Assembly: GCA_035697425.1 (NCBI GenBank)
Contig: DASSCX010000255.1
Coordinates: forward strand, 1,183-65,182
DNA length: 64,000 nt
Reading direction: 5' to 3'
Source of the DNA: Pyrinomonadaceae bacterium
GTDB lineage: Bacteria > Acidobacteriota > Blastocatellia > Pyrinomonadales > Pyrinomonadaceae
Shown: positions 1 to 64,000 of the stretch, piece by piece
Numbering within the stretch: position 1 is the stretch's first letter
How the letters are laid out: every line of letters starts with the position of its first letter
The notes under the pieces: generated by a model
What the model saw: only the letters and a program-made list of their open reading frames with translations
What the model was told of the DNA's origin: nothing
Databases searched by the model: none
Position numbers and translations under genes: made by a program

Positions 1-1
1 A

Positions 2-913
2 CGCTTTGAGCTGCGATCGCGATTGCCGCGCAACCTGTTAATTCACGCCGGCTTCAGCATCCTCTTCTCTTTCGTAGTACTTTCAGCCGCCGCTCCTATC
101 TACTGGTATTTCGGCTATCCGAACCTCACTCGCAATCCAACGCTTCTCACCCTCTTCCGCAACAGCGCCTTCAGTGTCTATTACCTGCACCTCGGTCTGA
201 CGATTTATTGGGCAACACTGATCGTCGCTCATGCGTCCCACTATTACCGGGATTTACGTGAGGGGGAGGCCAGAGCCGGGCAGCTCGCTGCCCAACTCGC
301 CCAGGCGCAGCTTCAGGCTCTGAAGATGCAGATACATCCGCATTTTCTTTTCAACACGCTCAACTCAATCGCGGCGTTGTTGCACAAAGATGTGGAGACG
401 GCCGATAGAATGATTGCCAGACTCGGCGACTTCCTGAGGCTGACATTAAAAAGATCAGACGCTCAAACCGTAGACTTCGGCCAGGAGCTCGATTTTCTCA
501 AGTGCTATCTGGACATCGAACACATACGCTTCCAGGATCGGCTGAACGTGGAGATGGAAATTGAACCGCAAACCCTTGGTGTGCTGGTGCCCAACCTGAT
601 TCTGCAACCGATAGTTGAAAACGCCATCCGCCACGGCATTGCGCGGCAGACGATTTCCGGACGTGTAACAATCCGCGCTTTCAAACGGCAGGACCGGTTG
701 ATTATGCAAGTAGAAGACAACGGTCCGGGATTAAGGACGAATGGCAAGCACGATAGAAGCCTTGCGGAAGGCATTGGACTGAGCAATACGCGCGCCCGGC
801 TGCAGCAGTTCTACGGACAGGACTTCGAGTTCGAGCTCGCAAATTCAACCGAGCGCGGTGTAATCGTTACCTTAGATATACCGGCCGTGGAGTCATCGAA
901 GAGTGGAGGTTGA
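2..913 (+). CDS. Sensor histidine kinase, LytS/YehU family (5' end runs off the window)
   Basis: The frame is open back to the window edge. It has N-terminal TM segments, the His_kinase motif HPHFLFNTLNSI and a C-terminal HATPase_c region (DNGPGL, GIGLSNTR). A LytTR regulator follows with an overlapping start. Confidence 0.85.
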   Translation, partial: RFELRSRLPRNLLIHAGFSILFSFVVLSAAAPIYWYFGYPNLTRNPTLLTLFRNSAFSVYYLHLGLTIYWATLIVAHASHYYRDLREGEARAGQLAAQLAQAQLQALKMQIHPHFLFNTLNSIAALLHKDVETADRMIARLGDFLRLTLKRSDAQTVDFGQELDFLKCYLDIEHIRFQDRLNVEMEIEPQTLGVLVPNLILQPIVENAIRHGIARQTISGRVTIRAFKRQDRLIMQVEDNGPGLRTNGKHDRSLAEGIGLSNTRARLQQFYGQDFEFELANSTERGVIVTLDIPAVESSKSGG

Positions 914-1691
914 AATGGACGCGAGGGCAGGAGTCTTGATTGTGGATGATGAGCCGCTCGCGCGTGATCGGATTCGCGAGATGCTCAAAGGTGACCGCGA
1001 GGTACAGATAATCGGTGAAGCGGGAAATGGGCGCGAAGCAATTGAGGCAATTGCTCTTCACGCTCCCGATATCGTGTTTCTTGACGTTCAGATGCCTGAC
1101 ATGGATGGATTTGAAGTCTTGAAAACCCTGAAAATGAAGCGCCTCCCGCTGATCATTTTCTGCACGGCCTACGACCAGCATGCACTTCGCGCCTTTGATG
1201 TCCACGCAATCGACTACTTGATGAAACCGTTCGACCGCAAACGATTTGCAAACGCCCTGGATCACGCGAAGGACCGACTGAAGCTTCCGGCGGGCGATCC
1301 AGACACGGAACGCATCATGACATTGCTCAACGAGCTTAAAAAAGGTGCAAAGTATCTCGAACGGTTCGCGATCAAAAAAGGCGAGAAGGTAATCTTTGTT
1401 CGCGCTGAGGATGTCGATTCGATAGAGGCTGAAGGTAACTATGTGCGCCTTAACCTCGCCAGCACTTCTCACTTGCTGCGGGATACCATCAACAATGTCG
1501 AATCACAGATTGATCCACGGAACTTCGTCCGCATCCATCGCTCTACAATCGTCAACATGAACCAAGTCAAGGAACTACAGTCCTGGGGCAAAGGTGAGTA
1601 CCGTGTCGTATTGCATAGCGGCGCCTGCCATACACTCAGCCGCGGCTATCGCGAGCACTTCGATAGCTTCATCAAAGCGATCTACAGATAA
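903..1691 (+). CDS. LytTR/AlgR-family response regulator
   Basis: It has an N-terminal receiver (LIVDDEPLAR, FLDVQMPDMDG) and a C-terminal LytTR DNA-binding domain (IDSIEAEGNYVRL, RIHRSTIVN). It overlaps the kinase stop. Confidence 0.9.
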   Translation: MEVEMDARAGVLIVDDEPLARDRIREMLKGDREVQIIGEAGNGREAIEAIALHAPDIVFLDVQMPDMDGFEVLKTLKMKRLPLIIFCTAYDQHALRAFDVHAIDYLMKPFDRKRFANALDHAKDRLKLPAGDPDTERIMTLLNELKKGAKYLERFAIKKGEKVIFVRAEDVDSIEAEGNYVRLNLASTSHLLRDTINNVESQIDPRNFVRIHRSTIVNMNQVKELQSWGKGEYRVVLHSGACHTLSRGYREHFDSFIKAIYR

Positions 1692-1962
1692 GACCAGGCG
1701 GCGATTTTACAATACCAACTGTGACACGGCGCGACCGGCTCCAACCGCAGGATTCGCACTTCCGATCGACTAATCTTTACGCCGTAACTGGTCATAGCCT
1801 GACGCAGGGCGTCCCGCAGAATTACACACTCATCACATACTAATTCAAAAACCTGGACCGCGACGTCAAACTGGTCGGCAGAGAATCATTAGTCTCTTCG
1901 CTCGAGGTTTGTAACTCTCCGCAGGCTTTGAGCGAGATTGTATTACTAAGGGGACGTAAAAA

Positions 1963-2328
1963 ATGCAGGACGATCAAGCACTCCACGAACAAGGCGCCAG
2001 CAGTTCAAAAATTGAGTCGGTGAAAACCGAGGTGCTAAAAACCGTGGCCTACACCCTATTGCGACAAGTATATGGCGTAACCGAACCGCAAAAGCCCGAC
2101 ATCAAACAAGGCATCAACTTCTACGACGAGGTTCGCCGGTTCGAGGTCAATCTAATCAAACAAGCTTTGTTTCATACCAACGGTAAACAGAGCGCAGCTG
2201 CTTCCTTGCTTAACCTGAATGCAACGACATTGCATTCGAAGATCAGGTTTTACGGCATCGAGATGCCGACCTTCTTAGAGAGTACTGAGGTGGTGCCAGA
2301 AGTCCTTTCTCATCAAGAACGCGGATAA
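1963..2328 (+). CDS. Small Fis-type HTH protein
   Basis: The C-terminus ([44 protein letters not shown]) matches the Fis/NtrC C-terminal HTH pattern. There is no receiver or AAA+ domain. Confidence 0.7.
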   Translation: MQDDQALHEQGASSSKIESVKTEVLKTVAYTLLRQVYGVTEPQKPDIKQGINFYDEVRRFEVNLIKQALFHTNGKQSAAASLLNLNATTLHSKIRFYGIEMPTFLESTEVVPEVLSHQERG

Positions 2329-2358
2329 GCTGCGGCGCGTGCCGTACAGGGCAATGGG

Positions 2359-2697
2359 ATGAGAAAGGAAAGCGGCCACAGATCTGGGGACGCAGAAAGC
2401 GATCCCTCTGACTCAGAGACCTTGAAACTTGAGGTGCTCAAGGTCATATCCCGCGCGCTTGAATCCAAGGTCGATAACCCTACGGCTATTCTTGATTTTG
2501 ATCATAGGAACGGCGTGGACTTCTACCAGGAAGTCACTAAGTTCGAGATCGAGCTTATCCGGCAGGCGCTCGTTTGTACCAAGGGCAATCAAAGAGCCGC
2601 CGCGCGACTACTCGGCTTGAAGTCCACCACTCTTAACAGCAAGGTTAAAACGTACAACCTCGATGTGAGTTCGAAAGAGTCAAAAAGCCAGGAGTGA
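2359..2697 (+). CDS. Small Fis-type HTH protein (paralog of 1963..2328)
   Basis: The C-terminus (EVTKFEIELIRQALVCTKGNQRAAARLLGLKSTTLNSKVKTYNL) aligns with the preceding gene. Confidence 0.7.
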   Translation: MRKESGHRSGDAESDPSDSETLKLEVLKVISRALESKVDNPTAILDFDHRNGVDFYQEVTKFEIELIRQALVCTKGNQRAAARLLGLKSTTLNSKVKTYNLDVSSKESKSQE

Positions 2698-2698
2698 C

Positions 2699-3106
2699 TT
2701 GATGAATGCATCACAACTGATAGACAAACAAATCGCCGACCTCGCTGACTGGCGCGGTAGACTGTTCGCCAAATTGCGAAGACTCATTAAGTCAGCAGAC
2801 CCTGGCCTCATCGAAGATTGGAAGTGGAATACTGCAGTTTGGACTCATGGTGGGATGGTGTGTGCAGTCGGTGCCTTCAGAGACCACGTGAAAGTAAATT
2901 TCTTTAAAGGCGCATATCTGAAAGACTCTCAGGGGCTTTTCAATGCCGGCATGGAAGCAAAAGCAACAAGGGCTATCGACTTTCGTGAAGGCGATAAGAT
3001 CGATGAGCTCGCCCTGAAGAACCTCGTCCGTGCGGGTGTGGCTCACAATCACAAAGCACTTGGTGGTCTGAAAGTGAGAGGTATGAACACAGTAGGACCG
3101 AGCTAA
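2699..3106 (+). CDS. DUF1801 (YdhG-like) domain protein
   Basis: The pattern DWKWNTAVWTHGGMVCAVGAFRDHVKVNFFKG is typical of DUF1801. The ATG at 2702 is the likely start. Confidence 0.6.
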   Translation: MMNASQLIDKQIADLADWRGRLFAKLRRLIKSADPGLIEDWKWNTAVWTHGGMVCAVGAFRDHVKVNFFKGAYLKDSQGLFNAGMEAKATRAIDFREGDKIDELALKNLVRAGVAHNHKALGGLKVRGMNTVGPS

Positions 3107-3175
3107 GTGTAACTAGCTTAGAAGTAGTCAAGAGGAGATGATTCTCTGAGGGTCACAAGGAAAGGAATTCCAATC

Positions 3176-3580
3176 GTGGACAACAATAAGACCATAGGTG
3201 AAGCTGCGATCCGCACTCTGGTTGAGAGATGGGCCAAAGCAGTTCGCAACCGAAATCTCACCGGGATTTTGGCGAACCATTCTCCGGACATCGTCATGTT
3301 TGACGTACCCCCGCCCCTGCAATCAAAAGGAATCGAAGCGTACGAGAGAACCTGGGCTCTGTTCTATTCCTGGTCTGGGGATCCCGTGGTCTTTGATATC
3401 TGCGAGATGAACATTACAGCTGGGGAGGATGTTGCGTTTGCAACTGCCTTGATGCGCTGTGCTCCAACGGAACAAGACGGAAAGAGAGCTGAGCTGGATT
3501 TTCGTCTAACCGTCGGCTTACGCAAGATTGGAGATCAGTGGACAATCTTGCACGAGCACCATTCGATCCCAGCAACCTGA
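3176..3580 (+). CDS. SnoaL-like / NTF2-fold (DUF4440-like) protein
   Basis: It is 134 aa with the NTF2-like pattern (WAKAVRNRNL...DIVMFDV...DFRLTVGLRKIGDQWTILHEHHS). Confidence 0.55.
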   Translation: MDNNKTIGEAAIRTLVERWAKAVRNRNLTGILANHSPDIVMFDVPPPLQSKGIEAYERTWALFYSWSGDPVVFDICEMNITAGEDVAFATALMRCAPTEQDGKRAELDFRLTVGLRKIGDQWTILHEHHSIPAT

Positions 3581-3708
3581 AAGCCTGGCTTTGGCGATGG
3601 CACCAGCTCCGATGTCGAACCGGGCATCGATTTGAATTTTCAACCGGAGCGGAGAAGCTGACAGCGGTTGAGGTCGCACGTGAGTGTCGGTTGAGAAGGA
3701 GAAAACGC

Positions 3709-4248
3709 ATGACTGAAAACGTTTTCGGTACTGCTGCGGAGACTTCCTTCAAAAGGCGTCGTGCCTTTAGCACGATCGTTTATGGCGGTTTAGTAGTCGG
3801 AGTATTAGATTTGCTATTCGCTTTCACTCTCTACAGCTTGATACTGGGAGTACCTCCATTGCGAATCTTCCAGTCTGTCGCTGCGGGAGTGATCGGTAGG
3901 ACGGCGGCGACTGAAGGGGGAATGCGCACTTTCCTCCTCGGTATCGTGCTTCATTTTATTGTTGCGACATGCATTGCCACAGTCTACTACCTGGCAAGCC
4001 TGTTATTGCCGGTGTTGATTCGTTACGCTGTTCTCAGTGGCTTGACTTACGGGATCATGGCTTATTTTGGAATGAAATATATAGTTCTACCGCTTTCCGC
4101 TATCGGGCAAAGCGGAAGACTGCCGCGACTACCGATATTGCTCACGGAGGTGGTGGGGCACGCTCTCCTCGTCGGCTTACCAATTGCGCTTTTGACGCGT
4201 CGATCGGCGAGCGGGGCGAATGCGCCAATTGGTCTACGGAGTGTCTAA
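3709..4248 (+). CDS. Polytopic membrane protein, unknown function
   Basis: An internal ATG at 3709 is preceded by AAGGAG. About five hydrophobic helices follow. The longer ORF start at 3538 overlaps the previous gene. Confidence 0.5.
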   Translation: MTENVFGTAAETSFKRRRAFSTIVYGGLVVGVLDLLFAFTLYSLILGVPPLRIFQSVAAGVIGRTAATEGGMRTFLLGIVLHFIVATCIATVYYLASLLLPVLIRYAVLSGLTYGIMAYFGMKYIVLPLSAIGQSGRLPRLPILLTEVVGHALLVGLPIALLTRRSASGANAPIGLRSV

Positions 4249-4372
4249 CCGTGGTTGCGGGGGGATTTAACAGGGTCCACTAGCGATTTGCGACGCGCAG
4301 CAAAATAGAGTTTCTAAGAATAGAGGGAGTACTTGCCGCCGGTTCACTTCTACGACCGAGCCTCTAACAAGT

Positions 4373-4900
4373 ATGCAACAACAGTTAAATAAGCCTGGGG
4401 TCGAATTGGAGATCATAGCGTCAGAGACTTCGTCGCAAAACGATTTCGATTTTCTAATCGGAAAATGGAATGTTCATAATCGGAAACTGAAAACCAGACT
4501 GAACAACTCCACTGAATGGACCGAGTTTGAAGCCGCGGTAGAGTGTCGGAAGATTCTTAAGGGCTCTGGGAACGTCGATTCTTTTCAAACGGTGTTTGAC
4601 CGCAAACCGTTTGAAGGGATGTCCCTCCGGCTGTTCAATCCCAAAACCAGGCTGTGGAGCATCTACTGGGCCAGCACCGAGTCGGTTGTGTTGGAGGTTC
4701 CACAAGTAGGCTCTTTTGAAAACAGAGTCGGGAGGTTCTATGCCCGAGACAGCTTCGAAGGAAAACCCATTATTGTGCAGTTTCTCTGGGATGCTACCGA
4801 TCTCAAAACTCCCGTTTGGAGTCAGGCTTTTTCCGCGGACGAAGGCCGAAGCTGGGAATGGAATTGGTATATGACCTTCGAGAGACAAGTCAAAGGCTAA
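4373..4900 (+). CDS. Hypothetical protein (lipocalin/DUF1579-like pattern FDFLIGKWNV)
   Basis: This is a 175-aa ORF with no competing frame. I do not firmly recognise the family. Confidence 0.45.
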   Translation: MQQQLNKPGVELEIIASETSSQNDFDFLIGKWNVHNRKLKTRLNNSTEWTEFEAAVECRKILKGSGNVDSFQTVFDRKPFEGMSLRLFNPKTRLWSIYWASTESVVLEVPQVGSFENRVGRFYARDSFEGKPIIVQFLWDATDLKTPVWSQAFSADEGRSWEWNWYMTFERQVKG

Positions 4901-4947
4901 GGCAACGCTACATAATCAGCTGGAACAATCTCATCGCTGACAAGGTT

Positions 4948-5640
4948 ATGAAAGCAAATCCAAAACTCAAAGTAATCGAGCTCCGCAACTATTTGCTTAA
5001 ACCAGGTATGCGCCAGAGGTTCACCGATTACTTTGAAGATCATTTTATTGAATCGCAGGAAGTGCTGGGCGGTTATGTCTTCGGACAATTCCGGATCCAG
5101 GGTGATGACGATAAGTTTTTTTGGATTCGTGGATTTGAAGACATGCAGTCGAGACTAGACTTCCTGCGTCGGTTTTATGAACGGGGCGAAGTGTGGAAAG
5201 AATTCGGACCGGGCGCCAACGAGCTGATGCTCGACTCGGATAATGTTTACCTCTTGAGGCCGCTCCGCGAGAGTTTTAATGTCGATGAATTGCCGAGACA
5301 AAAAGGAATCATCGTCATTGAGTTTTATTTTGCCAATCCAAATCAGCTCGAGCAATTAACGGGGTTTTTTCGCGCCAACTACGCTTCGTTTCTAAAGAGT
5401 AAACCTACTCTATGGGTTAGTGAAATTACAGCAAATGATTTTCCCAGACTTCCGGTGATACAAGATCAAAATCTCTTAGTCTCCATCACTCCTTATGCGG
5501 GTGAGTCGGAATTTCAAACGCAGTTAAGACAGTCTGCAGCATCGAAGGATCGCATGCGGCGCTTGATAGCCAACGAAAGCAGTTTGATTCTTTATCCCAC
5601 AGCTAAATCTCTCAACAGGGATTTGCAACGCGTCAGGTGA
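4948..5640 (+). CDS. NIPSNAP family protein
   Basis: The internal ATG at 4948 gives MKANPKLKVIELRNYLLKPGMRQRFTDYFEDHF, the typical NIPSNAP N-terminus. The upstream part of the ORF overlaps the previous gene. Confidence 0.6.
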   Translation: MKANPKLKVIELRNYLLKPGMRQRFTDYFEDHFIESQEVLGGYVFGQFRIQGDDDKFFWIRGFEDMQSRLDFLRRFYERGEVWKEFGPGANELMLDSDNVYLLRPLRESFNVDELPRQKGIIVIEFYFANPNQLEQLTGFFRANYASFLKSKPTLWVSEITANDFPRLPVIQDQNLLVSITPYAGESEFQTQLRQSAASKDRMRRLIANESSLILYPTAKSLNRDLQRVR

Positions 5641-5670
5641 ACGGAACTATTTCGCAACGAGGAATGGTCT

Positions 5671-6180
5671 ATGCAAACGAAGCTGATCACCAAAAGAATC
5701 GCAGTGATAACGCTAGTGGCAATCGGGAGTCTGACGCTGGGAGTGAAGCCGTGGGCCCAGTCTGACTCCCAGGTTGCATATCCTTCGAATTACCGTAATT
5801 GGGTGCATGTGCGCAGCGCCTTAGTTGATCCCAAGAGTCCCAAGGCCGGACGTTACGGCGGCCTGCATCACATTTATGCGAATGAGAAAGCTATGGAGGG
5901 CTATCGTACCGGTGTGTTTCCAGACGGCTCAGTTATTGTGTTTGATCTGCTTGAGACCCGAGAGAATGCCGGCACGACGGTTGAAGGACCGCGTAAATTT
6001 ATCGATGTGATGAGCAAGGAAAGTAAGCGCTACGCTCAGACTGGCGGCTGGGGATTTGAGGAGTTCGTCGGCGACAGCCAAACGGATCGAGCACTGACCA
6101 CCGAGGCAAAGGCGGCGTGTTACAGCTGCCATACCAGGCGGAAAAGTAACGATTTTGTTTTTAGTACATTTCGTAAATGA
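5671..6180 (+). CDS. Cytochrome P460 family protein (periplasmic)
   Basis: It has a signal peptide, the pattern YRNWVHVRS...GGLHHIYAN...FPDGSVIVFDL and a C-terminal heme motif CYSCH. Confidence 0.65.
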   Translation: MQTKLITKRIAVITLVAIGSLTLGVKPWAQSDSQVAYPSNYRNWVHVRSALVDPKSPKAGRYGGLHHIYANEKAMEGYRTGVFPDGSVIVFDLLETRENAGTTVEGPRKFIDVMSKESKRYAQTGGWGFEEFVGDSQTDRALTTEAKAACYSCHTRRKSNDFVFSTFRK

Positions 6181-6349
6181 ACGAAGGTAATGAGCGCCGA
6201 GCAGGGGCGCGTCCTGGGTCGCCACTGCAAGAGTTAGAGGGAACGCTTGATTGCAGCTGCGGCACCCGTTCAAGAAGCGTGGGATCGCACTGCGGGCTTA
6301 CGATGTTTATTCTCGCGCGGTATTCATTTGTTGCTGGCAAAACTCAGCC

Positions 6350-7600
6350 TCACCCAATCTTGCAAAGGTCTTCTGAGGCCACGATACCTCCAGCATCAGG
6401 CGGACCGATCTCTTCCCGCGCAGCCGCCTCGGAGGCGTAGAGCATCTTGAGGAAGGGCGGGGCAATCACTGTTGTAGCCACAGCCATAAACAGAACTACG
6501 CCGAAGAGTTCTGCGCCTATCACTGCGAGGCTTAAACCGATTTGGGCGACAATTATTCCGACTTCGCCGCGCGGCACCATTCCCATGCCCACTTGCGCCG
6601 CGCGCCTGAGACCGAGATTGCTCGCGCCCACACCGCAACCTAACAACTTAGTCACAATCGCGACCAAAGTAACCAGCAGGCAAAGTATGATCACCGACGA
6701 AGAGCGAAAGACGTCTAGCCTTAGCTGCATACCAATGTTGACGAGAAAAAACGGCACGAGGAATTCGGTTACGCCGCTCATCTGGCTATGCATCCTCGGG
6801 TTGTCTTCGGCTGCTTCCGCCAGGGCCATCCCTGCGAGAAAAGCACCGATGATCGCGGCAACTCCAATGTAGGCCGCGGCAACTGATAGTCCCAGACACA
6901 ACGATAGTCCGAAGATAAAGATCCCTTGGCCACCTCGCAGCCGCTCGACTCTTGGCGCCAAGCGAGTAACGACAGGAGCGCCTACAAGAGCGACAACCGC
7001 GGTAAACCCAATGGCCAGCGCTGCGGTTGTGATGATCTCGACGTAGTTAATTGTTCCCGCTGCCAGGCTTGACACAATCGCGAGCACTAAAAGGCCGAGG
7101 ATGTCGTCGATGACCGCCGCTCCAAGAATAATCCGAGCAGTGGGCGCATCGAGGAGCCCCATGCCGGATAGCACACGCGCCGTAATGCCGACTGAGGTTG
7201 CGACCATTGCAGTGCCAACGAAGAGCGCCTCAATGCCAGTACCGCCCCAGGCTTTCATCAGCAACCACCCACCGAGTAGTGGAGCGATTACTCCCAGTAC
7301 CGCGACGACTGCTGCTTGCTTGCCTACTTTAAAAATGGCTGCCGGCTTGGTTTCCAGTCCCACGGTAAAAAGGAGAAAGATGACGCCAATTTCAGCCAGC
7401 AGATTAGTGATCTCTGATGGAGCAGCCCAACCCAGCAGGCTCGGACCGATGATAACGCCAGCAAGTATTTCGCCCGCCACCGCAGGCTGACGGAGTCGCT
7501 CAAACAACTCAGCCATGAGCTTGGCCGCAACGAGCATGACGAAAAGGGTCAGGAGAAGCCCCGTGGTATCCGCCGTCGCAGTTGCGAAAAAGAAGTTCAT
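6350..7600 (-). CDS. Cation:proton antiporter (CPA2/Kef-type Na+/H+ exchanger family)
   Basis: It is 416 aa, about 12 TM, with typical N-terminal motifs (AELFERLRQPAVAGEILAGVIIGPS). Confidence 0.8.
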   Translation of the reverse strand: MNFFFATATADTTGLLLTLFVMLVAAKLMAELFERLRQPAVAGEILAGVIIGPSLLGWAAPSEITNLLAEIGVIFLLFTVGLETKPAAIFKVGKQAAVVAVLGVIAPLLGGWLLMKAWGGTGIEALFVGTAMVATSVGITARVLSGMGLLDAPTARIILGAAVIDDILGLLVLAIVSSLAAGTINYVEIITTAALAIGFTAVVALVGAPVVTRLAPRVERLRGGQGIFIFGLSLCLGLSVAAAYIGVAAIIGAFLAGMALAEAAEDNPRMHSQMSGVTEFLVPFFLVNIGMQLRLDVFRSSSVIILCLLVTLVAIVTKLLGCGVGASNLGLRRAAQVGMGMVPRGEVGIIVAQIGLSLAVIGAELFGVVLFMAVATTVIAPPFLKMLYASEAAAREEIGPPDAGGIVASEDLCKIG

Positions 7601-7694
7601 CTCAGTTCATCTCATTAAGGGTAGTAGACTCAGGTCGACTAATCTAAATCTGCTCCAACAAGCCCAGTGGTCGCTCTCTCTACCTCCGCAGCCC

Positions 7695-7730
7695 AAAACT
7701 CGCCGCAGCCATTGGCCTAACTGCGGCGAG
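7695..7730 (-). terminator. Rho-independent terminator (minus strand)
   Basis: A perfect 10-bp stem, CTCGCCGCAG (7699-7708) with CTGCGGCGAG (7721-7730), is followed on the minus strand by TTTTGGG. Confidence 0.6.
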
Positions 7731-7794
7731 CAGGGTCGCCAACTCACCGCGGACCGGATCTTGTGACCGGCTCGCAATGAGAGGAGCTCTGAAA

Positions 7795-7947
7795 TCAACC
7801 AGCCTGACCCTCCCGGTGCGAATCAGGCGGTTTGATAGTTGTCCTCTGCCTGTGCACTTCCCCACGCCGGCCCGCATAGATAACGAGCCAGAAAATCCCG
7901 GCGACAACCAGGATGGCAATTACTATCAAAACAGCTGTATTAGTCAT
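7795..7947 (-). CDS. Small single-TM membrane protein (50 aa)
   Basis: The ATG at 7947 is preceded by GAGGAG. The product is MTNTAVLIVIAILVVAGIFWLVIYAGRRGE... The terminator above lies downstream. Confidence 0.4.
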   Translation of the reverse strand: MTNTAVLIVIAILVVAGIFWLVIYAGRRGEVHRQRTTIKPPDSHREGQAG

Positions 7948-8070
7948 GATGATCACTCCTCGTTCGGCTGGTAATCCCAGGCGCGCTATGTCCCATGGAA
8001 CGGACGTATGGCTCCGCACGCACGAGTTATCTAGCATGCAGAGCATTTCTTATTCGGTGCGACTAATTGT

Positions 8071-8478
8071 TTAGATCAAACGAAGCGGAGGAGCTCGCCC
8101 AGGAGGATGTGAGGCCAATGCAGACTTCTGGGGTAAAACTGAGTAAGTGAATTCAGCAGCAGCTCGCGCGAGGATTGGGTCTTCCAAGCCACCCTTTAGA
8201 GTCGCCGCGACGGGCTGAGGATGAGGTTCCTTGTCCGTACGCTTCTGCGCTTGGGCCATCATTGGCACGCGGAAGCTATCAGATTCTCCAGGCAACGGAG
8301 GTCTTGACGCTGTGCTAGCCGGCGACTCCAGTCTGTGTTCTGCAGTGCGATCAGTTACAACCGGCAGGGGAACGAAACGAGGTCCAACATTGTTAGATAC
8401 ACACAGCGAGAAGAGCGCGGCAACTATCACAAGGGCGCGCAAATCGACGAGTCTTGAAATGATCGTCTGAAGGGCCAT
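8071..8478 (-). CDS. Hypothetical membrane-anchored protein
   Basis: There is only an ORF plus one hydrophobic segment (LRALVIVAALFSLCV). The sequence is Pro/Ala rich and I recognise no family. Confidence 0.25.
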   Translation of the reverse strand: MALQTIISRLVDLRALVIVAALFSLCVSNNVGPRFVPLPVVTDRTAEHRLESPASTASRPPLPGESDSFRVPMMAQAQKRTDKEPHPQPVAATLKGGLEDPILARAAAEFTYSVLPQKSALASHPPGRAPPLRLI

Positions 8479-8662
8479 CGAAAATACTGATGAGAGATTA
8501 CCAGAATAAGTGTATTCGCTAAAGGACAAGCTTCACTTTTATTCCTCCCCACGTTGTCGTTAAGTGACTACCTCGCAGTTTTCATGGTATTTTCGCTGCT
8601 GAAAGAACCGAGAACCACTAGGCGTTTCCAACGCCCTCCGGCACCATTCCAATTCTTCCTCT

Positions 8663-10063
8663 TTGATGAATCATCCGCCACAAGCCTGGCTCCCTGACCT
8701 GGTCTATTCAGGTAAAGAATTCAAGAACAATTTAGCTGTCACAACCGACTCTGCTGGACGCGTATCACGTCTTGCTCCCGCAAACCCGGACGACGAAGTA
8801 GTGCGAATAAAGAATCGCGCGCTGTTGCCGGGACTCGTCAACGCCCATTCGCATGCCTTTCAACGGGTAATTCGCGGACGCACTGAACACCGCACGAATA
8901 ATTCAACCGACAGTTTCTGGACCTGGCGCGAAATGATGTACAGCGCCGCCGAAAGGTTGACGCCAGAAGACCTCTACGATGCTTCGCGCATGGCCTTTAT
9001 GGAAATGGCGCTCAGCGGCATCACCACCGTCGGGGAGTTTCACTATCTCCACAACCAGCCCGATGGTTCTGCGTATGACGATCCCAATCTATTAGCGAAA
9101 CAGGTGGTGCGTGCGGCAAGAGACGTTGGTCTGCGCATCGCTTTGTTACGCGTCGCCTATGCGCGTGCGGGTTACCAGATTCATCCAAACCCACGCCAAG
9201 CACGTTTCATTGAGTCGACTGCTGATCTGTACCTAACAAACCTCGAAAAGCTACGCACCGATCTGGCAAGCATGCCGGGGGAAGCATGGATTGGTGTTGC
9301 GCCGCACAGTGTCAGAGCTGTGGCGCTTGATCAAATCAAGGCGATCGTCGCGCACGCTAATCAATCGCAGCTTCCAGTCCACATGCACCTCGCCGAACAA
9401 CCGGCAGAAGTCGAAGCTTGTATTGCGGAACACGGACGCTCACCAGTAGCTTTGTTGGAAAGCGAAGGATTATTAAGCGAACGGTTCACGGGGGTTCACG
9501 TAATCCATATCACTGCGAAAGCGGCCCGGATGATCGCCGCGGCGCGAGCGATGGTTTGTGCCTGTCCTACAACTGAGCGCAACCTGGGAGACGGCATAGT
9601 GCACATGGATCTGCTGCTGGCAGAGAACGTCGGCGTGTCGTTGGGCACCGACAGTCAAGCGCAGATTGATCTGCTCGAAGACGCACGCGAACTCGAATAT
9701 CACCTGCGCTTACAAAAGTTGGAACGCGCCGTCCTCTCGCAGCCTAACGATGACGATCAGTCGGCACTTGCGGCGCGACTCTTCGACTGTGCCACTATTA
9801 ACGGAGCTCGAAGTCTCGGCATGACCGGCGAGCCCTTAGCGGCCGGCAGCGCGGCGGATTTCTTTACTGTTGATCTCGATGACCCTTCGATCGCTGGAGC
9901 AACCCCCGCTGCGTTGCTGACCACGGTCGTCTTTTCACTTAACAGGTCGGCGGTCAAGGATGTAGTTGTGGGCAGTAAACGGATCGTCGAGAACGGCAGA
10001 CACTTCGCGCAGGAAGAAATCACGAATAGATTCAGAGAGCTCCAGCAAAGACTTTGGAGTTAG
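8663..10063 (+). CDS. hutF: Formimidoylglutamate deiminase (amidohydrolase superfamily)
   Basis: It is 466 aa with the metal-binding motif PGLVNAHSHAFQR and other amidohydrolase signatures. hutU and hutH lie in the same window. Confidence 0.7.
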   Translation: MMNHPPQAWLPDLVYSGKEFKNNLAVTTDSAGRVSRLAPANPDDEVVRIKNRALLPGLVNAHSHAFQRVIRGRTEHRTNNSTDSFWTWREMMYSAAERLTPEDLYDASRMAFMEMALSGITTVGEFHYLHNQPDGSAYDDPNLLAKQVVRAARDVGLRIALLRVAYARAGYQIHPNPRQARFIESTADLYLTNLEKLRTDLASMPGEAWIGVAPHSVRAVALDQIKAIVAHANQSQLPVHMHLAEQPAEVEACIAEHGRSPVALLESEGLLSERFTGVHVIHITAKAARMIAAARAMVCACPTTERNLGDGIVHMDLLLAENVGVSLGTDSQAQIDLLEDARELEYHLRLQKLERAVLSQPNDDDQSALAARLFDCATINGARSLGMTGEPLAAGSAADFFTVDLDDPSIAGATPAALLTTVVFSLNRSAVKDVVVGSKRIVENGRHFAQEEITNRFRELQQRLWS

Positions 10064-10089
10064 GCGAAGGGGGCGAGGTAACCCCATGC

Positions 10090-10172
10090 GATTGCCGATT
10101 TGCGATCGGCGATTGCCAATTGGCCGATAGCGAAAGAAGGGAATCGGAAATCGGAAATCGGCAATCGGCAAT
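10090..10172. repeat. Heptad-word imperfect hairpin, ATTGCCGATTG/CAATCGGCAAT family
   Basis: The left arm is GATTGCCGATTTGCGATCGGCGATTGCCAATTGGCCGAT. The right arm is GAATCGGAAATCGGAAATCGGCAATCGGCAAT, with 7-nt periodicity. It lies between hutF and the M20 gene. Confidence 0.7.
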
Positions 10173-10206
10173 GTGTCGGCGGTAATCTGGTTCACCTTCC
10201 TTTGAC

Positions 10207-11337
10207 ATGACAACTGTTCAAACACTTTCGGAGCTGGTCGCGATTGACTCCGTCTCAGCTCGTCCAAATTCAGAGATTGCCGACTATCTCACCAAGCGTT
10301 GCGAGGCAATGGGACTCACCGTAAGGCACTTCCCTTACCGCGACGATAATGATCTCGAGAAGTTTAACTTAATAGCTTTAGCTGGTACCGACTTCACTAC
10401 TAAACCCAACGTCGAGTTAGCACTCGTTGGTCACATGGACACTGTTCCCTATGATCCGCAGTGGTCTGAAGCAACGAATCTTACCGAGCGAGAAGGTAAG
10501 CTTTATGCGCGCGGCGCCTGCGACACGAAGGGTTTTATCGCGGCAGCACTCAGTGCTGTTGTCGCAACAGATCTGGGCTCCCTCCGCCGGCCCTTCGCAC
10601 TTGTGTTCACCGGAGACGAAGAAGTCGGACTGCTCGGCGCCAAGCGGCTCGCGGCTGCTAAACCGTTCGCCGCCCGCTACAGCATTGTGGGTGAACCAAC
10701 TTCGCTGCAACCAATCCGCGCCGGCAAAGGTTATTGCCTGGCGGAGATCGTTGTACACGGACATGAAGGCCATAGCGCTTATCCGGCGTTGGGTTCGTCG
10801 GCGATCTTTAGGGCCGCACGTCTGATCACTCGAATTGAAAAGCTAGCCACGGAACTCGAACGCGAACAACATCCTGATTTCGATCCTCCATTCACCACTC
10901 TCAATGTCGGCATCGTGCGCGGCGGTAGCGCGAAGAATGTGATTCCGGGTGAATGTCGTCTGACACTTGAATGGCGGCCGATCCCTGGCCAAAAGGCCGA
11001 GCGGCTACTCGAATTGATCAACGCTGCCGTTGGCGAAGAATCGAAACTGGATAGGAACTTCAGTTGTGAGATTAAAGCGTCTCGCACCGATTCCGGGTTT
11101 GAGATCGACTCGCAATCGGATTTCGTGCAAATGATGGAACGGTTATCTGGCCAAAAGGCGGCGACGGTGGCTTTCGGAACTGAGGCAGCCCAAATGATGG
11201 AGCTGGGCGCGGAAGCTGTGGTTTTTGGTCCGGGAAACATTAGGGTGGCACATCGCACCGGGGAGTTTGTTCCGCTATCCGAGCTGGAAACCTGTGCGGC
11301 GGTTCTCGCTCAGGCCATTGTCGAGTGTTGTACTTAG
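10207..11337 (+). CDS. M20-family deacylase (ArgE/DapE-like acetylornithine deacetylase family)
   Basis: Motifs present: VGHMDTVP, RGACDTKG, FTGDEEVGLLGA. It is 376 aa. Confidence 0.75.
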   Translation: MTTVQTLSELVAIDSVSARPNSEIADYLTKRCEAMGLTVRHFPYRDDNDLEKFNLIALAGTDFTTKPNVELALVGHMDTVPYDPQWSEATNLTEREGKLYARGACDTKGFIAAALSAVVATDLGSLRRPFALVFTGDEEVGLLGAKRLAAAKPFAARYSIVGEPTSLQPIRAGKGYCLAEIVVHGHEGHSAYPALGSSAIFRAARLITRIEKLATELEREQHPDFDPPFTTLNVGIVRGGSAKNVIPGECRLTLEWRPIPGQKAERLLELINAAVGEESKLDRNFSCEIKASRTDSGFEIDSQSDFVQMMERLSGQKAATVAFGTEAAQMMELGAEAVVFGPGNIRVAHRTGEFVPLSELETCAAVLAQAIVECCT

Positions 11338-11446
11338 TGCGTACTTTCCGCTTACAGACAACTATTCCCGCGCGATTTCATCGAAACCCCGTCGTCCGAA
11401 TTCATTCGCAAGTGTCATAGTTCTTTCGCGGGATCGCATTAAAATC

Positions 11447-12529
11447 ATGAAGCATTTTTCCTTTCGACTGGCGTTGCTGGTGCTCGTTAACGCAGCACTG
11501 ATTCTGAGTTGCTTCGGCCAGTCAGCAAGCAGGCCTTTGACGAGTAAAGAGGTGGTTAGCCGTCTTTACGAACTTCCCCGCCATCCGGAACGTCGCGACG
11601 CCATCGTTGAAGAGATTCGCACTCGGGGGATCGATTTTCCTTTGACCTCGGGATTGCGATCATTAGTAGCCACTAAAAGTGGGAACGATCCGTTACTTCG
11701 TCGTACGCTCGAAGAAGCTGATCGCCGCCGCTTGAACCCAGCGGCGTCCGCAGTGCCTCCGGTTGCCGACGCAAACGAGCTCCTGGATCGCGCAAGAGTG
11801 GCTACCCTCGCGGCCGCCGAGGCGATGCCAGACTTCATCGTGAAACAGCTGATCAGACGCACGATCGCTTACGGTAACACCAGCAACTGGCTGCCCCAGG
11901 ACAATCTGGCAATCGCCGTCAGTTATCGCGCCAACATCGGCGAGGAATACAAGATACTTTCAGTGAATGGCATGCCCTTGGGACCAGAAGTGAAGGAAAG
12001 CAAGGATTACAGTAAGTATGTCGGAGGAGCGAGTTCCAGCGGTGTCGAGTACATCTCGGCCCTGGCAGATCTTTTTCGGCCAGATTCACAGACGACTTTC
12101 AAACCAGTCGACACGGACCTATTGCGCGAGCGCCGCACCGTTGTCTTTGAATACGAAGTTAAGCGACTTAATTCCAAGCTGTCCCTGACTGCGGATCGCA
12201 CGCGCACAACCGATGTTGGCTCGCGCGGGCGGCTGTGGATCGATCGCGAAAACAATCGCGTCCTGCGATTTGAACAGATTGCGACAGAGATTCCTTCCGA
12301 TTTCCCCATTACGGCGGCGAGCAGCTTGATCGATTACGATTGGGTGACGATTGGCGAAGGCAGGTTTGTGCTCCCGGTCCGCTCGGAAATACTGCTTACT
12401 ACGGTGAATAAGGGTCAATCGCTCCAGAGTCGCAACGAAATTCGGTTTCGTGGCTATCAAAAGTTCGGTGCTGAGTTAAAGGTCATCGACGAGATCGATG
12501 AAAGCGATTTTCCGCCCGAAAAGCCCTAG
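11447..12529 (+). CDS. Secreted hypothetical protein
   Basis: The internal ATG gives the signal peptide MKHFSFRLALLVLVNAALILSCFGQ. I recognise no family. Confidence 0.5.
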   Translation: MKHFSFRLALLVLVNAALILSCFGQSASRPLTSKEVVSRLYELPRHPERRDAIVEEIRTRGIDFPLTSGLRSLVATKSGNDPLLRRTLEEADRRRLNPAASAVPPVADANELLDRARVATLAAAEAMPDFIVKQLIRRTIAYGNTSNWLPQDNLAIAVSYRANIGEEYKILSVNGMPLGPEVKESKDYSKYVGGASSSGVEYISALADLFRPDSQTTFKPVDTDLLRERRTVVFEYEVKRLNSKLSLTADRTRTTDVGSRGRLWIDRENNRVLRFEQIATEIPSDFPITAASSLIDYDWVTIGEGRFVLPVRSEILLTTVNKGQSLQSRNEIRFRGYQKFGAELKVIDEIDESDFPPEKP

Positions 12530-12532
12530 TTT

Positions 12533-12716
12533 TCGATTGCCGATTGGCGATTGCCAATTGCCGATTCGCCTTTAACCAACTGCCGATTGGCCTTTAGCTC
12601 GACCAGTCGACCATCGGCAACCGGATTCGCAACGCTGAGGGCCCACTAGCTAACCCCACATGTCGGGAACTGGCCTCGCTGGCTACACACCAATCGGCAA
12701 TCGGCATTCGTCAATC
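12533..12716. repeat. Heptad-word element, ATTGCCGATTG/CAATCGGCAAT family
   Basis: CGATTGCCGATTGGCGATTGCCAATTGCCGATTCGCC lies at the left end and CCAATCGGCAATCGGCATTCGTCAATC at the right end, with related words in between. Confidence 0.65.
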
Positions 12717-12889
12717 TAAAGGGTCGTCTACATTTGCAGACACTTCCTCATCATTGGTCGCCGAAAGCTGACAGGGAAGATTCCCTGCAGTTCCTCTTTT
12801 TAGAATCACCTGTGCGGCTCGCGAAAACTCCTGTCTTCCACAAGCTAACGGAACACCCATTGCGATGAAACGAGCGTGGAGGCCTCGCC

Positions 12890-13309
12890 TTGAAACCGCG
12901 GATTCTAATTTACGATAAGGATCAGGCAATTACCCGACAACTGTTCTGGACGCTCTGCGATACTTACGATGTGGTCACCGCCAATGAGTTGCAGACGGCC
13001 CTCCGCCGGGCCGCCGCGTATGAACCCGCCGTTGCAGTGTTGGATCTTAATGCGCCCGTTGCTCCTGGTTACGAAGATGCCGGTGTGCGAATCCTCCAGT
13101 ATCTAAAAGGTCACTTCCCCAAGTTGCGAATTTTAGGCATGACGGTAGAGATAATTCCCGAGACCAAAAGGAAGTACTTCAGCCTCGGGGTCGATGAACT
13201 GCTGGATAAGCCATTCGACACCCAACAGTTGCTCGACTTGCTGCGCCGTCTAGCCCCTTTACGTTCGTTTGACGCTGCCGAGTCTGGCTCATTCACCCTC
13301 TGCTGCTGA
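12890..13309 (+). CDS. Stand-alone response-regulator receiver domain protein
   Basis: CheY-like pattern (ILIYDKD...VAVLDLN...KP). There is no output domain. Confidence 0.65.
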   Translation: MKPRILIYDKDQAITRQLFWTLCDTYDVVTANELQTALRRAAAYEPAVAVLDLNAPVAPGYEDAGVRILQYLKGHFPKLRILGMTVEIIPETKRKYFSLGVDELLDKPFDTQQLLDLLRRLAPLRSFDAAESGSFTLCC

Positions 13310-13409
13310 CTTCTCTTCCTCTGTCTGCGATAATCGTGGACACCGCAAGACGCAATCTAGTTTCAGGGCTGACCAACGTCGCCGACCCCGGGCCGGTGTT
13401 TTTTCTCTC

Positions 13410-14111
13410 ATGAGCGAAGAACTGGATCGAGTAAAGGAAGTTCGCGAGTTACCGCTGTTTCCGTTGCCAATCGTGCTATTCCCAGGTGTGCCCCTACCGC
13501 TGCATATCTTTGAACCACGCTACCAGCAAATGTTGACTGACGTGCGCAAGGACAACAGCCTATTCGGACTTTCGTATTTCGATCCTGCCTCCTCGACCTC
13601 GGAACGACCACTTCCCGGTCACGTCGGTTGTGTCGCAGAGATCAGCGAAACGCAAACGATGCCGGATGGGCGTTCGAACATTCTTACGATCGGCCTAATT
13701 AGATATCGTGCGGATAATTACGTGAACCGTGGCAATCCTTACCTCGTAGCTCGCGTCAGCTTCTTTGAAGACGACCAGGAAGATGAATCACTATTGGGCG
13801 AGAGTTCTCGCGAGGTGGCGCAGATCTTTACGCGAATCGCACGGGCGGTGCGTTTGATAAACGATGAACGCGCTAATCTGCCGGACATTTCGGACACCGA
13901 TCCACAGCGACTTTCATTTTTGGTGGCCGCCGCCATGGAAGTTGATACAGATGTGAAACAGGAGTTGTTGGAGTTGCGCTTAACCTCCGAGCGCCTGCGC
14001 AGGTTGCGCGACATGCTGGCACGCTCTGTGACCGGCTATGAAGAGCGGGCTCGGGTTCATGAGATCGCCAAAGGGAACGGCCACAGTGGCCGAAAAATCG
14101 AAATCGAGTGA
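13410..14111 (+). CDS. LON N-terminal (substrate-binding) domain protein
   Basis: The internal ATG gives MSEELDRVKEVRELPLFPLPIVLFPGVPLPLHIFEPRYQQML, the canonical Lon N-domain start. There is no AAA+ or protease domain. Confidence 0.7.
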   Translation: MSEELDRVKEVRELPLFPLPIVLFPGVPLPLHIFEPRYQQMLTDVRKDNSLFGLSYFDPASSTSERPLPGHVGCVAEISETQTMPDGRSNILTIGLIRYRADNYVNRGNPYLVARVSFFEDDQEDESLLGESSREVAQIFTRIARAVRLINDERANLPDISDTDPQRLSFLVAAAMEVDTDVKQELLELRLTSERLRRLRDMLARSVTGYEERARVHEIAKGNGHSGRKIEIE

Positions 14112-14875
14112 ATATGTCTGGCGCGGCGCCGCAGTCAATAGTTGTACGCGTACTTTTCTTTGGCGCCGCGCGCGATGCCGCCGGACAGGCCGAGGCCACT
14201 CTCTCGCTACACCCTCCCACTAATGCTGCAAGTGCGTTTGCCCAAGTTGTTGCCGCCTTTCCGGCATTGAATCGCTTTGGTTGTTCTCTGCTTTTCGCGA
14301 TTAACGAAGAATACGCTCAGTTGGATCGTGAAGTGCGGTCAGGAGATGAGCTTGCAGTCTTTCCTCCGGTGAGCGGGGGTTCGGATGGAGTGCAAGCGCC
14401 TCAGCCTCCAGAATCGCGCAAAGCTTTCGACTTCTTCGAGCTAACCATTGAATCAATTAACGTAGGCGCTGTGGCACGCCGTGTGGTGTTACCGGAATGT
14501 GGCGCCACCGTGACGCTTGATGGTTACGCTCGCGAGTGGACAAAGGGACGTCAAACACTACACCTGATTTATGAAGCTTATGCGCCGATGGCGGTCAACG
14601 AGTTGCGCCGGCTCGGCCGCCAGGCCCACGAGAAGTTTCAGATTGCTTATATAGGCATTGTCCATCGCACCGGCAAACTGGAAATCGGCGATACGAGTGT
14701 GGTGATTTCGGTGGGCGCGCCGCATCGTCGTGCTGCTTTCGAAGCTTGCGAATGGGCGATTCGGGAACTGAAACGAACTGTGCCGATTTGGAAAAAAGAA
14801 GTGTTTGCCGATGGCGAGGTTTGGGTCGAGGGCGAGGGTGGCAAACAGATGTTTGCAGAAACCCGAGAGGGCTGA
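14108..14875 (+). CDS. Molybdopterin synthase MoaD-MoaE fusion protein
   Basis: The N-terminal roughly 90 aa are ThiS/MoaD-like and end in FPPVSGG. The C-terminal part is MoaE-like (HRTGKLEIGDTSVVISVGAPHRRAAFEACEWAIRELKRTVPIWKKE). The start may be the ATG at 14114. Confidence 0.75.
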   Translation: MNMSGAAPQSIVVRVLFFGAARDAAGQAEATLSLHPPTNAASAFAQVVAAFPALNRFGCSLLFAINEEYAQLDREVRSGDELAVFPPVSGGSDGVQAPQPPESRKAFDFFELTIESINVGAVARRVVLPECGATVTLDGYAREWTKGRQTLHLIYEAYAPMAVNELRRLGRQAHEKFQIAYIGIVHRTGKLEIGDTSVVISVGAPHRRAAFEACEWAIRELKRTVPIWKKEVFADGEVWVEGEGGKQMFAETREG

Positions 14876-14893
14876 CTAACTGACGTTTTAAGC

Positions 14894-14920
14894 AGCCACT
14901 CGGTACAGTACCGAGTGGCT
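14894..14920. terminator. Bidirectional terminator hairpin between convergent moaDE and gyrA
   Basis: Perfect palindrome AGCCACTCGGTAC-A-GTACCGAGTGGCT. Confidence 0.6.
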
Positions 14921-14969
14921 ATCGCATTCCGCAGAGTCAAAAAGCCCAACCGGGTTCGCGTCTTGATTA

Positions 14970-17528
14970 CTAACTCGCCGGAGTTTCCTCGGGGACTTCC
15001 TCCGCAGCCTCTACGAGGGAAGCGCTCGTGACCTTATCGCCAACGTCTGTTTTGATCAAACGAACACCCTGAGCGCTGCGCCCAGTTTTTCGAATGTGGT
15101 TCGCCTCGATGCGGATCAGCTTAGCCTGCTGCGTGATAATCATAATCTCCGAATCGTCCTCAACCGGGAACACTGCCACAACTTTCCCGGTCTTCTCAGT
15201 CGTCTTCATATTGATAACGCCTTTGCCACCGCGCGACTGTAAACGGTAGGTGGTGATAGGTGTCTGCTTGCCATAACCCTGCTCGGAGACTGACAGCATT
15301 CGCTCTGTATCCTCTGCGGAAACGGGACAGACGGAAACCACAAAGTCGTCGGGTCGCAAGCTAATTCCACGTACTCCTCTCGTGGCTCGTCCCATGGGCC
15401 TGACGTTCTTTTCATCAAAACGAATCGCCAAACCATTATGCGTAGCGATAAAGATGCGCTTAGTACCGTCAGTCAAGACCACGTCGAGCAGTTCGTCACC
15501 GTCGTCCACGTTGATGGCGATGATGCCGTTGGTGCGAATGTTCTGGAAGTTGTCCAGCGAGGTTTTCTTGATCACGCCCTTTCGCGTAACCATTAGCACG
15601 TGCCGTCCGGCGGAAAAGTCTCGCACCGGAACAACTCCGGCCAGCTTGCGATCCGAAGGAATGCTGATCAGGTTGACGATTGCTTTTCCGCGGGCTGAAG
15701 CCGCCGCATCGGGAACTTCATGCACCTTGATCTTGTAGACCATGCCATCGTCGGTGAAGATCATGAGGTAGGCATGGGTGGAGGCAATGAACAAATGTTC
15801 GACAAAGTCTTCATTCTTTGCGGCCGCGCCGAAACGTCCTTTGCCGCCGCGTCCTTGCCTTTGGTAAGTAGTAATCGGAGTGCGCTTGATGTAACCACTG
15901 TTGGTCACCGTGATCGCGACGTCCTCATCGGCAATCAGATCTTCGATTGAAAACTCTGCGCCCTCATCGACAATTTCAGTGCGGCGCGCGTCGCCAAACT
16001 CTTTCTTCACATCTTCAAGTTCGGATTTGATTACGCGGCGCAAAGCGTTTTCATTGGAGAGGATGTTTTCCAGCTCCGCGATGTGTTTAATAATCGCTTC
16101 ATACTCGTCGGTAATCTTCTGACGCTCTAGAGCAGATAAACGGCGCAATTGCAGGTCGAGAATTGCCTGCGCCTGGATTTCAGAGAATCCCAGGCGCTCC
16201 ATCGTCTTCTGCATCTTGCCCAGGTAGGTTTTCAGGGCTACGTCAGTCGGCGCTCCCTTCCAGACCTTCACCTCTGACATCGTCGCCATCTGACCTGTCA
16301 GCCAGAGGCGCGCCTCATCAACCGAGCGGGAGTTGCGAATTAAAGTAACAATGAAATCAAGGGCATCGATCGCCTTGGTGAGTCCCTCGAGGATGTGCGC
16401 GCGGGCTCGAGCCTTCCGCAACTCGTACTCGGTCCGCCGGCGCACTACTTCGCGGCGAAACTCGATAAAACTCTCGAGCATCTGTTTCAGGTTCAGGACT
16501 CGCGGCTGGCCATTAACAATTGCCAGGTTGATCACGCCGAAGGAGGTTTGCATCGGCGTAAGCTTGTAGAGCTTGTTGAGGACGACCTGCGGCACGGCAT
16601 CGCGTTTAAGTTCAACAACGATGCGCATCCCGCTGCGGTCGGACTCGTCGCGCAAGTCAGAAATTCCTTCCAACTTCTTTTCATTACTCAGTTCGGCGAT
16701 GCGCTCAATGAGCCGCGCCTTGTTAACCTGAAAAGGAATCTCGGTGATCACGACCGCGTCGCGCTCCTGGGCGCCACGACCGATTCGATCGATACCCGCG
16801 CGCGCGCGTAATTGCAGGATGCCGCGCCCTTCCGTATACGACTTCTTGATCTCGTCCCGCCCGTAGATGAACCCGCCCGTGGGAAAATCGGGACCGGTGA
16901 CAATCCTGGTAAGGGCGTTGATCGTTATGTTGGGATCGGAAAGCAGTGCAATCGTAGCGTCGACAATCTCCGTGAGGTTATGTGGCGGTATTTTTGTTGC
17001 CATGCCGACCGCAATTCCATCCGAACCGTTAATCAGCAGGTTGGGGATGCGGGTGGGCACCACCTTGGGTTCGCTCAGTGACTCGTCGTAGTTAGGCTGA
17101 AAATCAACTGTCTCTTTCTCAATGTCCGACAAGATCTCACTGGTGATCTTCGACATGCGCACTTCCGTGTAGCGCATCGCCGCCGCGGCATCACCATCAA
17201 CTGATCCAAAATTCCCCTGACCGTCAATTAATGGGTAGCGCATCGAGAAATCCTGCGCCAGGCGGACGATGGTGTCGTAAACGGCAGTGTCGCCATGCGG
17301 GTGATACTTACCAATCACATCGCCAACGACGCGGGCACTTTTCTTGTGAGCCTTGTTGAAAGTATTGCCAAGCTCGTGCATCGCCCAGAGCACACGACGA
17401 TGAACGGGCTTCAATCCATCGCGCACATCCGGAAGCGCGCGGCCGATGATGACCGACATCGCATAATCAAGATACGAACGCCGCATCTCGTCTTCGATAT
17501 TTATGTGATTGCGTTCAGTAGTTTCCAT
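14970..17528 (-). CDS. gyrA: DNA gyrase subunit A
   Basis: It is 852 aa with the N-terminal motifs [27 protein letters not shown] and AAMRYTE (active-site Tyr region). C-terminal beta-pinwheel repeats are present. Confidence 0.97.
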
Positions 17529-17889
17529 CTCAATAACCTTTCCAGTACAATCCGCCGGTCAAAACTTTCGCTAAGGTTCTCAGGGTAAACAGACCTACCT
17601 CCGGGCAAAACGCTACTCGCGACTCCCTAAAAATGAAGCCGTTCCATGAGCCATTTCGTTACCGGATGCAATCGTGTTTGCTGCTCGCGAGACTGGTAGT
17701 GCATGGACTTAAATGACGAGGTATTGTAGCCTTTCGGCAGGGTTTTTGGCAAACGCGGAATTTCGGATAAAGGCTAATAAAATCAACAGCTTCTAAGCGG
17801 GCAAACAAACTGAATTTGAATCATTTTCATGACCGGAACAAGTTACGTTGCGGCGTTACCTCAGGCGCCTGGTAGCAGCGAAATCTGAG

Positions 17890-18627
17890 ATGCCAAAAGA
17901 GCGAACCTGGAAGCGTATCCGCGAGCGTCTGGAGCTGAGCCTACCCGTCCGCGTACGGTGTCGTGAGACTCCGGATTTTGAGTGGGTTGAGATCACCCGC
18001 CTAATAAATGTGACGCCCTTCGGTGCGGGGTTTACGTTGAAGCGTCCAATTGAAAAAGGCCGCCTGGTGCACATGACAATCCCCATGCCGCGCCAGCTGC
18101 GCGTATTTGATCACCTTGAGGATCAGTATCGCGTGTGGGCGCTGGTTCGGTATTTGCGAGCCCGGCCGGATGCTAATGGGCAAGCGACCGTATTTGAAGT
18201 TGGCGTCGCCTTCGTAGGTAAGCGGGCGCCCCGAAGTTATGAGGATGATCCGACAAAGCGGTACGAGATTGCTTCTTCGGTCACAGAGATGCGCAAGCTG
18301 ACAGAAGACCCTGACACGATCGTCGGTCCGCTATCAAGTTCCGACAAACGCGCTTTCACTCGGCACAACATTGCGGTAGACATGAAGCTGGAAACCCTCA
18401 ACGAAAAGGGTGAAGTTGATTTGACCGAAGACACCGTGACCGAAAATATCAGTCGCCAGGGCGCTACAGTGTTTACCAGTCTTTCAATTCCCGTAGGGCG
18501 ATTCATCCGACTAACGAGTAAGCAATTTCAATTGACTGTTAACGCCGCAGTGCGCGGCGGAGGAAGAGGAGCGGATGGGGTTCTTCGCGTTCACGTCGAA
18601 TTCATCGATCGCGAGTGGCCACTCTAA
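17890..18627 (+). CDS. Tandem PilZ-like domain protein
   Basis: There are two RxxxR ... (D/N)xSxxG-like pairs: RIRER...NVTPFGAG and RAFTRH...NISRQGA. The alternative start is 17848. Confidence 0.45.
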   Translation: MPKERTWKRIRERLELSLPVRVRCRETPDFEWVEITRLINVTPFGAGFTLKRPIEKGRLVHMTIPMPRQLRVFDHLEDQYRVWALVRYLRARPDANGQATVFEVGVAFVGKRAPRSYEDDPTKRYEIASSVTEMRKLTEDPDTIVGPLSSSDKRAFTRHNIAVDMKLETLNEKGEVDLTEDTVTENISRQGATVFTSLSIPVGRFIRLTSKQFQLTVNAAVRGGGRGADGVLRVHVEFIDREWPL

Positions 18628-18632
18628 CTCAG

Positions 18633-18863
18633 ATGGCGATTACTAAACCTATCATTGTTCCCCGGGAAGTGTTGCTGGTTGAAATCGACCGGCGTTGCTC
18701 CTTTGCCGATTGTGACAGCCGGCTGGGAATTGGTCTGACAAAAGCAGAGGCTGCGGAGTATCGCGGATTCGAATGCGAACATTGCAAGCGTTGGAACGAC
18801 GACAAGCTAACGCAAAGGGACATTCCCGATTGGTGGGACGAAGTTCACACTCTGGATCAATAA
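18633..18863 (+). CDS. Small zinc-ribbon-like protein
   Basis: Cys pairs CSFADC and CEHC are present. The ATG lies just after the PilZ gene stop. Confidence 0.4.
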   Translation: MAITKPIIVPREVLLVEIDRRCSFADCDSRLGIGLTKAEAAEYRGFECEHCKRWNDDKLTQRDIPDWWDEVHTLDQ

Positions 18864-18879
18864 TCCATATTGAGCCTAC

Positions 18880-19542
18880 GTGAGATCGAGCCAAACATCT
18901 GCCCGCCCTTCCAAGGTAGACTCTTCCGTTCTACCTCAAGCGACGCTTGATTTGATTCGCCCCGTCGTTGGCTGGATGGGTCGAGGATTTTGGGATCTGA
19001 AGCAACGGGGCCTGGAAAACATCCCAGCGGCAGGAGGCCTGATAATCGCCGCGAACCACCAGTCTTACCTCGATCCATTTTTGATCTCGATTCCCGTCCC
19101 TCGTCCCTTGCGCTTTCTCGCCTGGAACGAGGCACTCGAATGGCCGCTCGCGGGAAAGATGATGAAGCTGATGGGAGCCTGGCCGTTGCACTTGCAAGGA
19201 AGCGATCTCGCAGCGATTCGTCGCTCAATTCAATGGCTGCGCGACGGGGGAGCGCTGGTGATCTTTCCTGAAGGAGGCCGCGGGTTGCCAAACGGCTCGA
19301 TGGTGCGTTTCAAAGGCGGCGCCGTCAGGCTGGCACTTGAAGCGGGCGTACCAATTCTTCCGGTGACTATTCGCGGTGCTAATCGTGTTTGGCCGGCGGG
19401 GAAACTGGTGCCGCGGATGGGGCAAATCGAAGTTGTTTACCATCCACTGCATCAGGTTATCCAGCGTGAAGGTGAGGAGACCCGCGAGTGCGCGCGGCGC
19501 GAGAGTGATGAGCTCGCAAAAATAATCAAGTCGGCCCTCTAG
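18880..19542 (+). CDS. plsC: 1-acyl-sn-glycerol-3-phosphate acyltransferase family
   Basis: Acyltransferase motifs IIAANHQSYLDPF and FPEGGR. Confidence 0.8.
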   Translation: MRSSQTSARPSKVDSSVLPQATLDLIRPVVGWMGRGFWDLKQRGLENIPAAGGLIIAANHQSYLDPFLISIPVPRPLRFLAWNEALEWPLAGKMMKLMGAWPLHLQGSDLAAIRRSIQWLRDGGALVIFPEGGRGLPNGSMVRFKGGAVRLALEAGVPILPVTIRGANRVWPAGKLVPRMGQIEVVYHPLHQVIQREGEETRECARRESDELAKIIKSAL

Positions 19543-19547
19543 GCACG

Positions 19548-20321
19548 CTAGCTCCGAATTACCTGCATCATCGATTGGTGCACGAGACCGTTGCTGGCGA
19601 GCACACGCGGAGAATAGATGTCCAGTGCTGCTCCTTGATAGTCGGTGACGCTGCCCCCAGCTTCTGCAATTAACAAGACTCCGGCAGCAATATCCCAAGA
19701 CTTCAAACCATCCTCCCAAAACCCATCAAAGCGTCCACAGGCTACGTACGCGAGGTCCAATGCCGCCGATCCGTCGCGCCGCACTGCTTGCGCATGCATT
19801 GTGAAGTTGGAGAAATCGCGAGCAAAGTCAGGCCGTTCGCGCACGTCATAGGGGAAGCCGGTGCAGAGCATCGCGCGACTTAGCTCTGCTACACCCGAAA
19901 CGCGTATTGGCCGTTCGTTTAGCGTCGCTCCCTGACCGCGTTCGGCCGCGAACATTTCATTCCGCATTGGATCGTAGACCACGCCGAGTTCCAACTTTCC
20001 GGCTCGCTCCACTCCGATCGAAACACAGAAGCAGGGATAGCCGTGCGCGTAGTTAGTCGTACCGTCGAGTGGATCGATGATCCATTTCCACTCGGCCGCC
20101 GAGTCGGCACTGTTATTTTCTGAAATGCCGGATTCCTCAGCCAGAATGGCGTGGCGCGGGTAGTGTGAACGAATGCGGTCGATTATCAACTTCTCAGACG
20201 CAAGATCCGCTTCGGTGACGAGGTCGATGGCGCCTTTGTTGGAAACCTGGAGCGCCCGCCCCAGTTTATCAATAAGAACACCTCCGGCATCGCGAGCAAC
20301 ACTGATTGCAAAGTTGAGCAA
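19548..20321 (-). CDS. suhB: Inositol monophosphatase family protein
   Basis: IMPase motifs (EADLASE, WIIDPLDGTTNY, WDIAAG). I place the start at the TTG at 20321, which has GGAG upstream and avoids overlap with the upstream esterase. The long ORF to 20522 is unlikely. Confidence 0.75.
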   Translation of the reverse strand: MLNFAISVARDAGGVLIDKLGRALQVSNKGAIDLVTEADLASEKLIIDRIRSHYPRHAILAEESGISENNSADSAAEWKWIIDPLDGTTNYAHGYPCFCVSIGVERAGKLELGVVYDPMRNEMFAAERGQGATLNERPIRVSGVAELSRAMLCTGFPYDVRERPDFARDFSNFTMHAQAVRRDGSAALDLAYVACGRFDGFWEDGLKSWDIAAGVLLIAEAGGSVTDYQGAALDIYSPRVLASNGLVHQSMMQVIRS

Positions 20322-20340
20322 TAAGATCTCCGGGTGGCTA

Positions 20341-21228
20341 CTATTTGGGGGACGACAGGGTTCTTGCGGCCAGATTAAGAATCGCCTGGATCTGCTGATC
20401 CCAGTATTCCCAATTATGGCTCCCCGGGAGTTGGCGGAATTCATGAGGAATCTTTCGCGCCAATAGCAAGTCAGCGTAACTGCGATTGACGGTGAAGAGG
20501 CGGTCCTCTGTGCCACAGTCAAAGTAAATAACAGGAAGCGACTTGATGCCGGCAGCTGATACCTCCCGTGTCAGCTTGAGCAGATCATTTTCCGCGCGTG
20601 CGGTTGAACCGGCGGGACCGAAAGTTTTGAGCAGCGATTGACGAATGAATTCGCGACCCTCGAGTTCACTATCAGTCCAGGAAGCCGCACCGAGTGCCCC
20701 ACTCATTGACGCAGCGAGAGCAAAGTGACTGGGAAACTTAAAAGCGAACTTCAGCGCACCGTAACCACCCATCGAGAGGCCGGCGATCGCTCGACCGTCA
20801 CGCTCGGTACTGACGCGAAAACGTTTCTCAACGTCCGGCATCAGTTCCTGCAAAATGTAAGACTCAAACTTGTCAGTGGGAACTGTGGCGCTGTCCGTGT
20901 ACCAACCATTCTCGCCTTCGACCATGACAATGAACAAATCATAATGCGTCGCGTAAAGTGCTAGTCGAGTCCGCTCAATCCAGTTGGTATGATGTCCGGT
21001 CAGGCCATGAAGGAAATACACAACCGGGAATTTCTTCTCCTGGTTACCAGCGCGCTGATAATTGACCGGGTAAAGAATGCTGTAATCGATCGCTTTGCCC
21101 AGCAGCCTGCTCTCGAGACTGATCCTGGAAATAGGAGGATCGCGCTGCGCATAAGCCGAGAGCGGTGCCAGCACCAGCAGCAGCACCAGCAAGGCGAAGC
21201 GAAACTTCTTCAAGAGCGTCGTCTGCAT
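20341..21228 (-). CDS. Secreted esterase (esterase D / putative esterase family)
   Basis: It has a signal peptide, the nucleophile elbow GLSMGGYGA and the LHGLTG motif. Confidence 0.7.
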   Translation of the reverse strand: MQTTLLKKFRFALLVLLLVLAPLSAYAQRDPPISRISLESRLLGKAIDYSILYPVNYQRAGNQEKKFPVVYFLHGLTGHHTNWIERTRLALYATHYDLFIVMVEGENGWYTDSATVPTDKFESYILQELMPDVEKRFRVSTERDGRAIAGLSMGGYGALKFAFKFPSHFALAASMSGALGAASWTDSELEGREFIRQSLLKTFGPAGSTARAENDLLKLTREVSAAGIKSLPVIYFDCGTEDRLFTVNRSYADLLLARKIPHEFRQLPGSHNWEYWDQQIQAILNLAARTLSSPK

Positions 21229-21231
21229 CCT

Positions 21232-22893
21232 TTAGACCTCCTGTGACAGCATGGGTATGTTTATTCCCTTTTCGCGCGCTGTGCTCGCCGCCTCTTCATA
21301 ACCGGCATCGACGTGTCGAGCGACACCGATGCCGGGATCATTCGTTAGCACGCGGTTTAGTCTTTTTGCAGCCTCAGCCGACCCATCCGCGACCGATACT
21401 TGGCCGGCATGCAGCGAATAGCCGATGCCAACACCTCCACCGTGATGAAACGAAACCCAACTGGCGCCACTCGCGGTGTTTAGTAAGGCGTTCAAGATCG
21501 GCCAATCAGCCACTGCGTCTGATCCATCTTTCATGGCTTCGGTCTCGCGAAAAGGCGACGCTACCGAGCCGGTATCGAGATGGTCTCGGCCGATGGCCAC
21601 CGGAGCCTCGAGGTCGCCCCGCCGTACCATTTCATTTATCGCGTCGCCCATTTCGGCGCGCTCGCCATAGCCCAGCCAACAGATACGCGCAGGCAAACCC
21701 TGAAACTGGATTCGATCGCGAGCCAGTCGTAACCAACGATTAAGAGTCTGATCATTAGGAAACAACTCCAGGGCGAGGTCGTCGGTCTTTCTAATATCGT
21801 CTGGATTTCCCGAGAGTGCTACCCAGCGGAACGGTCCTTTGCCTTCGCAGAAAAGCGGGCGGATGTACTCGGGAACAAAACCGGGTATTTCAAAAGCATC
21901 CTTACACCCGGCGTCGAACGCCTGCTTGCGTATGTTGTTCCCGTAATCGAAAGCTACCGCGCCCGCCCGCTTTAGATCCAGCATCGCCTGAACGTGCACG
22001 GCCATCGAATGAGTTGAGCGGTCGACGTAGCTACGGGGATCAGTGCGGCGAAGTTCGGCTGCCGCTTCCAGGGTCAGCCCCGCCGGAACGTAACCATTCA
22101 AGGGATCGTGAGCGCTGGTCTGATCAGTGATTGCATCGACCTTGAGACCACGGCGCACAAGCTCTGGAAGCACTTCGGCGCAATTGCCCACCAGACCAAC
22201 TGAGACGCTGCGACCGTGTTCGCGTGCTTCCTCACAAATTTCCAGAGCCTCGTCCAGGTTCAAAGCCAGGCGATCGCAGTAGCCAGTGCGAACGCGCCGC
22301 TCAATTCGCGACGGATCAACATCGATGCCGAGAAACACCGCGCCATTAAGTGTGGCTGCCAGGGGCTGCGCGCCACCCATGCCGCCCATTCCGCCGGACA
22401 CTACCAGTTTGCCGCTCAAGTCCCCGCCGAACTGCCGATCCGCCATCGCCGCGAAGGTTTCAAACGTGCCTTGCACGATGCCCTGTGTCCCGATGTAGAT
22501 CCAACTACCAGCTGTCATCTGGCCGTACATCATCAGGCCTTTACGCTCGAGCTCATTGAAGTGGTCCCAATTTGCCCACGCGCCTACCAGATTCGAATTC
22601 GCGATGAGAACTCGCGGTGCGTATTCGTGCGTGCGAAACACGGCGACAGGTTTGCCGGACTGCACCAGCAAGGTCTCATCGTTTTCCAGATCACGTAGTT
22701 GCCTGACGATCGCTGCAAAGGCGTCCCAGTTGCGCGCCGCCTTTCCGGCCCCGCCGTAAACAATCAGGTCCTCGGGTCGTTCGGCGACATCCGGATCGAG
22801 ATTGTTCATCAGGCAGCGCAATGCAGCTTCCTGGTGCCATCCCTTACAACTTAACTGGGCGCCGGTGGGCGCTCTCACAACCTTTGCTGACAT
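21232..22893 (-). CDS. hutU: Urocanate hydratase
   Basis: It is 553 aa, with strong family resemblance throughout ([24 protein letters not shown]). Confidence 0.95.
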
Positions 22894-22904
22894 GGTTGGT
22901 AGCT

Positions 22905-23216
22905 TTACTCGGGGTTTCCACGATGCAGCAGTCGCGCTAACCAGCCGGACTCGCGTTTGGTGAGTCGTTCGAGTTCACCAGAGTCGAGCCACACGCCCCC
23001 GCATTTGTCGCAGGTGTCAATTTCGACCTCTTCGAATTTGCTTACCTCTAATTTGCCGTCGCATCGGGGACAACTCATTGACGAAGTCCCAGCGGCTTTG
23101 GCCTTTTCGGCAACCGCGATCTTATCGCGCATTTTCTCCAGCGCTTCCTGGTTTTTTCTGTGAAAATACTCTTCTTCCAACCCACGCCGTCGTTCATCAA
23201 ATATGTCTGTCATCAA
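22905..23216 (-). CDS. zf-TFIIB-type zinc-ribbon protein
   Basis: CPRCDGKL...[10 protein letters not shown], with an N-terminal coiled-coil-like part. It is embedded between hutU and hutH. Confidence 0.6.
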
Positions 23217-23239
23217 AACACTCCTCTCAAGACGTACCC

Positions 23240-24745
23240 TTACTGGATTGCATCAAACTCTCCAGCGCGAATGGCGCCAGCAATTGTTTGAATGTCATTA
23301 GCCATCGAGCGGTCGGTTTCCAACCGCGACACATGTGCCCGCACAATCTCGTATGCCCGGTGCGCGCCACGACCCGCTTTGAGCGGTGCTCGATATTCAA
23401 GACCCTCGGCTGCCGTAATCAACTCGATCGCGCTGATAAGTTCGGCATTCTCCACGAGCGATCGTAGTTTGGTTGCTGCCGTCATACCCATCGAAACATG
23501 ATCTTCTTTGCCACCATCGGTTGGAACATTGTCCACGCTGGCCGGATGTGCCAACACCCTTGACTCGGCCAGCAGCGCGGCAGCGGAAACTTGCAGCATC
23601 ATGAACCCGGACGAGGTGCCGGCAGTCGTAGTTAAGAATGGCGGTAAGTCTTCATTCAGATCCGGATTAACTAAACGATCGATGCGTCGTTCACTAATGC
23701 TCATCAAATCAGTGAGTGCTATGGCTGCGTAATCGAAAGCCATCGCGAGCGGCGCACCGTGAAAGTTTCCGCCCGACAACACTTCACCGGTATCTGCAAA
23801 GACAAGTGGATTGTCCGTCGCACTCCCGGTTTCAATTTCAACAACCTCGCGCACGTGCTCCAGCACCCCACGCACCGCCCCGTGAACCTGCGGCATGCAG
23901 CGTAAACTGTAAGCGTCTTGCACGCGCGGGTCGTTTTCTAGATGAGAAGTGCGGATCTCGCTGTCGCTCATTAATTCGCGCAAGTGGGTTGCGACGGCAA
24001 TTTGCCCAGGATGAGGTCGCGCCTGCTGGATCCGTTGGTCGAACGCCACCGGAGTGCCGCGCAATGCTTCCAGGCTCATCGCGCCCGCGATATCTGCAAC
24101 TAAATTCAAACGTGTGGCCCGCTGCAAAGCGAGGGCACCCACTGCCGCCATTGCCTGCGTACCGTTGAGCAGCGCCAGACCTTCCTTCACTTCCAGGTTC
24201 ACTGGAGTGAGTTGCGCTGCGTGCAAAGCTTGGGCTCCCGACATGCGCGCGCCCTGGTAGAAAGCTTCACCCTCGCCGATTACCACAAGCGCGAGATGCG
24301 CGAGCGGAGCTAAGTCGCCGCTGGCGCCGACCGATCCCTTTTCCGGAATCACAGGCGTCACACCATGTTCGAGCATGGCAAGAAGGGCATCGATTAAGAG
24401 GGCGCGGCCGCCGCTGTAGCCACACGCTAGTACGTTCGCTCGCAACAACAACATCGCGCGTGCTTCAGTCTCAGAAAGCGGTGAGCCCAGCCCGCACGCA
24501 TGACTGCGCACCAGATTGACTTGCAACTCGCGGAGTTGATGCTGTTCGATGCGAACATCGGAGAGCCGCCCGAAGCCGGTGTTGACTCCGTAAACCGTGC
24601 GACCTTCTGCGACTATTTGTTCCACGACCGCCCGCGAGGCGTCACAACGCGCCCGGGCCGCGCTCGAGAGTCTTACGTGCTCCCGACCTTCAGCGACGTC
24701 GACAATTTGTTGAAGGGAAAGTCTCTGACCGCTTAACTCGAACAT
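23240..24745 (-). CDS. hutH: Histidine ammonia-lyase
   Basis: It has the MIO-forming motif GSVGASGDLAPLAHL and is 501 aa. Confidence 0.95.
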   Translation of the reverse strand: MFELSGQRLSLQQIVDVAEGREHVRLSSAARARCDASRAVVEQIVAEGRTVYGVNTGFGRLSDVRIEQHQLRELQVNLVRSHACGLGSPLSETEARAMLLLRANVLACGYSGGRALLIDALLAMLEHGVTPVIPEKGSVGASGDLAPLAHLALVVIGEGEAFYQGARMSGAQALHAAQLTPVNLEVKEGLALLNGTQAMAAVGALALQRATRLNLVADIAGAMSLEALRGTPVAFDQRIQQARPHPGQIAVATHLRELMSDSEIRTSHLENDPRVQDAYSLRCMPQVHGAVRGVLEHVREVVEIETGSATDNPLVFADTGEVLSGGNFHGAPLAMAFDYAAIALTDLMSISERRIDRLVNPDLNEDLPPFLTTTAGTSSGFMMLQVSAAALLAESRVLAHPASVDNVPTDGGKEDHVSMGMTAATKLRSLVENAELISAIELITAAEGLEYRAPLKAGRGAHRAYEIVRAHVSRLETDRSMANDIQTIAGAIRAGEFDAIQ

Positions 24746-24852
24746 AAGATCGTACGAAGCATGACCCAGGAAGGGACTTACAAGTAAGCTTCAGCCACGA
24801 ATAGCGGAAGCCTCTCCTGAAAGTCAGTCTCCCGGAATTCGGGACTAGCTAG

Positions 24853-25860
24853 CTAGCTTCTGGTTAATGACTCTGCGGGCACTTCTCGCTCAGGCGATTC
24901 ACTGCGGTCGATCATTCGCGACTCGCGATCCGGAGTCTCCGAGATATCGATCTTCTTGAACTCGCCCGTCAAGGTGCCACTGCGAACCCGTTGCCGTGCG
25001 CGACGCGCGCGCATCGTTGTCCGACCCGTGCCGGTTGCCACTCGTGTCCATTTCTTCATGGTACGCAGCGGCCTTAGGGAAAACTCGTGTTGCGGCAAGA
25101 CTTCACCAGTCGCTTCGCGTAAGCGCACCGTGCCGATTGCGAAGATCGCAATCGCGGCGTTAAAGATTACGCCCACTACAAACACGATCCACCCGGGAAC
25201 AATTCCCACATCGGCACGATCCAGGAAAGCGTGGAAGTCGCGCGCCGGCAAGGGATGAATATAGACCTTGAGGTTCCAACTCAGGGCGAGCAGCGCAAAA
25301 ATCCAAAGATAATTCCGCCGCAGTCTTCTGCCGACGGCTTCCCATTCACTAATAGTAAAGTGCGGCGTTATCAAGTCCGACGCAAGATGCTGCGCCCACG
25401 CTTCATCCGCCACCGCATTTTCAGGCGCCAACAGTTGCGCAAAGTATCCCGTCTCCAGCACGCGCACACGACTCGACCAAATTTCGTAATAGCGATAACG
25501 ACGCGCTTCCATCAACAAAAAAATCGCCACCAAGATAGAGTTGATGGGAATTACGAAATGGGCGTTGCTGGGGGAGCTGAAAACAAATGACAAGGTAGCG
25601 CCGGCGGTGAGTACCGCCCAGTTAGTGGTGGTATCGAGTCGATTGCGCCAGGTGTTTGAGCGCTGCACTTCGCCGCGATAGAAGTGAATCATCGCCGTGT
25701 TAAATTCACTTGGAGACATGCGCCGCATCTGTGCTGCCGGCGTTTGGTAGGTCTTGTCGCCGCCGGATAATTCCGATGGCGCAGGCGCGCTACGCATGCG
25801 ACTCTGTACCCGATCTGTCGCTAATGGGCCACTTCCTCTCTGATTTGCTTCACTGGTCAT
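24853..25860 (-). CDS. DUF2270-like membrane protein with C-terminal basic extension
   Basis: MIHFYRGEVQRSNTWRNRLDTTTNWAVLT, followed by TM helices. Confidence 0.55.
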   Translation of the reverse strand: MTSEANQRGSGPLATDRVQSRMRSAPAPSELSGGDKTYQTPAAQMRRMSPSEFNTAMIHFYRGEVQRSNTWRNRLDTTTNWAVLTAGATLSFVFSSPSNAHFVIPINSILVAIFLLMEARRYRYYEIWSSRVRVLETGYFAQLLAPENAVADEAWAQHLASDLITPHFTISEWEAVGRRLRRNYLWIFALLALSWNLKVYIHPLPARDFHAFLDRADVGIVPGWIVFVVGVIFNAAIAIFAIGTVRLREATGEVLPQHEFSLRPLRTMKKWTRVATGTGRTTMRARRARQRVRSGTLTGEFKKIDISETPDRESRMIDRSESPEREVPAESLTRS

Positions 25861-26001
25861 CGAATGGAACGAATCTGATCCGGTAGGGTGTTAGGTCATC
25901 CACTCCGCACGTCGATAATAGCACGCGCGTAAGACTCGATTGTAGTAAGTTCGCGTGCTTCCAGTGAGTTTAAGCGTTGAAATTCTTGAATTTTGGCCTG
26001 C

Positions 26002-26031
26002 TTGACAGTGTTCGAGCGAGACACCTATAGT
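26002..26031 (+). promoter_or_regulatory. Candidate sigma-70-type promoter upstream of tadA
   Basis: TTGACA (26002-26007), an 18-nt spacer, then TATAGT (26026-26031). Confidence 0.35.
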
Positions 26032-26086
26032 TTGATTTTTCGTTGTTTGACTAATTTTTTTTCGATTGTTGGCTGCTGCTACGAAA

Positions 26087-26572
26087 ATGGATCTGGATGA
26101 GCAGTGGATGTCGCGAGCAATCGCTGCGGCGCGTGAGGCGGAAGCACTCGGCGAGATTCCAGTCGGCGCTTGCATTGTCAGCGAAAACCAGTTGCTGGCG
26201 GTTTCCGGAAACAGAACGCGCACCGATGGTGATCCGACGGCGCACGCCGAGATTGTTGCTTTGCGAACCGCCGCAAAGGTGCTCGGCAACTACCGGCTCA
26301 CCGATGCAGTTGTTTACTCCACGATTGAGCCCTGTGCTATGTGTGCGGGCGCGCTGATTCAGGCGCGTGTAAATCGGCTGGTTTATGGTGCGCGCGATGA
26401 ACGAGCAGGAGCAGTTGAATCGCGATTTCGCATCTGCGATTCTGAATTTCTGAATCATCGCCTGGAACTTACCACCGGCGTGCTTGAGGCCGAGTGCCGC
26501 GCACTGATGCAGGACTTTTTTCGCAGCCGGCGATCTGAGAGTGGGAGGCGTGGGGACGCGGAGACGCTGTGA
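26087..26572 (+). CDS. tadA: tRNA adenosine(34) deaminase
   Basis: CDA zinc motifs HAEIVALR and PCAMCAGAL. The ORF opens at 26066 (TTG); the ATG at 26087 is more likely. The last roughly 12 codons read into a repeat array. Confidence 0.85.
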   Translation: MDLDEQWMSRAIAAAREAEALGEIPVGACIVSENQLLAVSGNRTRTDGDPTAHAEIVALRTAAKVLGNYRLTDAVVYSTIEPCAMCAGALIQARVNRLVYGARDERAGAVESRFRICDSEFLNHRLELTTGVLEAECRALMQDFFRSRRSESGRRGDAETL

Positions 26573-26695
26573 TGGACGCGGGGACACGTAGACGGGGAGA
26601 CGCGGGGAAGCGGGATACGGAGAAACTAGAATTTACCTTTCTTCCATCTCGCCTTCTTTCCATCCCCGCATCACCCCATCCCAGGACCCGTCTCG
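26541..26695. repeat. Purine-word / pyrimidine-word imperfect hairpin
   Basis: The left arm has GGGGACGCGG/GGAGACGC-type words of about 8 nt. The right arm is a pyrimidine mirror (CTTCCATCTCGCC...CCATCCCCGCATCACCCCATCCC). It overlaps the tadA 3' end and stops 8 nt before the tRNA. Confidence 0.55.
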
Positions 26696-26702
26696 TAGCT
26701 TT

Positions 26703-26792
26703 GGAGAGGTCGCATAGTGGCTTAGTGCACCGGTCTCGAAAACCGGAGTGGGTTAACGCCCACCGTGGGTTCAAATCCCACCCTCTCCGCCA
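26703..26792 (+). tRNA. tRNA-Ser (anticodon CGA), CCA encoded
   Basis: The acceptor stem is GGAGAGG/CCTCTCC. The anticodon stem-loop is CCGGT-CTCGAAA-ACCGG. It has a long variable arm, the T-arm GGGTTCAAATCCC and the 3' end GCCA. Confidence 0.9.
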
Positions 26793-26794
26793 TA

Positions 26795-26912
26795 CAATTG
26801 GCGATTGCTGATTGGTATCGGTTTTATTCAGAGCCTGAAAAATTGATGTCAGACATTAGTTGCCGATCAGCACTCGTCAATCGGAACTAGCCAATTGGCA
26901 ATTTGCAATTCC
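26795..26912. repeat. ATTGCCGATTG/CAATTGGCGATTG word cluster in the inter-tRNA spacer
   Basis: CAATTGGCGATTGCTGATTGG begins 3 nt after the tRNA. GTTGCCGATCAG...CAATCGGAACTAGCCAATTGGCAATTTGCAATT precedes the next tRNA. Confidence 0.6.
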
Positions 26913-26914
26913 CC

Positions 26915-27004
26915 GGAGAGGTGCAAGAGTGGTTGAATTGGCAGCACTGGAAATGCTGTGAACGGGAAACCGTTCCGTGGGTTCGAATCCCACCCTCTCC
27001 GCCA
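26915..27004 (+). tRNA. tRNA-Ser (anticodon GGA), CCA encoded
   Basis: It has the same acceptor and T arms as the first tRNA. The anticodon stem-loop is CAGCA-CTGGAAA-TGCTG, and it has a long variable arm. Confidence 0.9.
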
Positions 27005-27008
27005 TTTC

Positions 27009-27043
27009 AATTGGCGATTGGCGAGTGCCGATTGACAATTGGT
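27009..27043. repeat. CAATTGGCGATTG word cluster after the second tRNA-Ser
   Basis: CAATTGGCGATTGGCGAGTGCCGATTGACAATTGG. Its first 13 nt are identical to the flank of the first tRNA. Confidence 0.6.
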
Positions 27044-27194
27044 TTGGTCACAAAACGACTTCGAACCAGTTACATGTTCATATCCTTGATCTATCAACTG
27101 TTCCTTTAGACTAGGATATCAATAAGGAAGCCGACTTCGATGGAGCCTTTGCCCAGAGGAAGTTCAGTCTGATAGGCAATCGGAAATTAAAATC

Positions 27195-27716
27195 ATGGAT
27201 GACAACAAACTTGCAGCCGAAGAAGCGCGACGTTCGCTACAGCACGAGAGCGTCAAATCGCAGGTGGAAGGCGAAGTTAACGCTGAAATAGCCGATCGAG
27301 CCGGCCAAGGTCCACCCGCTTCTGAGTCTCGAAGGATTGAGGAGATTGCCGGAGACTTTCGCGCCAAAGCCGTCGACGAAGTAGTCGATACCGAGCACGA
27401 AGTAGAACGCTCACGCGGACTGGCTCGCGTGTCGCAGATAATCGACTACATCTTCTTTGTGCTTTACGCGCTGCTGGGCTTGCGCTTTCTTCTCGCGTTG
27501 CTGGCCGCGCGCAGTTCCGCCGGCTTCGTTCAGTTCATCGTGTCAGTTACCAATCCTTTTTACGAGCCCTTTAGAGGTATTGTCGCCAGTCCGCAAACGC
27601 AGGAAGGCCATACGCTCTTACTGCCGATGGTAATCGCGATCATCGTTTATATTTTGTTGCACCTGGCGATCAACGGTCTGCTGCGACTCCTGGCGCATCG
27701 CAAAACGCACATCTGA
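27195..27716 (+). CDS. YggT-like membrane protein with acidic N-terminal region
   Basis: The C-terminal half has two TM helices and a YggT-like pattern (IIDYIFFVLYALLGLRFLL...NPFYEPFRGI). Confidence 0.45.
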   Translation: MDDNKLAAEEARRSLQHESVKSQVEGEVNAEIADRAGQGPPASESRRIEEIAGDFRAKAVDEVVDTEHEVERSRGLARVSQIIDYIFFVLYALLGLRFLLALLAARSSAGFVQFIVSVTNPFYEPFRGIVASPQTQEGHTLLLPMVIAIIVYILLHLAINGLLRLLAHRKTHI

Positions 27717-27717
27717 C

Positions 27718-27853
27718 ATCGCCAATTGCCAATCGCCGATTGGAATATTGGCGCACACCATAAACTCACCGCTGCTTTCTAATGGTTTGCATCCTGGTTG
27801 ACGCGCGCGCGGCTCAATCGAATTGACAATCGGCAATCGGCATTCGACAATTA
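27718..27853. repeat. Heptad-word imperfect hairpin, ATTGCCGATTG/CAATCGGCAAT family
   Basis: The left arm is ATCGCCAATTGCCAATCGCCGATTGG. The right arm is TCAATCGAATTGACAATCGGCAATCGGCATTCGACAATTAC. Confidence 0.65.
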
Positions 27854-27870
27854 CAAAACGATCTTTTTAT

Positions 27871-27974
27871 CAGACTTCGGGCTCCGCACAACGCTCGCCT
27901 TGTGAACCCCGCCAGGCCGGGAACGGAGCAACGGTAGCAACGGCAACGTGTGTTGCGGGTAAGTCCGGAGTCTG
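27871..27974 (+). ncRNA. ffs: Signal recognition particle RNA (small bacterial 4.5S type)
   Basis: CAGGCCGGGAACGGAGCAACGG matches the conserved domain IV (the E. coli equivalent is CAGGUCCGGAAGGAAGCAGCC). The 5' CAGACTTCGGGCTCCGCACAAC pairs with the 3' GTGTTGCGGGTAAGTCCGGAGTCTG. It sits in the classic position just upstream of dnaX. Confidence 0.8.
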
Positions 27975-27981
27975 GCCAATT

Positions 27982-28053
27982 CAAGTAAATCGTAAATCGT
28001 CAATCGTGAATAAGAAGATCTTTTTCATTTACGATTTGACGTTACGATTCACG
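27982..28053. repeat. AAATCGT heptad hairpin between ffs and dnaX
   Basis: TAAATCG-TAAATCG-TCAATCG-TGAATAAG, a loop, then CATTTACGATTTGACGTTACGATTCACG. It ends 8 nt before the dnaX ATG. Confidence 0.6.
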
Positions 28054-28061
28054 CTCCTCCT

Positions 28062-29894
28062 ATGACCTATCAGGCAATCGCACGCAAATGGCGACCACAG
28101 AGTTTTGCTGAGGTCACTGGCCAGGAACCGATCACGCGCACCCTGCGCAATGCGATCGAACACGATCGGCTCCATCACGCCTACGTCTTTTCGGGCGCCC
28201 GTGGCGTGGGTAAGACCACTACCGCACGGCTTTTTGCCAAAGCTTTAAACTGCCACAAATCTACGACGCCCACGGCGACACCCTGTCGCACTGACGATCC
28301 CAACGCCTGCGCTTCCTGCCGGGAAATATCTGAAAGCCGCTCAATTGACGTCCTCGAAATCGACGCTGCCTCGAATACTGGTGTGGGAAATGTCCGGGAG
28401 TCGATTATCGAAACTGTTGGTTTCGCTCCAGCTCGCGATCGCTTCAAGATTTTTGTAATCGATGAAGTGCATATGCTGTCGACGCCTGCGTTCAACGCGT
28501 TGCTGAAGACCGTTGAAGAGCCGCCGCCGCGTGTCGTCTTCATCATGGCGACGACGGAACGGCATAAAGTTCCCGAGACGATCCTTTCCCGCAGTCAACA
28601 ATTTGAGTTTCGCACCATTGCAACCGCAAAGATTCTTGAGCGATTGCGCTTAATCGCGGAAGCGGAAAAGATTTCCGTTCCCGAAGATGCTTTGCGGGAA
28701 ATTGCGCGCGCGGGGGAAGGCTCCATGCGCGACGCGCAATCAGCCTTTGATCAGGTGATTAGTTTTGCCGGCAACCAGATCAGAAAAGACGATGTCGAGC
28801 AGGCCCTCGGTGTGGCAGGCGCCGATATTTTGATTCGCGTGATGAATGGCATTGCTGCTAACCAACCCGCAGAAGCGCTCGCGGTTGTGGAAGAAGTAGT
28901 AATGCGCGGCCACAACCTGCGCAACTTCTCGCGCGACTTGCTGGCGCACTTTCGCGACTTGCTGGTCACCAAGGTTTCAGGCAGTGAAGAATTGCTCGAG
29001 TCAGCTGTGTGCGATCAAGAAGAGCTCCGCCGCCAAGCAAATCTTTTTTCGGAATCCGACCTGGTTCGTTTCTTTCATTCCCTCGCAGAAACGGAAACAA
29101 AACTTAGCACCGCCGCCCAACCTCGTTACCAACTCGAAGTTGGATTGGTAAAACTGATGGAAATGCGACGGCTTGAACCGGTCACGCAGCTGCTCGAGCG
29201 TCTCACTGCCCTCGAAGAGTCTTTGCGAACCGGAAAAGCCCTCGCTCCCGCGAGGCCCGGACCACCAACCGCAGGAGGTGCACCTGGACCGGCTGGAGGA
29301 GCTTCGTCACCAACGAAAACTGGCTCTAAGGCGATGAGTGCGTCGGTTGCCAGTGGTGCATCGAGACCAGCGCCGGCGATGGAGCAGACATTTATTCAAC
29401 CCGAATATTCTCCCGCGGAGTTGTCACCTGTGCCGGCCGCTGAAAACGATGCGAACCCAAGCCCTGTGGCTTCCAGCACCGAAGACGATTCAGACATTGA
29501 GCGCATCAAGTCGGCGTTGGAAACACGCAGAAAAATGTTTCTTGTGACCGCACTAGAAGGCGCGCGTTCAGCTGCCATCGAGAATGGCGAGCTGTATGTC
29601 GAGTTTGCGCCCGAAACCCGCCACTTGCGAGACTCGCTGGCAAAAAGTGACAACGTCAAAATTCTGCGCGAGATCTGTCAGGAGATCACCGGCAAGGAAT
29701 TGGGCGTGCGCATCATGATCAAGGATCAAACTGCGCCCACTGCTGACGCGCCGCTTTCCCGGGAAGATGAAGAGCGCCTGGAACAGAATCGCCTGCGCGA
29801 GAACGCCGAGAAGCATCCCGTTGTGCAGCAGATGCTGCGCACATTCCGTGGCGAACTCGTGGACGTGCGCCGCGTCGACAAGTCTCAGAGCTAA
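28062..29894 (+). CDS. dnaX: DNA polymerase III subunit gamma/tau
   Basis: YQAIARKWRPQSFAEVTGQE, Walker A GARGVGKTT, a zinc module (C-x-C-C) and the SRSQQF sensor motif. Confidence 0.95.
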   Translation: MTYQAIARKWRPQSFAEVTGQEPITRTLRNAIEHDRLHHAYVFSGARGVGKTTTARLFAKALNCHKSTTPTATPCRTDDPNACASCREISESRSIDVLEIDAASNTGVGNVRESIIETVGFAPARDRFKIFVIDEVHMLSTPAFNALLKTVEEPPPRVVFIMATTERHKVPETILSRSQQFEFRTIATAKILERLRLIAEAEKISVPEDALREIARAGEGSMRDAQSAFDQVISFAGNQIRKDDVEQALGVAGADILIRVMNGIAANQPAEALAVVEEVVMRGHNLRNFSRDLLAHFRDLLVTKVSGSEELLESAVCDQEELRRQANLFSESDLVRFFHSLAETETKLSTAAQPRYQLEVGLVKLMEMRRLEPVTQLLERLTALEESLRTGKALAPARPGPPTAGGAPGPAGGASSPTKTGSKAMSASVASGASRPAPAMEQTFIQPEYSPAELSPVPAAENDANPSPVASSTEDDSDIERIKSALETRRKMFLVTALEGARSAAIENGELYVEFAPETRHLRDSLAKSDNVKILREICQEITGKELGVRIMIKDQTAPTADAPLSREDEERLEQNRLRENAEKHPVVQQMLRTFRGELVDVRRVDKSQS

Positions 29895-30088
29895 CTCGCG
29901 CCACGAAAAAGCGGCAACAGGTTGCCGCGCTCCAAAGACTGGCGACCCAAAAACGCAAACAGTCGATTCAGCCCCCAATCAGCAGCCGCAGCAATCCGCC
30001 AAATCTCCTGCCGCAACTGACGTTAATTTTTCCAGCGAACTATTTGCAGTGACGGGTCGTATAAACTCGCTCGGAGGGATTACTACTT

Positions 30089-30298
30089 ATGCGCGATCCA
30101 TTTACCGCAGGACTTCTCAGCTTCATCATTCCCGGTGTGGGACAACTTTATAACGGGCGAATTCTGGCAGGCATTCTCTGGCTAATCATAACGCCCGGGT
30201 TTTGGATTGGCTCGGGCGGCACGCTCGGATGGATCTGTCACATCATCTCGGCGTATACGGCTTACTCTTACGCGAAGGAATATCCAGTTCGGGCCTAG
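30089..30298 (+). CDS. Small two-TM membrane protein
   Basis: It is 69 aa (GLLSFIIPGVGQLYNGR...). A long GC-rich hairpin follows at about 30355-30435. Confidence 0.45.
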   Translation: MRDPFTAGLLSFIIPGVGQLYNGRILAGILWLIITPGFWIGSGGTLGWICHIISAYTAYSYAKEYPVRA

Positions 30299-30450
30299 CT
30301 TGCATAAAGCCCTATGATGAGACTAGTAAACTTCGTGAGGTTTGATTTATTGCATTGCGGGCGTCTGCCGCGATGAGCGCGATGCAAGAATGCACTCGGG
30401 TATCGAATCGCGGACGTCCCGCCCGCATTTAAGCGCGAAAAAACCTAGTC

Positions 30451-31596
30451 CTACTTTCCTAAACTCCCCGCCACAATGACGGCCGCCTCGTAAGTCGTAT
30501 CCCGTGCAAGGATCTCCATTTCCCGCGCCAACAATTCAGCTGTGCTGCGGTTTCGCACCGGTAGCGTGCGACCCGGGCACAACCGATCTTCCATCGTAGC
30601 CTGCGTCTCCAGGTGGAGACCATTTTCCGCACGTTGCACCACAAACGAAGCGTTGCTGAGTGCAGAGTGCAATTCGACCTTCGCCAGGCGGCCGGGCCTC
30701 ATCTCCGGACGTTCCACGCGGTTTAGTTCGAGTGTGATTGCACCGCCGTCACGCCGGCGTGCGAAGAACAAAGTCTTCTTTGCTTCCTTGGCCTGGCGTT
30801 CAATGCGCCAATCCAAACGGCTCGCCAGCCAACCGGCCATCAACAGCGCTTGCGTAGCAATCCCGTTGGCGTTTCCCTGCGGCGCTCCATAGTCAATTCT
30901 GACGCGTTCGAGGTCAGCAAGTGCAGCGCGATATTCCTGGACGTCGTAAAAGTTAGCGAGCAACGCTCGCCAGGAAGTGAGGCGCGCCCAGTTAATGTCG
31001 CTAACCGCAATCGCCTCGTTGCGCTGACGCGAAAAGAGCTGCTCAATGCTATGCAGTTGCAAATCCATTGCTGCCAGATCAACAGAATCAATAACGAGTC
31101 TCTCGGCGGCACGACTTAGCGGCTGAAAAATATCGTCGTCGAGTCGGTGCAGATCATGCCACCAGAGAAAAACCGGGAGATCAGGCACCAGTAACGGAAT
31201 CACGGCACTGGGCAGCTCCGAAGCGAATTGGCCGCGGGCAATCAGTGTGATTTCCTCGCAACTGAGTTCGGCTTTTGTTGAGCGTTGCTGGTTCTGGCAA
31301 GAGGCGGAGACAAACATCTCGATATCACGATCTGCACTCTGGCGATCCGCCAGCATCACGAGGGCGCGGCAAGGATGAACCGCGGCAAGGTCGCGAATAG
31401 TTTGCTGAGATTCGGCCAGCACCACGTCGCTTGTCACCACCAACATTAGATTGGCGGCGCGAGCGCGCATCACCGCCTCCTCGCTTTGGTCCTGCTCCCC
31501 GCCAGCGGTTTCCTGCCACAGGTCAGCCAACGCACGCTCTACAGCATCGACGTCGAGTGTCTGAGGCACCTGGATTTGTTTTGGTGGCGTCGACAT
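30451..31596 (-). CDS. opcA: Glucose-6-phosphate dehydrogenase assembly protein OpcA
   Basis: Its size (381 aa), its position immediately downstream of zwf and an OpcA-like sequence pattern support the call. Confidence 0.7.
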   Translation of the reverse strand: MSTPPKQIQVPQTLDVDAVERALADLWQETAGGEQDQSEEAVMRARAANLMLVVTSDVVLAESQQTIRDLAAVHPCRALVMLADRQSADRDIEMFVSASCQNQQRSTKAELSCEEITLIARGQFASELPSAVIPLLVPDLPVFLWWHDLHRLDDDIFQPLSRAAERLVIDSVDLAAMDLQLHSIEQLFSRQRNEAIAVSDINWARLTSWRALLANFYDVQEYRAALADLERVRIDYGAPQGNANGIATQALLMAGWLASRLDWRIERQAKEAKKTLFFARRRDGGAITLELNRVERPEMRPGRLAKVELHSALSNASFVVQRAENGLHLETQATMEDRLCPGRTLPVRNRSTAELLAREMEILARDTTYEAAVIVAGSLGK

Positions 31597-31628
31597 TCTC
31601 TACACCGTTGAAAGAATCATTTTCCCAT

Positions 31629-31846
31629 GGAAACTGAAACCGCCAAGTCGCCAGGCGCCGCAAAGCACGCATAAGAAGAAAACGAGCTTAGTACTTTGTG
31701 CTTAGTACTTTGTTTCAGAACCGCAGCCTTAACATCTGTCGCTCAAATTTCATCAGCGAACCATGTTCCAAGAACCAAGTTCAAAGCTCGTTTTCTTCTC
31801 CTTGGTGAACTCTGCGGTCCCTGGCGACTTGGCGGTTTCGGTTTCC
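31629..31846. repeat. 218-nt nested imperfect hairpin in the zwf-opcA spacer
   Basis: The outer 27-nt arms are 31629-31655 and 31820-31846, with one U-G position. The inner perfect 16-17-bp arms are AAGAAGAAAACGAGCTT (31673-31689) and AAGCTCGTTTTCTTCT (31784-31799). The interior contains GTACTTTG-type words. Confidence 0.75.
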
Positions 31847-31869
31847 AATCCCCACTGCCCACTTCCTTA

Positions 31870-33405
31870 TCACAACTTCCGCCAGCTTCTGCCATCGCGC
31901 TCGATCAACGCGAAAGAGTTGCGAGGCCCCCACGACCCAGCTGCGTAGTTAGGAAAATCTGAAGCGGGCTGTTGCCACGCATCCAGGATTGGCGAGACGA
32001 TTTCCCATCCGCGCTCAACCATGTCGCGACGCGCGTAGAGCGTGGAATCGCCCAGCATGCAATCGAGTAATAATCGTTCGTACGCCTCGGGAGCTTTCAC
32101 GCCAAACGATGCTCCATAACGAAAGTCCATGTTGACCCAACGAATCCGCATTGCCTGTCCGGGCAACTTCGCGCCAAAGCGAAGCGTGATGCCCTCGTTA
32201 GGTTGAATGCGAATCACAAGTACGTTGGGCTGCAATGGCGTATCTGATTCGGTGAAAAGCTGGTGCGGAACCTCCTTGAACTGAATCGCGATTTCTGTCA
32301 CACGTTTCGGCATTCGCTTTCCCGAGCGCAAATAGAAGGGCACATCCGACCAACGCCAGTTGGCAAATTGCAGTTTGATTGCCGCAAACGTTTCCGTGGA
32401 TGATTGCGGGTTAACGCCGGGTTCCTCGCGATACCCAGCTACTGTGTCGCCCAGCACCGTCCCCGGGCCGTATTGTCCACGCGCAGCGAACTCGTCGACG
32501 CGGTCGGAAGGTATTGCTCGCACACTACGCATCGCGCGAATTTTTTCGTCGCGTACGCTGTTGGGTTCAAGTGACGTGGGCGGCTCCATCGCGATCAATG
32601 CCACTATTTGAAAGACGTGGTTCTGAATCATGTCGCGGACCGCACCCGCTTTTTCATAATAGCTACCGCGCCCCTCGACGCCGATAGCCTCAGCGGTCGA
32701 CACCTGCACGTGATAGATGTAGTTATGATTCCAGAGCGGCTCGAAGATACTGTTGGCAAAACGAAATACTAAAAGGTTCTGCACAGTTTCCTTACCGAGA
32801 TAATGATCGATACGGAATATTTGGTTTTCGTTGAAGACTGCCGCGAGTTCCGCATTTAGCGCTTTAGCGCTGTCCAGATCATGACCAAATGGTTTTTCAA
32901 CAATGATGCGCGTCCAGCTTTGGTCACTAGGGCGGGTCAACCCGGCGGCGCCAAGTTGACCGGCAACCGTTCCAAAGAAGTCAGGCGCCGTCGCCAGGTA
33001 GAAAAGATGATTGTTCTGAGTATTACGAGCCGCGTTGATTTCCTCTAGCTTTCCTTTCAGCGTCGCATAAAGTTGCGGGTCGTCGAACGCGCCTGGCAAA
33101 TAGAACAATCCGCTGGCAAAGCTAGTCCAGGCTGCTTCGTCGATCTCGTCCTCAGCGAATTCGTTGAGAGCTTCGCGCATCTTGAGGCGAAACTCTTCAT
33201 CGCTCATGCCCGGTCGCGCTGTACCCAAAACGGCAAACTCCGCCGGCAACAGCCGCTGCCGCGCGAGGCGATAAAGGGCAGGAAGTAGTTTGCGCCGCGT
33301 GAGGTCGCCGGTAGCGCCGAAGATGACGACAACGCAAGGTTCGGAGGTTCGCTCCAGGCGCGTTCCACTTCGCAGGGGGTTTTCGCTCTCAACCAAACTT
33401 GTCAT
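31870..33405 (-). CDS. zwf: Glucose-6-phosphate 1-dehydrogenase
   Basis: GATGDLTRRKL, the active-site motif RIDHYLGKE, 511 aa. Confidence 0.95.
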   Translation of the reverse strand: MTSLVESENPLRSGTRLERTSEPCVVVIFGATGDLTRRKLLPALYRLARQRLLPAEFAVLGTARPGMSDEEFRLKMREALNEFAEDEIDEAAWTSFASGLFYLPGAFDDPQLYATLKGKLEEINAARNTQNNHLFYLATAPDFFGTVAGQLGAAGLTRPSDQSWTRIIVEKPFGHDLDSAKALNAELAAVFNENQIFRIDHYLGKETVQNLLVFRFANSIFEPLWNHNYIYHVQVSTAEAIGVEGRGSYYEKAGAVRDMIQNHVFQIVALIAMEPPTSLEPNSVRDEKIRAMRSVRAIPSDRVDEFAARGQYGPGTVLGDTVAGYREEPGVNPQSSTETFAAIKLQFANWRWSDVPFYLRSGKRMPKRVTEIAIQFKEVPHQLFTESDTPLQPNVLVIRIQPNEGITLRFGAKLPGQAMRIRWVNMDFRYGASFGVKAPEAYERLLLDCMLGDSTLYARRDMVERGWEIVSPILDAWQQPASDFPNYAAGSWGPRNSFALIERDGRSWRKL

Positions 33406-33407
33406 TT

Positions 33408-33500
33408 GGAACTTTGAGCTTTCTACTTTGTACTTTGAGCTTTGTACTTTGAGCTTTGTACTTCGAACTGCTTACTGCTCCTGCCTCGTACTCCTGCCTT
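33408..33500. repeat. Tandem heptad array (CTTTGAG/CTTTGTA words) abutting the zwf start
   Basis: On the mRNA strand it reads TACAAAG-CTCAAAG-TACAAAG-CTCAAAG-TACAAAG-TAGAAAG-CTCAAAG-TTCCAA-ATG. Confidence 0.8.
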
Positions 33501-35483
33501 CTATGGCCTTGCCGGCTTCTTGATCGTAGGCACGGCCCGCGGAATATCTCCGTCGTCGACGATGAGCGGTGTCTCTGAGTTTTGTGATTGCAGCTTGGGA
33601 GCACTACGACGCAGAAGCGGCGGCAGACCAGGCTTGGGTAAGCGAACCGTTTCGACATCGTCAGTGCGCCTGAGGATGGCGCCGCCGCGTCCTGCAACCC
33701 AAACATTCGAACCACCGCGATTGGCGATCGAGAACAAAGTGGTGCTGGTGATAGTCGGCTGCGTTAGCCACGTTTCTCCACCATCCTTGCTTTCGATAAT
33801 CCTTCCTTGCTCGCCGGTCACCATCACCTCGTCACGAGCAGACGCGGCCACCGAAAATAGATTCGTCGTCAGACCGCTTTCCATATCTTTCCAGGTAACA
33901 CCACCGTCGTCTGTGCGCAGAATAAGGCCTTGTGCGCCGACTGCATATCCGCGTTGCGAATCCACAAAGGCGAGCGCGTAGAGCCACTCCTTCAGGTTCC
34001 GGTCAACACGTTTCCATGACGTGCCGCCATCCTCAGTGCGCAGGATCGTTCCGTTTGAGCCGACAGCTACGCCGTGTTGTGCGTCGACGAAGCGAACGTC
34101 TTCGAGCCAATTGAAAGTTTCCGCGCGTTGGAAGCGCCACGTTTGACCTCCGTCGCTCGTTTCCAGGATGAGACCCCGCGCGCCGACCGCCCAGCCTTGA
34201 GTTGGCGAAATAAAATCAACCGCCAGCAGATCCTCGTTAGCCTCTATTCGAGCTTGCGCCCAGGTAATACCACCATTGACCGAACGCAGGATCGTTCCTT
34301 GATCGCCTACCACCCAGCCGAGTTTCTCGTTAACGAAATCAACGGCATTTAAGCGCGCCGCGGTTCCCGAAGGCCGCACCGTCCAGCTACGACCAGCCGA
34401 ACTTGTGAACAGAATTTTTCCGCGCGCCCCGACGGCCCATCCGCGCGTATCATTAATGAAAAAGATGTGGGCGAGATCGTCGCGGCCTCCCTCGGTGAGA
34501 CGACGCCACGAAAGCCCGCCGTCGTCAGTACGCAGAATTAACCCATCAGCACCTGCTGCCCAACCCAGCGACTCATCCGCAAAGTGCACGGATGAAAGCC
34601 TGGGGCTGGTGCGCACGCTAACAGGCAGCCAAATCGATCCGCCATCCGCCGTCGTCAATACGAGGCCATCGTCGCCCGTCACCCAGCCCATTTTGTCGTC
34701 CTTGAAATAGACCGAGAGCAAATCGGTGGTCGTTAGGCTTTGCGCCGCCTGCCAGCTAAGGCCAGCGTCGCGAGTCTCGAGGATTGTTCCCGCGTAACCA
34801 ACCACTACCGCGCGCAAAGGAGAACTAAAAGTGACGCCGGTTAAGGCTTTGCTGGTGATACCCGTTTGCGGTTTCCAATCAATACCGCCGTTGCTGGTCA
34901 CGAGCAGCGTGCCCCGCGCTCCTACAGCGATACCGTTTTGCTCATCGGCGAAAGCGACAGAAAAAAGATGCGCCGTTGTTTGCGACTTTTGTGATTGCCA
35001 GGTTATGCCGCCGTCTTTTGTATGAACAATCGCCCCGAATGATCCCACCGCCCAGCCATGCTGCGAAGACCCGGGCGCGAAGGTGACACAAAAAAGATGA
35101 TCGCGCGTCCCCGTGGCGCGGCGTACCCATTTGTTACCGCCGTTTGTGGTAGTAAGCACTACGCCACCTGAGCCCGCCGCGATTAAACGCGCTTTGTCTC
35201 TAACATAGAGTCCGTACAAAGTGGTGTTGGCCGGCGAGATCTGTTCCTCCCAGGTGAACCCACCATTGCGCGAACGCAAGATGGCGCCATCGCCGCCCAC
35301 AGCCCAACCATTCTTTCTGTCTGCGGCGAACTTCACATTGTTGATTGAGTTCCCCTGTGGCAAAGGGTTCTGCCACTGCCAGGCGCGAAACTCGAGTCCC
35401 TGTGCATTAACAGTTGCGAACGTTGCCGCACAGATCAGGAAAAAGAGAGTCGACGTTACAACCTGACGCCAGGCGCGCCACAT
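33501..35483 (-). CDS. Secreted multi-propeller protein with BNR/Ycf48-like repeats
   Basis: The signal peptide MWRAWRQVVTSTLFFLICAATFATVNAQ comes from the ATG at 35483. There are about 14 repeats of the D/NGGxTW type. Confidence 0.7.
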   Translation of the reverse strand: MWRAWRQVVTSTLFFLICAATFATVNAQGLEFRAWQWQNPLPQGNSINNVKFAADRKNGWAVGGDGAILRSRNGGFTWEEQISPANTTLYGLYVRDKARLIAAGSGGVVLTTTNGGNKWVRRATGTRDHLFCVTFAPGSSQHGWAVGSFGAIVHTKDGGITWQSQKSQTTAHLFSVAFADEQNGIAVGARGTLLVTSNGGIDWKPQTGITSKALTGVTFSSPLRAVVVGYAGTILETRDAGLSWQAAQSLTTTDLLSVYFKDDKMGWVTGDDGLVLTTADGGSIWLPVSVRTSPRLSSVHFADESLGWAAGADGLILRTDDGGLSWRRLTEGGRDDLAHIFFINDTRGWAVGARGKILFTSSAGRSWTVRPSGTAARLNAVDFVNEKLGWVVGDQGTILRSVNGGITWAQARIEANEDLLAVDFISPTQGWAVGARGLILETSDGGQTWRFQRAETFNWLEDVRFVDAQHGVAVGSNGTILRTEDGGTSWKRVDRNLKEWLYALAFVDSQRGYAVGAQGLILRTDDGGVTWKDMESGLTTNLFSVAASARDEVMVTGEQGRIIESKDGGETWLTQPTITSTTLFSIANRGGSNVWVAGRGGAILRRTDDVETVRLPKPGLPPLLRRSAPKLQSQNSETPLIVDDGDIPRAVPTIKKPARP

Positions 35484-35645
35484 CGGCTGTCTGCTGAAAA
35501 TTGCTGGGATTAAAGACAATGATGTCCGCTGTAAGAGCAAAGTGAGTCGAGCTACAACTTTCGGGGAGTAACAGTCTCTGGAGCACAGGATTATAAAGAC
35601 GAAGGCTCGGGAAAGCGAATAGGGCAAGAAAGCGTCGGCGTCCGG

Positions 35646-36176
35646 CTATTTCGCCACCGGCCGGCGCAAACGGCGGTCAAGCCTCCATTGTCCAGAGGTG
35701 TTTCGGAGGCGAGCTAAAACCAGACCATGAGGCTTTCCGCATGCTTGCCAGCATCCTCGCTGGTGCCGGTGACTCTGATTTGGATTACTACTTTCAAATG
35801 CGAGTGCAAATCCTTCCGCTATCAAAGCGGGTGCAAATGACTTATCCGGATCCGGGACGAGCGTGGAGTTAATTCTTTGCTCGCGGTAGTGAACGATCAG
35901 AAAAATTGACTTATCCGACAACTGCGGCAGAGGCTGCGAGAGTGATTCTGCAACCAGGATCTCGTTGCCCTCGCAATCAAGCGCGAGACCGCTGGTGATT
36001 AGCAATTTGTCGCGCCGGCGCGAAACTTCCAAACCGGATACGATTCCAAATCCATGTAGCGCGCGATTGTGTAGTTTTTGTTTCTCGCGAAAATAACTCT
36101 GTTCCAATTCCAGATCTGCCGCCGACAATAAGCGGCCGGAGAAAAAGTTGTTTCTGCGAAAGCCTTTTTCACTCAT
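35646..36176 (-). CDS. Hypothetical protein
   Basis: It is 176 aa. Its ATG overlaps the rnhA stop (TAATG). I recognise no family with confidence. Confidence 0.45.
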   Translation of the reverse strand: MSEKGFRRNNFFSGRLLSAADLELEQSYFREKQKLHNRALHGFGIVSGLEVSRRRDKLLITSGLALDCEGNEILVAESLSQPLPQLSDKSIFLIVHYREQRINSTLVPDPDKSFAPALIAEGFALAFESSNPNQSHRHQRGCWQACGKPHGLVLARLRNTSGQWRLDRRLRRPVAK

Positions 36177-36694
36177 TACTTTGTTTCTTCATGAAAAGGA
36201 TCAAGCGTACCGGCTTTTTCCTCAGCGTCGCGCAACACTTCTGGTTCAACCCGGCCCAGGGTGGCGAGGCGACGCGCCGCGCGATCTACCGCCTCCTGAA
36301 TCACATGCCCGGCGTGACCGGCGGTCCACTCCCAACTGATTTCATGGCGGTCTGCGGCTTTGTCGAGACGCGCCCACCACTCATGATTTGTTTTCCTGCG
36401 GAACCGGCCGTTCATGGTTTCGACAACATATCGGGAATCTGTGAAGAGCCGGACCTTGCAAGGTTGACGCAAAGCTTCCAGACCAACCGCCGCCGCTGCG
36501 ATCTCCGCTTGCTGATTAGTAGCCTGACCGAGATAGCAGCCCACAGAACGCCAAATCCCCTGGTAGCCCAGGAGGGCCACGGCCGCCGCGCGAGTTTCTG
36601 CTTTGCCATTGCCGAGACTCGAACCGTCACAAAAAATTGTGACCGGCTTTGGTGGCGTACCGTGTGGCTTCTTAGAGACGGTGGTATTACTCAT
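36176..36694 (-). CDS. rnhA: Ribonuclease HI
   Basis: IFCDGSSLGNG (catalytic Asp), EIAAAAVGLE, FTDSRYV and WTAGHAGH motifs. The ATG at 36694 is preferred over 36757. Confidence 0.8.
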   Translation of the reverse strand: MSNTTVSKKPHGTPPKPVTIFCDGSSLGNGKAETRAAAVALLGYQGIWRSVGCYLGQATNQQAEIAAAAVGLEALRQPCKVRLFTDSRYVVETMNGRFRRKTNHEWWARLDKAADRHEISWEWTAGHAGHVIQEAVDRAARRLATLGRVEPEVLRDAEEKAGTLDPFHEETK

Positions 36695-36861
36695 CAAGCA
36701 AGTTCTATTAGTTGGGAAACGTAGCCTAACACGCGCGCTGCAGTGCTCATAGTTCAATCAGATTGGATCCCAACCATCACTCGGTTGTCGCGCTCGTCGA
36801 CCGCATCGGCTAAAATTCTGTCGGCCTGGGGGAGGCCTACTCGAGAGCTTATTTAAAAGCG

Positions 36862-37356
36862 ATGCGACTGTTTCAACTTTTTGCGCGCGGCTCACGCAAA
36901 ATCATGCTTAAACCCGGCGAGTCGTTTCTGATCTTCAGGATGGCTTTGTGGGTTTCTTTGCTTTCCCTGGCAGTAAAGCTTCGACCCCTGCCCCGCGCCC
37001 TGGAGCTGATCGCCGCAAAACCTAAGACTCCGGCGACTGACCCTGCTGAGCCGTCCGAAGAAACGATGAACCGGCTGGCGCGCGCGATAGATTTGCTTCT
37101 TCGAACTGACCTGTTTGTCTTTAAGCCGATCTGTTGGAAGCGTGCTGCCGTCTTGCATCGCTATCTGACTCTAAGTGGGATCAATTCGCGAATCGTCTTC
37201 GGCGTCAGGCGCGGTGCGCAGGGCGAAGTCGACGGTCATGCCTGGCTCGAATCAAACGGCGCGCCGATTCTTGAACCTACCACTCCTAATTACAAAGTCA
37301 CCTACGCGTTCCCTTCCGACGATCCTTTCGAAGCCGATCTCGCTTCAATGTCGTAG
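36862..37356 (+). CDS. Lasso-peptide-biosynthesis B2-type protein (transglutaminase-like Cys peptidase, Transglut_core3)
   Basis: ICWKRAAVLHRYLTLSGINSRIVFGVRRGAQGEVDGHAWLESNGAPILE has the catalytic Cys, the GVR motif and the GHAW(L/V)E His motif of McjB-C/B2 proteins. Confidence 0.7.
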   Translation: MRLFQLFARGSRKIMLKPGESFLIFRMALWVSLLSLAVKLRPLPRALELIAAKPKTPATDPAEPSEETMNRLARAIDLLLRTDLFVFKPICWKRAAVLHRYLTLSGINSRIVFGVRRGAQGEVDGHAWLESNGAPILEPTTPNYKVTYAFPSDDPFEADLASMS

Positions 37357-37367
37357 TTCAAAAAAAG

Positions 37368-37390
37368 GGAGAGGCGCCGAGCGCCTCTCC
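37368..37390. terminator. Bidirectional terminator between the B2 gene and the LTD gene
   Basis: GGAGAGGCGC-CGA-GCGCCTCTCC, flanked by an A-run upstream and TTTTATT downstream. Confidence 0.65.
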
Positions 37391-37474
37391 TCCAGTTGCT
37401 TTTATTGTACCTCTGCGCGTTACTTGGTCTACCCGGACCTTATCAAACTCGAAGCGCGCAACTCGAAACCTAAA

Positions 37475-38803
37475 CTACGGCAGGGCTTCAATATTCAACA
37501 AGACTTTGAATGTTCCGGTCTGCTGAATACCGAGCAGGAATCGAATATCAATGCTAGCTCCATTCGCAATTGGAGTACCCAGAGTCACGGTTCCTGCGGA
37601 CCAGGATGAGTTGAAAGCACCGCCATTCGGCTGAGATGGGGGTTGTTCGACCGTAGTGCCCTGCACCGTAACGTTGCTTGTACCAGAGCCACAAGGAGGT
37701 CGATCCACCGTTACTACTACTGCCGTGCTTGTTCGGTGGCGCAGATCAGCGATTCCCGAAGGCGCTGGGAATGTTGTGATGTCCACGATGCGAAAACGCA
37801 ACCGGGTGACGTTCCCCCCGGTATTGTTGGTGAACGTGCGCCGAATATCGACCGTTCCAAAAGTGGAATTTTGTGCCGGGACGCTGGTGAAATCACGGAC
37901 GCGATTCGGAGGAGAGGACGAAACTACGCACGGGTCAAGCAGCGAGGCCTTCAACACCGCATTGCGTTGAATTGGACTGGATAGGTTCTCCGGTCCCGGA
38001 GCACCGAGACGCTGGCCCGCCCCCGCCGAGGTGCCGTTGGTATCGACGAACACGAAATCAGCGGCATTGTTGTTGGTATCTACCAGATTCCCACCGGACG
38101 GGCAGGGTCCAAAAGTTGTGATTGAACCCGCCTTACCGCAGTTGTCTCGGTAAAAGGCGTAATCGATGGAAAAAGGCGTCAGTGCCGGGTATCCGGTTCC
38201 TTCCTTATAAAGCGTATTTGCCTCAGAAGTGGAGCCGACCGCGTCGAGCCTGTTTGCCAGGGTGTAACTGGCTCCTCCCGTGTTGTTGTTGAAAAGCGCG
38301 ATTCCTGCGTTATCCGGGATGTTAGTCGTGTAAGTGGCATCGCCAGTCGCAGTCGTGCCGTTGCCAGCCGGATACGAGGCCAACGAATAGCCTACCGAGT
38401 TGACACATAGGTAATGACCGCGGTTAGGAATCACAGTCCCATTCGGAATCGAGCAACGGGTGGTTCCGTCTGAAGCAGCAACACCATAACCACTACCCGA
38501 AAGGGCGTCCACAGTATGGTCAGCGCCACTATTGTTGAAAATCTCGATGAACTCGTCATTCTGCCCATTGGGCCCACGTACGCGAAATTCTGAAATAACC
38601 AGCTGTCCAGCCGTAGCAGTCAAGTTCGGTGTTGGAACTTTACTGGATACAACTATGTCGGGTGATTCATTGCTTGTGACCTTCACTGGAGTCTGACGAC
38701 CGCTTGTTAGTTTTTGCGCCTTAAGAGTCTGCGCTGTGAACAGAAAAGAACTGAGCACGAGTGCAGCGATCAAAGGTAACCTGAATTGCAACGAGGTACG
38801 CAT
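37475..38803 (-). CDS. Secreted lamin-tail-domain (LTD) protein: signal peptide plus the shared C-terminal module only
   Basis: It has a signal peptide and an LTD start (LVISEFRVRGPNGQNDEFIEIFNNSG). It continues with NNNAADFVFV, GAPGPENLSSPIQRN, PPNRVRD, DIRRTFTNNTG and TRLRFRIVDITT, and ends NIEALP. Confidence 0.8.
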   Translation of the reverse strand: MRTSLQFRLPLIAALVLSSFLFTAQTLKAQKLTSGRQTPVKVTSNESPDIVVSSKVPTPNLTATAGQLVISEFRVRGPNGQNDEFIEIFNNSGADHTVDALSGSGYGVAASDGTTRCSIPNGTVIPNRGHYLCVNSVGYSLASYPAGNGTTATGDATYTTNIPDNAGIALFNNNTGGASYTLANRLDAVGSTSEANTLYKEGTGYPALTPFSIDYAFYRDNCGKAGSITTFGPCPSGGNLVDTNNNAADFVFVDTNGTSAGAGQRLGAPGPENLSSPIQRNAVLKASLLDPCVVSSSPPNRVRDFTSVPAQNSTFGTVDIRRTFTNNTGGNVTRLRFRIVDITTFPAPSGIADLRHRTSTAVVVTVDRPPCGSGTSNVTVQGTTVEQPPSQPNGGAFNSSWSAGTVTLGTPIANGASIDIRFLLGIQQTGTFKVLLNIEALP

Positions 38804-39029
38804 TTTTTCTGTCTCTCCTGAGTTTAGTTAAATCGTTACATGAACAGAGCACACCGAGGAACTGTTCAATGTTTAATCAGTTCTCCGGTGAAGGGCTATG
38901 GATGTGTAGTCAGGCGGGTGATACAACGAAGTCATCATACGATCCGAATTTACAGAGCGTCAACGACTTTTTTGGACCACAATGAAGGAATCGTGAACTA
39001 GATCACATCAATAAGGCGCACAAAGAAGG

Positions 39030-39050
39030 GAAAGGCGGGTTTCGCCTTTC
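39030..39050 (-). terminator. Terminator hairpin downstream of the 1350-aa LTD gene
   Basis: GAAAGGCG-GGTTT-CGCCTTTC, with a T-rich tail on the minus strand. Confidence 0.5.
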
Positions 39051-39135
39051 CTTTCAACTTTCACAATAACAATTTCCGTCACTCGAGTGTTGGTATTTGT
39101 CGTTCTTCCTCTCAAAACTCGAAACGGAGAACACT

Positions 39136-42100
39136 CTAAGGTAGCGCTTCTACATTAACGAAGAAGCGGAAGGTGCCTCCCTGCGCTACGCCCAGGAGGA
39201 ATCTAACATTAACCGAGGCGCCCGGCGCGAGGAATCCGCCAGGAATCGCAACGACAACACTCGAATTCGAGCCACCGCCGGCAACTGCATCTGAAGGGCT
39301 CTCAAGCGCAGTCCCTCTTATCGTGATCGTGCCGCCATTTGCAGTCGTATCTCCGGAGGTCAGGATGCGCAAGTCGGCCAGTGGCCCTCCCGGAGTGTTT
39401 GTGGTGGTGATGTCGACAGCCCGGAAACGCAAGCGTGTAATGATCACGCCAGTGTTATTCGTGAACTTGCGACGAATATCCAAAGTGCCAAGCGCCGTAG
39501 CCCCTGTTCCCGGCGTCGTGTCGCGCACACGGTTGGGAGGAACGTTCGACGCTTGGGTCGGATCAATCAGCCCGGCTTTTACTGTTGCATTGCGTTGTAG
39601 CGGACTCGCAAGATTCTCTGGACCAGGTGCACCGCGCACTGAGAGAACGCCGAAAGTGCCTGCCGTCGTTGAGACGAAATCAAAGTCTGCCGCATTGTCT
39701 CCCGTATCTTTGGACACACCCGTCGTGAGCTTGCGAACGAATGCGTACTCCCCATTGCCGGTGATCGGCGCGAGCCGCGTTCCTTCGGTGAAGAGAGGAG
39801 ATTGTGCGCCGTTCTGAGACGTGAAGTTAACAGTGTCGATCCTCGTAGCCGCGGATAGATTCGCGACATTTGCTGTATTGAACAATGCCACACCGGTGTT
39901 GTCAGCAATGTCTGCGGTGTAGGTGGCATCAGGTGTCGCGTTGCCCGCGCCGCCGTAGTTCGTCAGGCTGTAGCCTACCGCAGCGGTGTTGTTGGCAATC
40001 AAGTAATGACCACGCGCCGGTATCATGGTTCCGTTAGGAATCGTAGCGACAATTGATGCCACAGTGCCCGCTGCGTTCAAGGCCGCGACTGACCAGCCCG
40101 CGGAAGCATCGCCGGCATTAACGGTGAACGGCGCGCCGCTTACATTTACGATCTCAATATATTCGTCGAGCGCACCCAGCGCACCGCGAAGTCTAAACTC
40201 GGCAATGGTCAGCGTAGTTGAAGCGAGCGGTGGAGTGCCGGCAACGCTGCAGCAGACGAATTGGGTCCGTGAGAGCTCCAGTGTCACGCAGCCAACCGTG
40301 CCGGTGTCTAGCATTGCGGTGTCCGAGATCCTCACCTTCCACGTTCCGTTGGTCAGCTTGCCATCAAGAGCTGAGAGCATTTGATCTGGCCTGAACGAGC
40401 CGGCGAATGGCGCCGATCCGCTCGCAATGGTGGTCCCTGCCTCGTCATCGAAAATAGTCGGTGTGCTGGAGCAGTCGTTAGCGCCGGTGCCAAAATTGTT
40501 ACCTGAGCCTCCGCGGTTGTCCGAGAGTAAGACCACGGTCCCATCCGGGTGGACCAGGCTGATTTCGAGGTCGCCGTCGAAGGTGTGGTTGAGCCGCACG
40601 CGGACGTTGACATCGTTGACCGCGCCGACATCCGGCACATTAATCGGGACATCAACCGACGCTACGTCGGGAATCGGCACGGCTATGTTGCCTGAACTGT
40701 AGTTTGCCGAAACAGTGCCGCCGGTAGGCGCACCGACCTGCAGGGTGAAAGTGACTGTGCCAAGGCCAGTGGCTCCATCTTGAAGTTGGAAGGTGGCTGT
40801 CACTTGGCTGCCGCACGCGGCACTTGGATCGACTGTGAAGGTGAACGGGCGGGAAACGACTGTAGTATCGTCGGGTGGAATCGCACCATAGTTCTGCGAC
40901 CCGCTCGGGCTGGTGACGCCGCCAGTTGCTTGGAGCGTGGCGACGAGATTCGTGGTCGCGGCAGTACCGCTGTTCTTCAGACCGAAGTCGACGGTGACAG
41001 TTTCTCCGGGGCTGAGGGCGTTGTCGGCCGGGACACAACTCTCCGCTGTGAGCGCAGACCCGGCGGGAGTGATGGCAGGCGCGCCGGTCAGGCAGGTGTT
41101 AAATGTGGTCGTGTTGCCGTTGGTGATGATCTGGTTGGCCGGAGCTGCAGCGAGATAAAGGGGATGCGAAACCAGCACTGAGTAGCTGCCTGGAGACAAT
41201 TTGCTCACGCTCTGGCCGTTCGCCTCGGTCGAGTCGTAAATGTTGCTGTCGACGCTGACTGTAGCACCCTGAACTGGAAGACCAGTGCCGCAGTTTGTGA
41301 CATTGACTTGCAAAGTGCCTTGCGCGGGAGCTGTGCACGTCGCATTGACCTTGAAGCTGCCGATGCGGGTGTGCCACTCGGCGGTATTCATGGGTACGTC
41401 ATCAAGGTAGTACTCCTGCGTATACCAGAAGGTACAATCGTCGACAGGGTCTACGTTCATTGAACTGTAGTCGCCCCACCGGGAGGAAGTATGCGTTTGC
41501 ACGAAGCCACCGACTTGCAGAGTTGCCTCGCCTTGGAAAAGCCCGTTTGGTGGATCACCCGCTAGCCGCCCGGCGTAGCGGATACCCGGGAAGACGGTGG
41601 TGGCGTCTGAGACGCTGTAACCGACAGCGAGGTTACCTTGGTTATCCATGGCCGCCGAAGCCATCCAGCGGTTAACCGCGTCAGGCGCGAAGCTAGCCTG
41701 TTCGTTAACGCTGTAGGCGCCGCCAGAACGGCGCAGCTCGTAATAGCGCACACCCGCTTGGTGTAATGCCAGAGTAGTTCCGGTACCGACGTTAACGGTG
41801 TGATTGGTAATGAGCGACTCATGAGTACCGAAGTTGCGGTATTGCAGCCGGTGCATCAAGCGGTCACCGATGGCGTCGAGGGCTGCGGTGGCATTATTGG
41901 CCGGCGGAGGTTGCTCGATATTGTCGCGGCCTGCCGGCGTGCTGGGGTCGAAGGCGGCCACGGCGATGGGACTCTCGGCGCGCTCGACGAAGGTGGAGTT
42001 TGCCGGAACTGCGAAGTCCGCGTGGAAGTTGAAGAGGCGGAGACCGTCGGAAGCGTCGCCGAATTCAGTTGCGATGAAGTAAGCAAAGACGTTGGGGGCG

Positions 42101-43116
42101 CCCGCAGGCGGCGGTGTCAGCCCATCAGCGTCAGCGGGAAGCATGCCGCCGATAGTGGGATCCAATGTAAAGAGGTCGAAGTATATGAAGCTAGCGGTCG
42201 GATCGCCTGCGAGCATCTTGGCTCGGTCGAAGGCGAACACACCACCGCCGAGAAATGCAGTTGCTGCCTGGTTAAACTGGTTGTCGGTCATGTAATAACC
42301 ATCGGGCCAGACACCAAACTTAGGATAATCATTGAACTTGTTGTTCGGCATCATGAAGTCGTACAGATAATAAGCGCCCGTCGGATCGCCAGTCTGGGAG
42401 ATGGCAATCAGTTGGTGGTTGTTCGGGTTCGCGACTGTGCAGAACTGGCTTAGAAGCCAGCGGTCCGCAAGTGAATCGTAGAGCACGATGGGATCGCCAT
42501 CTTCGCGGGTCGCACACTGGCCTGGAATGGTTGCCCAGATATCGGCGAGCGAACGAATCGGGGCCACCGGCGTGCCCGTTTTGTCCCAAATGCGGAAAGT
42601 ACTGTTAACCATCTGCACGTAGTGATTAGGACCAACATCACCGACGGTATCAGGGGGAAGAACGCCTTGTCCGAGAGCGATCGTATCCAAAATCGATTGA
42701 CCTTCGAAGGAGACTATCGGGCTGGGAATCCTTGGAGAAGGTACGGATGTTTGCAGGGCGGCGTCTTTCGACGCTACGCTCGCATCGTTGGCCTCGCGCC
42801 CGATACTCTTCCTTGGTCTTCCTTTGACTTCAAACGGGGCCTTCGGATCGCGCATTAATCTACTCCGTTCGGGAAGGTCGCGGAGAGCCGGACTAATGGC
42901 GAAGGACACGGCCTTCGCCGAAACAGGAGTCAACGCGGCCTTTCCAGTACTCTTTCTACCGGCTTTATCCTTCTGCGACTTACCAGCCGTGTCATCTCCC
43001 ACGCGTTCAGCGCCGTTTGACCCCGCGCGGCGCTGAGCTGAGCCCACAGGAAGGACAATGAGAACAGCAAAGAGAATCGGTATAAGCACGAGAAGCACGT
43101 TGAACTTCCTTTTCAT
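39136..43116 (-). CDS. Large secreted multidomain protein: unknown N-terminal domain, CarboxypepD_reg-like, proprotein-convertase P-domain-like, LTD plus shared C-terminal module
   Basis: The ATG at 43116 has a GGAGG SD and gives the signal peptide MKRKFNVLLVLIPILFAVLIVLPVGSAQ. The P-domain pattern is DVNVRVRLNHTFDGDLEISLVHPDGTVVLL...WKVRISDTA. The shared-module motifs are IAEFRLRG...DEYIEIVN, GAPGPENLASPLQRN and TRLRFRAVDITT, ending NVEALP. Confidence 0.8.
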   Translation of the reverse strand: MKRKFNVLLVLIPILFAVLIVLPVGSAQRRAGSNGAERVGDDTAGKSQKDKAGRKSTGKAALTPVSAKAVSFAISPALRDLPERSRLMRDPKAPFEVKGRPRKSIGREANDASVASKDAALQTSVPSPRIPSPIVSFEGQSILDTIALGQGVLPPDTVGDVGPNHYVQMVNSTFRIWDKTGTPVAPIRSLADIWATIPGQCATREDGDPIVLYDSLADRWLLSQFCTVANPNNHQLIAISQTGDPTGAYYLYDFMMPNNKFNDYPKFGVWPDGYYMTDNQFNQAATAFLGGGVFAFDRAKMLAGDPTASFIYFDLFTLDPTIGGMLPADADGLTPPPAGAPNVFAYFIATEFGDASDGLRLFNFHADFAVPANSTFVERAESPIAVAAFDPSTPAGRDNIEQPPPANNATAALDAIGDRLMHRLQYRNFGTHESLITNHTVNVGTGTTLALHQAGVRYYELRRSGGAYSVNEQASFAPDAVNRWMASAAMDNQGNLAVGYSVSDATTVFPGIRYAGRLAGDPPNGLFQGEATLQVGGFVQTHTSSRWGDYSSMNVDPVDDCTFWYTQEYYLDDVPMNTAEWHTRIGSFKVNATCTAPAQGTLQVNVTNCGTGLPVQGATVSVDSNIYDSTEANGQSVSKLSPGSYSVLVSHPLYLAAAPANQIITNGNTTTFNTCLTGAPAITPAGSALTAESCVPADNALSPGETVTVDFGLKNSGTAATTNLVATLQATGGVTSPSGSQNYGAIPPDDTTVVSRPFTFTVDPSAACGSQVTATFQLQDGATGLGTVTFTLQVGAPTGGTVSANYSSGNIAVPIPDVASVDVPINVPDVGAVNDVNVRVRLNHTFDGDLEISLVHPDGTVVLLSDNRGGSGNNFGTGANDCSSTPTIFDDEAGTTIASGSAPFAGSFRPDQMLSALDGKLTNGTWKVRISDTAMLDTGTVGCVTLELSRTQFVCCSVAGTPPLASTTLTIAEFRLRGALGALDEYIEIVNVSGAPFTVNAGDASAGWSVAALNAAGTVASIVATIPNGTMIPARGHYLIANNTAAVGYSLTNYGGAGNATPDATYTADIADNTGVALFNTANVANLSAATRIDTVNFTSQNGAQSPLFTEGTRLAPITGNGEYAFVRKLTTGVSKDTGDNAADFDFVSTTAGTFGVLSVRGAPGPENLASPLQRNATVKAGLIDPTQASNVPPNRVRDTTPGTGATALGTLDIRRKFTNNTGVIITRLRFRAVDITTTNTPGGPLADLRILTSGDTTANGGTITIRGTALESPSDAVAGGGSNSSVVVAIPGGFLAPGASVNVRFLLGVAQGGTFRFFVNVEALP

Positions 43117-43508
43117 ATTCCCTCCAGGGAAGCTTCCGAGAGCAAGCAGGCATTCACTGCTAGTTACTAGTAAGTAAGGGCGCAACACTCTGAGTGTTCA
43201 TCGTTTAGAATTCAGAGAAGCAGGAGCGATGATGAGCCAGCGGCCCCAGATAGACTAGATTATTCAAGTCCACCTGGACTGACATGGTGGTGTTGACTTC
43301 GAGAGCGTAGGGTTCACCCACGTGAGCATTCCTTGTAGCTGATCGGAAGATCCAATTACGATCTAACTGCTACTAATCAGGGCGAAACTGAGCGCATGAA
43401 GCAAAACATTTTGGCGCGAAAGGCCTGTTCAAGTCGAACGGCGAGAGAATAAACGCTCGCATGGAAGCTGTCAATTGACACATAAGTCTTCTATCGCGAA
43501 GACTACTC

Positions 43509-44036
43509 ATGGTGGAAAAGCAGTCTTGCATAGAAAGGCGGGTCAATGATGTGACTTTAATACCATGTATCTTTGCAGTTTTTTTGACAATCGTCTTTAC
43601 CCTTCCCACAAACTCATGCGAGAAAGAAAGAGTGAAGGACAACAGTAAGAGTGGAAAGTCGCAAGGTCAGACCTTACCGGTCGTGACAAATTCGTCAGTT
43701 GCTGATCAACGAGTTCCCGAAGGCAAGTGGGGCGGACAACACGTGCGCCTCGAAGTCTTGGCTGATGGAGCTGATTTTGAGTTTGATTGCGCACATGGAC
43801 GATTGCAGGGACCGTTGCTGTTGCAGAACGGACGCTTTTCTGCAACGGGAACTTACGTGCGTGAAGGAGGTCCCGTGCGCCTGGACGAAGGGGAGCAAGG
43901 ACAGCGCGTTTTCTTCAAAGGCGAAGTCGAAGGTTCACGGATGATACTTAGCTTCTCGTTTTCAGAAGACGGCAGCGAGGCTGAGACTTTTACGCTGACT
44001 CATGGAAGGGAACCAAGGCTGTTCAAGTGCAAGTAA
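43509..44036 (+). CDS. Hypothetical lipoprotein/secreted protein
   Basis: It has a hydrophobic N-terminus ending LPTNSC (a weak lipobox). The start is uncertain; a GTG at about 43548 is possible. Confidence 0.4.
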   Translation: MVEKQSCIERRVNDVTLIPCIFAVFLTIVFTLPTNSCEKERVKDNSKSGKSQGQTLPVVTNSSVADQRVPEGKWGGQHVRLEVLADGADFEFDCAHGRLQGPLLLQNGRFSATGTYVREGGPVRLDEGEQGQRVFFKGEVEGSRMILSFSFSEDGSEAETFTLTHGREPRLFKCK

Positions 44037-44210
44037 TCGTTGACAGTGATTAGTGGCAGTTTCGTGGCTCCCGCCGTCTCCGCCTGCCACCTGCCGCTCA
44101 ATTAACAGCGGGCAGCTAACGTGTATTAGCTGCCGTTGTTTCAATTGCCGCCAGTTAGTTGAACAAAATTACGGAAGCGCCTCTACATTTAGCAGGAAGC
44201 GACTTTCCTA

Positions 44211-45998
44211 CTATTGGAGAACATAGATGAGGTAGTTGGTGGTGCCCAGGCGTTGCCACCCTTCTTCGCTAGCCCAACTGGGCGCATTCTCGGCAACGAT
44301 AACGCGCGCGTTAGTACTGGCGATGGCGGCGAGCGCCTGAGCTCGGATTTGTTCGTCAACAGCCCAAAATTTTTTCGCCTCGTCTCCTGGTGTTTCTGGT
44401 ACCTCTGCTACCACGCGCACGCGTGCCAACCTGGGCCACGCCGCGAACATCGTGTTACCCACCGACGCAACTCGATCACCTGTCTGCAAGCCATGCTGTC
44501 TTAGTCCCTGAGCGACCTGCCACTGAACATCACGCGCCGCTGAATTCCCAGAGGAAAGGTCGCGCCCTGCGGAATATGCCGAGCGCGCAGTTTCAGGGAT
44601 GACTGAGACTACAAAAACGAGCACTAGTCCCAGGCACACCCCAGAAACTAAGCGCCGAGTTTCGTCCGATGCTGCAAGTTGAAATGCCGCCACGCAACTC
44701 AAAGCTATGACGGCTACAAACGGGGCGAGATAACGCGGCTCAATGTTTATCGCGAGGTAAATCGCCAGAGCGGTCAGCGCCGGCACGATTAGAAACCAAT
44801 AGGCACTCAGGTTCTGCATTACGATTCGACGCCGGCCACTTTGGTAGAGCAAAACAAAAAGCGCGAAGGTCAACGCGCCAAGGAAAAACCGATAAAAAAG
44901 AAAATGGTAAAGCCGGGTGAGGTTACGCGCGATGGCCGTCAACTGTTGGCGCAAATTAAAGTGGGGAGTAACGCCCTCGTACCAATAAGAAGCGTCGTAC
45001 CAGGGCGGATAGCTGATGCCGGGCGGCGCGCTAAATTCGTAGACGGCGGGAGCGGCGAAGATTTTCCTGGTGGGATGCACCGGCGTGCCGCTGTCGGGTG
45101 GTTCACCCTGCCAATGTGTGAACCGAGTCGTTCCGTTGACGTACCAGGCGTAGTTCAAGCGCGCACTATCGCCTATTGTAAATCGATGTCTGGCGCGTGA
45201 TAGAACTACAAGGAATGGAGTAGCCAACGTCAGAAACACTAGCAACGAGATTGCGGTGCGCAACAAGGCTGGCTTGAATTCCATCGTGTGTCGCGCGAGC
45301 AAATAAGCGACAAAAATAAAAACAAAAGCTAACGGGAACATTATCGTCTTCGTCAGATAACCGACGCCCAGCACGATTCCGAGGGCGGCGAACAATTGCC
45401 AGCGAGAGGCTGCGGCACGTATTCGCAACAGGAGTCCGCTAGCGAGGAAGATCAATGCCGCTACAAGTAGATCTGGACTAGTGCGCGAGACACGATTCAT
45501 AAACAGCGACGTCCAGATGAAGATGGTGTAGCCGAAAACCAACCAGCTCCACTCTGGGAGTGCGATGCCGGTAACTCTGAGTTGCCGATCGCGTCGTAGC
45601 ACGCGCAGAAAGTAAGCGAAAGATAACAAGGCGACAGCGTAAATTAGAAAGTTCAGCAGCCGCACGAAGGTGAATTCCCAGAATGACGACGGCTTGAACA
45701 GACGTAGCCAGAGACCAGTCAGCCAGGAATAGCAGGGGCTCCACATCGCGTTTACTGCGATGTACCAGTCTCCGCGCATATAGGCGTCGCCGATGTCGAG
45801 ATAAGAGATGCCATCGGGGCTCATGTAAGCAAGACCATCGGCACTTTCGTGACGGCGGCCCCACGCCTGAAGGAAACCTAGCAGCAGTGCTGTTAGCCAA
45901 CAAAACAATTCATAAAGACTTGGATTGGATCTGCGAGCGGATTCAGGACTAGAAGATGCTGGGACTGTTTTGAGTTGATCGGGAGAAGAATCAAGCAC
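44211..45998 (-). CDS. GT-C-fold-like polytopic membrane glycosyltransferase (ArnT/PMT GT39/GT83-like)
   Basis: It is 595 aa with at least 12 TM and a C-terminal soluble part. The overall architecture is PMT_2/ArnT-like. Confidence 0.5.
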   Translation of the reverse strand: MLDSSPDQLKTVPASSSPESARRSNPSLYELFCWLTALLLGFLQAWGRRHESADGLAYMSPDGISYLDIGDAYMRGDWYIAVNAMWSPCYSWLTGLWLRLFKPSSFWEFTFVRLLNFLIYAVALLSFAYFLRVLRRDRQLRVTGIALPEWSWLVFGYTIFIWTSLFMNRVSRTSPDLLVAALIFLASGLLLRIRAAASRWQLFAALGIVLGVGYLTKTIMFPLAFVFIFVAYLLARHTMEFKPALLRTAISLLVFLTLATPFLVVLSRARHRFTIGDSARLNYAWYVNGTTRFTHWQGEPPDSGTPVHPTRKIFAAPAVYEFSAPPGISYPPWYDASYWYEGVTPHFNLRQQLTAIARNLTRLYHFLFYRFFLGALTFALFVLLYQSGRRRIVMQNLSAYWFLIVPALTALAIYLAINIEPRYLAPFVAVIALSCVAAFQLAASDETRRLVSGVCLGLVLVFVVSVIPETARSAYSAGRDLSSGNSAARDVQWQVAQGLRQHGLQTGDRVASVGNTMFAAWPRLARVRVVAEVPETPGDEAKKFWAVDEQIRAQALAAIASTNARVIVAENAPSWASEEGWQRLGTTNYLIYVLQ

Positions 45999-46038
45999 GC
46001 GCGCATCTTCACCTGCGTAAAAAAGCTTGTCAACGAGA

Positions 46039-46142
46039 AGAAGCGAAGGGGGAAAGGGGAACAGGGGAAAAGCCTACCCGTTTCTCGCCGCCCCTTTCCC
46101 CCGTTCCCCCGTTCCCCCGTTCCCCCTTTTCCCGTTCCCCTC
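46039..46142. repeat. G-tract / C-tract hairpin in the divergent promoter region
   Basis: GAAGCGAAGGGGGAAAGGGGAACAGGGGAAAAG faces CCCCTTTCCCCCGTTCCCCCGTTCCCCCGTTCCCCCTTTTCCCGTTCCCC. The minus strand carries at least seven G3-5 runs with 3-4-nt loops. Confidence 0.8.
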
Positions 46143-46158
46143 TTATACTCGCCGCTTA

Positions 46159-47970
46159 ATGCAAGGCGACAAAAAGATCCGCTGGCGTTGGGGCATGATT
46201 GCAGCCGTGGCAATCACACTGCTTTCACTCTTTCCACAATTCTACTTATGGGGCCAGCGAGGGCGGCAGTGGAATGGCTCCCAGGCATTTTTTTATACCG
46301 ATGAACCAGCATATGCGGCCTACGTCAACGCGTTGATCGCTGGACGGCCGCGACGCAATGATCCCTACACTGGACGAGACGATACGGCGAAAGCCCCTCT
46401 GCCGGAATCGCTTTTTTCGATTCAGTTCATTCCCGCTTATTTCATAGCACTACCGGCAAGAGTGCTGGGCCTATCAACCGCGACCGCATTCATTCTTGTA
46501 ACGCCCATTGTGGCTTTCACCACAGCGCTAACTTTGTTCTGGTTACTGGCTTTGATCACTGACGACGCTCGTGCTGCCGCCGCGTTTGTGCCACTTGTCC
46601 TTTGTGTCGGATTGCTCGTCGCCGGTAATGGAGTGGTGCGGCCGTTTTTCGGTCAGCAAGCAACTCTTGTCTATCTGCCTTTCCTGCGACGTTATAGTCC
46701 CGCAGTCGCCTTTCCGTGTTTCCTGATTTTTTTTGCGTTTGTTTGGCGAATATTGACGACCACTTCGCGTCAGCGGCGGCTGCTTGACGTACTCGGTGCG
46801 GCTGCGGCTTTTACGGTTTGTCTTTACGGTTACTTCTATCTTTGGACGGCCGCCTTGGCGTGGCTCGCGCTCGTTGCGAGTTTATGGTTCGCGGCACGAC
46901 CTGATGAGTGGCGCGCTGGCTTGCGAAGCATCGCGTTACTATCGGCCTTCATCTCGGGCGCATCCGTTCCTTACTTAATCCTCGTCTTCCGGCGGGCCCC
47001 GACCATGGATGTAGCGCAGGCACTAGTTCGCACGCACACGCCTGATATCTGGCGTTCAATCGAAGGGTTGGCGCTAATCATTGTTACAGTCGCTCTTGTC
47101 GCCATTCTTGCTCACCGCATCTCACGGCGAGATCCACGAATCCTGTTCACGTTAGCTTTCGCATTACTGCCGTTCGTGCTGTTCAACCAACAAATCATCA
47201 CGGGGCGCTCATTGCAGCCAATGCATTACGAGCAATTTGTCGTGACCTACACAACACTGATCGCATTGGCCCTGGTAGTCGTCTGGTTGCGACGCGGGAG
47301 AGTTGAGCAGGGACCGGTCGGCGGGCTTTTGCTGCTGACAATTAGTTTGTTTGGCTATGGTTGGGGAATGGGCGAAACATGGATCGCCACTCGCAGGTTT
47401 GCCTATGTCAATTCTTTGCGCGACGAGGCGCGCCCTGTCGGTCTGCGATTACGCGAGCTGGCGAAACCACCAGTCATCGATCAACAGAATCCACTTGAAG
47501 TTGTGTTTGCGCCCAACCTGGGCCGGAGCGACAACCTGCCGACCACCGCGCCGCAAGCAGTGCTTTGGGCACCACACATGTTTGTTTTCTCCGGTGTTTC
47601 CGGAACAGAAAATAAGGAACGATTTTTTCAGTTTCTTTACTTTTCGGGAGTACGCGTCGAAGAGTTTTCTCATTATGAAAACGGGTTTGTGAAGTACGCC
47701 ATTTTTGGTTGGGAACGAGCCAACGAGAAGCTAACAGCCACCTTTAGACCGATCACTGCCGAAGAAATCGCTAATGAAGCGAAGAACTATGCCGACTACA
47801 TTGCGAACTTTGACTCAACGCGCGCCACGCGACCAACTCTCACGTATCTTTTGCTTGACGCAAACCAGCCTATAAATTTGAGCAACCTCGAGCGTTGGTA
47901 CACGCGCGACAACGGCGAGCGAATTGGTAGATATCTACTTTATCGATTAACACCGCGTACTGCAACATGA
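46159..47970 (+). CDS. Polytopic membrane protein, GT-C-like, paralog 1
   Basis: The ATG at 46159 is chosen because the longer ORF from 46027 only translates the C-tract repeat. There are at least 11 TM. The first-loop motif is FYTDEPAYAAYVNALIAGRPRRNDPYTGRD. Its stop overlaps the next start (ATGA). Confidence 0.65.
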   Translation: MQGDKKIRWRWGMIAAVAITLLSLFPQFYLWGQRGRQWNGSQAFFYTDEPAYAAYVNALIAGRPRRNDPYTGRDDTAKAPLPESLFSIQFIPAYFIALPARVLGLSTATAFILVTPIVAFTTALTLFWLLALITDDARAAAAFVPLVLCVGLLVAGNGVVRPFFGQQATLVYLPFLRRYSPAVAFPCFLIFFAFVWRILTTTSRQRRLLDVLGAAAAFTVCLYGYFYLWTAALAWLALVASLWFAARPDEWRAGLRSIALLSAFISGASVPYLILVFRRAPTMDVAQALVRTHTPDIWRSIEGLALIIVTVALVAILAHRISRRDPRILFTLAFALLPFVLFNQQIITGRSLQPMHYEQFVVTYTTLIALALVVVWLRRGRVEQGPVGGLLLLTISLFGYGWGMGETWIATRRFAYVNSLRDEARPVGLRLRELAKPPVIDQQNPLEVVFAPNLGRSDNLPTTAPQAVLWAPHMFVFSGVSGTENKERFFQFLYFSGVRVEEFSHYENGFVKYAIFGWERANEKLTATFRPITAEEIANEAKNYADYIANFDSTRATRPTLTYLLLDANQPINLSNLERWYTRDNGERIGRYLLYRLTPRTAT

Positions 47971-49940
47971 GTCAATCTGTCGCGCCGCGCCTTTACATCG
48001 AATGGCGATTAGGACTCATTGCCGCGATCGCAATGAGCGTTCTCGCCTTGGTCCCCCAGTTTCATCTTTGGGCCGTACGTTCCAGCAACTGGCAAGGCAC
48101 ATACGTGACTTTTGATTTTGACGAAGTCGCTTACGCCTCATACTTGAACGCTCTGATTGATGGACGTCCGCGCCGTAACGATCCCTACACCGGACGAGAC
48201 TTTACAGCCCGGGAACCGCTGCCTGAATCCTTACACTCAATTCAATTTGTGGCTGCTTACGCCTTAGCATTACCGGCCCGAGCTTTGGGCTTGTCTACGG
48301 GCGCAACTTTTGTCCTTGTGCGCGCCCTTGCCGCCTTCGCTTCAACCCTCGCCCTTTTTTGGTTACTGGTTTTGATCACAAGTGATAGCCGTGTTGCCGC
48401 GGCCGGAGCCATCGTTGTGCTGTGTCTCGGCGGCTTGGCCGGTGAGCCTTACGATGCCTGGCGCATTATCTCTTTGCGAGGCACAGGTGAGACCTTGCCT
48501 TTCCTGCGACGCTACGTGCCCGCCCTGGTTTTTCCCTTGTTCTTCATCTTTGCCGGCCTTGTTTGGCAGGCATTGCGTAATGGGAAAAAGCAGTCCCTTG
48601 TGCGACCCGCCCTGCTCGCAGGTTGCGTTATTGGCCTGTTGATCTTTTCTTACTTCTTTTTGTGGACCGCAGCGGTCGCCTGGCTCTTCGTTGTCGCAGT
48701 GCTTTGGACAAGCTCAAGCGGTCTAAGAGATCGAAACGCAATTTTGGTTTTGGCGATTCCCGCTGTTTGTGCGGCGTTTGCCCTTGTGCCTTACGGTCTT
48801 TTGCTAAACCAGCGGGCGGCCACCGTTGATGCAGCACAGTTGCTGATGCATTCGCGCGCTCCCCTGGTGAGTCTGCCCGTGGTTATCGGTTTGCTGGTTT
48901 TGCTCGCTTTAGTCATTGTGGTCCGGTCACACCGGCTGCAGTGGCGCCAGCCGGCTGTAATCTTTACGGCCTCGTTTGCTTTATTACCGGCAATAACATT
49001 CAACCAACAAATTGTCACTGGCCTACTCTTGCAACCAGTGCACTACAGCCGCTATATCGCGAACTACACGGGTGTGCTTGCTGCCTTTCTGGCGACTGTA
49101 CTGATTTGTCGCGGCAATCATGAGCGGCTGCCAGCCACGAGCTTCCGCAATCGAATGCTCTTTCTCATAGTTCTAACAGTCTTTGGTTGGGCAATAGTAG
49201 AGAGCAGCGTCCGAAGCGCACGATTCGGCAACCACAACGCCTCGCGTGATGACGCGCAACGAGTAGCCTGGCGACTACGCGAATTAGCAGCTGCGGAAAC
49301 AGCAGCGAGCAATTCCGCTGCGTCGGTGGTGTTCTGCAGCGATCTTCTGTTAGCGGATACACTGCCCAACACGGCGCCTCAGCCAATCCTGTGGGCGTCG
49401 CATCTGTTCGTTTTCTCGGGCGCGTCCACTCCGGAAAATCGCGAGCGGCTTTACCAGCAACTCTATTATTCAGGCGTTAATGAACAGGACTTTGCGGCAC
49501 TGGCGGGTAGATCTAGTTTCTTGCAGCTAGCGCTCTTTGGTTGGGAACGCATGAAGGAGCAGCCACATATCCGCGCAATTACCGATGAAGATGTGCGGCG
49601 AGAAACCTTGCTTTATGCTGAATACATTGGGGCGTTCAATGCAGCGCGCGCCGCGGCGCCCCCCGTTGGTTATCTAGTTACGCCGGCAATGGGTGGACCA
49701 TCCCTAACAAACTTTGATCGTTGGTACGAGCGGGATTCCGGTGAGCGCGTTGGGGACTACATGCTTTATAGAACACGGCAGAGGGTAGTCGGCAGTGGGC
49801 TGGGCAAGGAAGGGCAAGGCAAGGCCAAGGAAATTTATCATTTCTCTTTTGCCATTTCTCATTTTCCATTTGATCAACCTTCAATCCACAATCTGGGGAC
49901 TAACTTTATGGACTTAAATGCCAACTGCGCCGTCGGATGA
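47967..49940 (+). CDS. Polytopic membrane protein, GT-C-like, paralog 2
   Basis: It aligns along its length with paralog 1 (FDFDEVAYASYLNALIDGRPRRNDPYTGRD). The last roughly 55 codons have no counterpart in paralog 1 and are encoded by the left arm of the 300-nt palindrome. Confidence 0.65.
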   Translation: MSQSVAPRLYIEWRLGLIAAIAMSVLALVPQFHLWAVRSSNWQGTYVTFDFDEVAYASYLNALIDGRPRRNDPYTGRDFTAREPLPESLHSIQFVAAYALALPARALGLSTGATFVLVRALAAFASTLALFWLLVLITSDSRVAAAGAIVVLCLGGLAGEPYDAWRIISLRGTGETLPFLRRYVPALVFPLFFIFAGLVWQALRNGKKQSLVRPALLAGCVIGLLIFSYFFLWTAAVAWLFVVAVLWTSSSGLRDRNAILVLAIPAVCAAFALVPYGLLLNQRAATVDAAQLLMHSRAPLVSLPVVIGLLVLLALVIVVRSHRLQWRQPAVIFTASFALLPAITFNQQIVTGLLLQPVHYSRYIANYTGVLAAFLATVLICRGNHERLPATSFRNRMLFLIVLTVFGWAIVESSVRSARFGNHNASRDDAQRVAWRLRELAAAETAASNSAASVVFCSDLLLADTLPNTAPQPILWASHLFVFSGASTPENRERLYQQLYYSGVNEQDFAALAGRSSFLQLALFGWERMKEQPHIRAITDEDVRRETLLYAEYIGAFNAARAAAPPVGYLVTPAMGGPSLTNFDRWYERDSGERVGDYMLYRTRQRVVGSGLGKEGQGKAKEIYHFSFAISHFPFDQPSIHNLGTNFMDLNANCAVG

Positions 49941-50077
49941 ATCCGACACATGGAAATGGCAGACGGAATGACAGCTGGCTGAAGGAAATGGAAAATGAGA
50001 AATGGCAAATGAGAAATCTTTTGCCCTGCCTACTGCCTTCTGCCGACTACCTAATGCCTACTGCCTACTGCCTACTG
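49778..50077. repeat. Roughly 300-nt nested imperfect palindrome built of heptad words
   Basis: GTAGTCGGCAG (about 49787) pairs with CTGCCGACTAC (about 50040). CATTTCTCATTTTCCATTT (about 49853) pairs with AAATGGAAAATGAGAAATG (about 49987). The outer words are GGCAAGG-type against CCTACTGCC-type. Confidence 0.75.
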
Positions 50078-50081
50078 TTTT

Positions 50082-53000
50082 CTAAGGTAACCCTTCCACG
50101 TTAAAGTACGCCCGGAAGGTTCCGCCCTGCTGCACACCAAGCAGGAAGTGCACATCGATTGACGCCCCATTCGCGATCGCCCCACCGGGAATCGCTACCG
50201 TCGCCGACGAGTTTAAGCCACCACCATTCGGCTGCAGCAGTGGCGTCGGTTGTTCGATCATCAAACCCCTGACTGTCAACATTCCCAGGCTGGTTGTAAT
50301 GCTGAAGTCGGAACCATCAACGACGCGGACGTCTGCCTGAGATCCGCCCGGGCTGTAACCAGGACTGTTTAGTGTCGTGATGTCTACCACGCGGAAGCGA
50401 AGCCGCGTGATCGGCGCACCCGTTTGATTAGTGAAGCGTCGCCGCACCGAGAGGGTGCCGAGCGCGCCGTTGGTTACTGGTGTCAAATCGCGCACGCGGT
50501 TAGGGGCGGCCGCGGAAGAAGTCTGCGGCTCGATCAAGCCCGGCTTGATCGTGGAGTTCCTTTGAATCGGGCTCAACGTATTCTCAGGTCCGGGCGCGCC
50601 CAATTGCGATTGCACACCACCGTAGCTGGCGCCGTTTGTCGAAACAAAAACAAAGTCAGCGGCATTATTGTTAGTATCCTGCGGTAAACCTGTTACTAGT
50701 CTTCGCACGTACGCATACTCCCCGTCGTTTGCTCCATGCGATTGCAGGTTCGTGCCTTCGCGATAGAGATCGGCAGTCGCTCCGGCTACCGAACTCAAGC
50801 TAACCGCGTCGAGTCGTGTGGCGAGCGAGAAGTTGGAAATGTTGTCGCTTTGGAATAGAGCAATCGCGGAATTGTCAGGAATGTTAATTAGCCCTTCCAA
50901 GCCACGATACTTCCGATCGGCGCTGGCATATGTGTCGAGCGTGTATTCGCCGGTTGGTGTGATGCCATTGGGCGCTGGAGGCGCGAGCGGCTCATTTGTC
51001 AGCAAGTAGTGTCCGCGCGCCGGAATGACCGTCCCGTTGGGAATCACCGCGGCAATGTTTTCCAGCGTGCCTGAGCTATCCAGGTAAGAGAGGGCCCAGC
51101 CGCTCGTGCCGTCAACGGAATTCACGGTGATGGCCGCATCGGTGTTGTTGTAAAGTTCGATGTACTCATCAACTGAGCCATCCACTTGGCCGGGAACGAC
51201 GGAAGGCCCACGGAAGCGAAACTCACTAATGATCACCGAACCGACCGCTAAACCACCCAACGAGAAATAAGCAACCGGCATGTCGTGGTCCGAAATGCGC
51301 TCCGGCCGGTTGGAATCGCCGAAGTAGACTTGGGGAAAGTCGGCATTGTTCCGGCCGTAGGCAAAACGGTTAAGAATCGCGAACGCATCGTCGTTAACGA
51401 GCACATGATCGAGCGACTGGGCGTTACCGTCAAAAGTAAACGAATAGCGCTGATCAGAAGGCACTGTATTGATCAAATTCGTCAGATCCGGATTAACCAA
51501 GTCGCTGGAAGCGAGCACTACCTGATCTGCTGGAGTGGGCACGCCGGTGATGGTACCCATGCTGTCCACATAACCATCATTAAACTGAAACGCGTTGTAG
51601 TCGCCGACCGAAATGATCTTTTCGGAAGGATCAGTCGTCTGTCGCGCCTGGATCAGATTCGCAAGATACTCAGCCTGGGCGCGTCGTTTAGCGCGAACAC
51701 GCGCACCCTCAGTACCTGAACCGTTGGGAGTAAGATCATCAACTCCATTTAACGATCGCAAGTGATTCACAATCACCGTAAAGGCGAGCGTGCCTCCAGC
51801 AGGCCTGGCAATCGTGGCGCGCAAAACGAGAGGCGGCCGGTCGTTTAAGATCTCAGGTGAGCCAGTGTTGGGATTGATGTAAGTGTCAGTCAATCCAAAC
51901 TGGGTAACATCAACAACAGAAACCCGCGCGGCCTTCACGAGAAAACCAACGTCAATCAAACCGATGTCATTCCCTTCAACCAGATAGGCCTGATAGTTAG
52001 GGTTGGGCTCCATATTGGCTACGGCATCGTTGTTGACTTTGGTAGCCACCGCCTGGAGCGTGGCTAAATTCTCCATCTCAACTATGCCAATCACGTCGGG
52101 ACTGCGCATCACATTGCGAATCGCCAGCGATGCTTTGTTAAGTCGATTGTTGAAGGCAGTGGTGGTTAAAACCACATCGCCGCCGGGGTCGTCGACGTTA
52201 TTGTAGAAGCGCTGCATGTTGAAAGCGCCGACTGTTAGTTCGTTGGCGGTTTGATCGGGAACGGGCGTGAAAGTGGAAACTGAACCCACGCTCGGAGGCG
52301 TGGCCGGATCCGGGAGGATCGTATACGTGCGGAAACCAAAGTCCACTACACCGGTTATGCCGGTGACTATTGTTCCGCTAGTCAGGTTGATCGCTGTCGC
52401 CCCGGTTTGGCCGTCACTGTCAACACGCAAGCGTTCAGGGTTTTCATCAAAGCGCGGAATACTGCCTGGGGCGCCCGCGGGAAGCGGATCAGAGATGGCA
52501 ATTCCGGGCTCACGGAAAGGCCGAGCTACGCCCGTAACCACGCCATAGAAGACTCCGTTGGAGCTCGCGGTAGCGCTCGACTCAGTGATGTTTCCCTGCG
52601 TCGGTGCAATCGCGGTTAGCGAAGCTACAGTGACGCGCATGCCTTCGTATTCCTCGAGCGTGTCGAGCGGATTGGTCGTCTCAGACGCTTGGGTGGTCTC
52701 GGCGGCCGTAATTACCACCGGAGTCGGCAGCGGATTGCCGGTCGAAAGTTGCAAAACGGTTGGACCGGTGAGTTCTGTCAGCGGTGGACTGCTGGGATCT
52801 GCGGAAGGAATAAAATCAGAGACCGTTCCAGTGACTTGTACGCTATTGCCAAGCGCCGCCGCCGCCGGCGGCGCACTGGAAGTGAAAACAAAGATGCCTT
52901 CCGATGTGTTGGGATCGGCATCAACGGTGGCATCAGGCTCCTGAATAAAAAAGCCATTGCTCTTTAATCCGGTGACGACACCGGTAGTCGTTACTACTTG

Positions 53001-54209
53001 TGCCGCAAGTGGCGAAGTGGAGCCAGAGCCTTGGATCGTGTGAATCGGCGTGAGGGTCGCGTCGTCATTGTTGATAGTTCCCAAACCCTGCACGTCGCCG
53101 GGGTTCGCGTTGACGATGTTTGTTATGTTGACGAAGAAAGTTTCGTTGGGTTCGTTAGTCCCATCCCCGTTGACCGTGACAGAAAAGCTAGCCGAGGTAT
53201 TGCCGGCAGTAATAGTTCTTCCAATTTCAGAGTTGGCTACATAGTCGTTATCTTCAGTTGCTGGATTATCGTCCTGGGCAGTGCCATCCGCCGTGGCGAC
53301 GTCAAAAGTTACGTCGCTCGCCCCGGGAATCGTCAAACTCACTTGAAAGGTAAAAGTTGTGGTGCCGGCGTTGCCTTCAGCCAGCGACACGTCGTTGATA
53401 CTGAGAATAGGAAGTGTGGGTCCCGTGCTAACGCTGATGTCATCTACACCAATCCACTCATCATTGCCGACAGCATTAGTCGACATAATGCGGACTTGAA
53501 CTTCTGCTTGATTCTCTGCGGCTACCGGCAGCGCAACGCTAACTGGCGTCACCTGAGTACAGAGACTCGGCCCTGCCGAGGCATCCGCCACATAACCGGC
53601 GGCAATGTTTGTAAAGTTGCCGCTATTGCCGACGCGATACTGCAATGCGATCTGCTGGATAGAGTTATCCGAAGTGCAGTCGATATCGCGCAGATTGTAA
53701 GAGACGTTAATTCCCGACTGCCCCGTAGTGTTCAAGTAAAGAATGATGTGCGGCGCGTCGGCCGTGCCCGATCCTTGCAGGGCGATGGTTGAATCTGTAG
53801 CCGGACCACCCGTCTGCGAAGTGGTGTGAAACTCGCCCACGTCACCGTTTGTGATTGCCGTCGAGGTTTGGTTAGCAAAAACGGTTAGGTCGCCGGCAAC
53901 GCCGCTGGCCCCAGTGAGAATTGTCTGCGGGTCGGTTCCCGTTGCAGTCGTTAAGTCCTGTCCCAGAAACCCCTGAATACCAGCCACGCCCGTCCAGATG
54001 TCGTTCGTCGTGATAAGGCCATTATTCGACCAGTTTTGGCTGAACGGCAGCGTTTGTGTTGAAGCATCGGCCAGAGCAACCGAGAAGGACGACAGTCGCA
54101 GCAACGAACTTCCTGGCAGCGATAGCACCAACAATGCGCCTAAAGTCAGGGCAAGAAACTGACGGCGTTTGGTAGCACGTCTTTGACGGCTGCTCGGCAA
54201 GGTAAACAC
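50082..54209 (-). CDS. ExeM/NucH-like extracellular nuclease: N-terminal domain, Calx-beta, endonuclease/exonuclease/phosphatase (EEP) domain, LTD plus shared C-terminal module
   Basis: It has a signal peptide. The Calx-beta pattern is SINDVSLAEGNAGTTTFTFQVSLT...DNDY. The EEP motifs are LTVGAFNMQRFYN, IVEMEN, GDYNAF and SDHDMPVAYF. The shared-module motifs are ISEFRFRGP...DEYIELYNN, GAPGPENTLSPIQRN and TRLRFRVVDITT, ending NVEGLP. Confidence 0.8.
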   Translation of the reverse strand: MFTLPSSRQRRATKRRQFLALTLGALLVLSLPGSSLLRLSSFSVALADASTQTLPFSQNWSNNGLITTNDIWTGVAGIQGFLGQDLTTATGTDPQTILTGASGVAGDLTVFANQTSTAITNGDVGEFHTTSQTGGPATDSTIALQGSGTADAPHIILYLNTTGQSGINVSYNLRDIDCTSDNSIQQIALQYRVGNSGNFTNIAAGYVADASAGPSLCTQVTPVSVALPVAAENQAEVQVRIMSTNAVGNDEWIGVDDISVSTGPTLPILSINDVSLAEGNAGTTTFTFQVSLTIPGASDVTFDVATADGTAQDDNPATEDNDYVANSEIGRTITAGNTSASFSVTVNGDGTNEPNETFFVNITNIVNANPGDVQGLGTINNDDATLTPIHTIQGSGSTSPLAAQVVTTTGVVTGLKSNGFFIQEPDATVDADPNTSEGIFVFTSSAPPAAAALGNSVQVTGTVSDFIPSADPSSPPLTELTGPTVLQLSTGNPLPTPVVITAAETTQASETTNPLDTLEEYEGMRVTVASLTAIAPTQGNITESSATASSNGVFYGVVTGVARPFREPGIAISDPLPAGAPGSIPRFDENPERLRVDSDGQTGATAINLTSGTIVTGITGVVDFGFRTYTILPDPATPPSVGSVSTFTPVPDQTANELTVGAFNMQRFYNNVDDPGGDVVLTTTAFNNRLNKASLAIRNVMRSPDVIGIVEMENLATLQAVATKVNNDAVANMEPNPNYQAYLVEGNDIGLIDVGFLVKAARVSVVDVTQFGLTDTYINPNTGSPEILNDRPPLVLRATIARPAGGTLAFTVIVNHLRSLNGVDDLTPNGSGTEGARVRAKRRAQAEYLANLIQARQTTDPSEKIISVGDYNAFQFNDGYVDSMGTITGVPTPADQVVLASSDLVNPDLTNLINTVPSDQRYSFTFDGNAQSLDHVLVNDDAFAILNRFAYGRNNADFPQVYFGDSNRPERISDHDMPVAYFSLGGLAVGSVIISEFRFRGPSVVPGQVDGSVDEYIELYNNTDAAITVNSVDGTSGWALSYLDSSGTLENIAAVIPNGTVIPARGHYLLTNEPLAPPAPNGITPTGEYTLDTYASADRKYRGLEGLINIPDNSAIALFQSDNISNFSLATRLDAVSLSSVAGATADLYREGTNLQSHGANDGEYAYVRRLVTGLPQDTNNNAADFVFVSTNGASYGGVQSQLGAPGPENTLSPIQRNSTIKPGLIEPQTSSAAAPNRVRDLTPVTNGALGTLSVRRRFTNQTGAPITRLRFRVVDITTLNSPGYSPGGSQADVRVVDGSDFSITTSLGMLTVRGLMIEQPTPLLQPNGGGLNSSATVAIPGGAIANGASIDVHFLLGVQQGGTFRAYFNVEGLP

Positions 54210-54497
54210 GTGTGATTCCTTTCGAATTGTAAAGTACGAGAGTTTGGTTTCGATTAACGCAACCTTTAATTGCGTCGTCCTGTGCAGATGCGATTAATAA
54301 ACGAAGATCGCGACGACTTGAAGCGATTTCTGGCAGACCACGGGGAGATTCCTTCAGAACTGGTTAGCGGTCGGCTGAGCCACCTTATATCACAGTGTGC
54401 TTGCTGCAGATGAGAAAAGTGTACTCACGCCTAAAGATGATTTTTCCCCAAAGGGTTCCACCCCTTGAGTAACGTCGGAGCGTTGCGGAGCCGCTGT

Positions 54498-54767
54498 TTA
54501 TGCCAGCAGGCGATGCGCCCCGAGCGAAGTTAGCAGTCGTTTGATCGACTCTGCGGCATGTTCTTCACTTACGTCGTAGCGATCGCAAATCTCGCGAGCG
54601 ATCTCTGACGTAGTTTGACCGCGTTCCAGTCCAAGCCATACGAGCATTGCGGTCTCGTTCAGCGTGTAGTAACGCTTAGTATTCAGATCGACGAGCACAG
54701 CTTCACGACCGTCGAATTCGGTATAGACGATATGGCTGTGTGGGTGTGGTGTGGCAGAAGCGTTCAA
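54498..54767 (-). CDS. PqqD-family peptide-binding protein (RiPP recognition element)
   Basis: It is 89 aa. KRYYTLNETAMLVWLGLERGQTTSEIAREICDRYDVSEEHAAESIKRLLTSL fits the PqqD pattern. It lies 24 nt downstream of the radical SAM gene. Confidence 0.75.
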   Translation of the reverse strand: MNASATPHPHSHIVYTEFDGREAVLVDLNTKRYYTLNETAMLVWLGLERGQTTSEIAREICDRYDVSEEHAAESIKRLLTSLGAHRLLA

Positions 54768-54791
54768 GCGATTCTCTTTTCTAGTGTGAAA

Positions 54792-55886
54792 TCAGTCGCT
54801 GGTAGTGGCGGGCGCCACGATTACCGGCAGCGAACGTCCGTTGGCCGCCTGACCGTTAAGTCGCGCACTGCGCCAGGGGATTTTTCCAAAACTCTGCAGG
54901 CAGAATAGACACGGTGACCCGGTATAAAGATCAGGCGTCTCACCGCGCGCTGCGATTTCGGCCAAAGCTTGCCGGCGTCGTTCGAGTTGCTGCTGCGCGA
55001 GGGCTTGCAAACGCGCATAGCCAACCGCAAAACTCTCATGATGCAGATCTGCCAAAACATCAGGTTCGCCGTCAGCGTTGCGATAACCTGCAAGGTTGCA
55101 GCAAAGCGTCAGACGACCGCGCCAATCGACATTGCAACTGGTAGTTTTTAGCGGCGAACAAGGAACTTCGGAATCGATGTCGTAGTAACCCGCGGCGATG
55201 CCGATCGGCATCTTGAGAATCTTCGCGAGTCCCATCACTTCCTGTTCCGCATGACGTTGCTCCTCAAGCGTCAAGGCTGACTCGTTCTCGGCTTCAGCCG
55301 ATGTTGGCAATAAATGAGAAAAATGCAGCGCGGCAGCACCGAGACGCGCGGCCAGCAAAGCAATCTGTTCCAACTCGGTCATCGTATCGCGCCGGATTCC
55401 GACTTTGAACACGAACGGGATGTTCTGCACGTGACAGCGAGTTACCGCCCGGATCACGCGATCGAACGATCCGGCGCCGCGCCAGAAGTCGTGCGTTTCG
55501 CGCGTGGCTCCGTCTACACTGAAGGCCACGAGTCGCACGGCTTGCTTGTTAGCCATGATCGCCGGATAAACCCGATCGAAGTGCCAACCGTTAGTGACGA
55601 AGCTGCATTGCATGCCTTCGCTTGCCACCGCGGCAATCATTTCGTTGAAGTGCGGGTGGAGCGTTACTTCGCCGCCCGTGAAGGTTACATAGTCGATCTG
55701 GTAAGCGTCGCGCGCCTCGCGCACAATTCGTCCCAGCAACTCGGCGGGAAAGTAGTTCGCTTTGGTGTGATAGAGCGCGTCCTCATCGCGCATGCAATAG
55801 CTGCAGTGGAGATTGCAGATGTTCGTCAGCTCGACCGTTAATCGAACTGGATCCGGGCGCTGGGGAACTTCGGTGGTGACAGTCAC
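54792..55886 (-). CDS. Radical SAM enzyme with Cys-rich SPASM/twitch-like C-terminal domain
   Basis: The CxxxCxxC motif lies in LTNICNLHCSYCM. C-terminal cysteines are CSPLKTTSCNVDWRGRLTLCCNLAGY and SPCLFC. It is 364 aa. Confidence 0.85.
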   Translation of the reverse strand: MTVTTEVPQRPDPVRLTVELTNICNLHCSYCMRDEDALYHTKANYFPAELLGRIVREARDAYQIDYVTFTGGEVTLHPHFNEMIAAVASEGMQCSFVTNGWHFDRVYPAIMANKQAVRLVAFSVDGATRETHDFWRGAGSFDRVIRAVTRCHVQNIPFVFKVGIRRDTMTELEQIALLAARLGAAALHFSHLLPTSAEAENESALTLEEQRHAEQEVMGLAKILKMPIGIAAGYYDIDSEVPCSPLKTTSCNVDWRGRLTLCCNLAGYRNADGEPDVLADLHHESFAVGYARLQALAQQQLERRRQALAEIAARGETPDLYTGSPCLFCLQSFGKIPWRSARLNGQAANGRSLPVIVAPATTSD

Positions 55887-55895
55887 GAAACCTTT

Positions 55896-56810
55896 TTACT
55901 CTGTCATGTAGAGGGCGAGCAAGTCAGCCGCTCGCTCCGGCTGAAGCAACAGGTCACGACCCGCCGCCAGTTCATAAGCACGACATTGATTTGCCAGCCG
56001 CGCCAGCACTCGCAAATATTCGGGCGCAGTGCAAGTGTCGTAAGTCGCCCAGGGACAATGTCTCACGAGTTGCTCCATCGCAGCCCGAGAATCGACCTTA
56101 TTGATCTTCGTTTCGGCCGCCGCCACTACTTGGGGGAAGAAGAGGACGCGCGGTTGGCAGCTTGCCGCCCGACTTTCAGGGAAAACAGTTTCCGGTTCGA
56201 GGCGGCGTTTCGAAGGATCGGAAGCTACTGGAGCACCCAGGGCGGCGCTCAACCTCAGGCTGCTGCTACCAACTACGGAAGTGTCAGCTACCGCAAACAA
56301 TCGGCGAAGCCCTTCAACTTCCAGCGTCGCAGGAGTTTCACGTAAAACTACCATGTCGTCCGACAAGTAGAGCCAGCCCGCCTCCGTGAGCCGCAACGTC
56401 AACGTGGTCTTGCCGCTGCCGGAAGCGCCAACGAAAAGTGCGCCAGCCTGCGAAAGAGGTTCAACGGCCGCGGCGGCATGCACATCAAAAACGCCGGCGC
56501 GGCGCAGCGCCGCTTGCAATCCATACGAAAAAGCATTTACAAGCGCGACTGGGTGGCGCGCTTGTTCAGTTACGCCAAACCAAACCTCCACTTGTCGCTC
56601 CGCTGGAGGGCAGATGTGAACCAGAGACTCGTCGACCGTCAAAAAGTATTGGCTCTGATCGGTGTAACAGTGGCCGCGATTGATGGCGAACGATTGCAAC
56701 CCGGAGGGAATGTTAGGAAGCGCCGCCCGTCTTACGGTTAATGTTATCGAGGGCTGGTCGACGGGCGCGAACGTGTGTACGAGGTGAAAGCCGTTTAGGA
56801 AACTTGCCAC
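55896..56810 (-). CDS. HPr-kinase-C-terminal-like P-loop protein (HprK-related kinase)
   Basis: GASGSGKTTLTLRLTEAGWLYLSDDMVVL mirrors the HprK pattern GxSGxGKS...LVxDD. It lies 9 nt upstream of the radical SAM gene. Confidence 0.65.
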   Translation of the reverse strand: MASFLNGFHLVHTFAPVDQPSITLTVRRAALPNIPSGLQSFAINRGHCYTDQSQYFLTVDESLVHICPPAERQVEVWFGVTEQARHPVALVNAFSYGLQAALRRAGVFDVHAAAAVEPLSQAGALFVGASGSGKTTLTLRLTEAGWLYLSDDMVVLRETPATLEVEGLRRLFAVADTSVVGSSSLRLSAALGAPVASDPSKRRLEPETVFPESRAASCQPRVLFFPQVVAAAETKINKVDSRAAMEQLVRHCPWATYDTCTAPEYLRVLARLANQCRAYELAAGRDLLLQPERAADLLALYMTE

Positions 56811-56958
56811 CCACTGTGCTTCCCAATCGCCCAGGGTATGAACGCGCAGGAGCCGGCCGGCAATATTGTAATGACTAATCAGACCAGAAGTTGCGTTGGC
56901 TTGAAACTGCGATTCGAGGATTCACCAGGCACGGACCAAACACCAGAGCCTGCAGTTG

Positions 56959-57141
56959 TTAGGTTGTGGTGCTTTCGATGGTGGGCGCCTGGAAAAATGT
57001 GGTTGCTTCCAGAACCTCTATCGGCACCGATATGGCGGGTTCGATAAATGGTTTTTTTGGCGACGCCTTGGTTGATTCAGATTCTTCAGTCATCTGCTCA
57101 GATAGAGAATCATCGGATGTAATGGCATTGAGCATATTCAA
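56959..57141 (-). CDS. Candidate RiPP precursor peptide A1 (60 aa from the TTG at 57141; the ORF is open to 57171)
   Basis: GGAGG lies 8 nt upstream of the TTG. It has an acidic/Ser-rich N-terminal part and the C-terminus KPFIEPAISVPIEVLEATTFFQAPTIESTTT. It is a paralog of the peptide at 57448..57618. Confidence 0.65.
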   Translation of the reverse strand: MNMLNAITSDDSLSEQMTEESESTKASPKKPFIEPAISVPIEVLEATTFFQAPTIESTTT

Positions 57142-57195
57142 GTCTAGAACCTCCGAGGATAATTGTGCCAATGTTGAACTGCTGTTAACCCTATG

Positions 57196-57337
57196 TCAAC
57201 CGCCAGAACATCCGTGGTTACCGACACAACCGGTGCAACAAACAATTTCTTCACTGTGGCTCGCTGGCAGCTACTTCAGTTTGTGAAGTTTCCTCACTAA
57301 CCTGATCGCTGGGTGTGCGAGTAGATTGCTTGATCAA
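57196..57337 (-). pseudogene. Frame-split third peptide gene: leader-like ORF (57251..57337) plus a Cys-rich ORF in another frame (57196..57270)
   Basis: The TTG context AACCTTGATCAAGCAA matches that of A2. Frame 0 gives LIKQSTRTPSDQVSEETSQTEVAASEPQ followed by a stop. The +1 frame gives ..SHSEEIVCCTGCVGNHGCSGG followed by a stop. Confidence 0.35.
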
Positions 57338-57447
57338 GGTTGAGGTATCGTAAAACATTGATCGCTGCTTTGGCTTCGCTGCCGGCACCGGTCAGGGTTC
57401 TGGCCAGTGCCGGCAATTAAGCAGACACACACACGCAAACGCAAACG

Positions 57448-57618
57448 CTATACAGTGGTGGTATCGACAGTAGGAGCCTGGAAAAAGGTTGTCGCCTCGA
57501 GCACATCTTCAGGAGTTGAGACGGTCGGCTCTACGAACGGCAGCTTCGACTCGGTTTTTGACAGTTCTGTCTGTTCGTTGACTTGCTCGCTGACAATAAG
57601 GCTGTTTTGCTTAATCAA
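57448..57618 (-). CDS. Candidate RiPP precursor peptide A2 (56 aa, TTG start; not in the supplied ORF track)
   Basis: My own minus-strand translation is (M)IKQNSLIVSEQVNEQTELSKTESKLPFVEPTVSTPEDVLEATTFFQAPTVDTTTV. GGAG lies 8 nt upstream and overlaps the TGA of the upstream gene. Confidence 0.65.
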   Translation of the reverse strand: MIKQNSLIVSEQVNEQTELSKTESKLPFVEPTVSTPEDVLEATTFFQAPTVDTTTV

Positions 57619-57630
57619 GGTTCAGTCTCC

Positions 57631-58515
57631 TCACATTTTGATTGTCTGGCTGGTTGGCTGGGCTAGTACGAGACGCAAAGGTCGGGTTTCGTACGTTTGT
57701 AGATCGGTACGTTGATACAAACGAATGTTCGGCGAAAGCGTCCTCACCACTTGCTCAATTGTGGCGTTTTTTAAGTCAACATTAACAACTTCCGAAGAGT
57801 CATATTTCATCTCGAAGGGAATGTCAACCTTGGTTGCAATCTCGTAAAGTACTGCGGTCAGGGGTTGTTTGACCGCGTGCACAGTAAACTGATTCCGCTC
57901 GATTTTGACGCTTAATGACGTCTCTTGTTCGTCCTTTGCGGCGCGTTCGGTTCCTTCTTCGGTGTCTCCGGAAATCAGGATAGCTTCGGAATCGCCGCGC
58001 ACCACAGCCGACTCTGACGGTGGTGGCTCGTTGAGGGCATAAAGATAAAGAGCAACTATCTTCGCCATGGTGCTGCCGTCACCACTGATCTCGTAATCAG
58101 CATAGGGCTGCGGCGCAATCATGCGCACGGCCCCCTCGAGAGGCATGCTCTCAAATTCGATCGAGACGCGGGCCTTCTGCATTACCGGACTCAATAGAAC
58201 CGGAATTTCAAACTCTTTGCTGAGTTTTGCCGCAATCTCCGCAACGGAAGCGGCATTCGCTTTCAAGTCCACAGCGCGCACGGGACCGCTGGCAACCTTC
58301 AAAGTAAATTTGCCTTTAGCTTCTTTGCCTTTCGGTGTTTCGCCAGGCGTGGCTGTTTGCTTATCCGCTGGTTTCTCGTTTGCCGCCGCAGGTTTGGCTT
58401 GGGTGGTTGGGGTTGCGGGCGGCGTTGTTTGATTGCGACTTTGGGCCAGCAGTGTGCCCGGGAGGATAAGTAATAGAATTAATCCTAACAAGCGCCTTGA
58501 AAAACTTTCCTGCAT
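57631..58515 (-). CDS. Secreted protein with two STN-like (secretin/TonB N-terminal-like) segments, unknown function
   Basis: It has a signal peptide, a Pro/Thr/Lys-rich linker and two segments resembling STN domains (VDLKANAASVAEIAAKLSKEFEIPVLL; LTAVLYEIATKVDIPFEM..VDLKNATIEQVVRTL). Confidence 0.45.
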   Translation of the reverse strand: MQESFSRRLLGLILLLILPGTLLAQSRNQTTPPATPTTQAKPAAANEKPADKQTATPGETPKGKEAKGKFTLKVASGPVRAVDLKANAASVAEIAAKLSKEFEIPVLLSPVMQKARVSIEFESMPLEGAVRMIAPQPYADYEISGDGSTMAKIVALYLYALNEPPPSESAVVRGDSEAILISGDTEEGTERAAKDEQETSLSVKIERNQFTVHAVKQPLTAVLYEIATKVDIPFEMKYDSSEVVNVDLKNATIEQVVRTLSPNIRLYQRTDLQTYETRPLRLVLAQPTSQTIKM

Positions 58516-58793
58516 TCGAACGTACCTCTTGAAAATGAATCCTTGAACTATCTTTCGCAGACCTCCAGCCTGGCCGCCTGGGTCAACTTTGAGTATTTGG
58601 GGACTAAAAGATTATCTTTGGCTGTCGAATAGTTGCCCCATCCCGAGACATGAAACCGCCGATTTACGGCGGCCGGGGCGTCTCTGGAAGATTCCCTGTC
58701 GCACGTTACTCTTGACGTGTAGGAATTTCCGTGTGGTCGCGACAGTAACACACTTATCGTCCGCCCAGCAATAACTTCCACAAATTTTTGGTC

Positions 58794-60056
58794 CTAGTGA
58801 AAATGGCTGGGCCCACCTGTGACTACCAATCGCAACGGACGCACAAGGTAATAAATAAAATTCAACGCCGGGGGCAATTTCAGCCGCACCAAGTCTTTCT
58901 CGTTCGGTGTGAATGTGAATCTTAAGTAGTTAAGTTTGTCGCGCAGCCGGCGCCGCGCGCGTAGCTGAAACCGGAAATAGCCTGACATCCCTGTGCGCGT
59001 GAGGGCCGGAGTGAAAAGATCGCGTATCACATCGCGGGCCAAAGCCGCCACTGAAGCGTCGGCATTCAATGCCGCCTCCACGCGTACCGGCAATGGTGCT
59101 TCAAGTAAATCGGCGGCCAAACGTAACCCCAGAAAAAGCATCCGCTCATTGCCAGTAGCACGGGCCCGGCGAATCAACTCTTCCCAGTTGAGTTCCGTGT
59201 GCGCAACCAGACCGGCAATGTCGCAAATCCAGGCAAGTCGCTCCCAGAGATGTTTCGTACCATGAATGCAGAGCGCCAAAACCAGATCTTCGTTAGCCGG
59301 CACCTTGATACTCATAGTTTCCAGGCGTGCATTCACCAAACGTGACCAAAAAGCATCCGCCTCGAACGGTCGCGCAAAGGTTGGCGCACTAACGGTCCAG
59401 TGAAGCTCGACGATCATCCGGTTACGCTCACGCGTAAAAGGAAGGTTGCACTGAGTTCGCAACAGCACCGCCTGTTGACCATCAGTAAGTGGCGGCAATT
59501 GCGCATAACCTTCGGCAATAAGTAAGTCGCGAGCTCTCAATACGTCACGCGGGTGTACCAGAATGTCGAGATCGCTGAACTGGCGCAGTGCGACATCTCC
59601 GTAAAGCTGCAATGCGAGCGCCGGACCTTTATAAGGCACTGCCTGCACATCATGGTCGGCAAACAACGCCAGCAATCTCTGCAGCTCGTGAGTGAGAAGG
59701 ATGTTCAACGCGGAAACACGTTGAAAAGCGACTCGCAGATGCTGCCGGATTCCCGCCGGCACAGCATTAGGACAGACGTCGTTCAGATGCCAGTGCAGTA
59801 ATGGCTGCAAACCGTGGCGATCTGCCAGCTGCAAAACGAGATCCCAGTCGAGTGGTTGCGACACGAGATCCTGAATTCGTTTTCTTTGCGTCTCATCAAG
59901 AGACGCACGCGCGCAAGTAAGCAGCAAGCTGTGCTCCGGACGCGCCGCAGGAAAACCGCTTGCTACAACAGATGTCGCTGCCTCTCGGTACAGTACGGGA
60001 GCGGTCACGACCCCATTCACCTCATAGAAACTGTGTTGTGAAGAAGGCGAGCTCAT
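58794..60056 (-). CDS. Uncharacterised nucleotidyltransferase family protein (NTP_transf_5-like)
   Basis: It is 420 aa. The patterns LLLTCAR...DWDLVLQLADRHGLQPLL...VPYKGPALA..LYGDVALRQFSDLDILV are typical of PF14907-type proteins, which neighbour PqqD/HprK-like genes. Confidence 0.6.
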   Translation of the reverse strand: MSSPSSQHSFYEVNGVVTAPVLYREAATSVVASGFPAARPEHSLLLTCARASLDETQRKRIQDLVSQPLDWDLVLQLADRHGLQPLLHWHLNDVCPNAVPAGIRQHLRVAFQRVSALNILLTHELQRLLALFADHDVQAVPYKGPALALQLYGDVALRQFSDLDILVHPRDVLRARDLLIAEGYAQLPPLTDGQQAVLLRTQCNLPFTRERNRMIVELHWTVSAPTFARPFEADAFWSRLVNARLETMSIKVPANEDLVLALCIHGTKHLWERLAWICDIAGLVAHTELNWEELIRRARATGNERMLFLGLRLAADLLEAPLPVRVEAALNADASVAALARDVIRDLFTPALTRTGMSGYFRFQLRARRRLRDKLNYLRFTFTPNEKDLVRLKLPPALNFIYYLVRPLRLVVTGGPSHFH

Positions 60057-60158
60057 TCTTTATCAACCTTGTCATTTATCAACCTTGAAAGCGGTTGCTA
60101 CCTCTCCCGTACTGTACCGAGTAGCGCTTACAGGGAACACGGTCACGTTTCTTACGAG

Positions 60159-61958
60159 TTACTCGTTCACTTTCAAAACTGCGAGGAACGCTTCCTGCGG
60201 AATCTCCACACGTCCGACTTTCTTCATCCGCTTCTTGCCTTCCTTCTGCTTCTCTAACAGTTTGCGCTTACGCGTGATGTCGCCGCCGTAGCATTTTGCA
60301 ATCACGTTTTTACCCATCGCCTTCACCGTTTCCCGCGCAATTACTTTGTTTCCGATCGCCGCTTGGATCGGAACTTCAAACATCTGGCGCGGAATCAACT
60401 GCTTCATTTTTTCCGCCAGTGCGCGTCCTTTCGCTTGCGACGTGCTGCGATGAAGGACTAAAGAAAGTGCGTCGACTGGCTCATCGGCAACCAAAATATC
60501 AAGCTTCACCAGATCGCTCTCCCAATAACCGGCAAGATTGTAGTCAAGCGAAGCGTAGCCGCGTGACACTGACTTCAGACGATCGTAAAAGTCCAAAACA
60601 ATTTCGTTCAAAGGCAATTCATAGGTCAACATCACGCGGTTCGCAGCAATGTATTCGAACCCCTTTTGCACACCCCGCTTTTCTTCCAGCAGCGGCAGAA
60701 TGCCGCCGAGGTATTCATCAGAAGTAAGAATCGTAGCGCGAATTATTGGCTCTTCAATTTTCACGATCCGTCCCGGATCCGGCATCTTGGCCGGCGAATC
60801 GATTTCGACGACTTTGCCGTCGGTGGTGTGCACTACGTAACGAACGCCCGGCGCAGTCGTAATCAGATCGAGATTGAATTCACGCTCCAAACGCTCCTGC
60901 ACCACTTCCATGTGCAACAAGCCGAGGAAGCCGCAGCGAAATCCAAAGCCCAGCGCTGTCGATGATTCGGGTTCATAAAAGAAGGACGCATCGTTCAGCC
61001 GCAGTTTGTCCAATGCATCTCGAAGCTCTTCATACTGATTGGTGTCGACCGGATAAAGACCGGCGAAGACCATCGGCTTAATCTCCTCAAAACCAGGAAA
61101 CGGTTCCGAAGTAGGGCGCGCACTTTCAGTAATGGTGTCGCCGATTTGCACATCTGCTACTTCCTTAATCGACGCAGTTAAGAATCCGACTTCGCCTACC
61201 CCAAGTTTGTCGATAGGCGTGGGACGCGGACGATTAACACCCAGCGTTTCAACCTGGTAATCGCGTCCGGTGTTAAAGAAGCGGATTTTCATTCCCGGTC
61301 GAATCATGCCGTCAATCACGCGAAACAAAACAATCACGCCGCGATACGAGTCGTACCAGGAATCGAAGATCAGTGCCTTGAGCGGAGCTTCGGGATCCCC
61401 TTTCGGCGACGGCACATCGCGCACGATCGCTTCCAGCACTTCATGTACGCCCGCGCCGGTCTTGGCGCTGGTAAAGACCGCGTTGTGAGTCTCCAACCCG
61501 ATGAGATGTTCGATCTGTTCGACTGCCCGATCCGGTTCCGCACCCGGTAAGTCGATCTTATTAATGACGGGAATTAGTTCCAGATTGTTTTCAAGGGCCA
61601 GATAAGTGTTGGCGAGGGTCTGCGCTTCAACTCCCTGCGAAGCGTCCACAATTAGCAACGCGCCTTCACATGCTGAAAGCGAGCGCGAGACTTCATAAGA
61701 GAAATCGACGTGACCGGGGGTGTCGATGAGATTCAGAACGTACGATTTGCCATCCTCTGCCTTGTAATCAAGGCGCACGGCGTGCGACTTGATGGTAATG
61801 CCGCGCTCTCTTTCGAGGTCCATATTGTCGAGCACCTGCTCGGACATGTCGCGCCCGGTCACGGCCCCCGTCAACTCAAGCAGCCGATCCGCGAGGGTAG
61901 ACTTGCCGTGATCGATGTGGGCGATGATGGAAAAATTGCGAATCTGTTCGACGTTCAT
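60159..61958 (-). CDS. lepA: Translation elongation factor 4
   Basis: [27 protein letters not shown] and later motifs. It is 600 aa from the ATG at 61958. The upstream 28 codons of the ORF translate a repeat. Confidence 0.95.
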
Positions 61959-61968
61959 TTCATCAAAT

Positions 61969-62100
61969 GTACTTAGTTCTTTGTGCTTTGTACTTTGTAT
62001 TTTGTTCGTATTGCCCAGCTTGATCGGTTGATCGATAGACAAGCGTAGTTATCAAACAAAGGCCAAAGGCTAAAGTACAAAGACCGTTTTGTTGTAACAA
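61969..62100. repeat. ACAAAGN-heptad leader plus complementary arm upstream of lepA
   Basis: On the mRNA strand the sequence ACAAAAT-ACAAAGT-ACAAAGC-ACAAAGA-ACTAAGT lies 11-45 nt upstream of the ATG. The distal arm (62051-62100) carries the complement (CTTTGTACTTTAGCCTTTGGCCTTTGTTTG). Confidence 0.7.
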
Positions 62101-62151
62101 AATGGGCGCGAAACCGCACGCGCCCGAATCGCCTGCAACTGAAAAGTGTAA

Positions 62152-62607
62152 CTAATCGTCCAGGTGTGCCTCGACGTAAGCTCGTCCCTTCTCTGGCGTG
62201 TTTACCGATTGCATGAATTCCAGATTCTTCATCGCCCAGGAAAAATGCTCCTGCGAAAACTTCTCGTATTCCTCCCCGGTACCCGAAGGGAAGCCGATTT
62301 TGTTGAGCACCTTCAAAATCAACTGCGAGTCGTGCGTGATGCCGGCTGCTTGAAAGAGTTTGTGCTTGTCGTCGTCTGACATTGAAGACGACGAACTGTC
62401 GTCCGCCGCCGCATTACTGTTGGCGGTACTGTTGTCGTCGCTGTTTGTGTTCAGACTTGTATTGAAATTGAGGTTGCTATTCCGATTGGCCAGCGATGAC
62501 GAGCTGTTCATGTAGAAGTAGCCGACAACACCGACCACCGCCAGAACGATCAAGCCCAGGCAGCCAGCGCCTCCGCAGCCAATGGCAATTTTTTGATTTC
62601 TGTTCAT
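62152..62607 (-). CDS. Membrane-anchored hypothetical protein with an Asn/Ser-rich linker
   Basis: The ATG at 62607 is preceded by GAGGA. It has one TM (IAIGCGGAGCLGLIVLAVVGVVGYF), a low-complexity N/S/D linker and a small C-terminal domain. Confidence 0.45.
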   Translation of the reverse strand: MNRNQKIAIGCGGAGCLGLIVLAVVGVVGYFYMNSSSSLANRNSNLNFNTSLNTNSDDNSTANSNAAADDSSSSSMSDDDKHKLFQAAGITHDSQLILKVLNKIGFPSGTGEEYEKFSQEHFSWAMKNLEFMQSVNTPEKGRAYVEAHLDD

Positions 62608-62771
62608 CTGTTCCTCGTTGGGGTTGGGTTCAATAGCTGGAGAAATAGAGTAGCACGCGCCGCCGCGAAAGACGGTAAGTGGGTTTACAGAGTCAGAACC
62701 GGGAGCGACAGCGACCCGCACTCTGACTCAACAAGTTCGGGGGATGGCAAAAAAGAAATCCCCGAGTTAAG

Positions 62772-64000
62772 TCACAAATCAAACTCACTAATCAAACGAT
62801 GCAGGTAGGAACGACTAATGCCAAGCAGTTTGGCCGCCGCCACTTTATTCCCGCCAGAAGACTCCAGCGCTTTTAAGATCATGCGACGTTTCAGCGCAGC
62901 CACGCCGCCTTCCAGCGTCGCTTCATCGGCTAGATTTGTCCCGGGGAGAATTCTCAGCATTTTTTCCGGTAAGAACTCCAAATCTAGCGCCGGTCCATTA
63001 GTCAGGACCACCAGTCGTTCCATAACGTTTTCCAGCTCCCGCACATTTCCCGGCCACTCATATTCCTGTAATGCATCCACCAGCAGCGGGTCGAGCACGG
63101 GGGCGGGTCGCAAATACTTTTGCGCTGCTTTCTCGGCGAAATGAATCGCCAGAACCGGTATGTCTTCTTTGCGGGCACGCAATGCAGGCAAGACTAACGG
63201 CACTACATTCAAGCGGTAGAATAGATCACGTCGAAACCTGCCCGCCGCAACCTCTTGTTCCAGGTCGCAATTGCTCGCGGCGACGAGCCTGATATCGACA
63301 TGCAAAGTCTTCGTGCCGCCGACGCGTTCAAAGGATCGCTCCTGCAACACTCGCAATAGCTTGACCTGAACCGTGGGCGAGAGATCAGCTATTTCATCGA
63401 GAAATAATGTGCCGCCATCTGCCAGCTCAAAACGACCTTTGCGTGTTTGCGTCGCAGTCGTGAAGGATCCCTTCTCATGGCCAAACAATTCCGACTCGAT
63501 CAGCGTCTCAGGTAAAGCCGCACAACTAACGCCGACGAACGGACCAGCAGCTCGGGGACTTTCCTCATGAATGGCGCGGGCCAGCAATTCCTTGCCGGTT
63601 CCGTTTTCACCGATGACCAGCACGGTTGCGCTTGTCGCCGCCACGGTGCGCGCGTGTTTGACGATTCGTTCAAGAGACTGGCTGCCACCAATCAGGTGAC
63701 TGAATCCTCGTGAGCCCAACAACTCCTCGCGCAGTCTCACGTTCTCGATTTCGAGGCGTCGCATTCGTGCTGCCTGATTCACGATGTGCAACACTTCGTC
63801 GGCGTCGAGCGGCTTTTCAAAAAAACCATAGGCGCCATGTTTAACTGCTTCCAGCGCCGCTCGCTTGGAGTTGCTCCCGGTGATCACCACCGCCTGAACT
63901 GCCGGCCGCATGCTGCGCGCCGCTTGCACTACGGTAAGTCCTTCGGAAATGTCATCAAGATGCGGCGGCAGATGAAGGTCGCTGATAACTACATCGACCT
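62772..64000 (-). CDS. Sigma-54-dependent Fis-family response regulator (NtrC-like); the N-terminus runs off the window
   Basis: The AAA+ motifs are GENGTGKE and GAFTGA-like ESELFGHEKGSFTTA. The C-terminal HTH is GGNKVAAAKLLGISRSYLHRLI. The receiver-domain frame stays open through 64000 (..VDVVISDLHLPP..). Confidence 0.9.
   Translation of the reverse strand, partial: VDVVISDLHLPPHLDDISEGLTVVQAARSMRPAVQAVVITGSNSKRAALEAVKHGAYGFFEKPLDADEVLHIVNQAARMRRLEIENVRLREELLGSRGFSHLIGGSQSLERIVKHARTVAATSATVLVIGENGTGKELLARAIHEESPRAAGPFVGVSCAALPETLIESELFGHEKGSFTTATQTRKGRFELADGGTLFLDEIADLSPTVQVKLLRVLQERSFERVGGTKTLHVDIRLVAASNCDLEQEVAAGRFRRDLFYRLNVVPLVLPALRARKEDIPVLAIHFAEKAAQKYLRPAPVLDPLLVDALQEYEWPGNVRELENVMERLVVLTNGPALDLEFLPEKMLRILPGTNLADEATLEGGVAALKRRMILKALESSGGNKVAAAKLLGISRSYLHRLISEFDL

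What the first reader, a model, noticed from the sequence alone, without database searches (positions are those of the whole stretch)
54498..60056. Non-canonical RiPP-like operon: nucleotidyltransferase, secreted protein, three tandem peptides, HprK-like kinase, radical SAM/SPASM, PqqD
All genes lie on the minus strand with tight spacing. The secreted-protein TGA overlaps the SD of peptide A2. The kinase-rSAM gap is 9 nt and the rSAM-PqqD gap is 24 nt. A PqqD-type RRE combined with a radical SAM/SPASM maturase is the hallmark of rSAM-modified RiPPs. HPr-kinase-like proteins and NTP_transf_5 proteins are known accessory genes in some lasso-peptide clusters; in paeninodin-type clusters the kinase phosphorylates the peptide's C-terminal Ser. 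They also occur in the uncharacterised HprK-related/PqqD neighbourhoods defined in TIGRFAMs. This locus has no lasso cyclase (Asn-synthetase-like C protein) and no ABC exporter. The two intact peptides contain no Cys, so the usual thioether (sacti/ranthipeptide) chemistry does not apply to them. Both end in Thr-rich tails (ESTTT, DTTTV), which are plausible kinase targets. I do not recognise this gene combination plus this peptide family as a described RiPP class.
Basis: partly seen in the sequence, partly recalled or inferred. Interest (0 to 1): 0.85.

Follow-up and report, generated by a model that had tools for sequence, protein, structure and literature searches.

The report
Lasso-like peptide operon with radical SAM
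This soil acidobacterium carries a conserved operon for small modified peptides that keeps most of the lasso-peptide toolkit but has a radical SAM enzyme where the ring-closing enzyme would be, so it probably makes a peptide type nobody has characterised.

Summary
All the ORFs are on the minus strand at the stated coordinates with the stated gaps. Two intact precursor genes are present, plus one decayed copy.

The family calls hold at superfamily level only. No curated NCBIfam model is passed, and the "SPASM" label is not confirmed by any HMM.

The operon is a conserved unit. Relatives of the rSAM occur in 198 species-level genomes, almost all Pyrinomonadaceae. In 80 fetched loci the kinase (78), PqqD (77), precursors (74), secreted protein (73) and NTP_transf_5 (67) co-occur; most absences coincide with contig ends.

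- **Leader:** the box F(-17)VEP(-14)xV(-12)…T(-2)T(-1) fits the lasso YxxPxL…T(-2) register. The predicted core is FFQ plus 8–12 variable residues.
- **Peptidase:** a lasso B2 leader peptidase lies in 44 of 49 loci with enough flank. In this window it is 17 kb away, at 36862–37356.

No lasso cyclase was found in the window or in any locus.

Best reading: a lasso-derived RiPP pathway (B1, B2, kinase, nucleotidyltransferase) in which an rSAM enzyme, not a cyclase, modifies the core. The chemistry is unknown. I found no description of it in the searchable literature.

The parts
58794..60056 (-). NTP_transf_5 nucleotidyltransferase-fold protein (420 aa), first gene of the operon. It carries a PYKGP...FSDLDILV (G-x...DxD) motif.
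   Evidence: PF14907 at 217.5 bits, E 2.7e-64. DxD at residues 162-164. A homologue is present in 67 of 80 loci. The family role is inferred from PsmN of the pseudomycoidin lasso cluster, which adds hexose to a phosphoserine (PMC6993621).
57631..58515 (-). Secreted protein of unknown family (294 aa). It has a signal peptide, a disordered Pro/Thr/Ala-rich linker and two tandem alpha/beta domains (about residues 67-160 and 200-285). Its stop codon abuts the ribosome-binding site of precursor 1.
   Evidence: Only a sub-threshold FecR_C hit in Pfam and no NCBIfam hit. AF2 model with mean pLDDT 70 and both domains mostly at 78-94. Foldseek gives no match at E<=0.001, only weak secretin N0/N1-like matches (7ah9_5A prob 0.92, 6rwk prob 0.75). 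289 database relatives, all 'hypothetical'. Present in 73 of 80 loci.
57448..57618 (-). Precursor peptide 1 (56 aa, TTG start). Leader ...KLPFVEPTVSTPEDVLEATT; predicted core FFQAPTVDTTTV.
   Evidence: Codon-position entropy pattern across 88 homologous genes.
57144..57388 (-). Decayed precursor copy. A leader-like segment is followed by an in-frame TGA, then KKLFVAPVVSVTTDVLAVDIG.... It has lost T(-2) and the FFQ core.
   Evidence: Similar decaying duplicates occur in L003 and L010.
56959..57135 (-). Precursor peptide 2 (58 aa from the ATG at 57135; the mechanical ORF extends to 57171). Leader ...KKPFIEPAISVPIEVLEATT; predicted core FFQAPTIESTTT.
   Evidence: P0241 is a 58-aa database protein 100% identical to it.
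55896..56810 (-). HprK-like peptide kinase (304 aa).
   Evidence: TIGR04352 E 1.8e-12 (46.9 bits, cut-off 200) and PF07475 at 18.7 bits. H111, G128, G133-K134 and D151-D152 are conserved in at least 90% of 79 homologues; G131 and T135 are read from the window sequence. The spacing matches the catalytic motif reported for lasso-peptide kinases (BsfK H148-G163-G166-G168-K169-S170-D186-D187; PMC10368454). Present in 78 of 80 loci.
54792..55886 (-). Radical SAM enzyme (364 aa) with no fused RRE. It has C24x3C28x2C31 and a C-terminal domain with invariant C243, C251, C262, C263, C326 and C329 (plus C151).
   Evidence: PF04055 at 90.8 bits. All 66 NCBIfam hits are far below their cut-offs; the best are W_rSAM_matur at 92 against 380 and MftC at 81 against 265. 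Invariant residues in A1. AF2 pLDDT 74; the closest folds are BlsE, SkfB, DesII, PqqE, SuiB, CteB, anSME and EpeE. No SPASM HMM hit.
54498..54767 (-). Discrete PqqD-family RRE (89 aa), closest to lasso B1 chaperones.
   Evidence: PF05402 at 60.6 bits. The best NCBIfam hit is lasso_PqqD_Strm at 52.2 bits (cut-off 70). The three best PDB sequence hits are all lasso B1 proteins: TbiB1 5v1u, TfuB1 6jx3_B and 9x90_B. Present in 77 of 80 loci.
36862..37356 (+). Lasso B2-type transglutaminase-like leader peptidase (164 aa). It lies 17 kb from the operon in this genome, on the opposite strand as in other genomes. It is the probable trans-acting leader peptidase of the system.
   Evidence: PF13471 at 58.2 bits. 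NF033537 lasso_biosyn_B2 at 52.2 bits, above its cut-off of 33. C91, H126 and E138 are invariant in 53 homologues. It is 50-64% identical to the B2 genes found in the fetched region around the operon in 52 of 80 loci, which is 44 of the 49 loci with at least 6 kb of downstream sequence. Those B2 genes occur in at least six different gene orders.

Best explanation
This is a biosynthetic operon for a ribosomally made, post-translationally modified peptide. It descends from, or shares parts with, paeninodin/pseudomycoidin-type lasso-peptide clusters. It has no lasso cyclase and uses a radical SAM enzyme instead.

Proposed sequence of events:
1. Two 56-58-aa precursors are translated. (Shown: the ORFs are conserved and under codon-level purifying selection.)
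2. The discrete PqqD/B1 protein binds the leader box F(-17)-V-E-P(-14)-x-V(-12). (Inferred from the lasso register and B1 similarity.)
3. While the leader is still attached, the HprK-like kinase phosphorylates a Ser/Thr of the core. NTP_transf_5 then decorates the phosphate, for example with hexose as PsmN does. (Inferred by homology.)
4. The rSAM enzyme, presented with the peptide by PqqD, abstracts a hydrogen and modifies the core. The most likely site is the nearly invariant N-terminal Phe1-Phe2(-Gln3). A cyclophane-type C-C or C-O cross-link, or an epimerisation, are the leading guesses. (Inferred; the chemistry is unknown.)
5. The B2 cysteine protease, encoded 17 kb away here but within the fetched region around the operon in most relatives, cuts after T(-2)-T(-1). 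This releases an 11-15-residue product that starts FFQ.
6. Export, and the role of the co-translated secreted two-domain protein, are unknown.
For: **A conserved unit.** Relatives of the rSAM are encoded in 198 species-level genomes. In the 80 best loci tblastn finds the kinase in 78, PqqD in 77, precursors in 74, the secreted protein in 73 and NTP_transf_5 in 67. In 64 loci all six components are present, mostly in the same order.

**Precursors are real.** There are 93 precursor ORFs, with codon-position entropy 0.53/0.29/1.42.

**Lasso-type leader.**
- F at -17 in 89 of 94 peptides, P at -14 in 94 of 94, V/I/L at -12 in 89 of 94 and T at -2 in 88 of 94, with fixed spacing.
- This matches the YxxPxL motif at -17 to -12 and the Thr(-2) described for lasso leaders (PMC10368454).
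- A relaxed version of the pattern occurs only three times in the six-frame translation of the 64-kb window, and two of those are the precursors.

**Lasso-type enzymes.**
- The PqqD's best PDB matches are all lasso B1 proteins.
- The B2 protein passes the curated NCBIfam lasso_biosyn_B2 cut-off. It stays within the fetched region around the operon through several rearrangements.
- The kinase motif has the same spacing as the lasso kinase motif.
- The nucleotidyltransferase has the DxD motif of its fold.

**Cluster composition parallels lasso clusters.** Lasso clusters with K, N and sulfotransferase genes are documented (PMC8498205; PMC6993621). Tailoring genes here co-vary with core type. A sulfotransferase-like gene is present exactly in the loci whose cores lack Asp/Glu. 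A GT1 plus an unknown gene accompany the cores ending D-x-x-D-[VL].

**No cyclase.** No Asn-synthetase-like protein was found among the window's large ORFs. None was found among representatives of the not-yet-annotated 420-900-aa ORF families in the 80 loci.

**rSAM type.** The rSAM fold is nearest to twitch/SPASM enzymes, several of them peptide maturases (SkfB, PqqE, SuiB, CteB, EpeE).
Against: - No enzyme activity, product or transcript has been observed. Every functional step is inferred.
- The rSAM, PqqD and kinase all score below the curated cut-offs of every named family.
- B2 is not in the operon in this genome or in its closest relatives L002, L003 and L008. Its participation here rests on orthology.
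- The C-terminal residue is not Ser, as it is for paeninodin-type kinase substrates, so the phosphorylation site is unknown.
- The sulfotransferase correlation comes from one clade and may be a single evolutionary event.
- No exporter is encoded.
- Conserved chromosomal synteny fits a physiological role as well as it fits an antibiotic.
Confidence: 0.7

Rival explanations
1. It is an ordinary lasso-peptide pathway whose cyclase (and exporter) are encoded elsewhere in the genome, as the B2 gene is here. The rSAM is only a tailoring enzyme.
For: The leader register, B1, B2, kinase and nucleotidyltransferase are all lasso-type. B2 shows that a component can be displaced by 17 kb.
Against: No Asn_synthase-type protein was found in the 64-kb window. 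None was found within about 8 kb of the operon in any of the 80 loci. B2, by contrast, is found in 44 of 49 loci with enough flank.

The predicted core starts with Phe, not Gly/Ala/Ser/Cys. It is mostly only 11-13 residues long. The acidic residue sits at position 6, 8 or 9, and it is missing altogether in 8 loci. The rSAM is as conserved as the other core genes (80 of 80 loci by construction, with the kinase always adjacent).
Confidence: 0.05
2. It makes a peptide-derived small molecule or cofactor, in the manner of PQQ (PqqA/D/E) or mycofactocin (MftA/B/C). The invariant Phe-Phe(-Gln) would be cross-linked by the rSAM and excised, and the rest of the peptide discarded.
For: The combination rSAM + discrete PqqD + small peptide is the PQQ/mycofactocin logic. 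MftC and PqqE are among the better rSAM HMM and fold matches. Only FFQ is invariant in the core. The operon is chromosomal and sits in conserved synteny with housekeeping genes.
Against: MftC and PqqE scores are far below their cut-offs: 81 against 265 and 51 against 381. The PqqD is closest to lasso B1, not to PqqD or MftB. A lasso B2 leader peptidase, a peptide kinase and tailoring genes that co-vary with the variable tail suggest the tail is part of the product. Several precursors with different tails coexist in one operon. No PqqB/C- or MftD/E/F-like genes were seen.
Confidence: 0.12
3. The peptide and the enzymes are not substrate and maturases. The small ORFs encode unmodified secreted or regulatory peptides, and the rSAM/PqqD/kinase act on another target, such as the secreted protein.
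For: No modification has been observed. The secreted protein is translationally coupled to precursor 1 and has no known function.
Against: The precursors have no signal peptide. They carry a leader box in the lasso B1/B2 register. Discrete PqqD proteins are peptide-leader chaperones. The core type co-varies with accessory tailoring genes.
Confidence: 0.06
4. It is a sactipeptide or ranthipeptide (thioether) cluster.
For: It has an rSAM with a Cys-rich C-terminal domain and an RRE. SkfB and CteB are among the fold neighbours.
Against: None of the 68 distinct predicted cores contains Cys, apart from one obviously decayed copy. No SPASM HMM hit. StsB and SkfB models score far below their cut-offs.
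Confidence: 0.01

Closest known systems
Paeninodin / pseudomycoidin / Bsf-type phosphorylated lasso-peptide clusters (A, B1, B2, C, D, K, ±N, ±sulfotransferase)
   Same: - Leader with an aromatic-x-x-P-x-(L/V) box at -17 to -12 and Thr at -2.
- A discrete PqqD-type B1.
- A transglutaminase-like B2 that passes NF033537.
- An HprK-like kinase with the same catalytic motif.
- An NTP_transf_5-type 'N' protein.
- A sulfotransferase-like gene in one sub-clade.

   Different: - No lasso cyclase and no ABC exporter.
- The core starts Phe-Phe and is mostly 11-13 residues long.
- The acidic residue is not fixed at positions 7-9 and is sometimes absent.
- The C-terminal residue is not Ser.
- An rSAM enzyme and a secreted two-domain protein are core components instead.
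PQQ (PqqA/PqqD/PqqE) and mycofactocin (MftA/MftB/MftC) systems
   Same: A small peptide, a discrete PqqD-family chaperone and a twitch/SPASM-type rSAM without a fused RRE. PqqE and MftC are among the nearest HMM and fold matches.
   Different: Scores are far below the equivalog cut-offs. The precursors lack the E-x3-Y motif and the C-terminal G-V-Y motif. Kinase, nucleotidyltransferase and B2 peptidase are present, while the other pqq and mft genes are absent.
rSAM cross-linked RiPPs acting on aromatic residues (triceptides/3-residue cyclophanes, streptide, darobactin-type)
   Same: An rSAM maturase plus a leader-bound peptide. The conserved aromatic motif (Phe-Phe-Gln) could fit an aromatic-X-X cyclophane site. 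This resemblance is from my own knowledge and was not tested.
   Different: There is no sequence membership in any curated maturase family (WgkB and the nif11-class maturase score far below their cut-offs). The C-terminal Cys pattern is non-canonical. Some cores have Gly at position 3. The chemistry is untested.
[quoted passage not shown]
   Same: RRE-Finder reported about 300 lasso-type discrete RREs next to rSAM enzymes and treated them as non-lasso contexts (PMC7470986). This operon is of that general kind.
   Different: That survey did not describe this family, its precursors, the B2 linkage, or the kinase, nucleotidyltransferase and secreted protein set.
TIGRFAMs HPr-rel-A system (TIGR04352 kinase A, TIGR04353 PqqD)
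   Same: The kinase's best NCBIfam hit is the HPr-rel-A kinase model, and the PqqD also gets a weaker hit to the HPr-rel-A PqqD model (its own best is lasso_PqqD_Strm).
   Different: Scores are 46.9 against 200 and 23.9 against 35, so these proteins are not members. An rSAM is present here.

Membership tests
Lasso peptide biosynthetic cluster | Precursor leader with the YxxPxL box at -17 to -12 and Thr at -2 | tested here: met
   F at -17 in 89 of 94 peptides, P at -14 in 94 of 94, V/I/L at -12 in 89 of 94 and T at -2 in 88 of 94, with fixed spacing. The motif definition is from PMC10368454. Phe and Val replace Tyr and Leu.
Lasso peptide biosynthetic cluster | B1 (PqqD-type RRE) | tested here: inconclusive
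   The top three PDB hits are lasso B1 proteins. However, lasso_PqqD_Strm scores 52.2 bits, below its cut-off of 70.
Lasso peptide biosynthetic cluster | B2 transglutaminase-like Cys protease | tested here: met
   NF033537 at 52.2 bits, above its cut-off of 33, and PF13471 at 58 bits. C91, H126 and E138 are invariant. It lies 17 kb from the operon in the window and within the fetched region in 44 of 49 informative loci.
Lasso peptide biosynthetic cluster | Lasso cyclase (Asn-synthetase-like C protein) | tested here: not met
   No PF00733 hit among the window's large ORFs. None among representatives of the not-yet-annotated 420-900-aa ORF families in the 80 loci. The rest of the genome was not available.
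Lasso peptide biosynthetic cluster | Core with a small N-terminal residue and Asp/Glu at position 7-9 | tested here: not met
   Core position 1 is Phe in 88 of 94 peptides. The acid is at position 6, 8 or 9, and is absent in 8 loci. Core length is mostly 11-13 residues.
Radical SAM/SPASM peptide maturases (sacti-/ranthipeptide type) | CX3CX2C radical SAM cluster motif | tested here: met
   C24, C28 and C31 are at least 90% conserved (absent only from the N-terminally truncated P0039). PF04055 scores 90.8 bits.
Radical SAM/SPASM peptide maturases (sacti-/ranthipeptide type) | SPASM domain recognisable by HMM (PF13186 / TIGR04085) | tested here: not met
   No hit at E<=0.01 for the whole protein. 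No NCBIfam hit at E<=10 for the C-terminal 139 aa. Six invariant Cys are present in a non-canonical spacing. The fold neighbours are twitch/SPASM enzymes.
Radical SAM/SPASM peptide maturases (sacti-/ranthipeptide type) | Cys residues in the core as thioether donors | tested here: not met
   The intact cores contain no Cys.
PQQ / mycofactocin systems | PqqE or MftC equivalog and the matching precursor motif | tested here: not met
   TIGR02109 scores 50.8 against 381 and TIGR03962 scores 80.7 against 265. The precursors lack the E-x3-Y and C-terminal GVY motifs.
HPr-rel-A system (TIGR04352/TIGR04353) | Scores above the curated cut-offs for the kinase and PqqD models | tested here: not met
   46.9 against 200 and 23.9 against 35.
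Lasso-peptide precursor kinases (PadeK/ThcoK/PsmK/BsfK type) | Catalytic motif H...GxxGxGK(S/T)...DD | tested here: met
   H111, G128, G133-K134 and D151-D152 are conserved in at least 90% of 79 homologues; G131 and T135 are read from the window sequence. The spacing is as in BsfK.
Lasso-peptide precursor kinases (PadeK/ThcoK/PsmK/BsfK type) | Phosphorylates the precursor (C-terminal Ser, or Ser3) | not testable with these tools
   The window's precursors end in Thr and Val. Across the family the last residue is N, T, V, L or P. The site and the activity need experiment.
Triceptide / cyclophane-forming rSAM RiPPs | rSAM-installed aromatic-to-C-beta cross-link on an aromatic-X-X motif | not testable with these tools
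   The Phe-Phe-Gln motif is only suggestive, and Gly occurs at position 3 in 2 of the 94 peptides.

The most novel reading that the evidence does not exclude
This is a new RiPP class. Lasso-peptide leader recognition, leader removal and phospho-/glyco-tailoring have been uncoupled from the lasso cyclase and re-wired to a radical SAM enzyme. That enzyme installs a non-lasso modification on an invariant N-terminal Phe-Phe(-Gln). The product is a short anionic peptide that is vertically conserved across Pyrinomonadaceae. It therefore probably serves the producer's own physiology (signal, metal or surface function) rather than acting as a strain-specific antibiotic.
Probability: 0.4. Interest if true: 0.75.

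Novelty: new variant of a known kind. Interest (0 to 1): 0.62.

Why it matters
If the reading is right, it is a natural example of RiPP machinery being exchanged between classes. A lasso-type leader, chaperone and peptidase would be feeding a radical SAM enzyme. That is directly useful for combinatorial RiPP engineering.

The rSAM family belongs to no curated group, so its chemistry is likely to be new. Acidobacteriota are abundant in soil but rarely cultured, and their peptide natural products are almost unknown. An operon present in about 200 species-level genomes is a well-defined target for heterologous expression.

It also cautions that annotation pipelines will label the distant B2 gene 'lasso peptide biosynthesis B2 protein' in genomes that probably make no lasso peptide.

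Tried and rejected
**Regulatory and RNA features**
- A sigma-70 promoter and intrinsic terminator scan of 54000-60400 gave counts at chance level.
- A sigma-54 promoter pattern gave 24 hits against 37 expected, none placed usefully.
- RNA folding of the regions after precursor 1 and precursor 2 gave z-scores of +0.35 and +2.2. There is no attenuator-like structure.

**Family and structure searches that found nothing**
- SPASM assignment: no HMM support.
- Secreted protein: Foldseek against the PDB gave no match at E<=0.001. The secretin-N0/FecR_C-like idea remains only a weak lead.
- B2 and kinase against PDB sequences: no meaningful hits.
- Sulfotransferase-like protein profile against the PDB: no hits.

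**Neighbouring genes**
- The large downstream protein (50082-54209) was considered as a cluster member. It is ExeM/NucH-like and syntenic in only 28 loci of one clade. The 'family' that single-linkage clustering built around it is heterogeneous. I treat it as a neighbour.
- The genes after B2 in other loci are housekeeping (MutS, GH3, an SBP, Sua5).

**Literature**
- Six literature searches found no description of this gene set or peptide family. The library is incomplete, so this does not prove it is unpublished.

**Tools not run**
- The whole-library HMMER representative search, the metagenome contig scan and the viral contig scan. None would have changed the verdict.

Full report
**1. Observation**

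- NTP_transf_5, 58794-60056.
- A 294-aa protein with a signal peptide, 57631-58515.
- Peptide 1, 57448-57618.
- A decayed peptide copy, about 57144-57388.
- Peptide 2, 56959-57171.
- Kinase, 55896-56810.
- rSAM, 54792-55886.
- PqqD, 54498-54767.

Peptide 2 probably starts at the ATG at 57135. That gives 58 aa, and a database protein of exactly that length and sequence exists (P0241). The 9-nt and 24-nt gaps are correct, and so is the TGA/Shine-Dalgarno overlap before peptide 1. The middle peptide copy has an in-frame TGA and has lost the EATTFFQ segment, so it is a pseudogene.

The window comes from a Pyrinomonadaceae MAG (Acidobacteriota, Blastocatellia). The secreted protein is 100% identical to 'VFH15_14070 [Pyrinomonadaceae bacterium]' on a 72-kb contig.

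The operon sits between lepA (60159-62042) and a large ExeM/NucH-like extracellular nuclease (50082-54209). The wider context is ordinary chromosomal genes: gyrA, the hut genes, G6PD, dnaX.

**2. Family assignments**

| Protein | Best evidence | Passes a curated cut-off? |
|---|---|---|
| NTP_transf_5 | PF14907, 217 bits | yes (Pfam) |
| rSAM | PF04055, 91 bits; best NCBIfam W_rSAM_matur 92 vs 380, MftC 81 vs 265 | Pfam only |
| PqqD | PF05402, 61 bits; lasso_PqqD_Strm 52 vs 70 | Pfam only |
| Kinase | PF07475 18.7 vs 33.3; TIGR04352 E 1.8e-12, 46.9 vs 200 | no |

The kinase has the catalytic motif in the register reported for lasso-peptide kinases. H111, G128, G133-K134 and D151-D152 are conserved in at least 90% of 79 homologues, and G131 and T135 complete the motif in the window protein (BsfK motif in PMC10368454).

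The rSAM has C24x3C28x2C31 and six further invariant Cys (C243, C251, C262, C263, C326, C329). No SPASM HMM matches it, not even against the isolated C-terminal domain. Its AF2 model (pLDDT 74) is closest to twitch/SPASM enzymes, several of which are peptide maturases: BlsE, SkfB, DesII, PqqE, SuiB, CteB, anSME and EpeE. The family calls therefore hold at superfamily level, with 'SPASM' unconfirmed.

**3. Is it a unit?**

A scan of one genome per species found 198 genomes encoding a relative of the rSAM. Eighty loci were fetched, nearly all Pyrinomonadaceae with a few Thermoanaerobaculia. tblastn with the window's proteins finds:
- kinase in 78 loci
- PqqD in 77
- precursors in 74
- secreted protein in 73
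- NTP_transf_5 in 67

Most absences coincide with contig ends. Sixty-four loci have all six components. The dominant order is NTP5-SEC-precursor(s)-kinase-rSAM-PqqD.

The precursors are clearly coding. Across 88 genes, the entropy at codon positions 1/2/3 in the conserved box is 0.53/0.29/1.42.

**4.

*(a) The leader has the lasso register.* The conserved part of the precursor is not the C-terminal tail. It is a 17-residue box, F-V-E-P-x-V-S-V-P-V-D-V-L-E-A-T-T, followed by an almost invariant F-F-Q and then 8-12 variable residues. There are 68 distinct cores of 11-15 aa. The box has:
- F at -17 in 89 of 94 peptides
- P at -14 in 94 of 94
- V/I/L at -12 in 89 of 94
- T at -2 in 88 of 94

This is the register of the lasso-peptide leader: YxxPxL at -17 to -12 and Thr at -2 (PMC10368454). 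A relaxed form of the pattern occurs only three times in all six frames of the window, and two of those are the precursors.

*(b) The PqqD is closest to lasso B1 proteins.* Its three best PDB matches are TbiB1, TfuB1 and 9x90_B.

*(c) A lasso B2 peptidase belongs to the system.* Clustering all ORFs of the 80 loci revealed a 160-aa protein within the fetched region around the operon in 52 loci. That is 44 of the 49 loci with at least 6 kb of downstream sequence. It is often immediately after PqqD on the opposite strand, and it stays with the operon through at least six different gene orders.

This protein is a lasso B2 leader peptidase. It scores 58 bits on PF13471 and 52 bits on NF033537 'lasso peptide biosynthesis B2 protein', above that model's cut-off of 33. 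C91, H126 and E138 are invariant.

In this window the orthologue (50-64% identical) is at 36862-37356, on the opposite strand to the operon as elsewhere, but 17 kb away. In relatives such as L005, L009-L011 and L020, B2 directly follows the nuclease gene. In this window and in the closest relatives L002, L003 and L008, extra genes have been inserted there, including large membrane proteins.

*(d) There is no lasso cyclase.* No Asn-synthetase-type protein was found in the window. None was found among representatives of the not-yet-annotated 420-900-aa ORF families in the 80 loci. The genes beyond B2 are housekeeping.

**5. Accessory genes co-vary with the core**

A sulfotransferase-like gene lies between rSAM and PqqD in nine loci. 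It carries the motifs HSSRCGSTLL and LYRDPVETIVS, but only a sub-threshold Pfam hit and no PDB hit.

All seven of those loci with a visible precursor have cores with no Asp or Glu (FFQAATSGATN and similar). No locus without that gene has such a core, apart from L072, whose contig ends 165 nt after the rSAM.

A GT1 glycosyltransferase plus an unknown protein accompany cores ending D-x-x-D-[VL]. These are single-clade correlations, so they may each reflect a single event. Even so, they are what one expects if the variable tail is part of the product and is tailored.

Sulfotransferase, kinase and nucleotidyltransferase genes are the documented accessories of Firmicute and proteobacterial lasso clusters (PMC8498205). 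PsmN, an 'uncharacterised NTP transferase', is required for adding hexose to the phosphoserine of pseudomycoidin (PMC6993621).

**6. Most likely mechanism**

This is a lasso-derived RiPP pathway without a cyclase.
- PqqD/B1 binds the leader box.
- The kinase phosphorylates a Ser/Thr of the still leader-bound core. B1 accelerates this step in the Bsf system.
- NTP_transf_5 decorates the phosphate.
- The rSAM, which has no RRE of its own, is served by PqqD and modifies the core. The invariant Phe1-Phe2(-Gln3) is the most likely site.
- B2 cuts after T(-2)T(-1) and releases an 11-15-mer.

Shown here: gene content, conservation, motif registers and family similarities. Inferred: every catalytic step. 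The rSAM chemistry is a guess (cross-link or epimerisation). Export, and the role of the secreted protein, are open. That protein has two alpha/beta domains and only weak secretin-N0-like structural matches.

**7. Rival explanations**

- *A true lasso pathway with a remote cyclase.* Unlikely. The core starts with Phe, is short, has no fixed acidic residue, and no cyclase appears in 80 loci although B2 does.
- *A PQQ/mycofactocin-like peptide-derived small molecule.* Possible, since FFQ is the only invariant core element and the operon looks vertically inherited. The lasso-type B1/B2, the kinase and the tail-specific tailoring argue against it.
- *Thioether RiPPs.* Excluded by the Cys-free cores.

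**8. Novelty**

Six full-text searches found no description of this gene set or peptide family. All database homologues of the secreted protein and the precursors are 'hypothetical'.

The RRE-Finder survey noted about 300 lasso-type discrete RREs beside rSAM enzymes without a cyclase (PMC7470986). The general phenomenon has therefore been glimpsed, but this family has not been described there.

I rate it a new variant of a known kind: an RRE-dependent, rSAM-modified RiPP. It has an unusual and well-supported hybrid architecture and a clear experimental path.

Noticed in passing
window 50082-54209 (-): A 1375-aa secreted protein resembling ExeM/NucH extracellular endonucleases (NF033681 at 152 bits, below its cut-off of 300; weak LTD, Calx-beta and EEP hits). 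It follows PqqD in the same orientation in 28 loci of one clade and lies between PqqD and B2 there. It is probably a syntenic neighbour rather than part of the pathway.
   Followed up: partly
window 46027-47970 (+), 47967-49940 (+), 44211-45998 (-): Two paralogous polytopic membrane proteins of about 650 aa, plus a third of 595 aa, with large soluble C-terminal parts and no Pfam or NCBIfam hit. Homologues of the pair lie next to the operon in 7 of the fetched loci (L002, L003, L008, L015, L019, L023, L079). In this genome they are part of the block separating the operon from B2.
   Followed up: partly
L048, L057, L062, L064, L067, L073, L075, L078, L080 (between rSAM and PqqD, e.g. L064:9134-10120): A sulfotransferase-like gene (motifs HSSRCGSTLL and LYRDPVETIVS; Pfam Sulfotransfer_3 at only 21 bits). 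It occurs exactly in the loci whose predicted cores lack any Asp/Glu (FFQAATSGATN type). This suggests O-sulfation replaces the acidic residue at core position 6. It is one clade, so possibly one event.
   Followed up: partly
L012, L014-L016, L024, L035, L042, L043, L046, L051: A GT1 glycosyltransferase (TuaH-like, sub-threshold) and an unknown 380-470-aa protein are inserted next to NTP_transf_5 in 10 loci. The cores in these loci mostly end D-x-[AS]-D-[VL].
   Followed up: partly
window 57144-57388 (-); L003:6494-6673; L010:6571-6699: Decaying duplicate precursor genes (in-frame stops, lost core) sit beside intact ones. 13 of 74 loci have 2-3 precursor ORF copies (a few of them decayed), often with different tails. 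This indicates birth-and-death turnover of precursors.
   Followed up: partly
window 57415-57440 (-): A GT-rich simple repeat (GTTTGC GTTTGC GTGTGTGTGT) lies directly after the stop codon of precursor 1. It has no predicted stable RNA structure.
   Followed up: partly
window 54792-54840 (-), C-terminus of the rSAM: The extreme C-terminal tail of the rSAM carries an invariant R-x-L-P-V motif (R351, L353, P354, V355). It follows a variable, low-confidence linker and lies beyond the last Cys pair. It may be a docking motif for a partner protein.
   Followed up: no
window 39136-43188 (-) and 37475-38803 (-): A 1350-aa protein with a proprotein-convertase P-domain and a CarboxypepD_reg domain, and a 442-aa Lamin-tail-domain protein, lie between the operon and B2. 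Their relation to the system is unknown.
   Followed up: no
L065 (JAJVHZ010000042.1): A complete copy of the operon sits on a contig binned as 'Gammaproteobacteria bacterium'. Its rSAM is 61% identical to the window's, so this may be mis-binning rather than transfer.
   Followed up: no

What the first reader, a model, noticed from the sequence alone, without database searches (positions are those of the whole stretch)
56959..57618. Two paralogous precursor-like peptides share an invariant 12-residue block encoded by different codons; one is missing from the ORF track
A1 ends ...KPFIEPAISVPIEVLEATTFFQAPTIESTTT and A2 ends ...LPFVEPTVSTPEDVLEATTFFQAPTVDTTTV. A2 is 56 codons with a TTG start, so it falls below the track's size cut-off. 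The block VLEATTFFQAPT is identical in both peptides, although 9 of its 12 codons differ at synonymous positions (gtt/gtg, ctg/ctc, gaa/gag, gca/gcg, acc/aca, aca/acc, gcg/gct, ccc/cct, acc/act). That is the signature of purifying selection on this reading frame. Both have a GGAG(G) 8 nt upstream of a TTG start, variable acidic/Ser-rich N-terminal (leader-like) halves, a shared PF(I/V)EP motif (a possible RRE-binding site) and Thr-rich C-termini. The FFQ/APT aromatic segment could be a site for rSAM C-C or C-O crosslinking, but that is pure speculation.
Basis: seen in the sequence. Interest (0 to 1): 0.8.

Follow-up and report, generated by a model that had tools for sequence, protein, structure and literature searches.

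The report
Lasso-like leader, radical-SAM peptide precursors
Two small neighbouring genes in a soil acidobacterium (family Pyrinomonadaceae) encode real, strongly conserved precursor peptides, and they sit in an operon with a radical-SAM enzyme and helper proteins of the lasso-peptide type, which points to an uncharacterised family of ribosomally made, enzymatically modified peptides.

Summary
A1 (56959..57141, 60 aa) and A2 (57448..57618, 56 aa), both on the minus strand, share VLEATTFFQAPT, and 9 of its 12 codons differ synonymously. The A1/A2 pair alone cannot rule out the antisense shadow frame. The family can: there are at least 690 homologous peptides, 171 genomic stretches in GTDB species representatives and 196 clusters at 50% identity, nearly all from Pyrinomonadaceae. 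Across them the peptide frame is always open, while the shadow frame carries stops in 55 of 88 sequences.

In all 49 loci with enough flank the order is nucleotidyltransferase, secreted 290-aa protein, peptide(s), HprK-like kinase, radical-SAM enzyme, PqqD. A lasso-B2-type protease usually lies nearby. No lasso cyclase is present.

The conserved block follows the lasso leader register: F(-17), P(-14), V/I(-12), T(-2). This predicts cleavage at ...LEATT|FFQ... and cores of 11-12 residues (FFQAPTIESTTT, FFQAPTVDTTTV). So the invariant block spans the end of the leader and the start of the core.

Best reading: these are precursors of an undescribed radical-SAM RiPP that uses lasso-type leader handling and tailoring. 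The chemistry is unknown. No Pfam, NCBIfam or literature description was found. A third, decayed copy lies between A1 and A2.

The parts
57448..57618 (-). Precursor peptide A2 (56 aa; TTG start, GGAG 8 nt upstream). Predicted leader ends at ...DVLEATT; predicted core is FFQAPTVDTTTV.
   Evidence: GenBank HET6671348.1, 'hypothetical protein'. Orthologues of this type occur in L010, L011 and L012.
57379..57416 (-). GC-rich RNA hairpin (13-bp stem) just downstream of A2. Probably a transcript-processing, stabilising or attenuating element between the first precursor and the rest of the operon.
   Evidence: the 114-nt region folds at -43 kcal/mol, z = -2.8. The same hairpin, with sequence changes that keep most of the stem paired, is in L008 and L010-L012. 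A different GC hairpin followed by a T-run follows the precursor in loci of the 11-residue-core subtype.
57144..57337 (-). A3, a decayed third copy of the precursor gene. It has no Shine-Dalgarno sequence and a frameshift after 28 codons. The invariant E(-15), P(-9) and E(-4) are replaced and the FFQ core is lost.
   Evidence: and the DNA alignment. Its N-terminal part matches copy 2 of L010 and L008.
56959..57141 (-). Precursor peptide A1 (60 aa from TTG 57141, GGAGG 8 nt upstream; 58 aa if ATG 57135 is used). Predicted core is FFQAPTIESTTT.
   Evidence: GenBank HET6671347.1 (60 aa). P0001 is the 58-aa call.
55896..56810 (-). HprK-like P-loop kinase. The Walker A motif G.SGSGK.TL and the motif YLSDD are conserved. 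The conserved reading frame continues about 37 codons upstream of GTG 56810.
   Evidence: NCBIfam HprK_rel_A E = 1.8e-12 (46.9 bits, cutoff 200), plus weak Pfam Hpr_kinase_C. Conservation in 73 homologues. Present in 49/49 loci. N-terminal extension.
54792..55886 (-). Radical-SAM enzyme with a C-terminal auxiliary-cluster domain of the twitch/SPASM type. It has no N-terminal RRE.
   Evidence: Pfam Radical_SAM E = 1.4e-25. CX3CX2C at residues 24/28/31, plus C151, C243-x13-G-x4-C262-C263 and C326-x2-C329, are invariant in 71 homologues. The AF2 model (pLDDT 79) is closest to SkfB, SuiB, BlsE and PqqE. Present in 49/49 loci.
54498..54767 (-). Discrete PqqD-family RiPP recognition element (like lasso B1).
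   Evidence: Pfam PqqD E = 1.9e-16. The best NCBIfam match is the lasso PqqD chaperone, 52.2 bits (cutoff 70). Present in 49/49 loci.
57631..58515 (-). Conserved secreted 294-aa protein of unknown function. It has a signal peptide, a disordered linker and two alpha/beta domains. It ends 12 nt before A2's start codon and is probably co-transcribed with it.
   Evidence: faint FecR_C. Present in 49/49 loci. AF2 pLDDT 74. Foldseek gave nothing below E = 0.04, only weak resemblance to secretin N0, DotD and FecR/PupR C-terminal domains.
58794..60056 (-). Nucleotidyltransferase of family NTP_transf_5, a possible tailoring enzyme.
   Evidence: Pfam PF14907 E = 2.7e-64. Present in 49/49 loci, same strand.
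36862..37356 (+). Cysteine protease of the lasso B2 type (transglutaminase-like, MEROPS C96). The motifs CWKRA and GHAW.E are conserved. It is the candidate leader peptidase. Here it lies about 17 kb from the operon.
   Evidence: NCBIfam NF033537 lasso_biosyn_B2, 52.2 bits, above the cutoff of 33. Pfam Transglut_core3 E = 9.7e-16. Within 10 kb in 36/49 loci, and directly adjacent to PqqD in L001. Motifs.
62772..63929 (-). Sigma-54-dependent response regulator upstream of the operon. It is a possible regulator; the link is by synteny only.
   Evidence: Pfam Sigma54_activat E = 5.9e-71. Upstream in 43/49 loci. No sigma-54 promoter match was found near the operon.

Best explanation
A1 and A2 are translated precursor peptides of an uncharacterised radical-SAM-dependent RiPP pathway. 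The pathway is conserved across the acidobacterial family Pyrinomonadaceae.

Proposed mechanism, with the status of each step:
1. The discrete PqqD protein binds the leader through F(-17)-x-x-P(-14)-x-[V/I](-12), as lasso B1 proteins bind Y-x-x-P-x-L. This is inferred from the exact register and from homology.
2. The radical-SAM enzyme, which has no RRE of its own, is recruited and modifies the core. The most likely site is the near-invariant N-terminal Phe-Phe-Gln. This is inferred, and the chemistry is unknown.
3. The HprK-like kinase and the NTP_transf_5 nucleotidyltransferase tailor Thr/Ser residues of the polar tail. One related subtype also carries a sulfotransferase-like protein. This is inferred by analogy with phosphorylated and glycosylated lasso peptides.
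4. The B2-type cysteine protease, activated by PqqD bound to the leader, cuts after the residue that follows the invariant Thr(-2). This releases an 11-12-residue product: FFQAPTIESTTT from A1 and FFQAPTVDTTTV from A2. This is inferred.

What is shown: the reading frame and its selection, the peptide family, the motif register, the domain identities and the invariant gene order.
For: Reality of the genes:
- At least 690 homologous peptides of 55-62 aa.
- 171 confirmed stretches in GTDB species representatives, almost all labelled Pyrinomonadaceae, Blastocatellia or Acidobacteriota.
- 196 clusters at 50% identity in 1.84 billion representatives.
- In the peptide frame pN/pS is 0.16 with no stops, while every other frame is broken in many members.
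- The decayed copy A3 shows what relaxed selection looks like at this locus.

Context:
- NTP_transf_5, sec290, peptide(s), HprK-like kinase, rSAM and PqqD lie in this order on one strand in 49/49 loci with at least 4.5 kb on both sides.
- Domain identities.
- The rSAM has conserved auxiliary-cluster cysteines, and its nearest structures are the RiPP maturases SkfB and SuiB.
- Tandem multi-copy precursors occur in L010-L012, L048, L053 and L072, and a hairpin follows the first precursor. From general knowledge, both features are common in RiPP operons.

Leader register, in 260 of 269 retrieved peptides:
- F(-17) 98%; P(-14) (required by the anchoring pattern); V/I/L(-12) 99%; T(-2) 98%; position -1 variable.
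- These are the positions reported for lasso leaders: Tyr-17, Pro-14, Leu-12 and Thr-2 (PMC10368454; PMC10885120).
- Distant members keep ...DVLEAT-x and then diverge (FFV, FFL, FFG, FAL...). This is the pattern of a conserved leader followed by a variable core.

Tailoring analogy:
- HPr-kinase homologues phosphorylate lasso precursors. Nucleotidyltransferases add hexoses to the phosphate. Sulfotransferase genes occur in the same clusters (PMC8498205).
- Core position +6 is T/S in 182/260 and D/E in 47/260.
Against: - There is no biochemical, transcript or proteomic evidence. No modification has been observed.
- In this window the B2-type protease is 17 kb away on the other strand. It is not within 10 kb in 13/49 loci, so its membership rests on synteny plus the Thr(-2) rule.
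- All loci come from one bacterial family, so constant gene order partly reflects shared ancestry rather than functional coupling.
- The sequences used for the register were collected by similarity to the block itself, so the absolute conservation values are inflated. Only the contrast between positions is informative.
- No exporter or immunity gene lies in the operon.
- Every NCBIfam equivalog for known rSAM systems scores far below its cutoff, and Pfam SPASM is not hit. The reaction therefore cannot be predicted.
- The core tail is rather conserved for an antimicrobial RiPP.
Confidence: 0.75

Rival explanations
1. The conservation belongs to protein-coding ORFs on the plus strand. These are the 'shadow' frames 56966..57286 and 57407..57715, which share third codon positions with the minus-strand peptides.
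For: Both plus-strand ORFs are open in this window. For the A1/A2 pair alone, pN/pS in that frame (0.32) is close to that of the peptide frame (0.26).
Against: Across 88 distinct homologous blocks the shadow frame has stop codons in 55. The other two antisense frames have stops in 20 and 35. The peptide frame has none. Start, Shine-Dalgarno sequence and stop are all conserved on the minus strand. The whole operon is on the minus strand. Several independent gene callers chose the minus-strand peptides.
Confidence: 0.01
2. These are ordinary lasso-peptide precursors whose cyclase is encoded elsewhere in the genome. On this view the radical-SAM enzyme is only a tailoring enzyme.
For: The leader register is of the lasso type. 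There is a B1-like PqqD, a B2 protein above the NCBIfam cutoff, and a kinase and nucleotidyltransferase as in phosphorylated lasso clusters. The 12-residue subtype has D/E at core position 8.
Against: No Asn_synthase-like gene was found within 10 kb in L001, L003 or L005, nor among the large ORFs of the 64-kb window. Core residue 1 is Phe in 93% of members and G/A/S/C in only 2 of 260. D/E at positions 7-9 is absent in 119 of 260, including the abundant FFQAATSGATN type. From general knowledge, cores of 11-12 residues are shorter than known lasso peptides.
Confidence: 0.04
3. The pathway does not make a secreted natural product. It makes a peptide-derived cofactor or an intracellular or periplasmic signal, in the manner of PQQ or mycofactocin. 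This is the same biosynthetic logic with a different biological role.
For: The C-terminal region is unusually conserved across a whole bacterial family, with one locus per genome fragment. There is no transporter or immunity gene in the operon. The rSAM with a discrete PqqD is the PQQ/mycofactocin architecture, and MftC and PqqE are among its matches. The operon lies next to housekeeping genes (lepA) and a sigma-54 two-component system.
Against: Neither the C-terminal Val-Tyr of MftA nor the Glu-x3-Tyr of PqqA is present (sequence). No downstream cofactor-processing enzymes or dependent dehydrogenases lie in the operon. Tandem divergent copies and two core subtypes look more like natural-product diversification. 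A co-transcribed secreted protein suggests a role in the cell envelope or outside the cell.
Confidence: 0.15
4. A1 and A2 are small unmodified proteins that merely neighbour the rSAM and PqqD genes, for example regulators or envelope peptides.
For: No modification has been shown. The function of the adjacent secreted protein is unknown.
Against: The position between tailoring-type enzymes is invariant in 49/49 loci. The leader motif matches the recognition rule of the co-encoded type of RRE. A discrete PqqD and an rSAM lacking its own RRE need a peptide substrate, and no other small ORF is conserved there.
Confidence: 0.05

Closest known systems
Phosphorylated or glycosylated lasso peptide systems with split B1/B2 (paeninodin, pseudomycoidin, BsfA of Bradymonas)
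   Same: The leader register is aromatic(-17)-x-x-P(-14)-x-aliphatic(-12) ... T(-2). The shared parts are a discrete PqqD-type RRE, a transglutaminase-like B2 protease (above the NCBIfam cutoff), an HPr-kinase homologue and a nucleotidyltransferase. The 11-residue-core subtype also has a sulfotransferase-like gene.
   Different: There is no Asn-synthetase-like cyclase. The core starts with Phe-Phe-Gln instead of Gly/Ala/Ser/Cys. There is no consistent Asp/Glu at positions 7-9, and the core is only 11-12 residues long. A radical-SAM enzyme occupies the centre of the operon, and there is no ABC exporter.
Haft's computationally defined rSAM/PqqD/HprK-like cassettes: SynChlorMet (ScmC/D/E/F), GeoRSP, and the HPr-rel-A system (TIGR04352/TIGR04353)
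   Same: The same trio is present: a radical-SAM enzyme with an auxiliary-cluster domain, a PqqD-family chaperone and an HprK-related P-loop protein. Weak matches to all of these models were found. Pfam ScmC is a faint hit on the orthologue in L003.
   Different: All scores are far below the curated cutoffs: ScmE 78 against 400, ScmD 27 against 100, GeoRSP rSAM 49 against 400, HprK_rel_A 47 against 200, PqqD_rel_X 24 against 35. The precursor family and the taxon differ. From my own knowledge, those cassettes are themselves uncharacterised; the paper library held nothing on them.
Radical-SAM RiPP and cofactor maturases with peptide substrates (SkfB, SuiB, PqqE, MftC)
   Same: They have the CX3CX2C core plus a C-terminal Fe-S domain. 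They are the nearest solved structures (SkfB E = 1.9e-13, SuiB, PqqE) and the nearest in sequence. The partnership with a discrete PqqD resembles PqqE/PqqD and MftC/MftB.
   Different: Identity is only 13-20%. The auxiliary motif is shortened to C-x13-G-x4-CC ... C-x2-C. The substrate has no Cys, so no thioether is possible. It has no Lys-Trp pair and no C-terminal Val-Tyr.
Triceptides (three-residue cyclophane-forming rSAM enzymes, motif aromatic-X-X)
   Same: The near-invariant Phe-Phe-Gln at the predicted start of the core formally fits an aromatic-X-X motif. This is from my own knowledge of the class and is a lead only.
   Different: No cyclophane-maturase family appears among the 25 best NCBIfam matches listed, of 66 in all. 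In distant members the third position can be Gly, Ala or Leu. Nothing here tests the chemistry.

Membership tests
Lasso peptide biosynthetic system | Leader with Y/aromatic(-17), P(-14), L/aliphatic(-12) and Thr(-2) | tested here: met
   F 98%, P (fixed by the anchor), V/I/L 99%, T 98% in 260 peptides. The rule is taken from PMC10368454 and PMC10885120.
Lasso peptide biosynthetic system | B1 (PqqD-type RRE) and B2 (transglutaminase-like cysteine protease) | tested here: met
   PqqD: Pfam E = 1.9e-16; lasso_PqqD_Strm 52 bits, below the cutoff of 70. B2: NF033537 52.2 bits, above the cutoff of 33, with the Cys and His motifs conserved. However, B2 is 17 kb away in this window.
Lasso peptide biosynthetic system | ATP-dependent lasso cyclase (Asn-synthetase homologue, protein C) | tested here: not met
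   No Asn_synthase hit in the neighbourhoods of L001, L003 and L005, nor among the window ORFs scanned. Whole genomes were not searched.
Lasso peptide biosynthetic system | Core with a small N-terminal residue (G/A/S/C) and Asp/Glu at positions 7-9 for the macrolactam | tested here: not met
   Residue 1 is G/A/S/C in 2 of 260 and Phe in 243 of 260. D/E at positions 7-9 occurs in 141 of 260.
Radical-SAM-dependent RiPP (generic rSAM plus RRE plus precursor) | rSAM enzyme with CX3CX2C and an auxiliary Fe-S (SPASM/twitch) domain | tested here: met
   Pfam Radical_SAM E = 1.4e-25. The fold is nearest SkfB and SuiB. Pfam SPASM itself is not hit, so the subtype (twitch or SPASM) is unresolved.
Radical-SAM-dependent RiPP (generic rSAM plus RRE plus precursor) | RRE (PqqD) and a small co-directional precursor gene next to the enzyme | tested here: met
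   Met in 49/49 loci.
Radical-SAM-dependent RiPP (generic rSAM plus RRE plus precursor) | Demonstrated post-translational modification of the peptide | not testable with these tools
   Needs co-expression and mass spectrometry.
SynChlorMet cassette / GeoRSP / HPr-rel-A system (NCBIfam equivalogs) | Scores above the curated cutoffs of the equivalog models | tested here: not met
   ScmE 78.2 against 400, ScmF 72.1 against 400, GeoRSP_rSAM 48.7 against 400, ScmD 26.9 against 100, HprK_rel_A 46.9 against 200, PqqD_rel_X 23.9 against 35.
Mycofactocin / PQQ | MftC or PqqE equivalog, and a precursor with C-terminal Val-Tyr (MftA) or Glu-x3-Tyr (PqqA) | tested here: not met
   MftC 80.7 against 265; PqqE 50.8 against 381. 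There is no Tyr in the conserved region of the peptides.
Sactipeptide / ranthipeptide | Cys donors in the core | tested here: not met
   Cys occurs in 2 of 260 predicted cores.
Triceptide (3-residue cyclophane) | An aromatic-X-X motif crosslinked by a dedicated rSAM/SPASM maturase | tested here: inconclusive
   The FFQ motif is present, but there is no family-level match of the enzyme in the listed hits and no chemistry.

The most novel reading that the evidence does not exclude
This would be a new RiPP class in which the lasso-peptide 'front end' has been uncoupled from the lasso cyclase and attached to a radical-SAM enzyme. The front end comprises the leader code F/Y-x-x-P-x-L...T-x, the B1 RRE, the B2 protease, and the kinase, nucleotidyltransferase and sulfotransferase tailoring enzymes. 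The radical-SAM enzyme would act on an N-terminal Phe-Phe-Gln. The product would be a short (11-12 residue), possibly phospho- or glyco-decorated peptide. It would be made by essentially the whole family Pyrinomonadaceae, one of the commonest soil acidobacterial groups. It would also be the first use of a C96 (lasso B2) leader peptidase outside lasso peptides.
Probability: 0.45. Interest if true: 0.75.

Novelty: new variant of a known kind. Interest (0 to 1): 0.62.

Why it matters
Acidobacteria of the family Pyrinomonadaceae are abundant in soils but mostly uncultured, and their peptide natural products are essentially unknown.

This locus gives three things: a well-defined and widely conserved precursor family, a predicted cleavage site and a compact enzyme set. 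Together these can be tested directly by heterologous expression.

If the lasso-type RRE and protease really serve a radical-SAM enzyme, leader-recognition modules can be exchanged between RiPP classes. That matters for genome-mining rules, because current tools would label the B2 gene 'lasso' and miss the pathway. It also matters for engineering hybrid RiPPs.

The radical-SAM enzyme belongs to no characterised family, so it may catalyse a new reaction on Phe-Phe-Gln.

Tried and rejected
- **Shadow-frame explanation.** It was rejected only after the family-level stop-codon test.
- **Sigma-54 promoter.** A search for TGGCAC-N5-TTGCW with up to 2 mismatches gave 24 hits against 36.7 expected, and none sits upstream of the operon. 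The sigma-70 and terminator scans were at background.
- **Known RNA families.** An Rfam scan of 56500..58000 found nothing credible.
- **Peptide family models.** NCBIfam and Pfam have no family for the peptides or for the 294-aa protein.
- **Secreted 294-aa protein.** AF2 plus Foldseek gave no significant structural neighbour. Only weak similarity to secretin-N0/FecR-C-like domains was seen.
- **Distant family members.** Their contigs are about 1 kb. They show only that the 294-aa homologue is again upstream.
- **Literature.** Searches on rSAM + HPr kinase + PqqD, Acidobacteria + SPASM, SynChlorMet/GeoRSP, Pyrinomonadaceae BGCs, and lasso protease + radical SAM found no description of this system. 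This covers the held library only.
- **Public names of the rSAM homologues.** All are generic, such as 'radical SAM protein' or 'MoaA/NifB/PqqE/SkfB family'.
Full report
**1. The observation**

The region 56959..57618 carries two short minus-strand ORFs.
- A2 (57448..57618) has a TTG start, 56 codons, and GGAG 8 nt upstream.
- For A1, the mechanical ORF list starts at TTG 57171. The start with GGAGG 8 nt upstream is TTG 57141, giving 60 aa. GenBank's annotation of this MAG uses that start (HET6671347.1). A2 is HET6671348.1, and both are named 'hypothetical protein'.

The window therefore comes from a Pyrinomonadaceae MAG contig of 72 kb.

The block VLEATTFFQAPT is identical in both peptides, and 9 of its 12 codons differ synonymously. 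Over the last 32 codons, mismatches by codon position are 8/5/24.

**2. Which strand?**

For the A1/A2 pair, pN/pS is 0.26 in the peptide frame and 0.32 in the antisense frame that shares third positions.

The family settles the question.
- A profile of A1 and A2 finds 690 proteins at E <= 0.01, nearly all 55-62 aa.
- A scan of one genome per GTDB species finds 171 confirmed stretches. The records are labelled Pyrinomonadaceae, Blastocatellia or Acidobacteriota, with two labelled Thermoanaerobaculia.
- An exhaustive HMM search of 1.84 billion representatives finds 196 clusters at 50% identity.
- In 88 distinct 75-nt blocks from these loci, entropy by codon position is 0.40/0.28/1.46.
- pN/pS is 0.16 in the peptide frame, with no stops.
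- The shadow frame has stops in 55 of 88, and the other antisense frames in 20 and 35.

One caveat applies: 8 of the 25 codons were fixed by the search pattern. The plus-strand explanation is refuted.

**3. A third copy**

Between A2 and A1 lies A3 (57144..57337). It begins like the second precursor of the related loci L008 and L010 (LIKQ...DQ...EP). It has lost its Shine-Dalgarno sequence and is frameshifted after 28 codons. It has substitutions at the otherwise invariant E(-15), P(-9) and E(-4), and it has lost FFQ. It serves as an internal control for what happens at this locus without selection.

Related loci carry two or three intact tandem precursors (L010-L012, L048, L053, L072), and L005 has a decayed copy of the A2 type. 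The A2-type peptide (…STPEDVLEATTFFQAPTVDTTTV) and the A1-type peptide (…SVPxDVLEATTFFQAPTIESxTT) recur as a pair in several species. The duplication is therefore old and both copies are maintained.

**4. Context**

All on the minus strand, in this order:

| Gene | Coordinates |
|---|---|
| NTP_transf_5 nucleotidyltransferase | 58794..60056 |
| Secreted 294-aa protein | 57631..58515 |
| A2 | 57448..57618 |
| Strong hairpin | 57379..57416 |
| A3 (pseudogene) | 57144..57337 |
| A1 | 56959..57141 |
| HprK-like P-loop protein | 55896..56810 |
| Radical-SAM enzyme | 54792..55886 |
| PqqD protein | 54498..54767 |

In all 49 loci with at least 4.5 kb on both sides, the six protein and peptide genes occur in this order on one strand.

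A transglutaminase-like protein scores above NCBI's cutoff for 'lasso peptide biosynthesis B2 protein' (52.2 bits against 33), with conserved CWKRA and GHAW motifs.
- It lies on the opposite strand within 10 kb in 36/49 loci.
- In L001 it abuts PqqD.
- In this window it is 17 kb away (36862..37356), with a nuclease and membrane-protein genes in between.

The subtype with 11-residue cores has an extra sulfotransferase-like gene between the rSAM and PqqD (L076).

No Asn-synthetase-like lasso cyclase is present in the three neighbourhoods with precomputed Pfam hits, nor among the window ORFs scanned.

**5. The enzymes**

- **Radical-SAM enzyme.** It has CX3CX2C at residues 24/28/31. It also has invariant C151, C243-x13-G-x4-C262C263 and C326-x2-C329. 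This is an auxiliary-cluster domain of the twitch/SPASM kind in a shortened form, and there is no N-terminal RRE. The best sequence and structure neighbours are the peptide maturases SkfB and SuiB, then BlsE, DesII, PqqE and anSME. All NCBIfam equivalogs are far below their cutoffs, and public names are generic.
- **HprK-like protein.** It keeps the Walker A motif and a YLSDD motif.
- **PqqD protein.** Its best NCBIfam match is the lasso PqqD chaperone.

**6. Anatomy of the peptide**

The N-terminal halves vary in length and sequence. The conserved part is K-K-x-F-V-E-P-x-[VI]-S-x-P-x-D-V-L-E-A-T-T-F-F-Q, followed by a short polar tail.

If F is numbered -17, then P is -14, V/I is -12 and the first T of 'ATT' is -2. 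In 260 of 269 retrieved members the frequencies are:

| Position | Residue and frequency |
|---|---|
| -17 | F 98% |
| -12 | V/I/L 99% |
| -2 | T 98% |
| -1 | variable (T/A/S/K/G/R) |
| +1 | F 93% |
| +2 | F 95% |
| +3 | Q 84% |

These are exactly the positions reported as recognition elements of lasso leaders. [quoted passage not shown]

Distant members keep ...DVLEAT-x and then diverge (FFV..., FFL..., FFG..., FAL...). This is the pattern expected of a conserved leader followed by a variable core.

The predicted cores are FFQAPTIESTTT (A1) and FFQAPTVDTTTV (A2). Family-wide there are two subtypes, FFQxPT[IVL][DE]xxxx (12 residues) and FFQxx[TSDE]SGxTN (11 residues).

**7. Mechanism (shown versus inferred)**

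Shown:
- the frame and its selection
- the peptide family
- the motif register
- the domain identities
- the gene order

Inferred:
- PqqD binds F-x-x-P-x-[VI].
- The rSAM, which lacks its own RRE, is recruited and modifies the core. The conserved Phe-Phe-Gln is the most plausible site.
- The kinase and nucleotidyltransferase decorate Thr/Ser of the tail, as their homologues do on lasso precursors (PMC8498205). One subtype also has a sulfotransferase-like protein.
- Core position +6 is T/S in 182 and D/E in 47 of 260, a pattern compatible with a phospho-site.
- The B2 protease cuts after position -1.

The hairpin after the first precursor is conserved in related loci, with changes that keep most of the stem paired. 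In the other subtype it is replaced by a GC hairpin plus a T-run. It probably raises the ratio of precursor to enzyme transcripts.

The chemistry of the rSAM step cannot be predicted. Thioethers are excluded because there is no Cys, and the MftA and PqqA motifs are absent.

**8. Comparison with known systems**

- **Works like:** an rSAM/RRE RiPP pathway with lasso-type leader handling and tailoring.
- **Not a member of lasso peptides:** the cyclase is absent, the core N-terminus is Phe, and there is no consistent acidic residue at positions 7-9.
- **Not a member of the defined cassettes:** SynChlorMet, GeoRSP, HPr-rel-A, mycofactocin and PQQ all score below their cutoffs.
- **Not a sacti- or ranthipeptide:** there is no Cys.
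- **Triceptide-like chemistry** on FFQ is a lead only.

A 2023 review covers C96 transglutaminase-like proteases only under lasso peptides. Seven searches of the held library found no description of this system.

**9. Verdict**

This is a real, selected and widely distributed precursor-peptide family in an undescribed radical-SAM RiPP-like operon. I rate it a new variant of a known kind.

Confidence that these are modified-peptide precursors of this operon is about 0.75 to 0.85. Confidence in the specific cleavage site and tailoring steps is about 0.5. The biological role (antimicrobial, signal or cofactor-like) is open. Two features keep the cofactor or signal reading alive: the operon has no exporter, and the core is unusually conserved.

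Noticed in passing
window 57144..57337 (-): A third, decayed copy of the precursor gene (A3) lies between A2 and A1. It has no Shine-Dalgarno sequence, a frameshift after 28 codons, substitutions at invariant leader residues and no FFQ core. Its N-terminus is orthologous to the second precursor of L008 and L010.
   Followed up: yes
window 57379..57416 (-); L008, L010-L012; 11-mer subtype loci such as L018 and L027: A strong GC hairpin lies directly after the first precursor gene. In close relatives it is conserved, with changes that keep most of the stem paired. In the other subtype a different GC hairpin followed by a T-run sits at the same place. It may be an attenuator or a processing site.
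   Followed up: partly
window 56811..56921 (-): The HprK-like ORF is conserved at protein level for about 37 codons upstream of its first canonical start (GTG 56810). In this window that stretch contains no ATG, GTG or TTG and is preceded by a stop. L005 has a TTG there. Possible causes are a non-canonical start, a sequencing or assembly error, or a recent truncation.
   Followed up: partly
L076 12212..13270 (+) and 14228..15136 (+): Loci of the 11-residue-core subtype carry a sulfotransferase-like gene (weak Pfam Sulfotransfer_3 hit, E = 0.001) between the rSAM and PqqD. An HTTM-domain membrane protein lies downstream of PqqD. Both are absent from the window.
   Followed up: partly
window 57631..58515 (-): The conserved secreted 294-aa protein is co-transcribed with the precursors. 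AF2 gives two confident alpha/beta domains (residues 69-159 and 201-284) after a disordered linker. There is no significant structural neighbour, only weak resemblance to secretin N0, DotD and FecR/PupR C-terminal domains. Its function is unknown.
   Followed up: partly
window 50082..54209 (-): A 1375-aa ExeM/NucH-type extracellular nuclease with Calx-beta and lamin-tail domains follows PqqD on the same strand. A homologue is downstream in 38/49 loci. It is unclear whether it belongs to the system or is only syntenic.
   Followed up: no
window 46027..47970 (+) and 47967..49940 (+): Two tandem paralogous polytopic membrane proteins (647 and 657 aa) have overlapping stop and start codons. They have no Pfam match, and the first also has no NCBIfam match. 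Homologues are present in only 6 of 49 related loci, so they are probably an insertion between the operon and the B2 gene.
   Followed up: no
family-wide, core position +6: The predicted core position +6 is Thr/Ser in 182 and Asp/Glu in 47 of 260 peptides. This alternation resembles a phospho-site replaced by a phosphomimetic residue, and it makes +6 a candidate target of the HprK-like kinase.
   Followed up: no
window 57418..57447 (-): A short GT-rich low-complexity tract (GCGTTTGCGTTTGCGTGTGTGTGT) lies immediately after the A2 stop codon. It is conserved in L008 and L010-L012.
   Followed up: no
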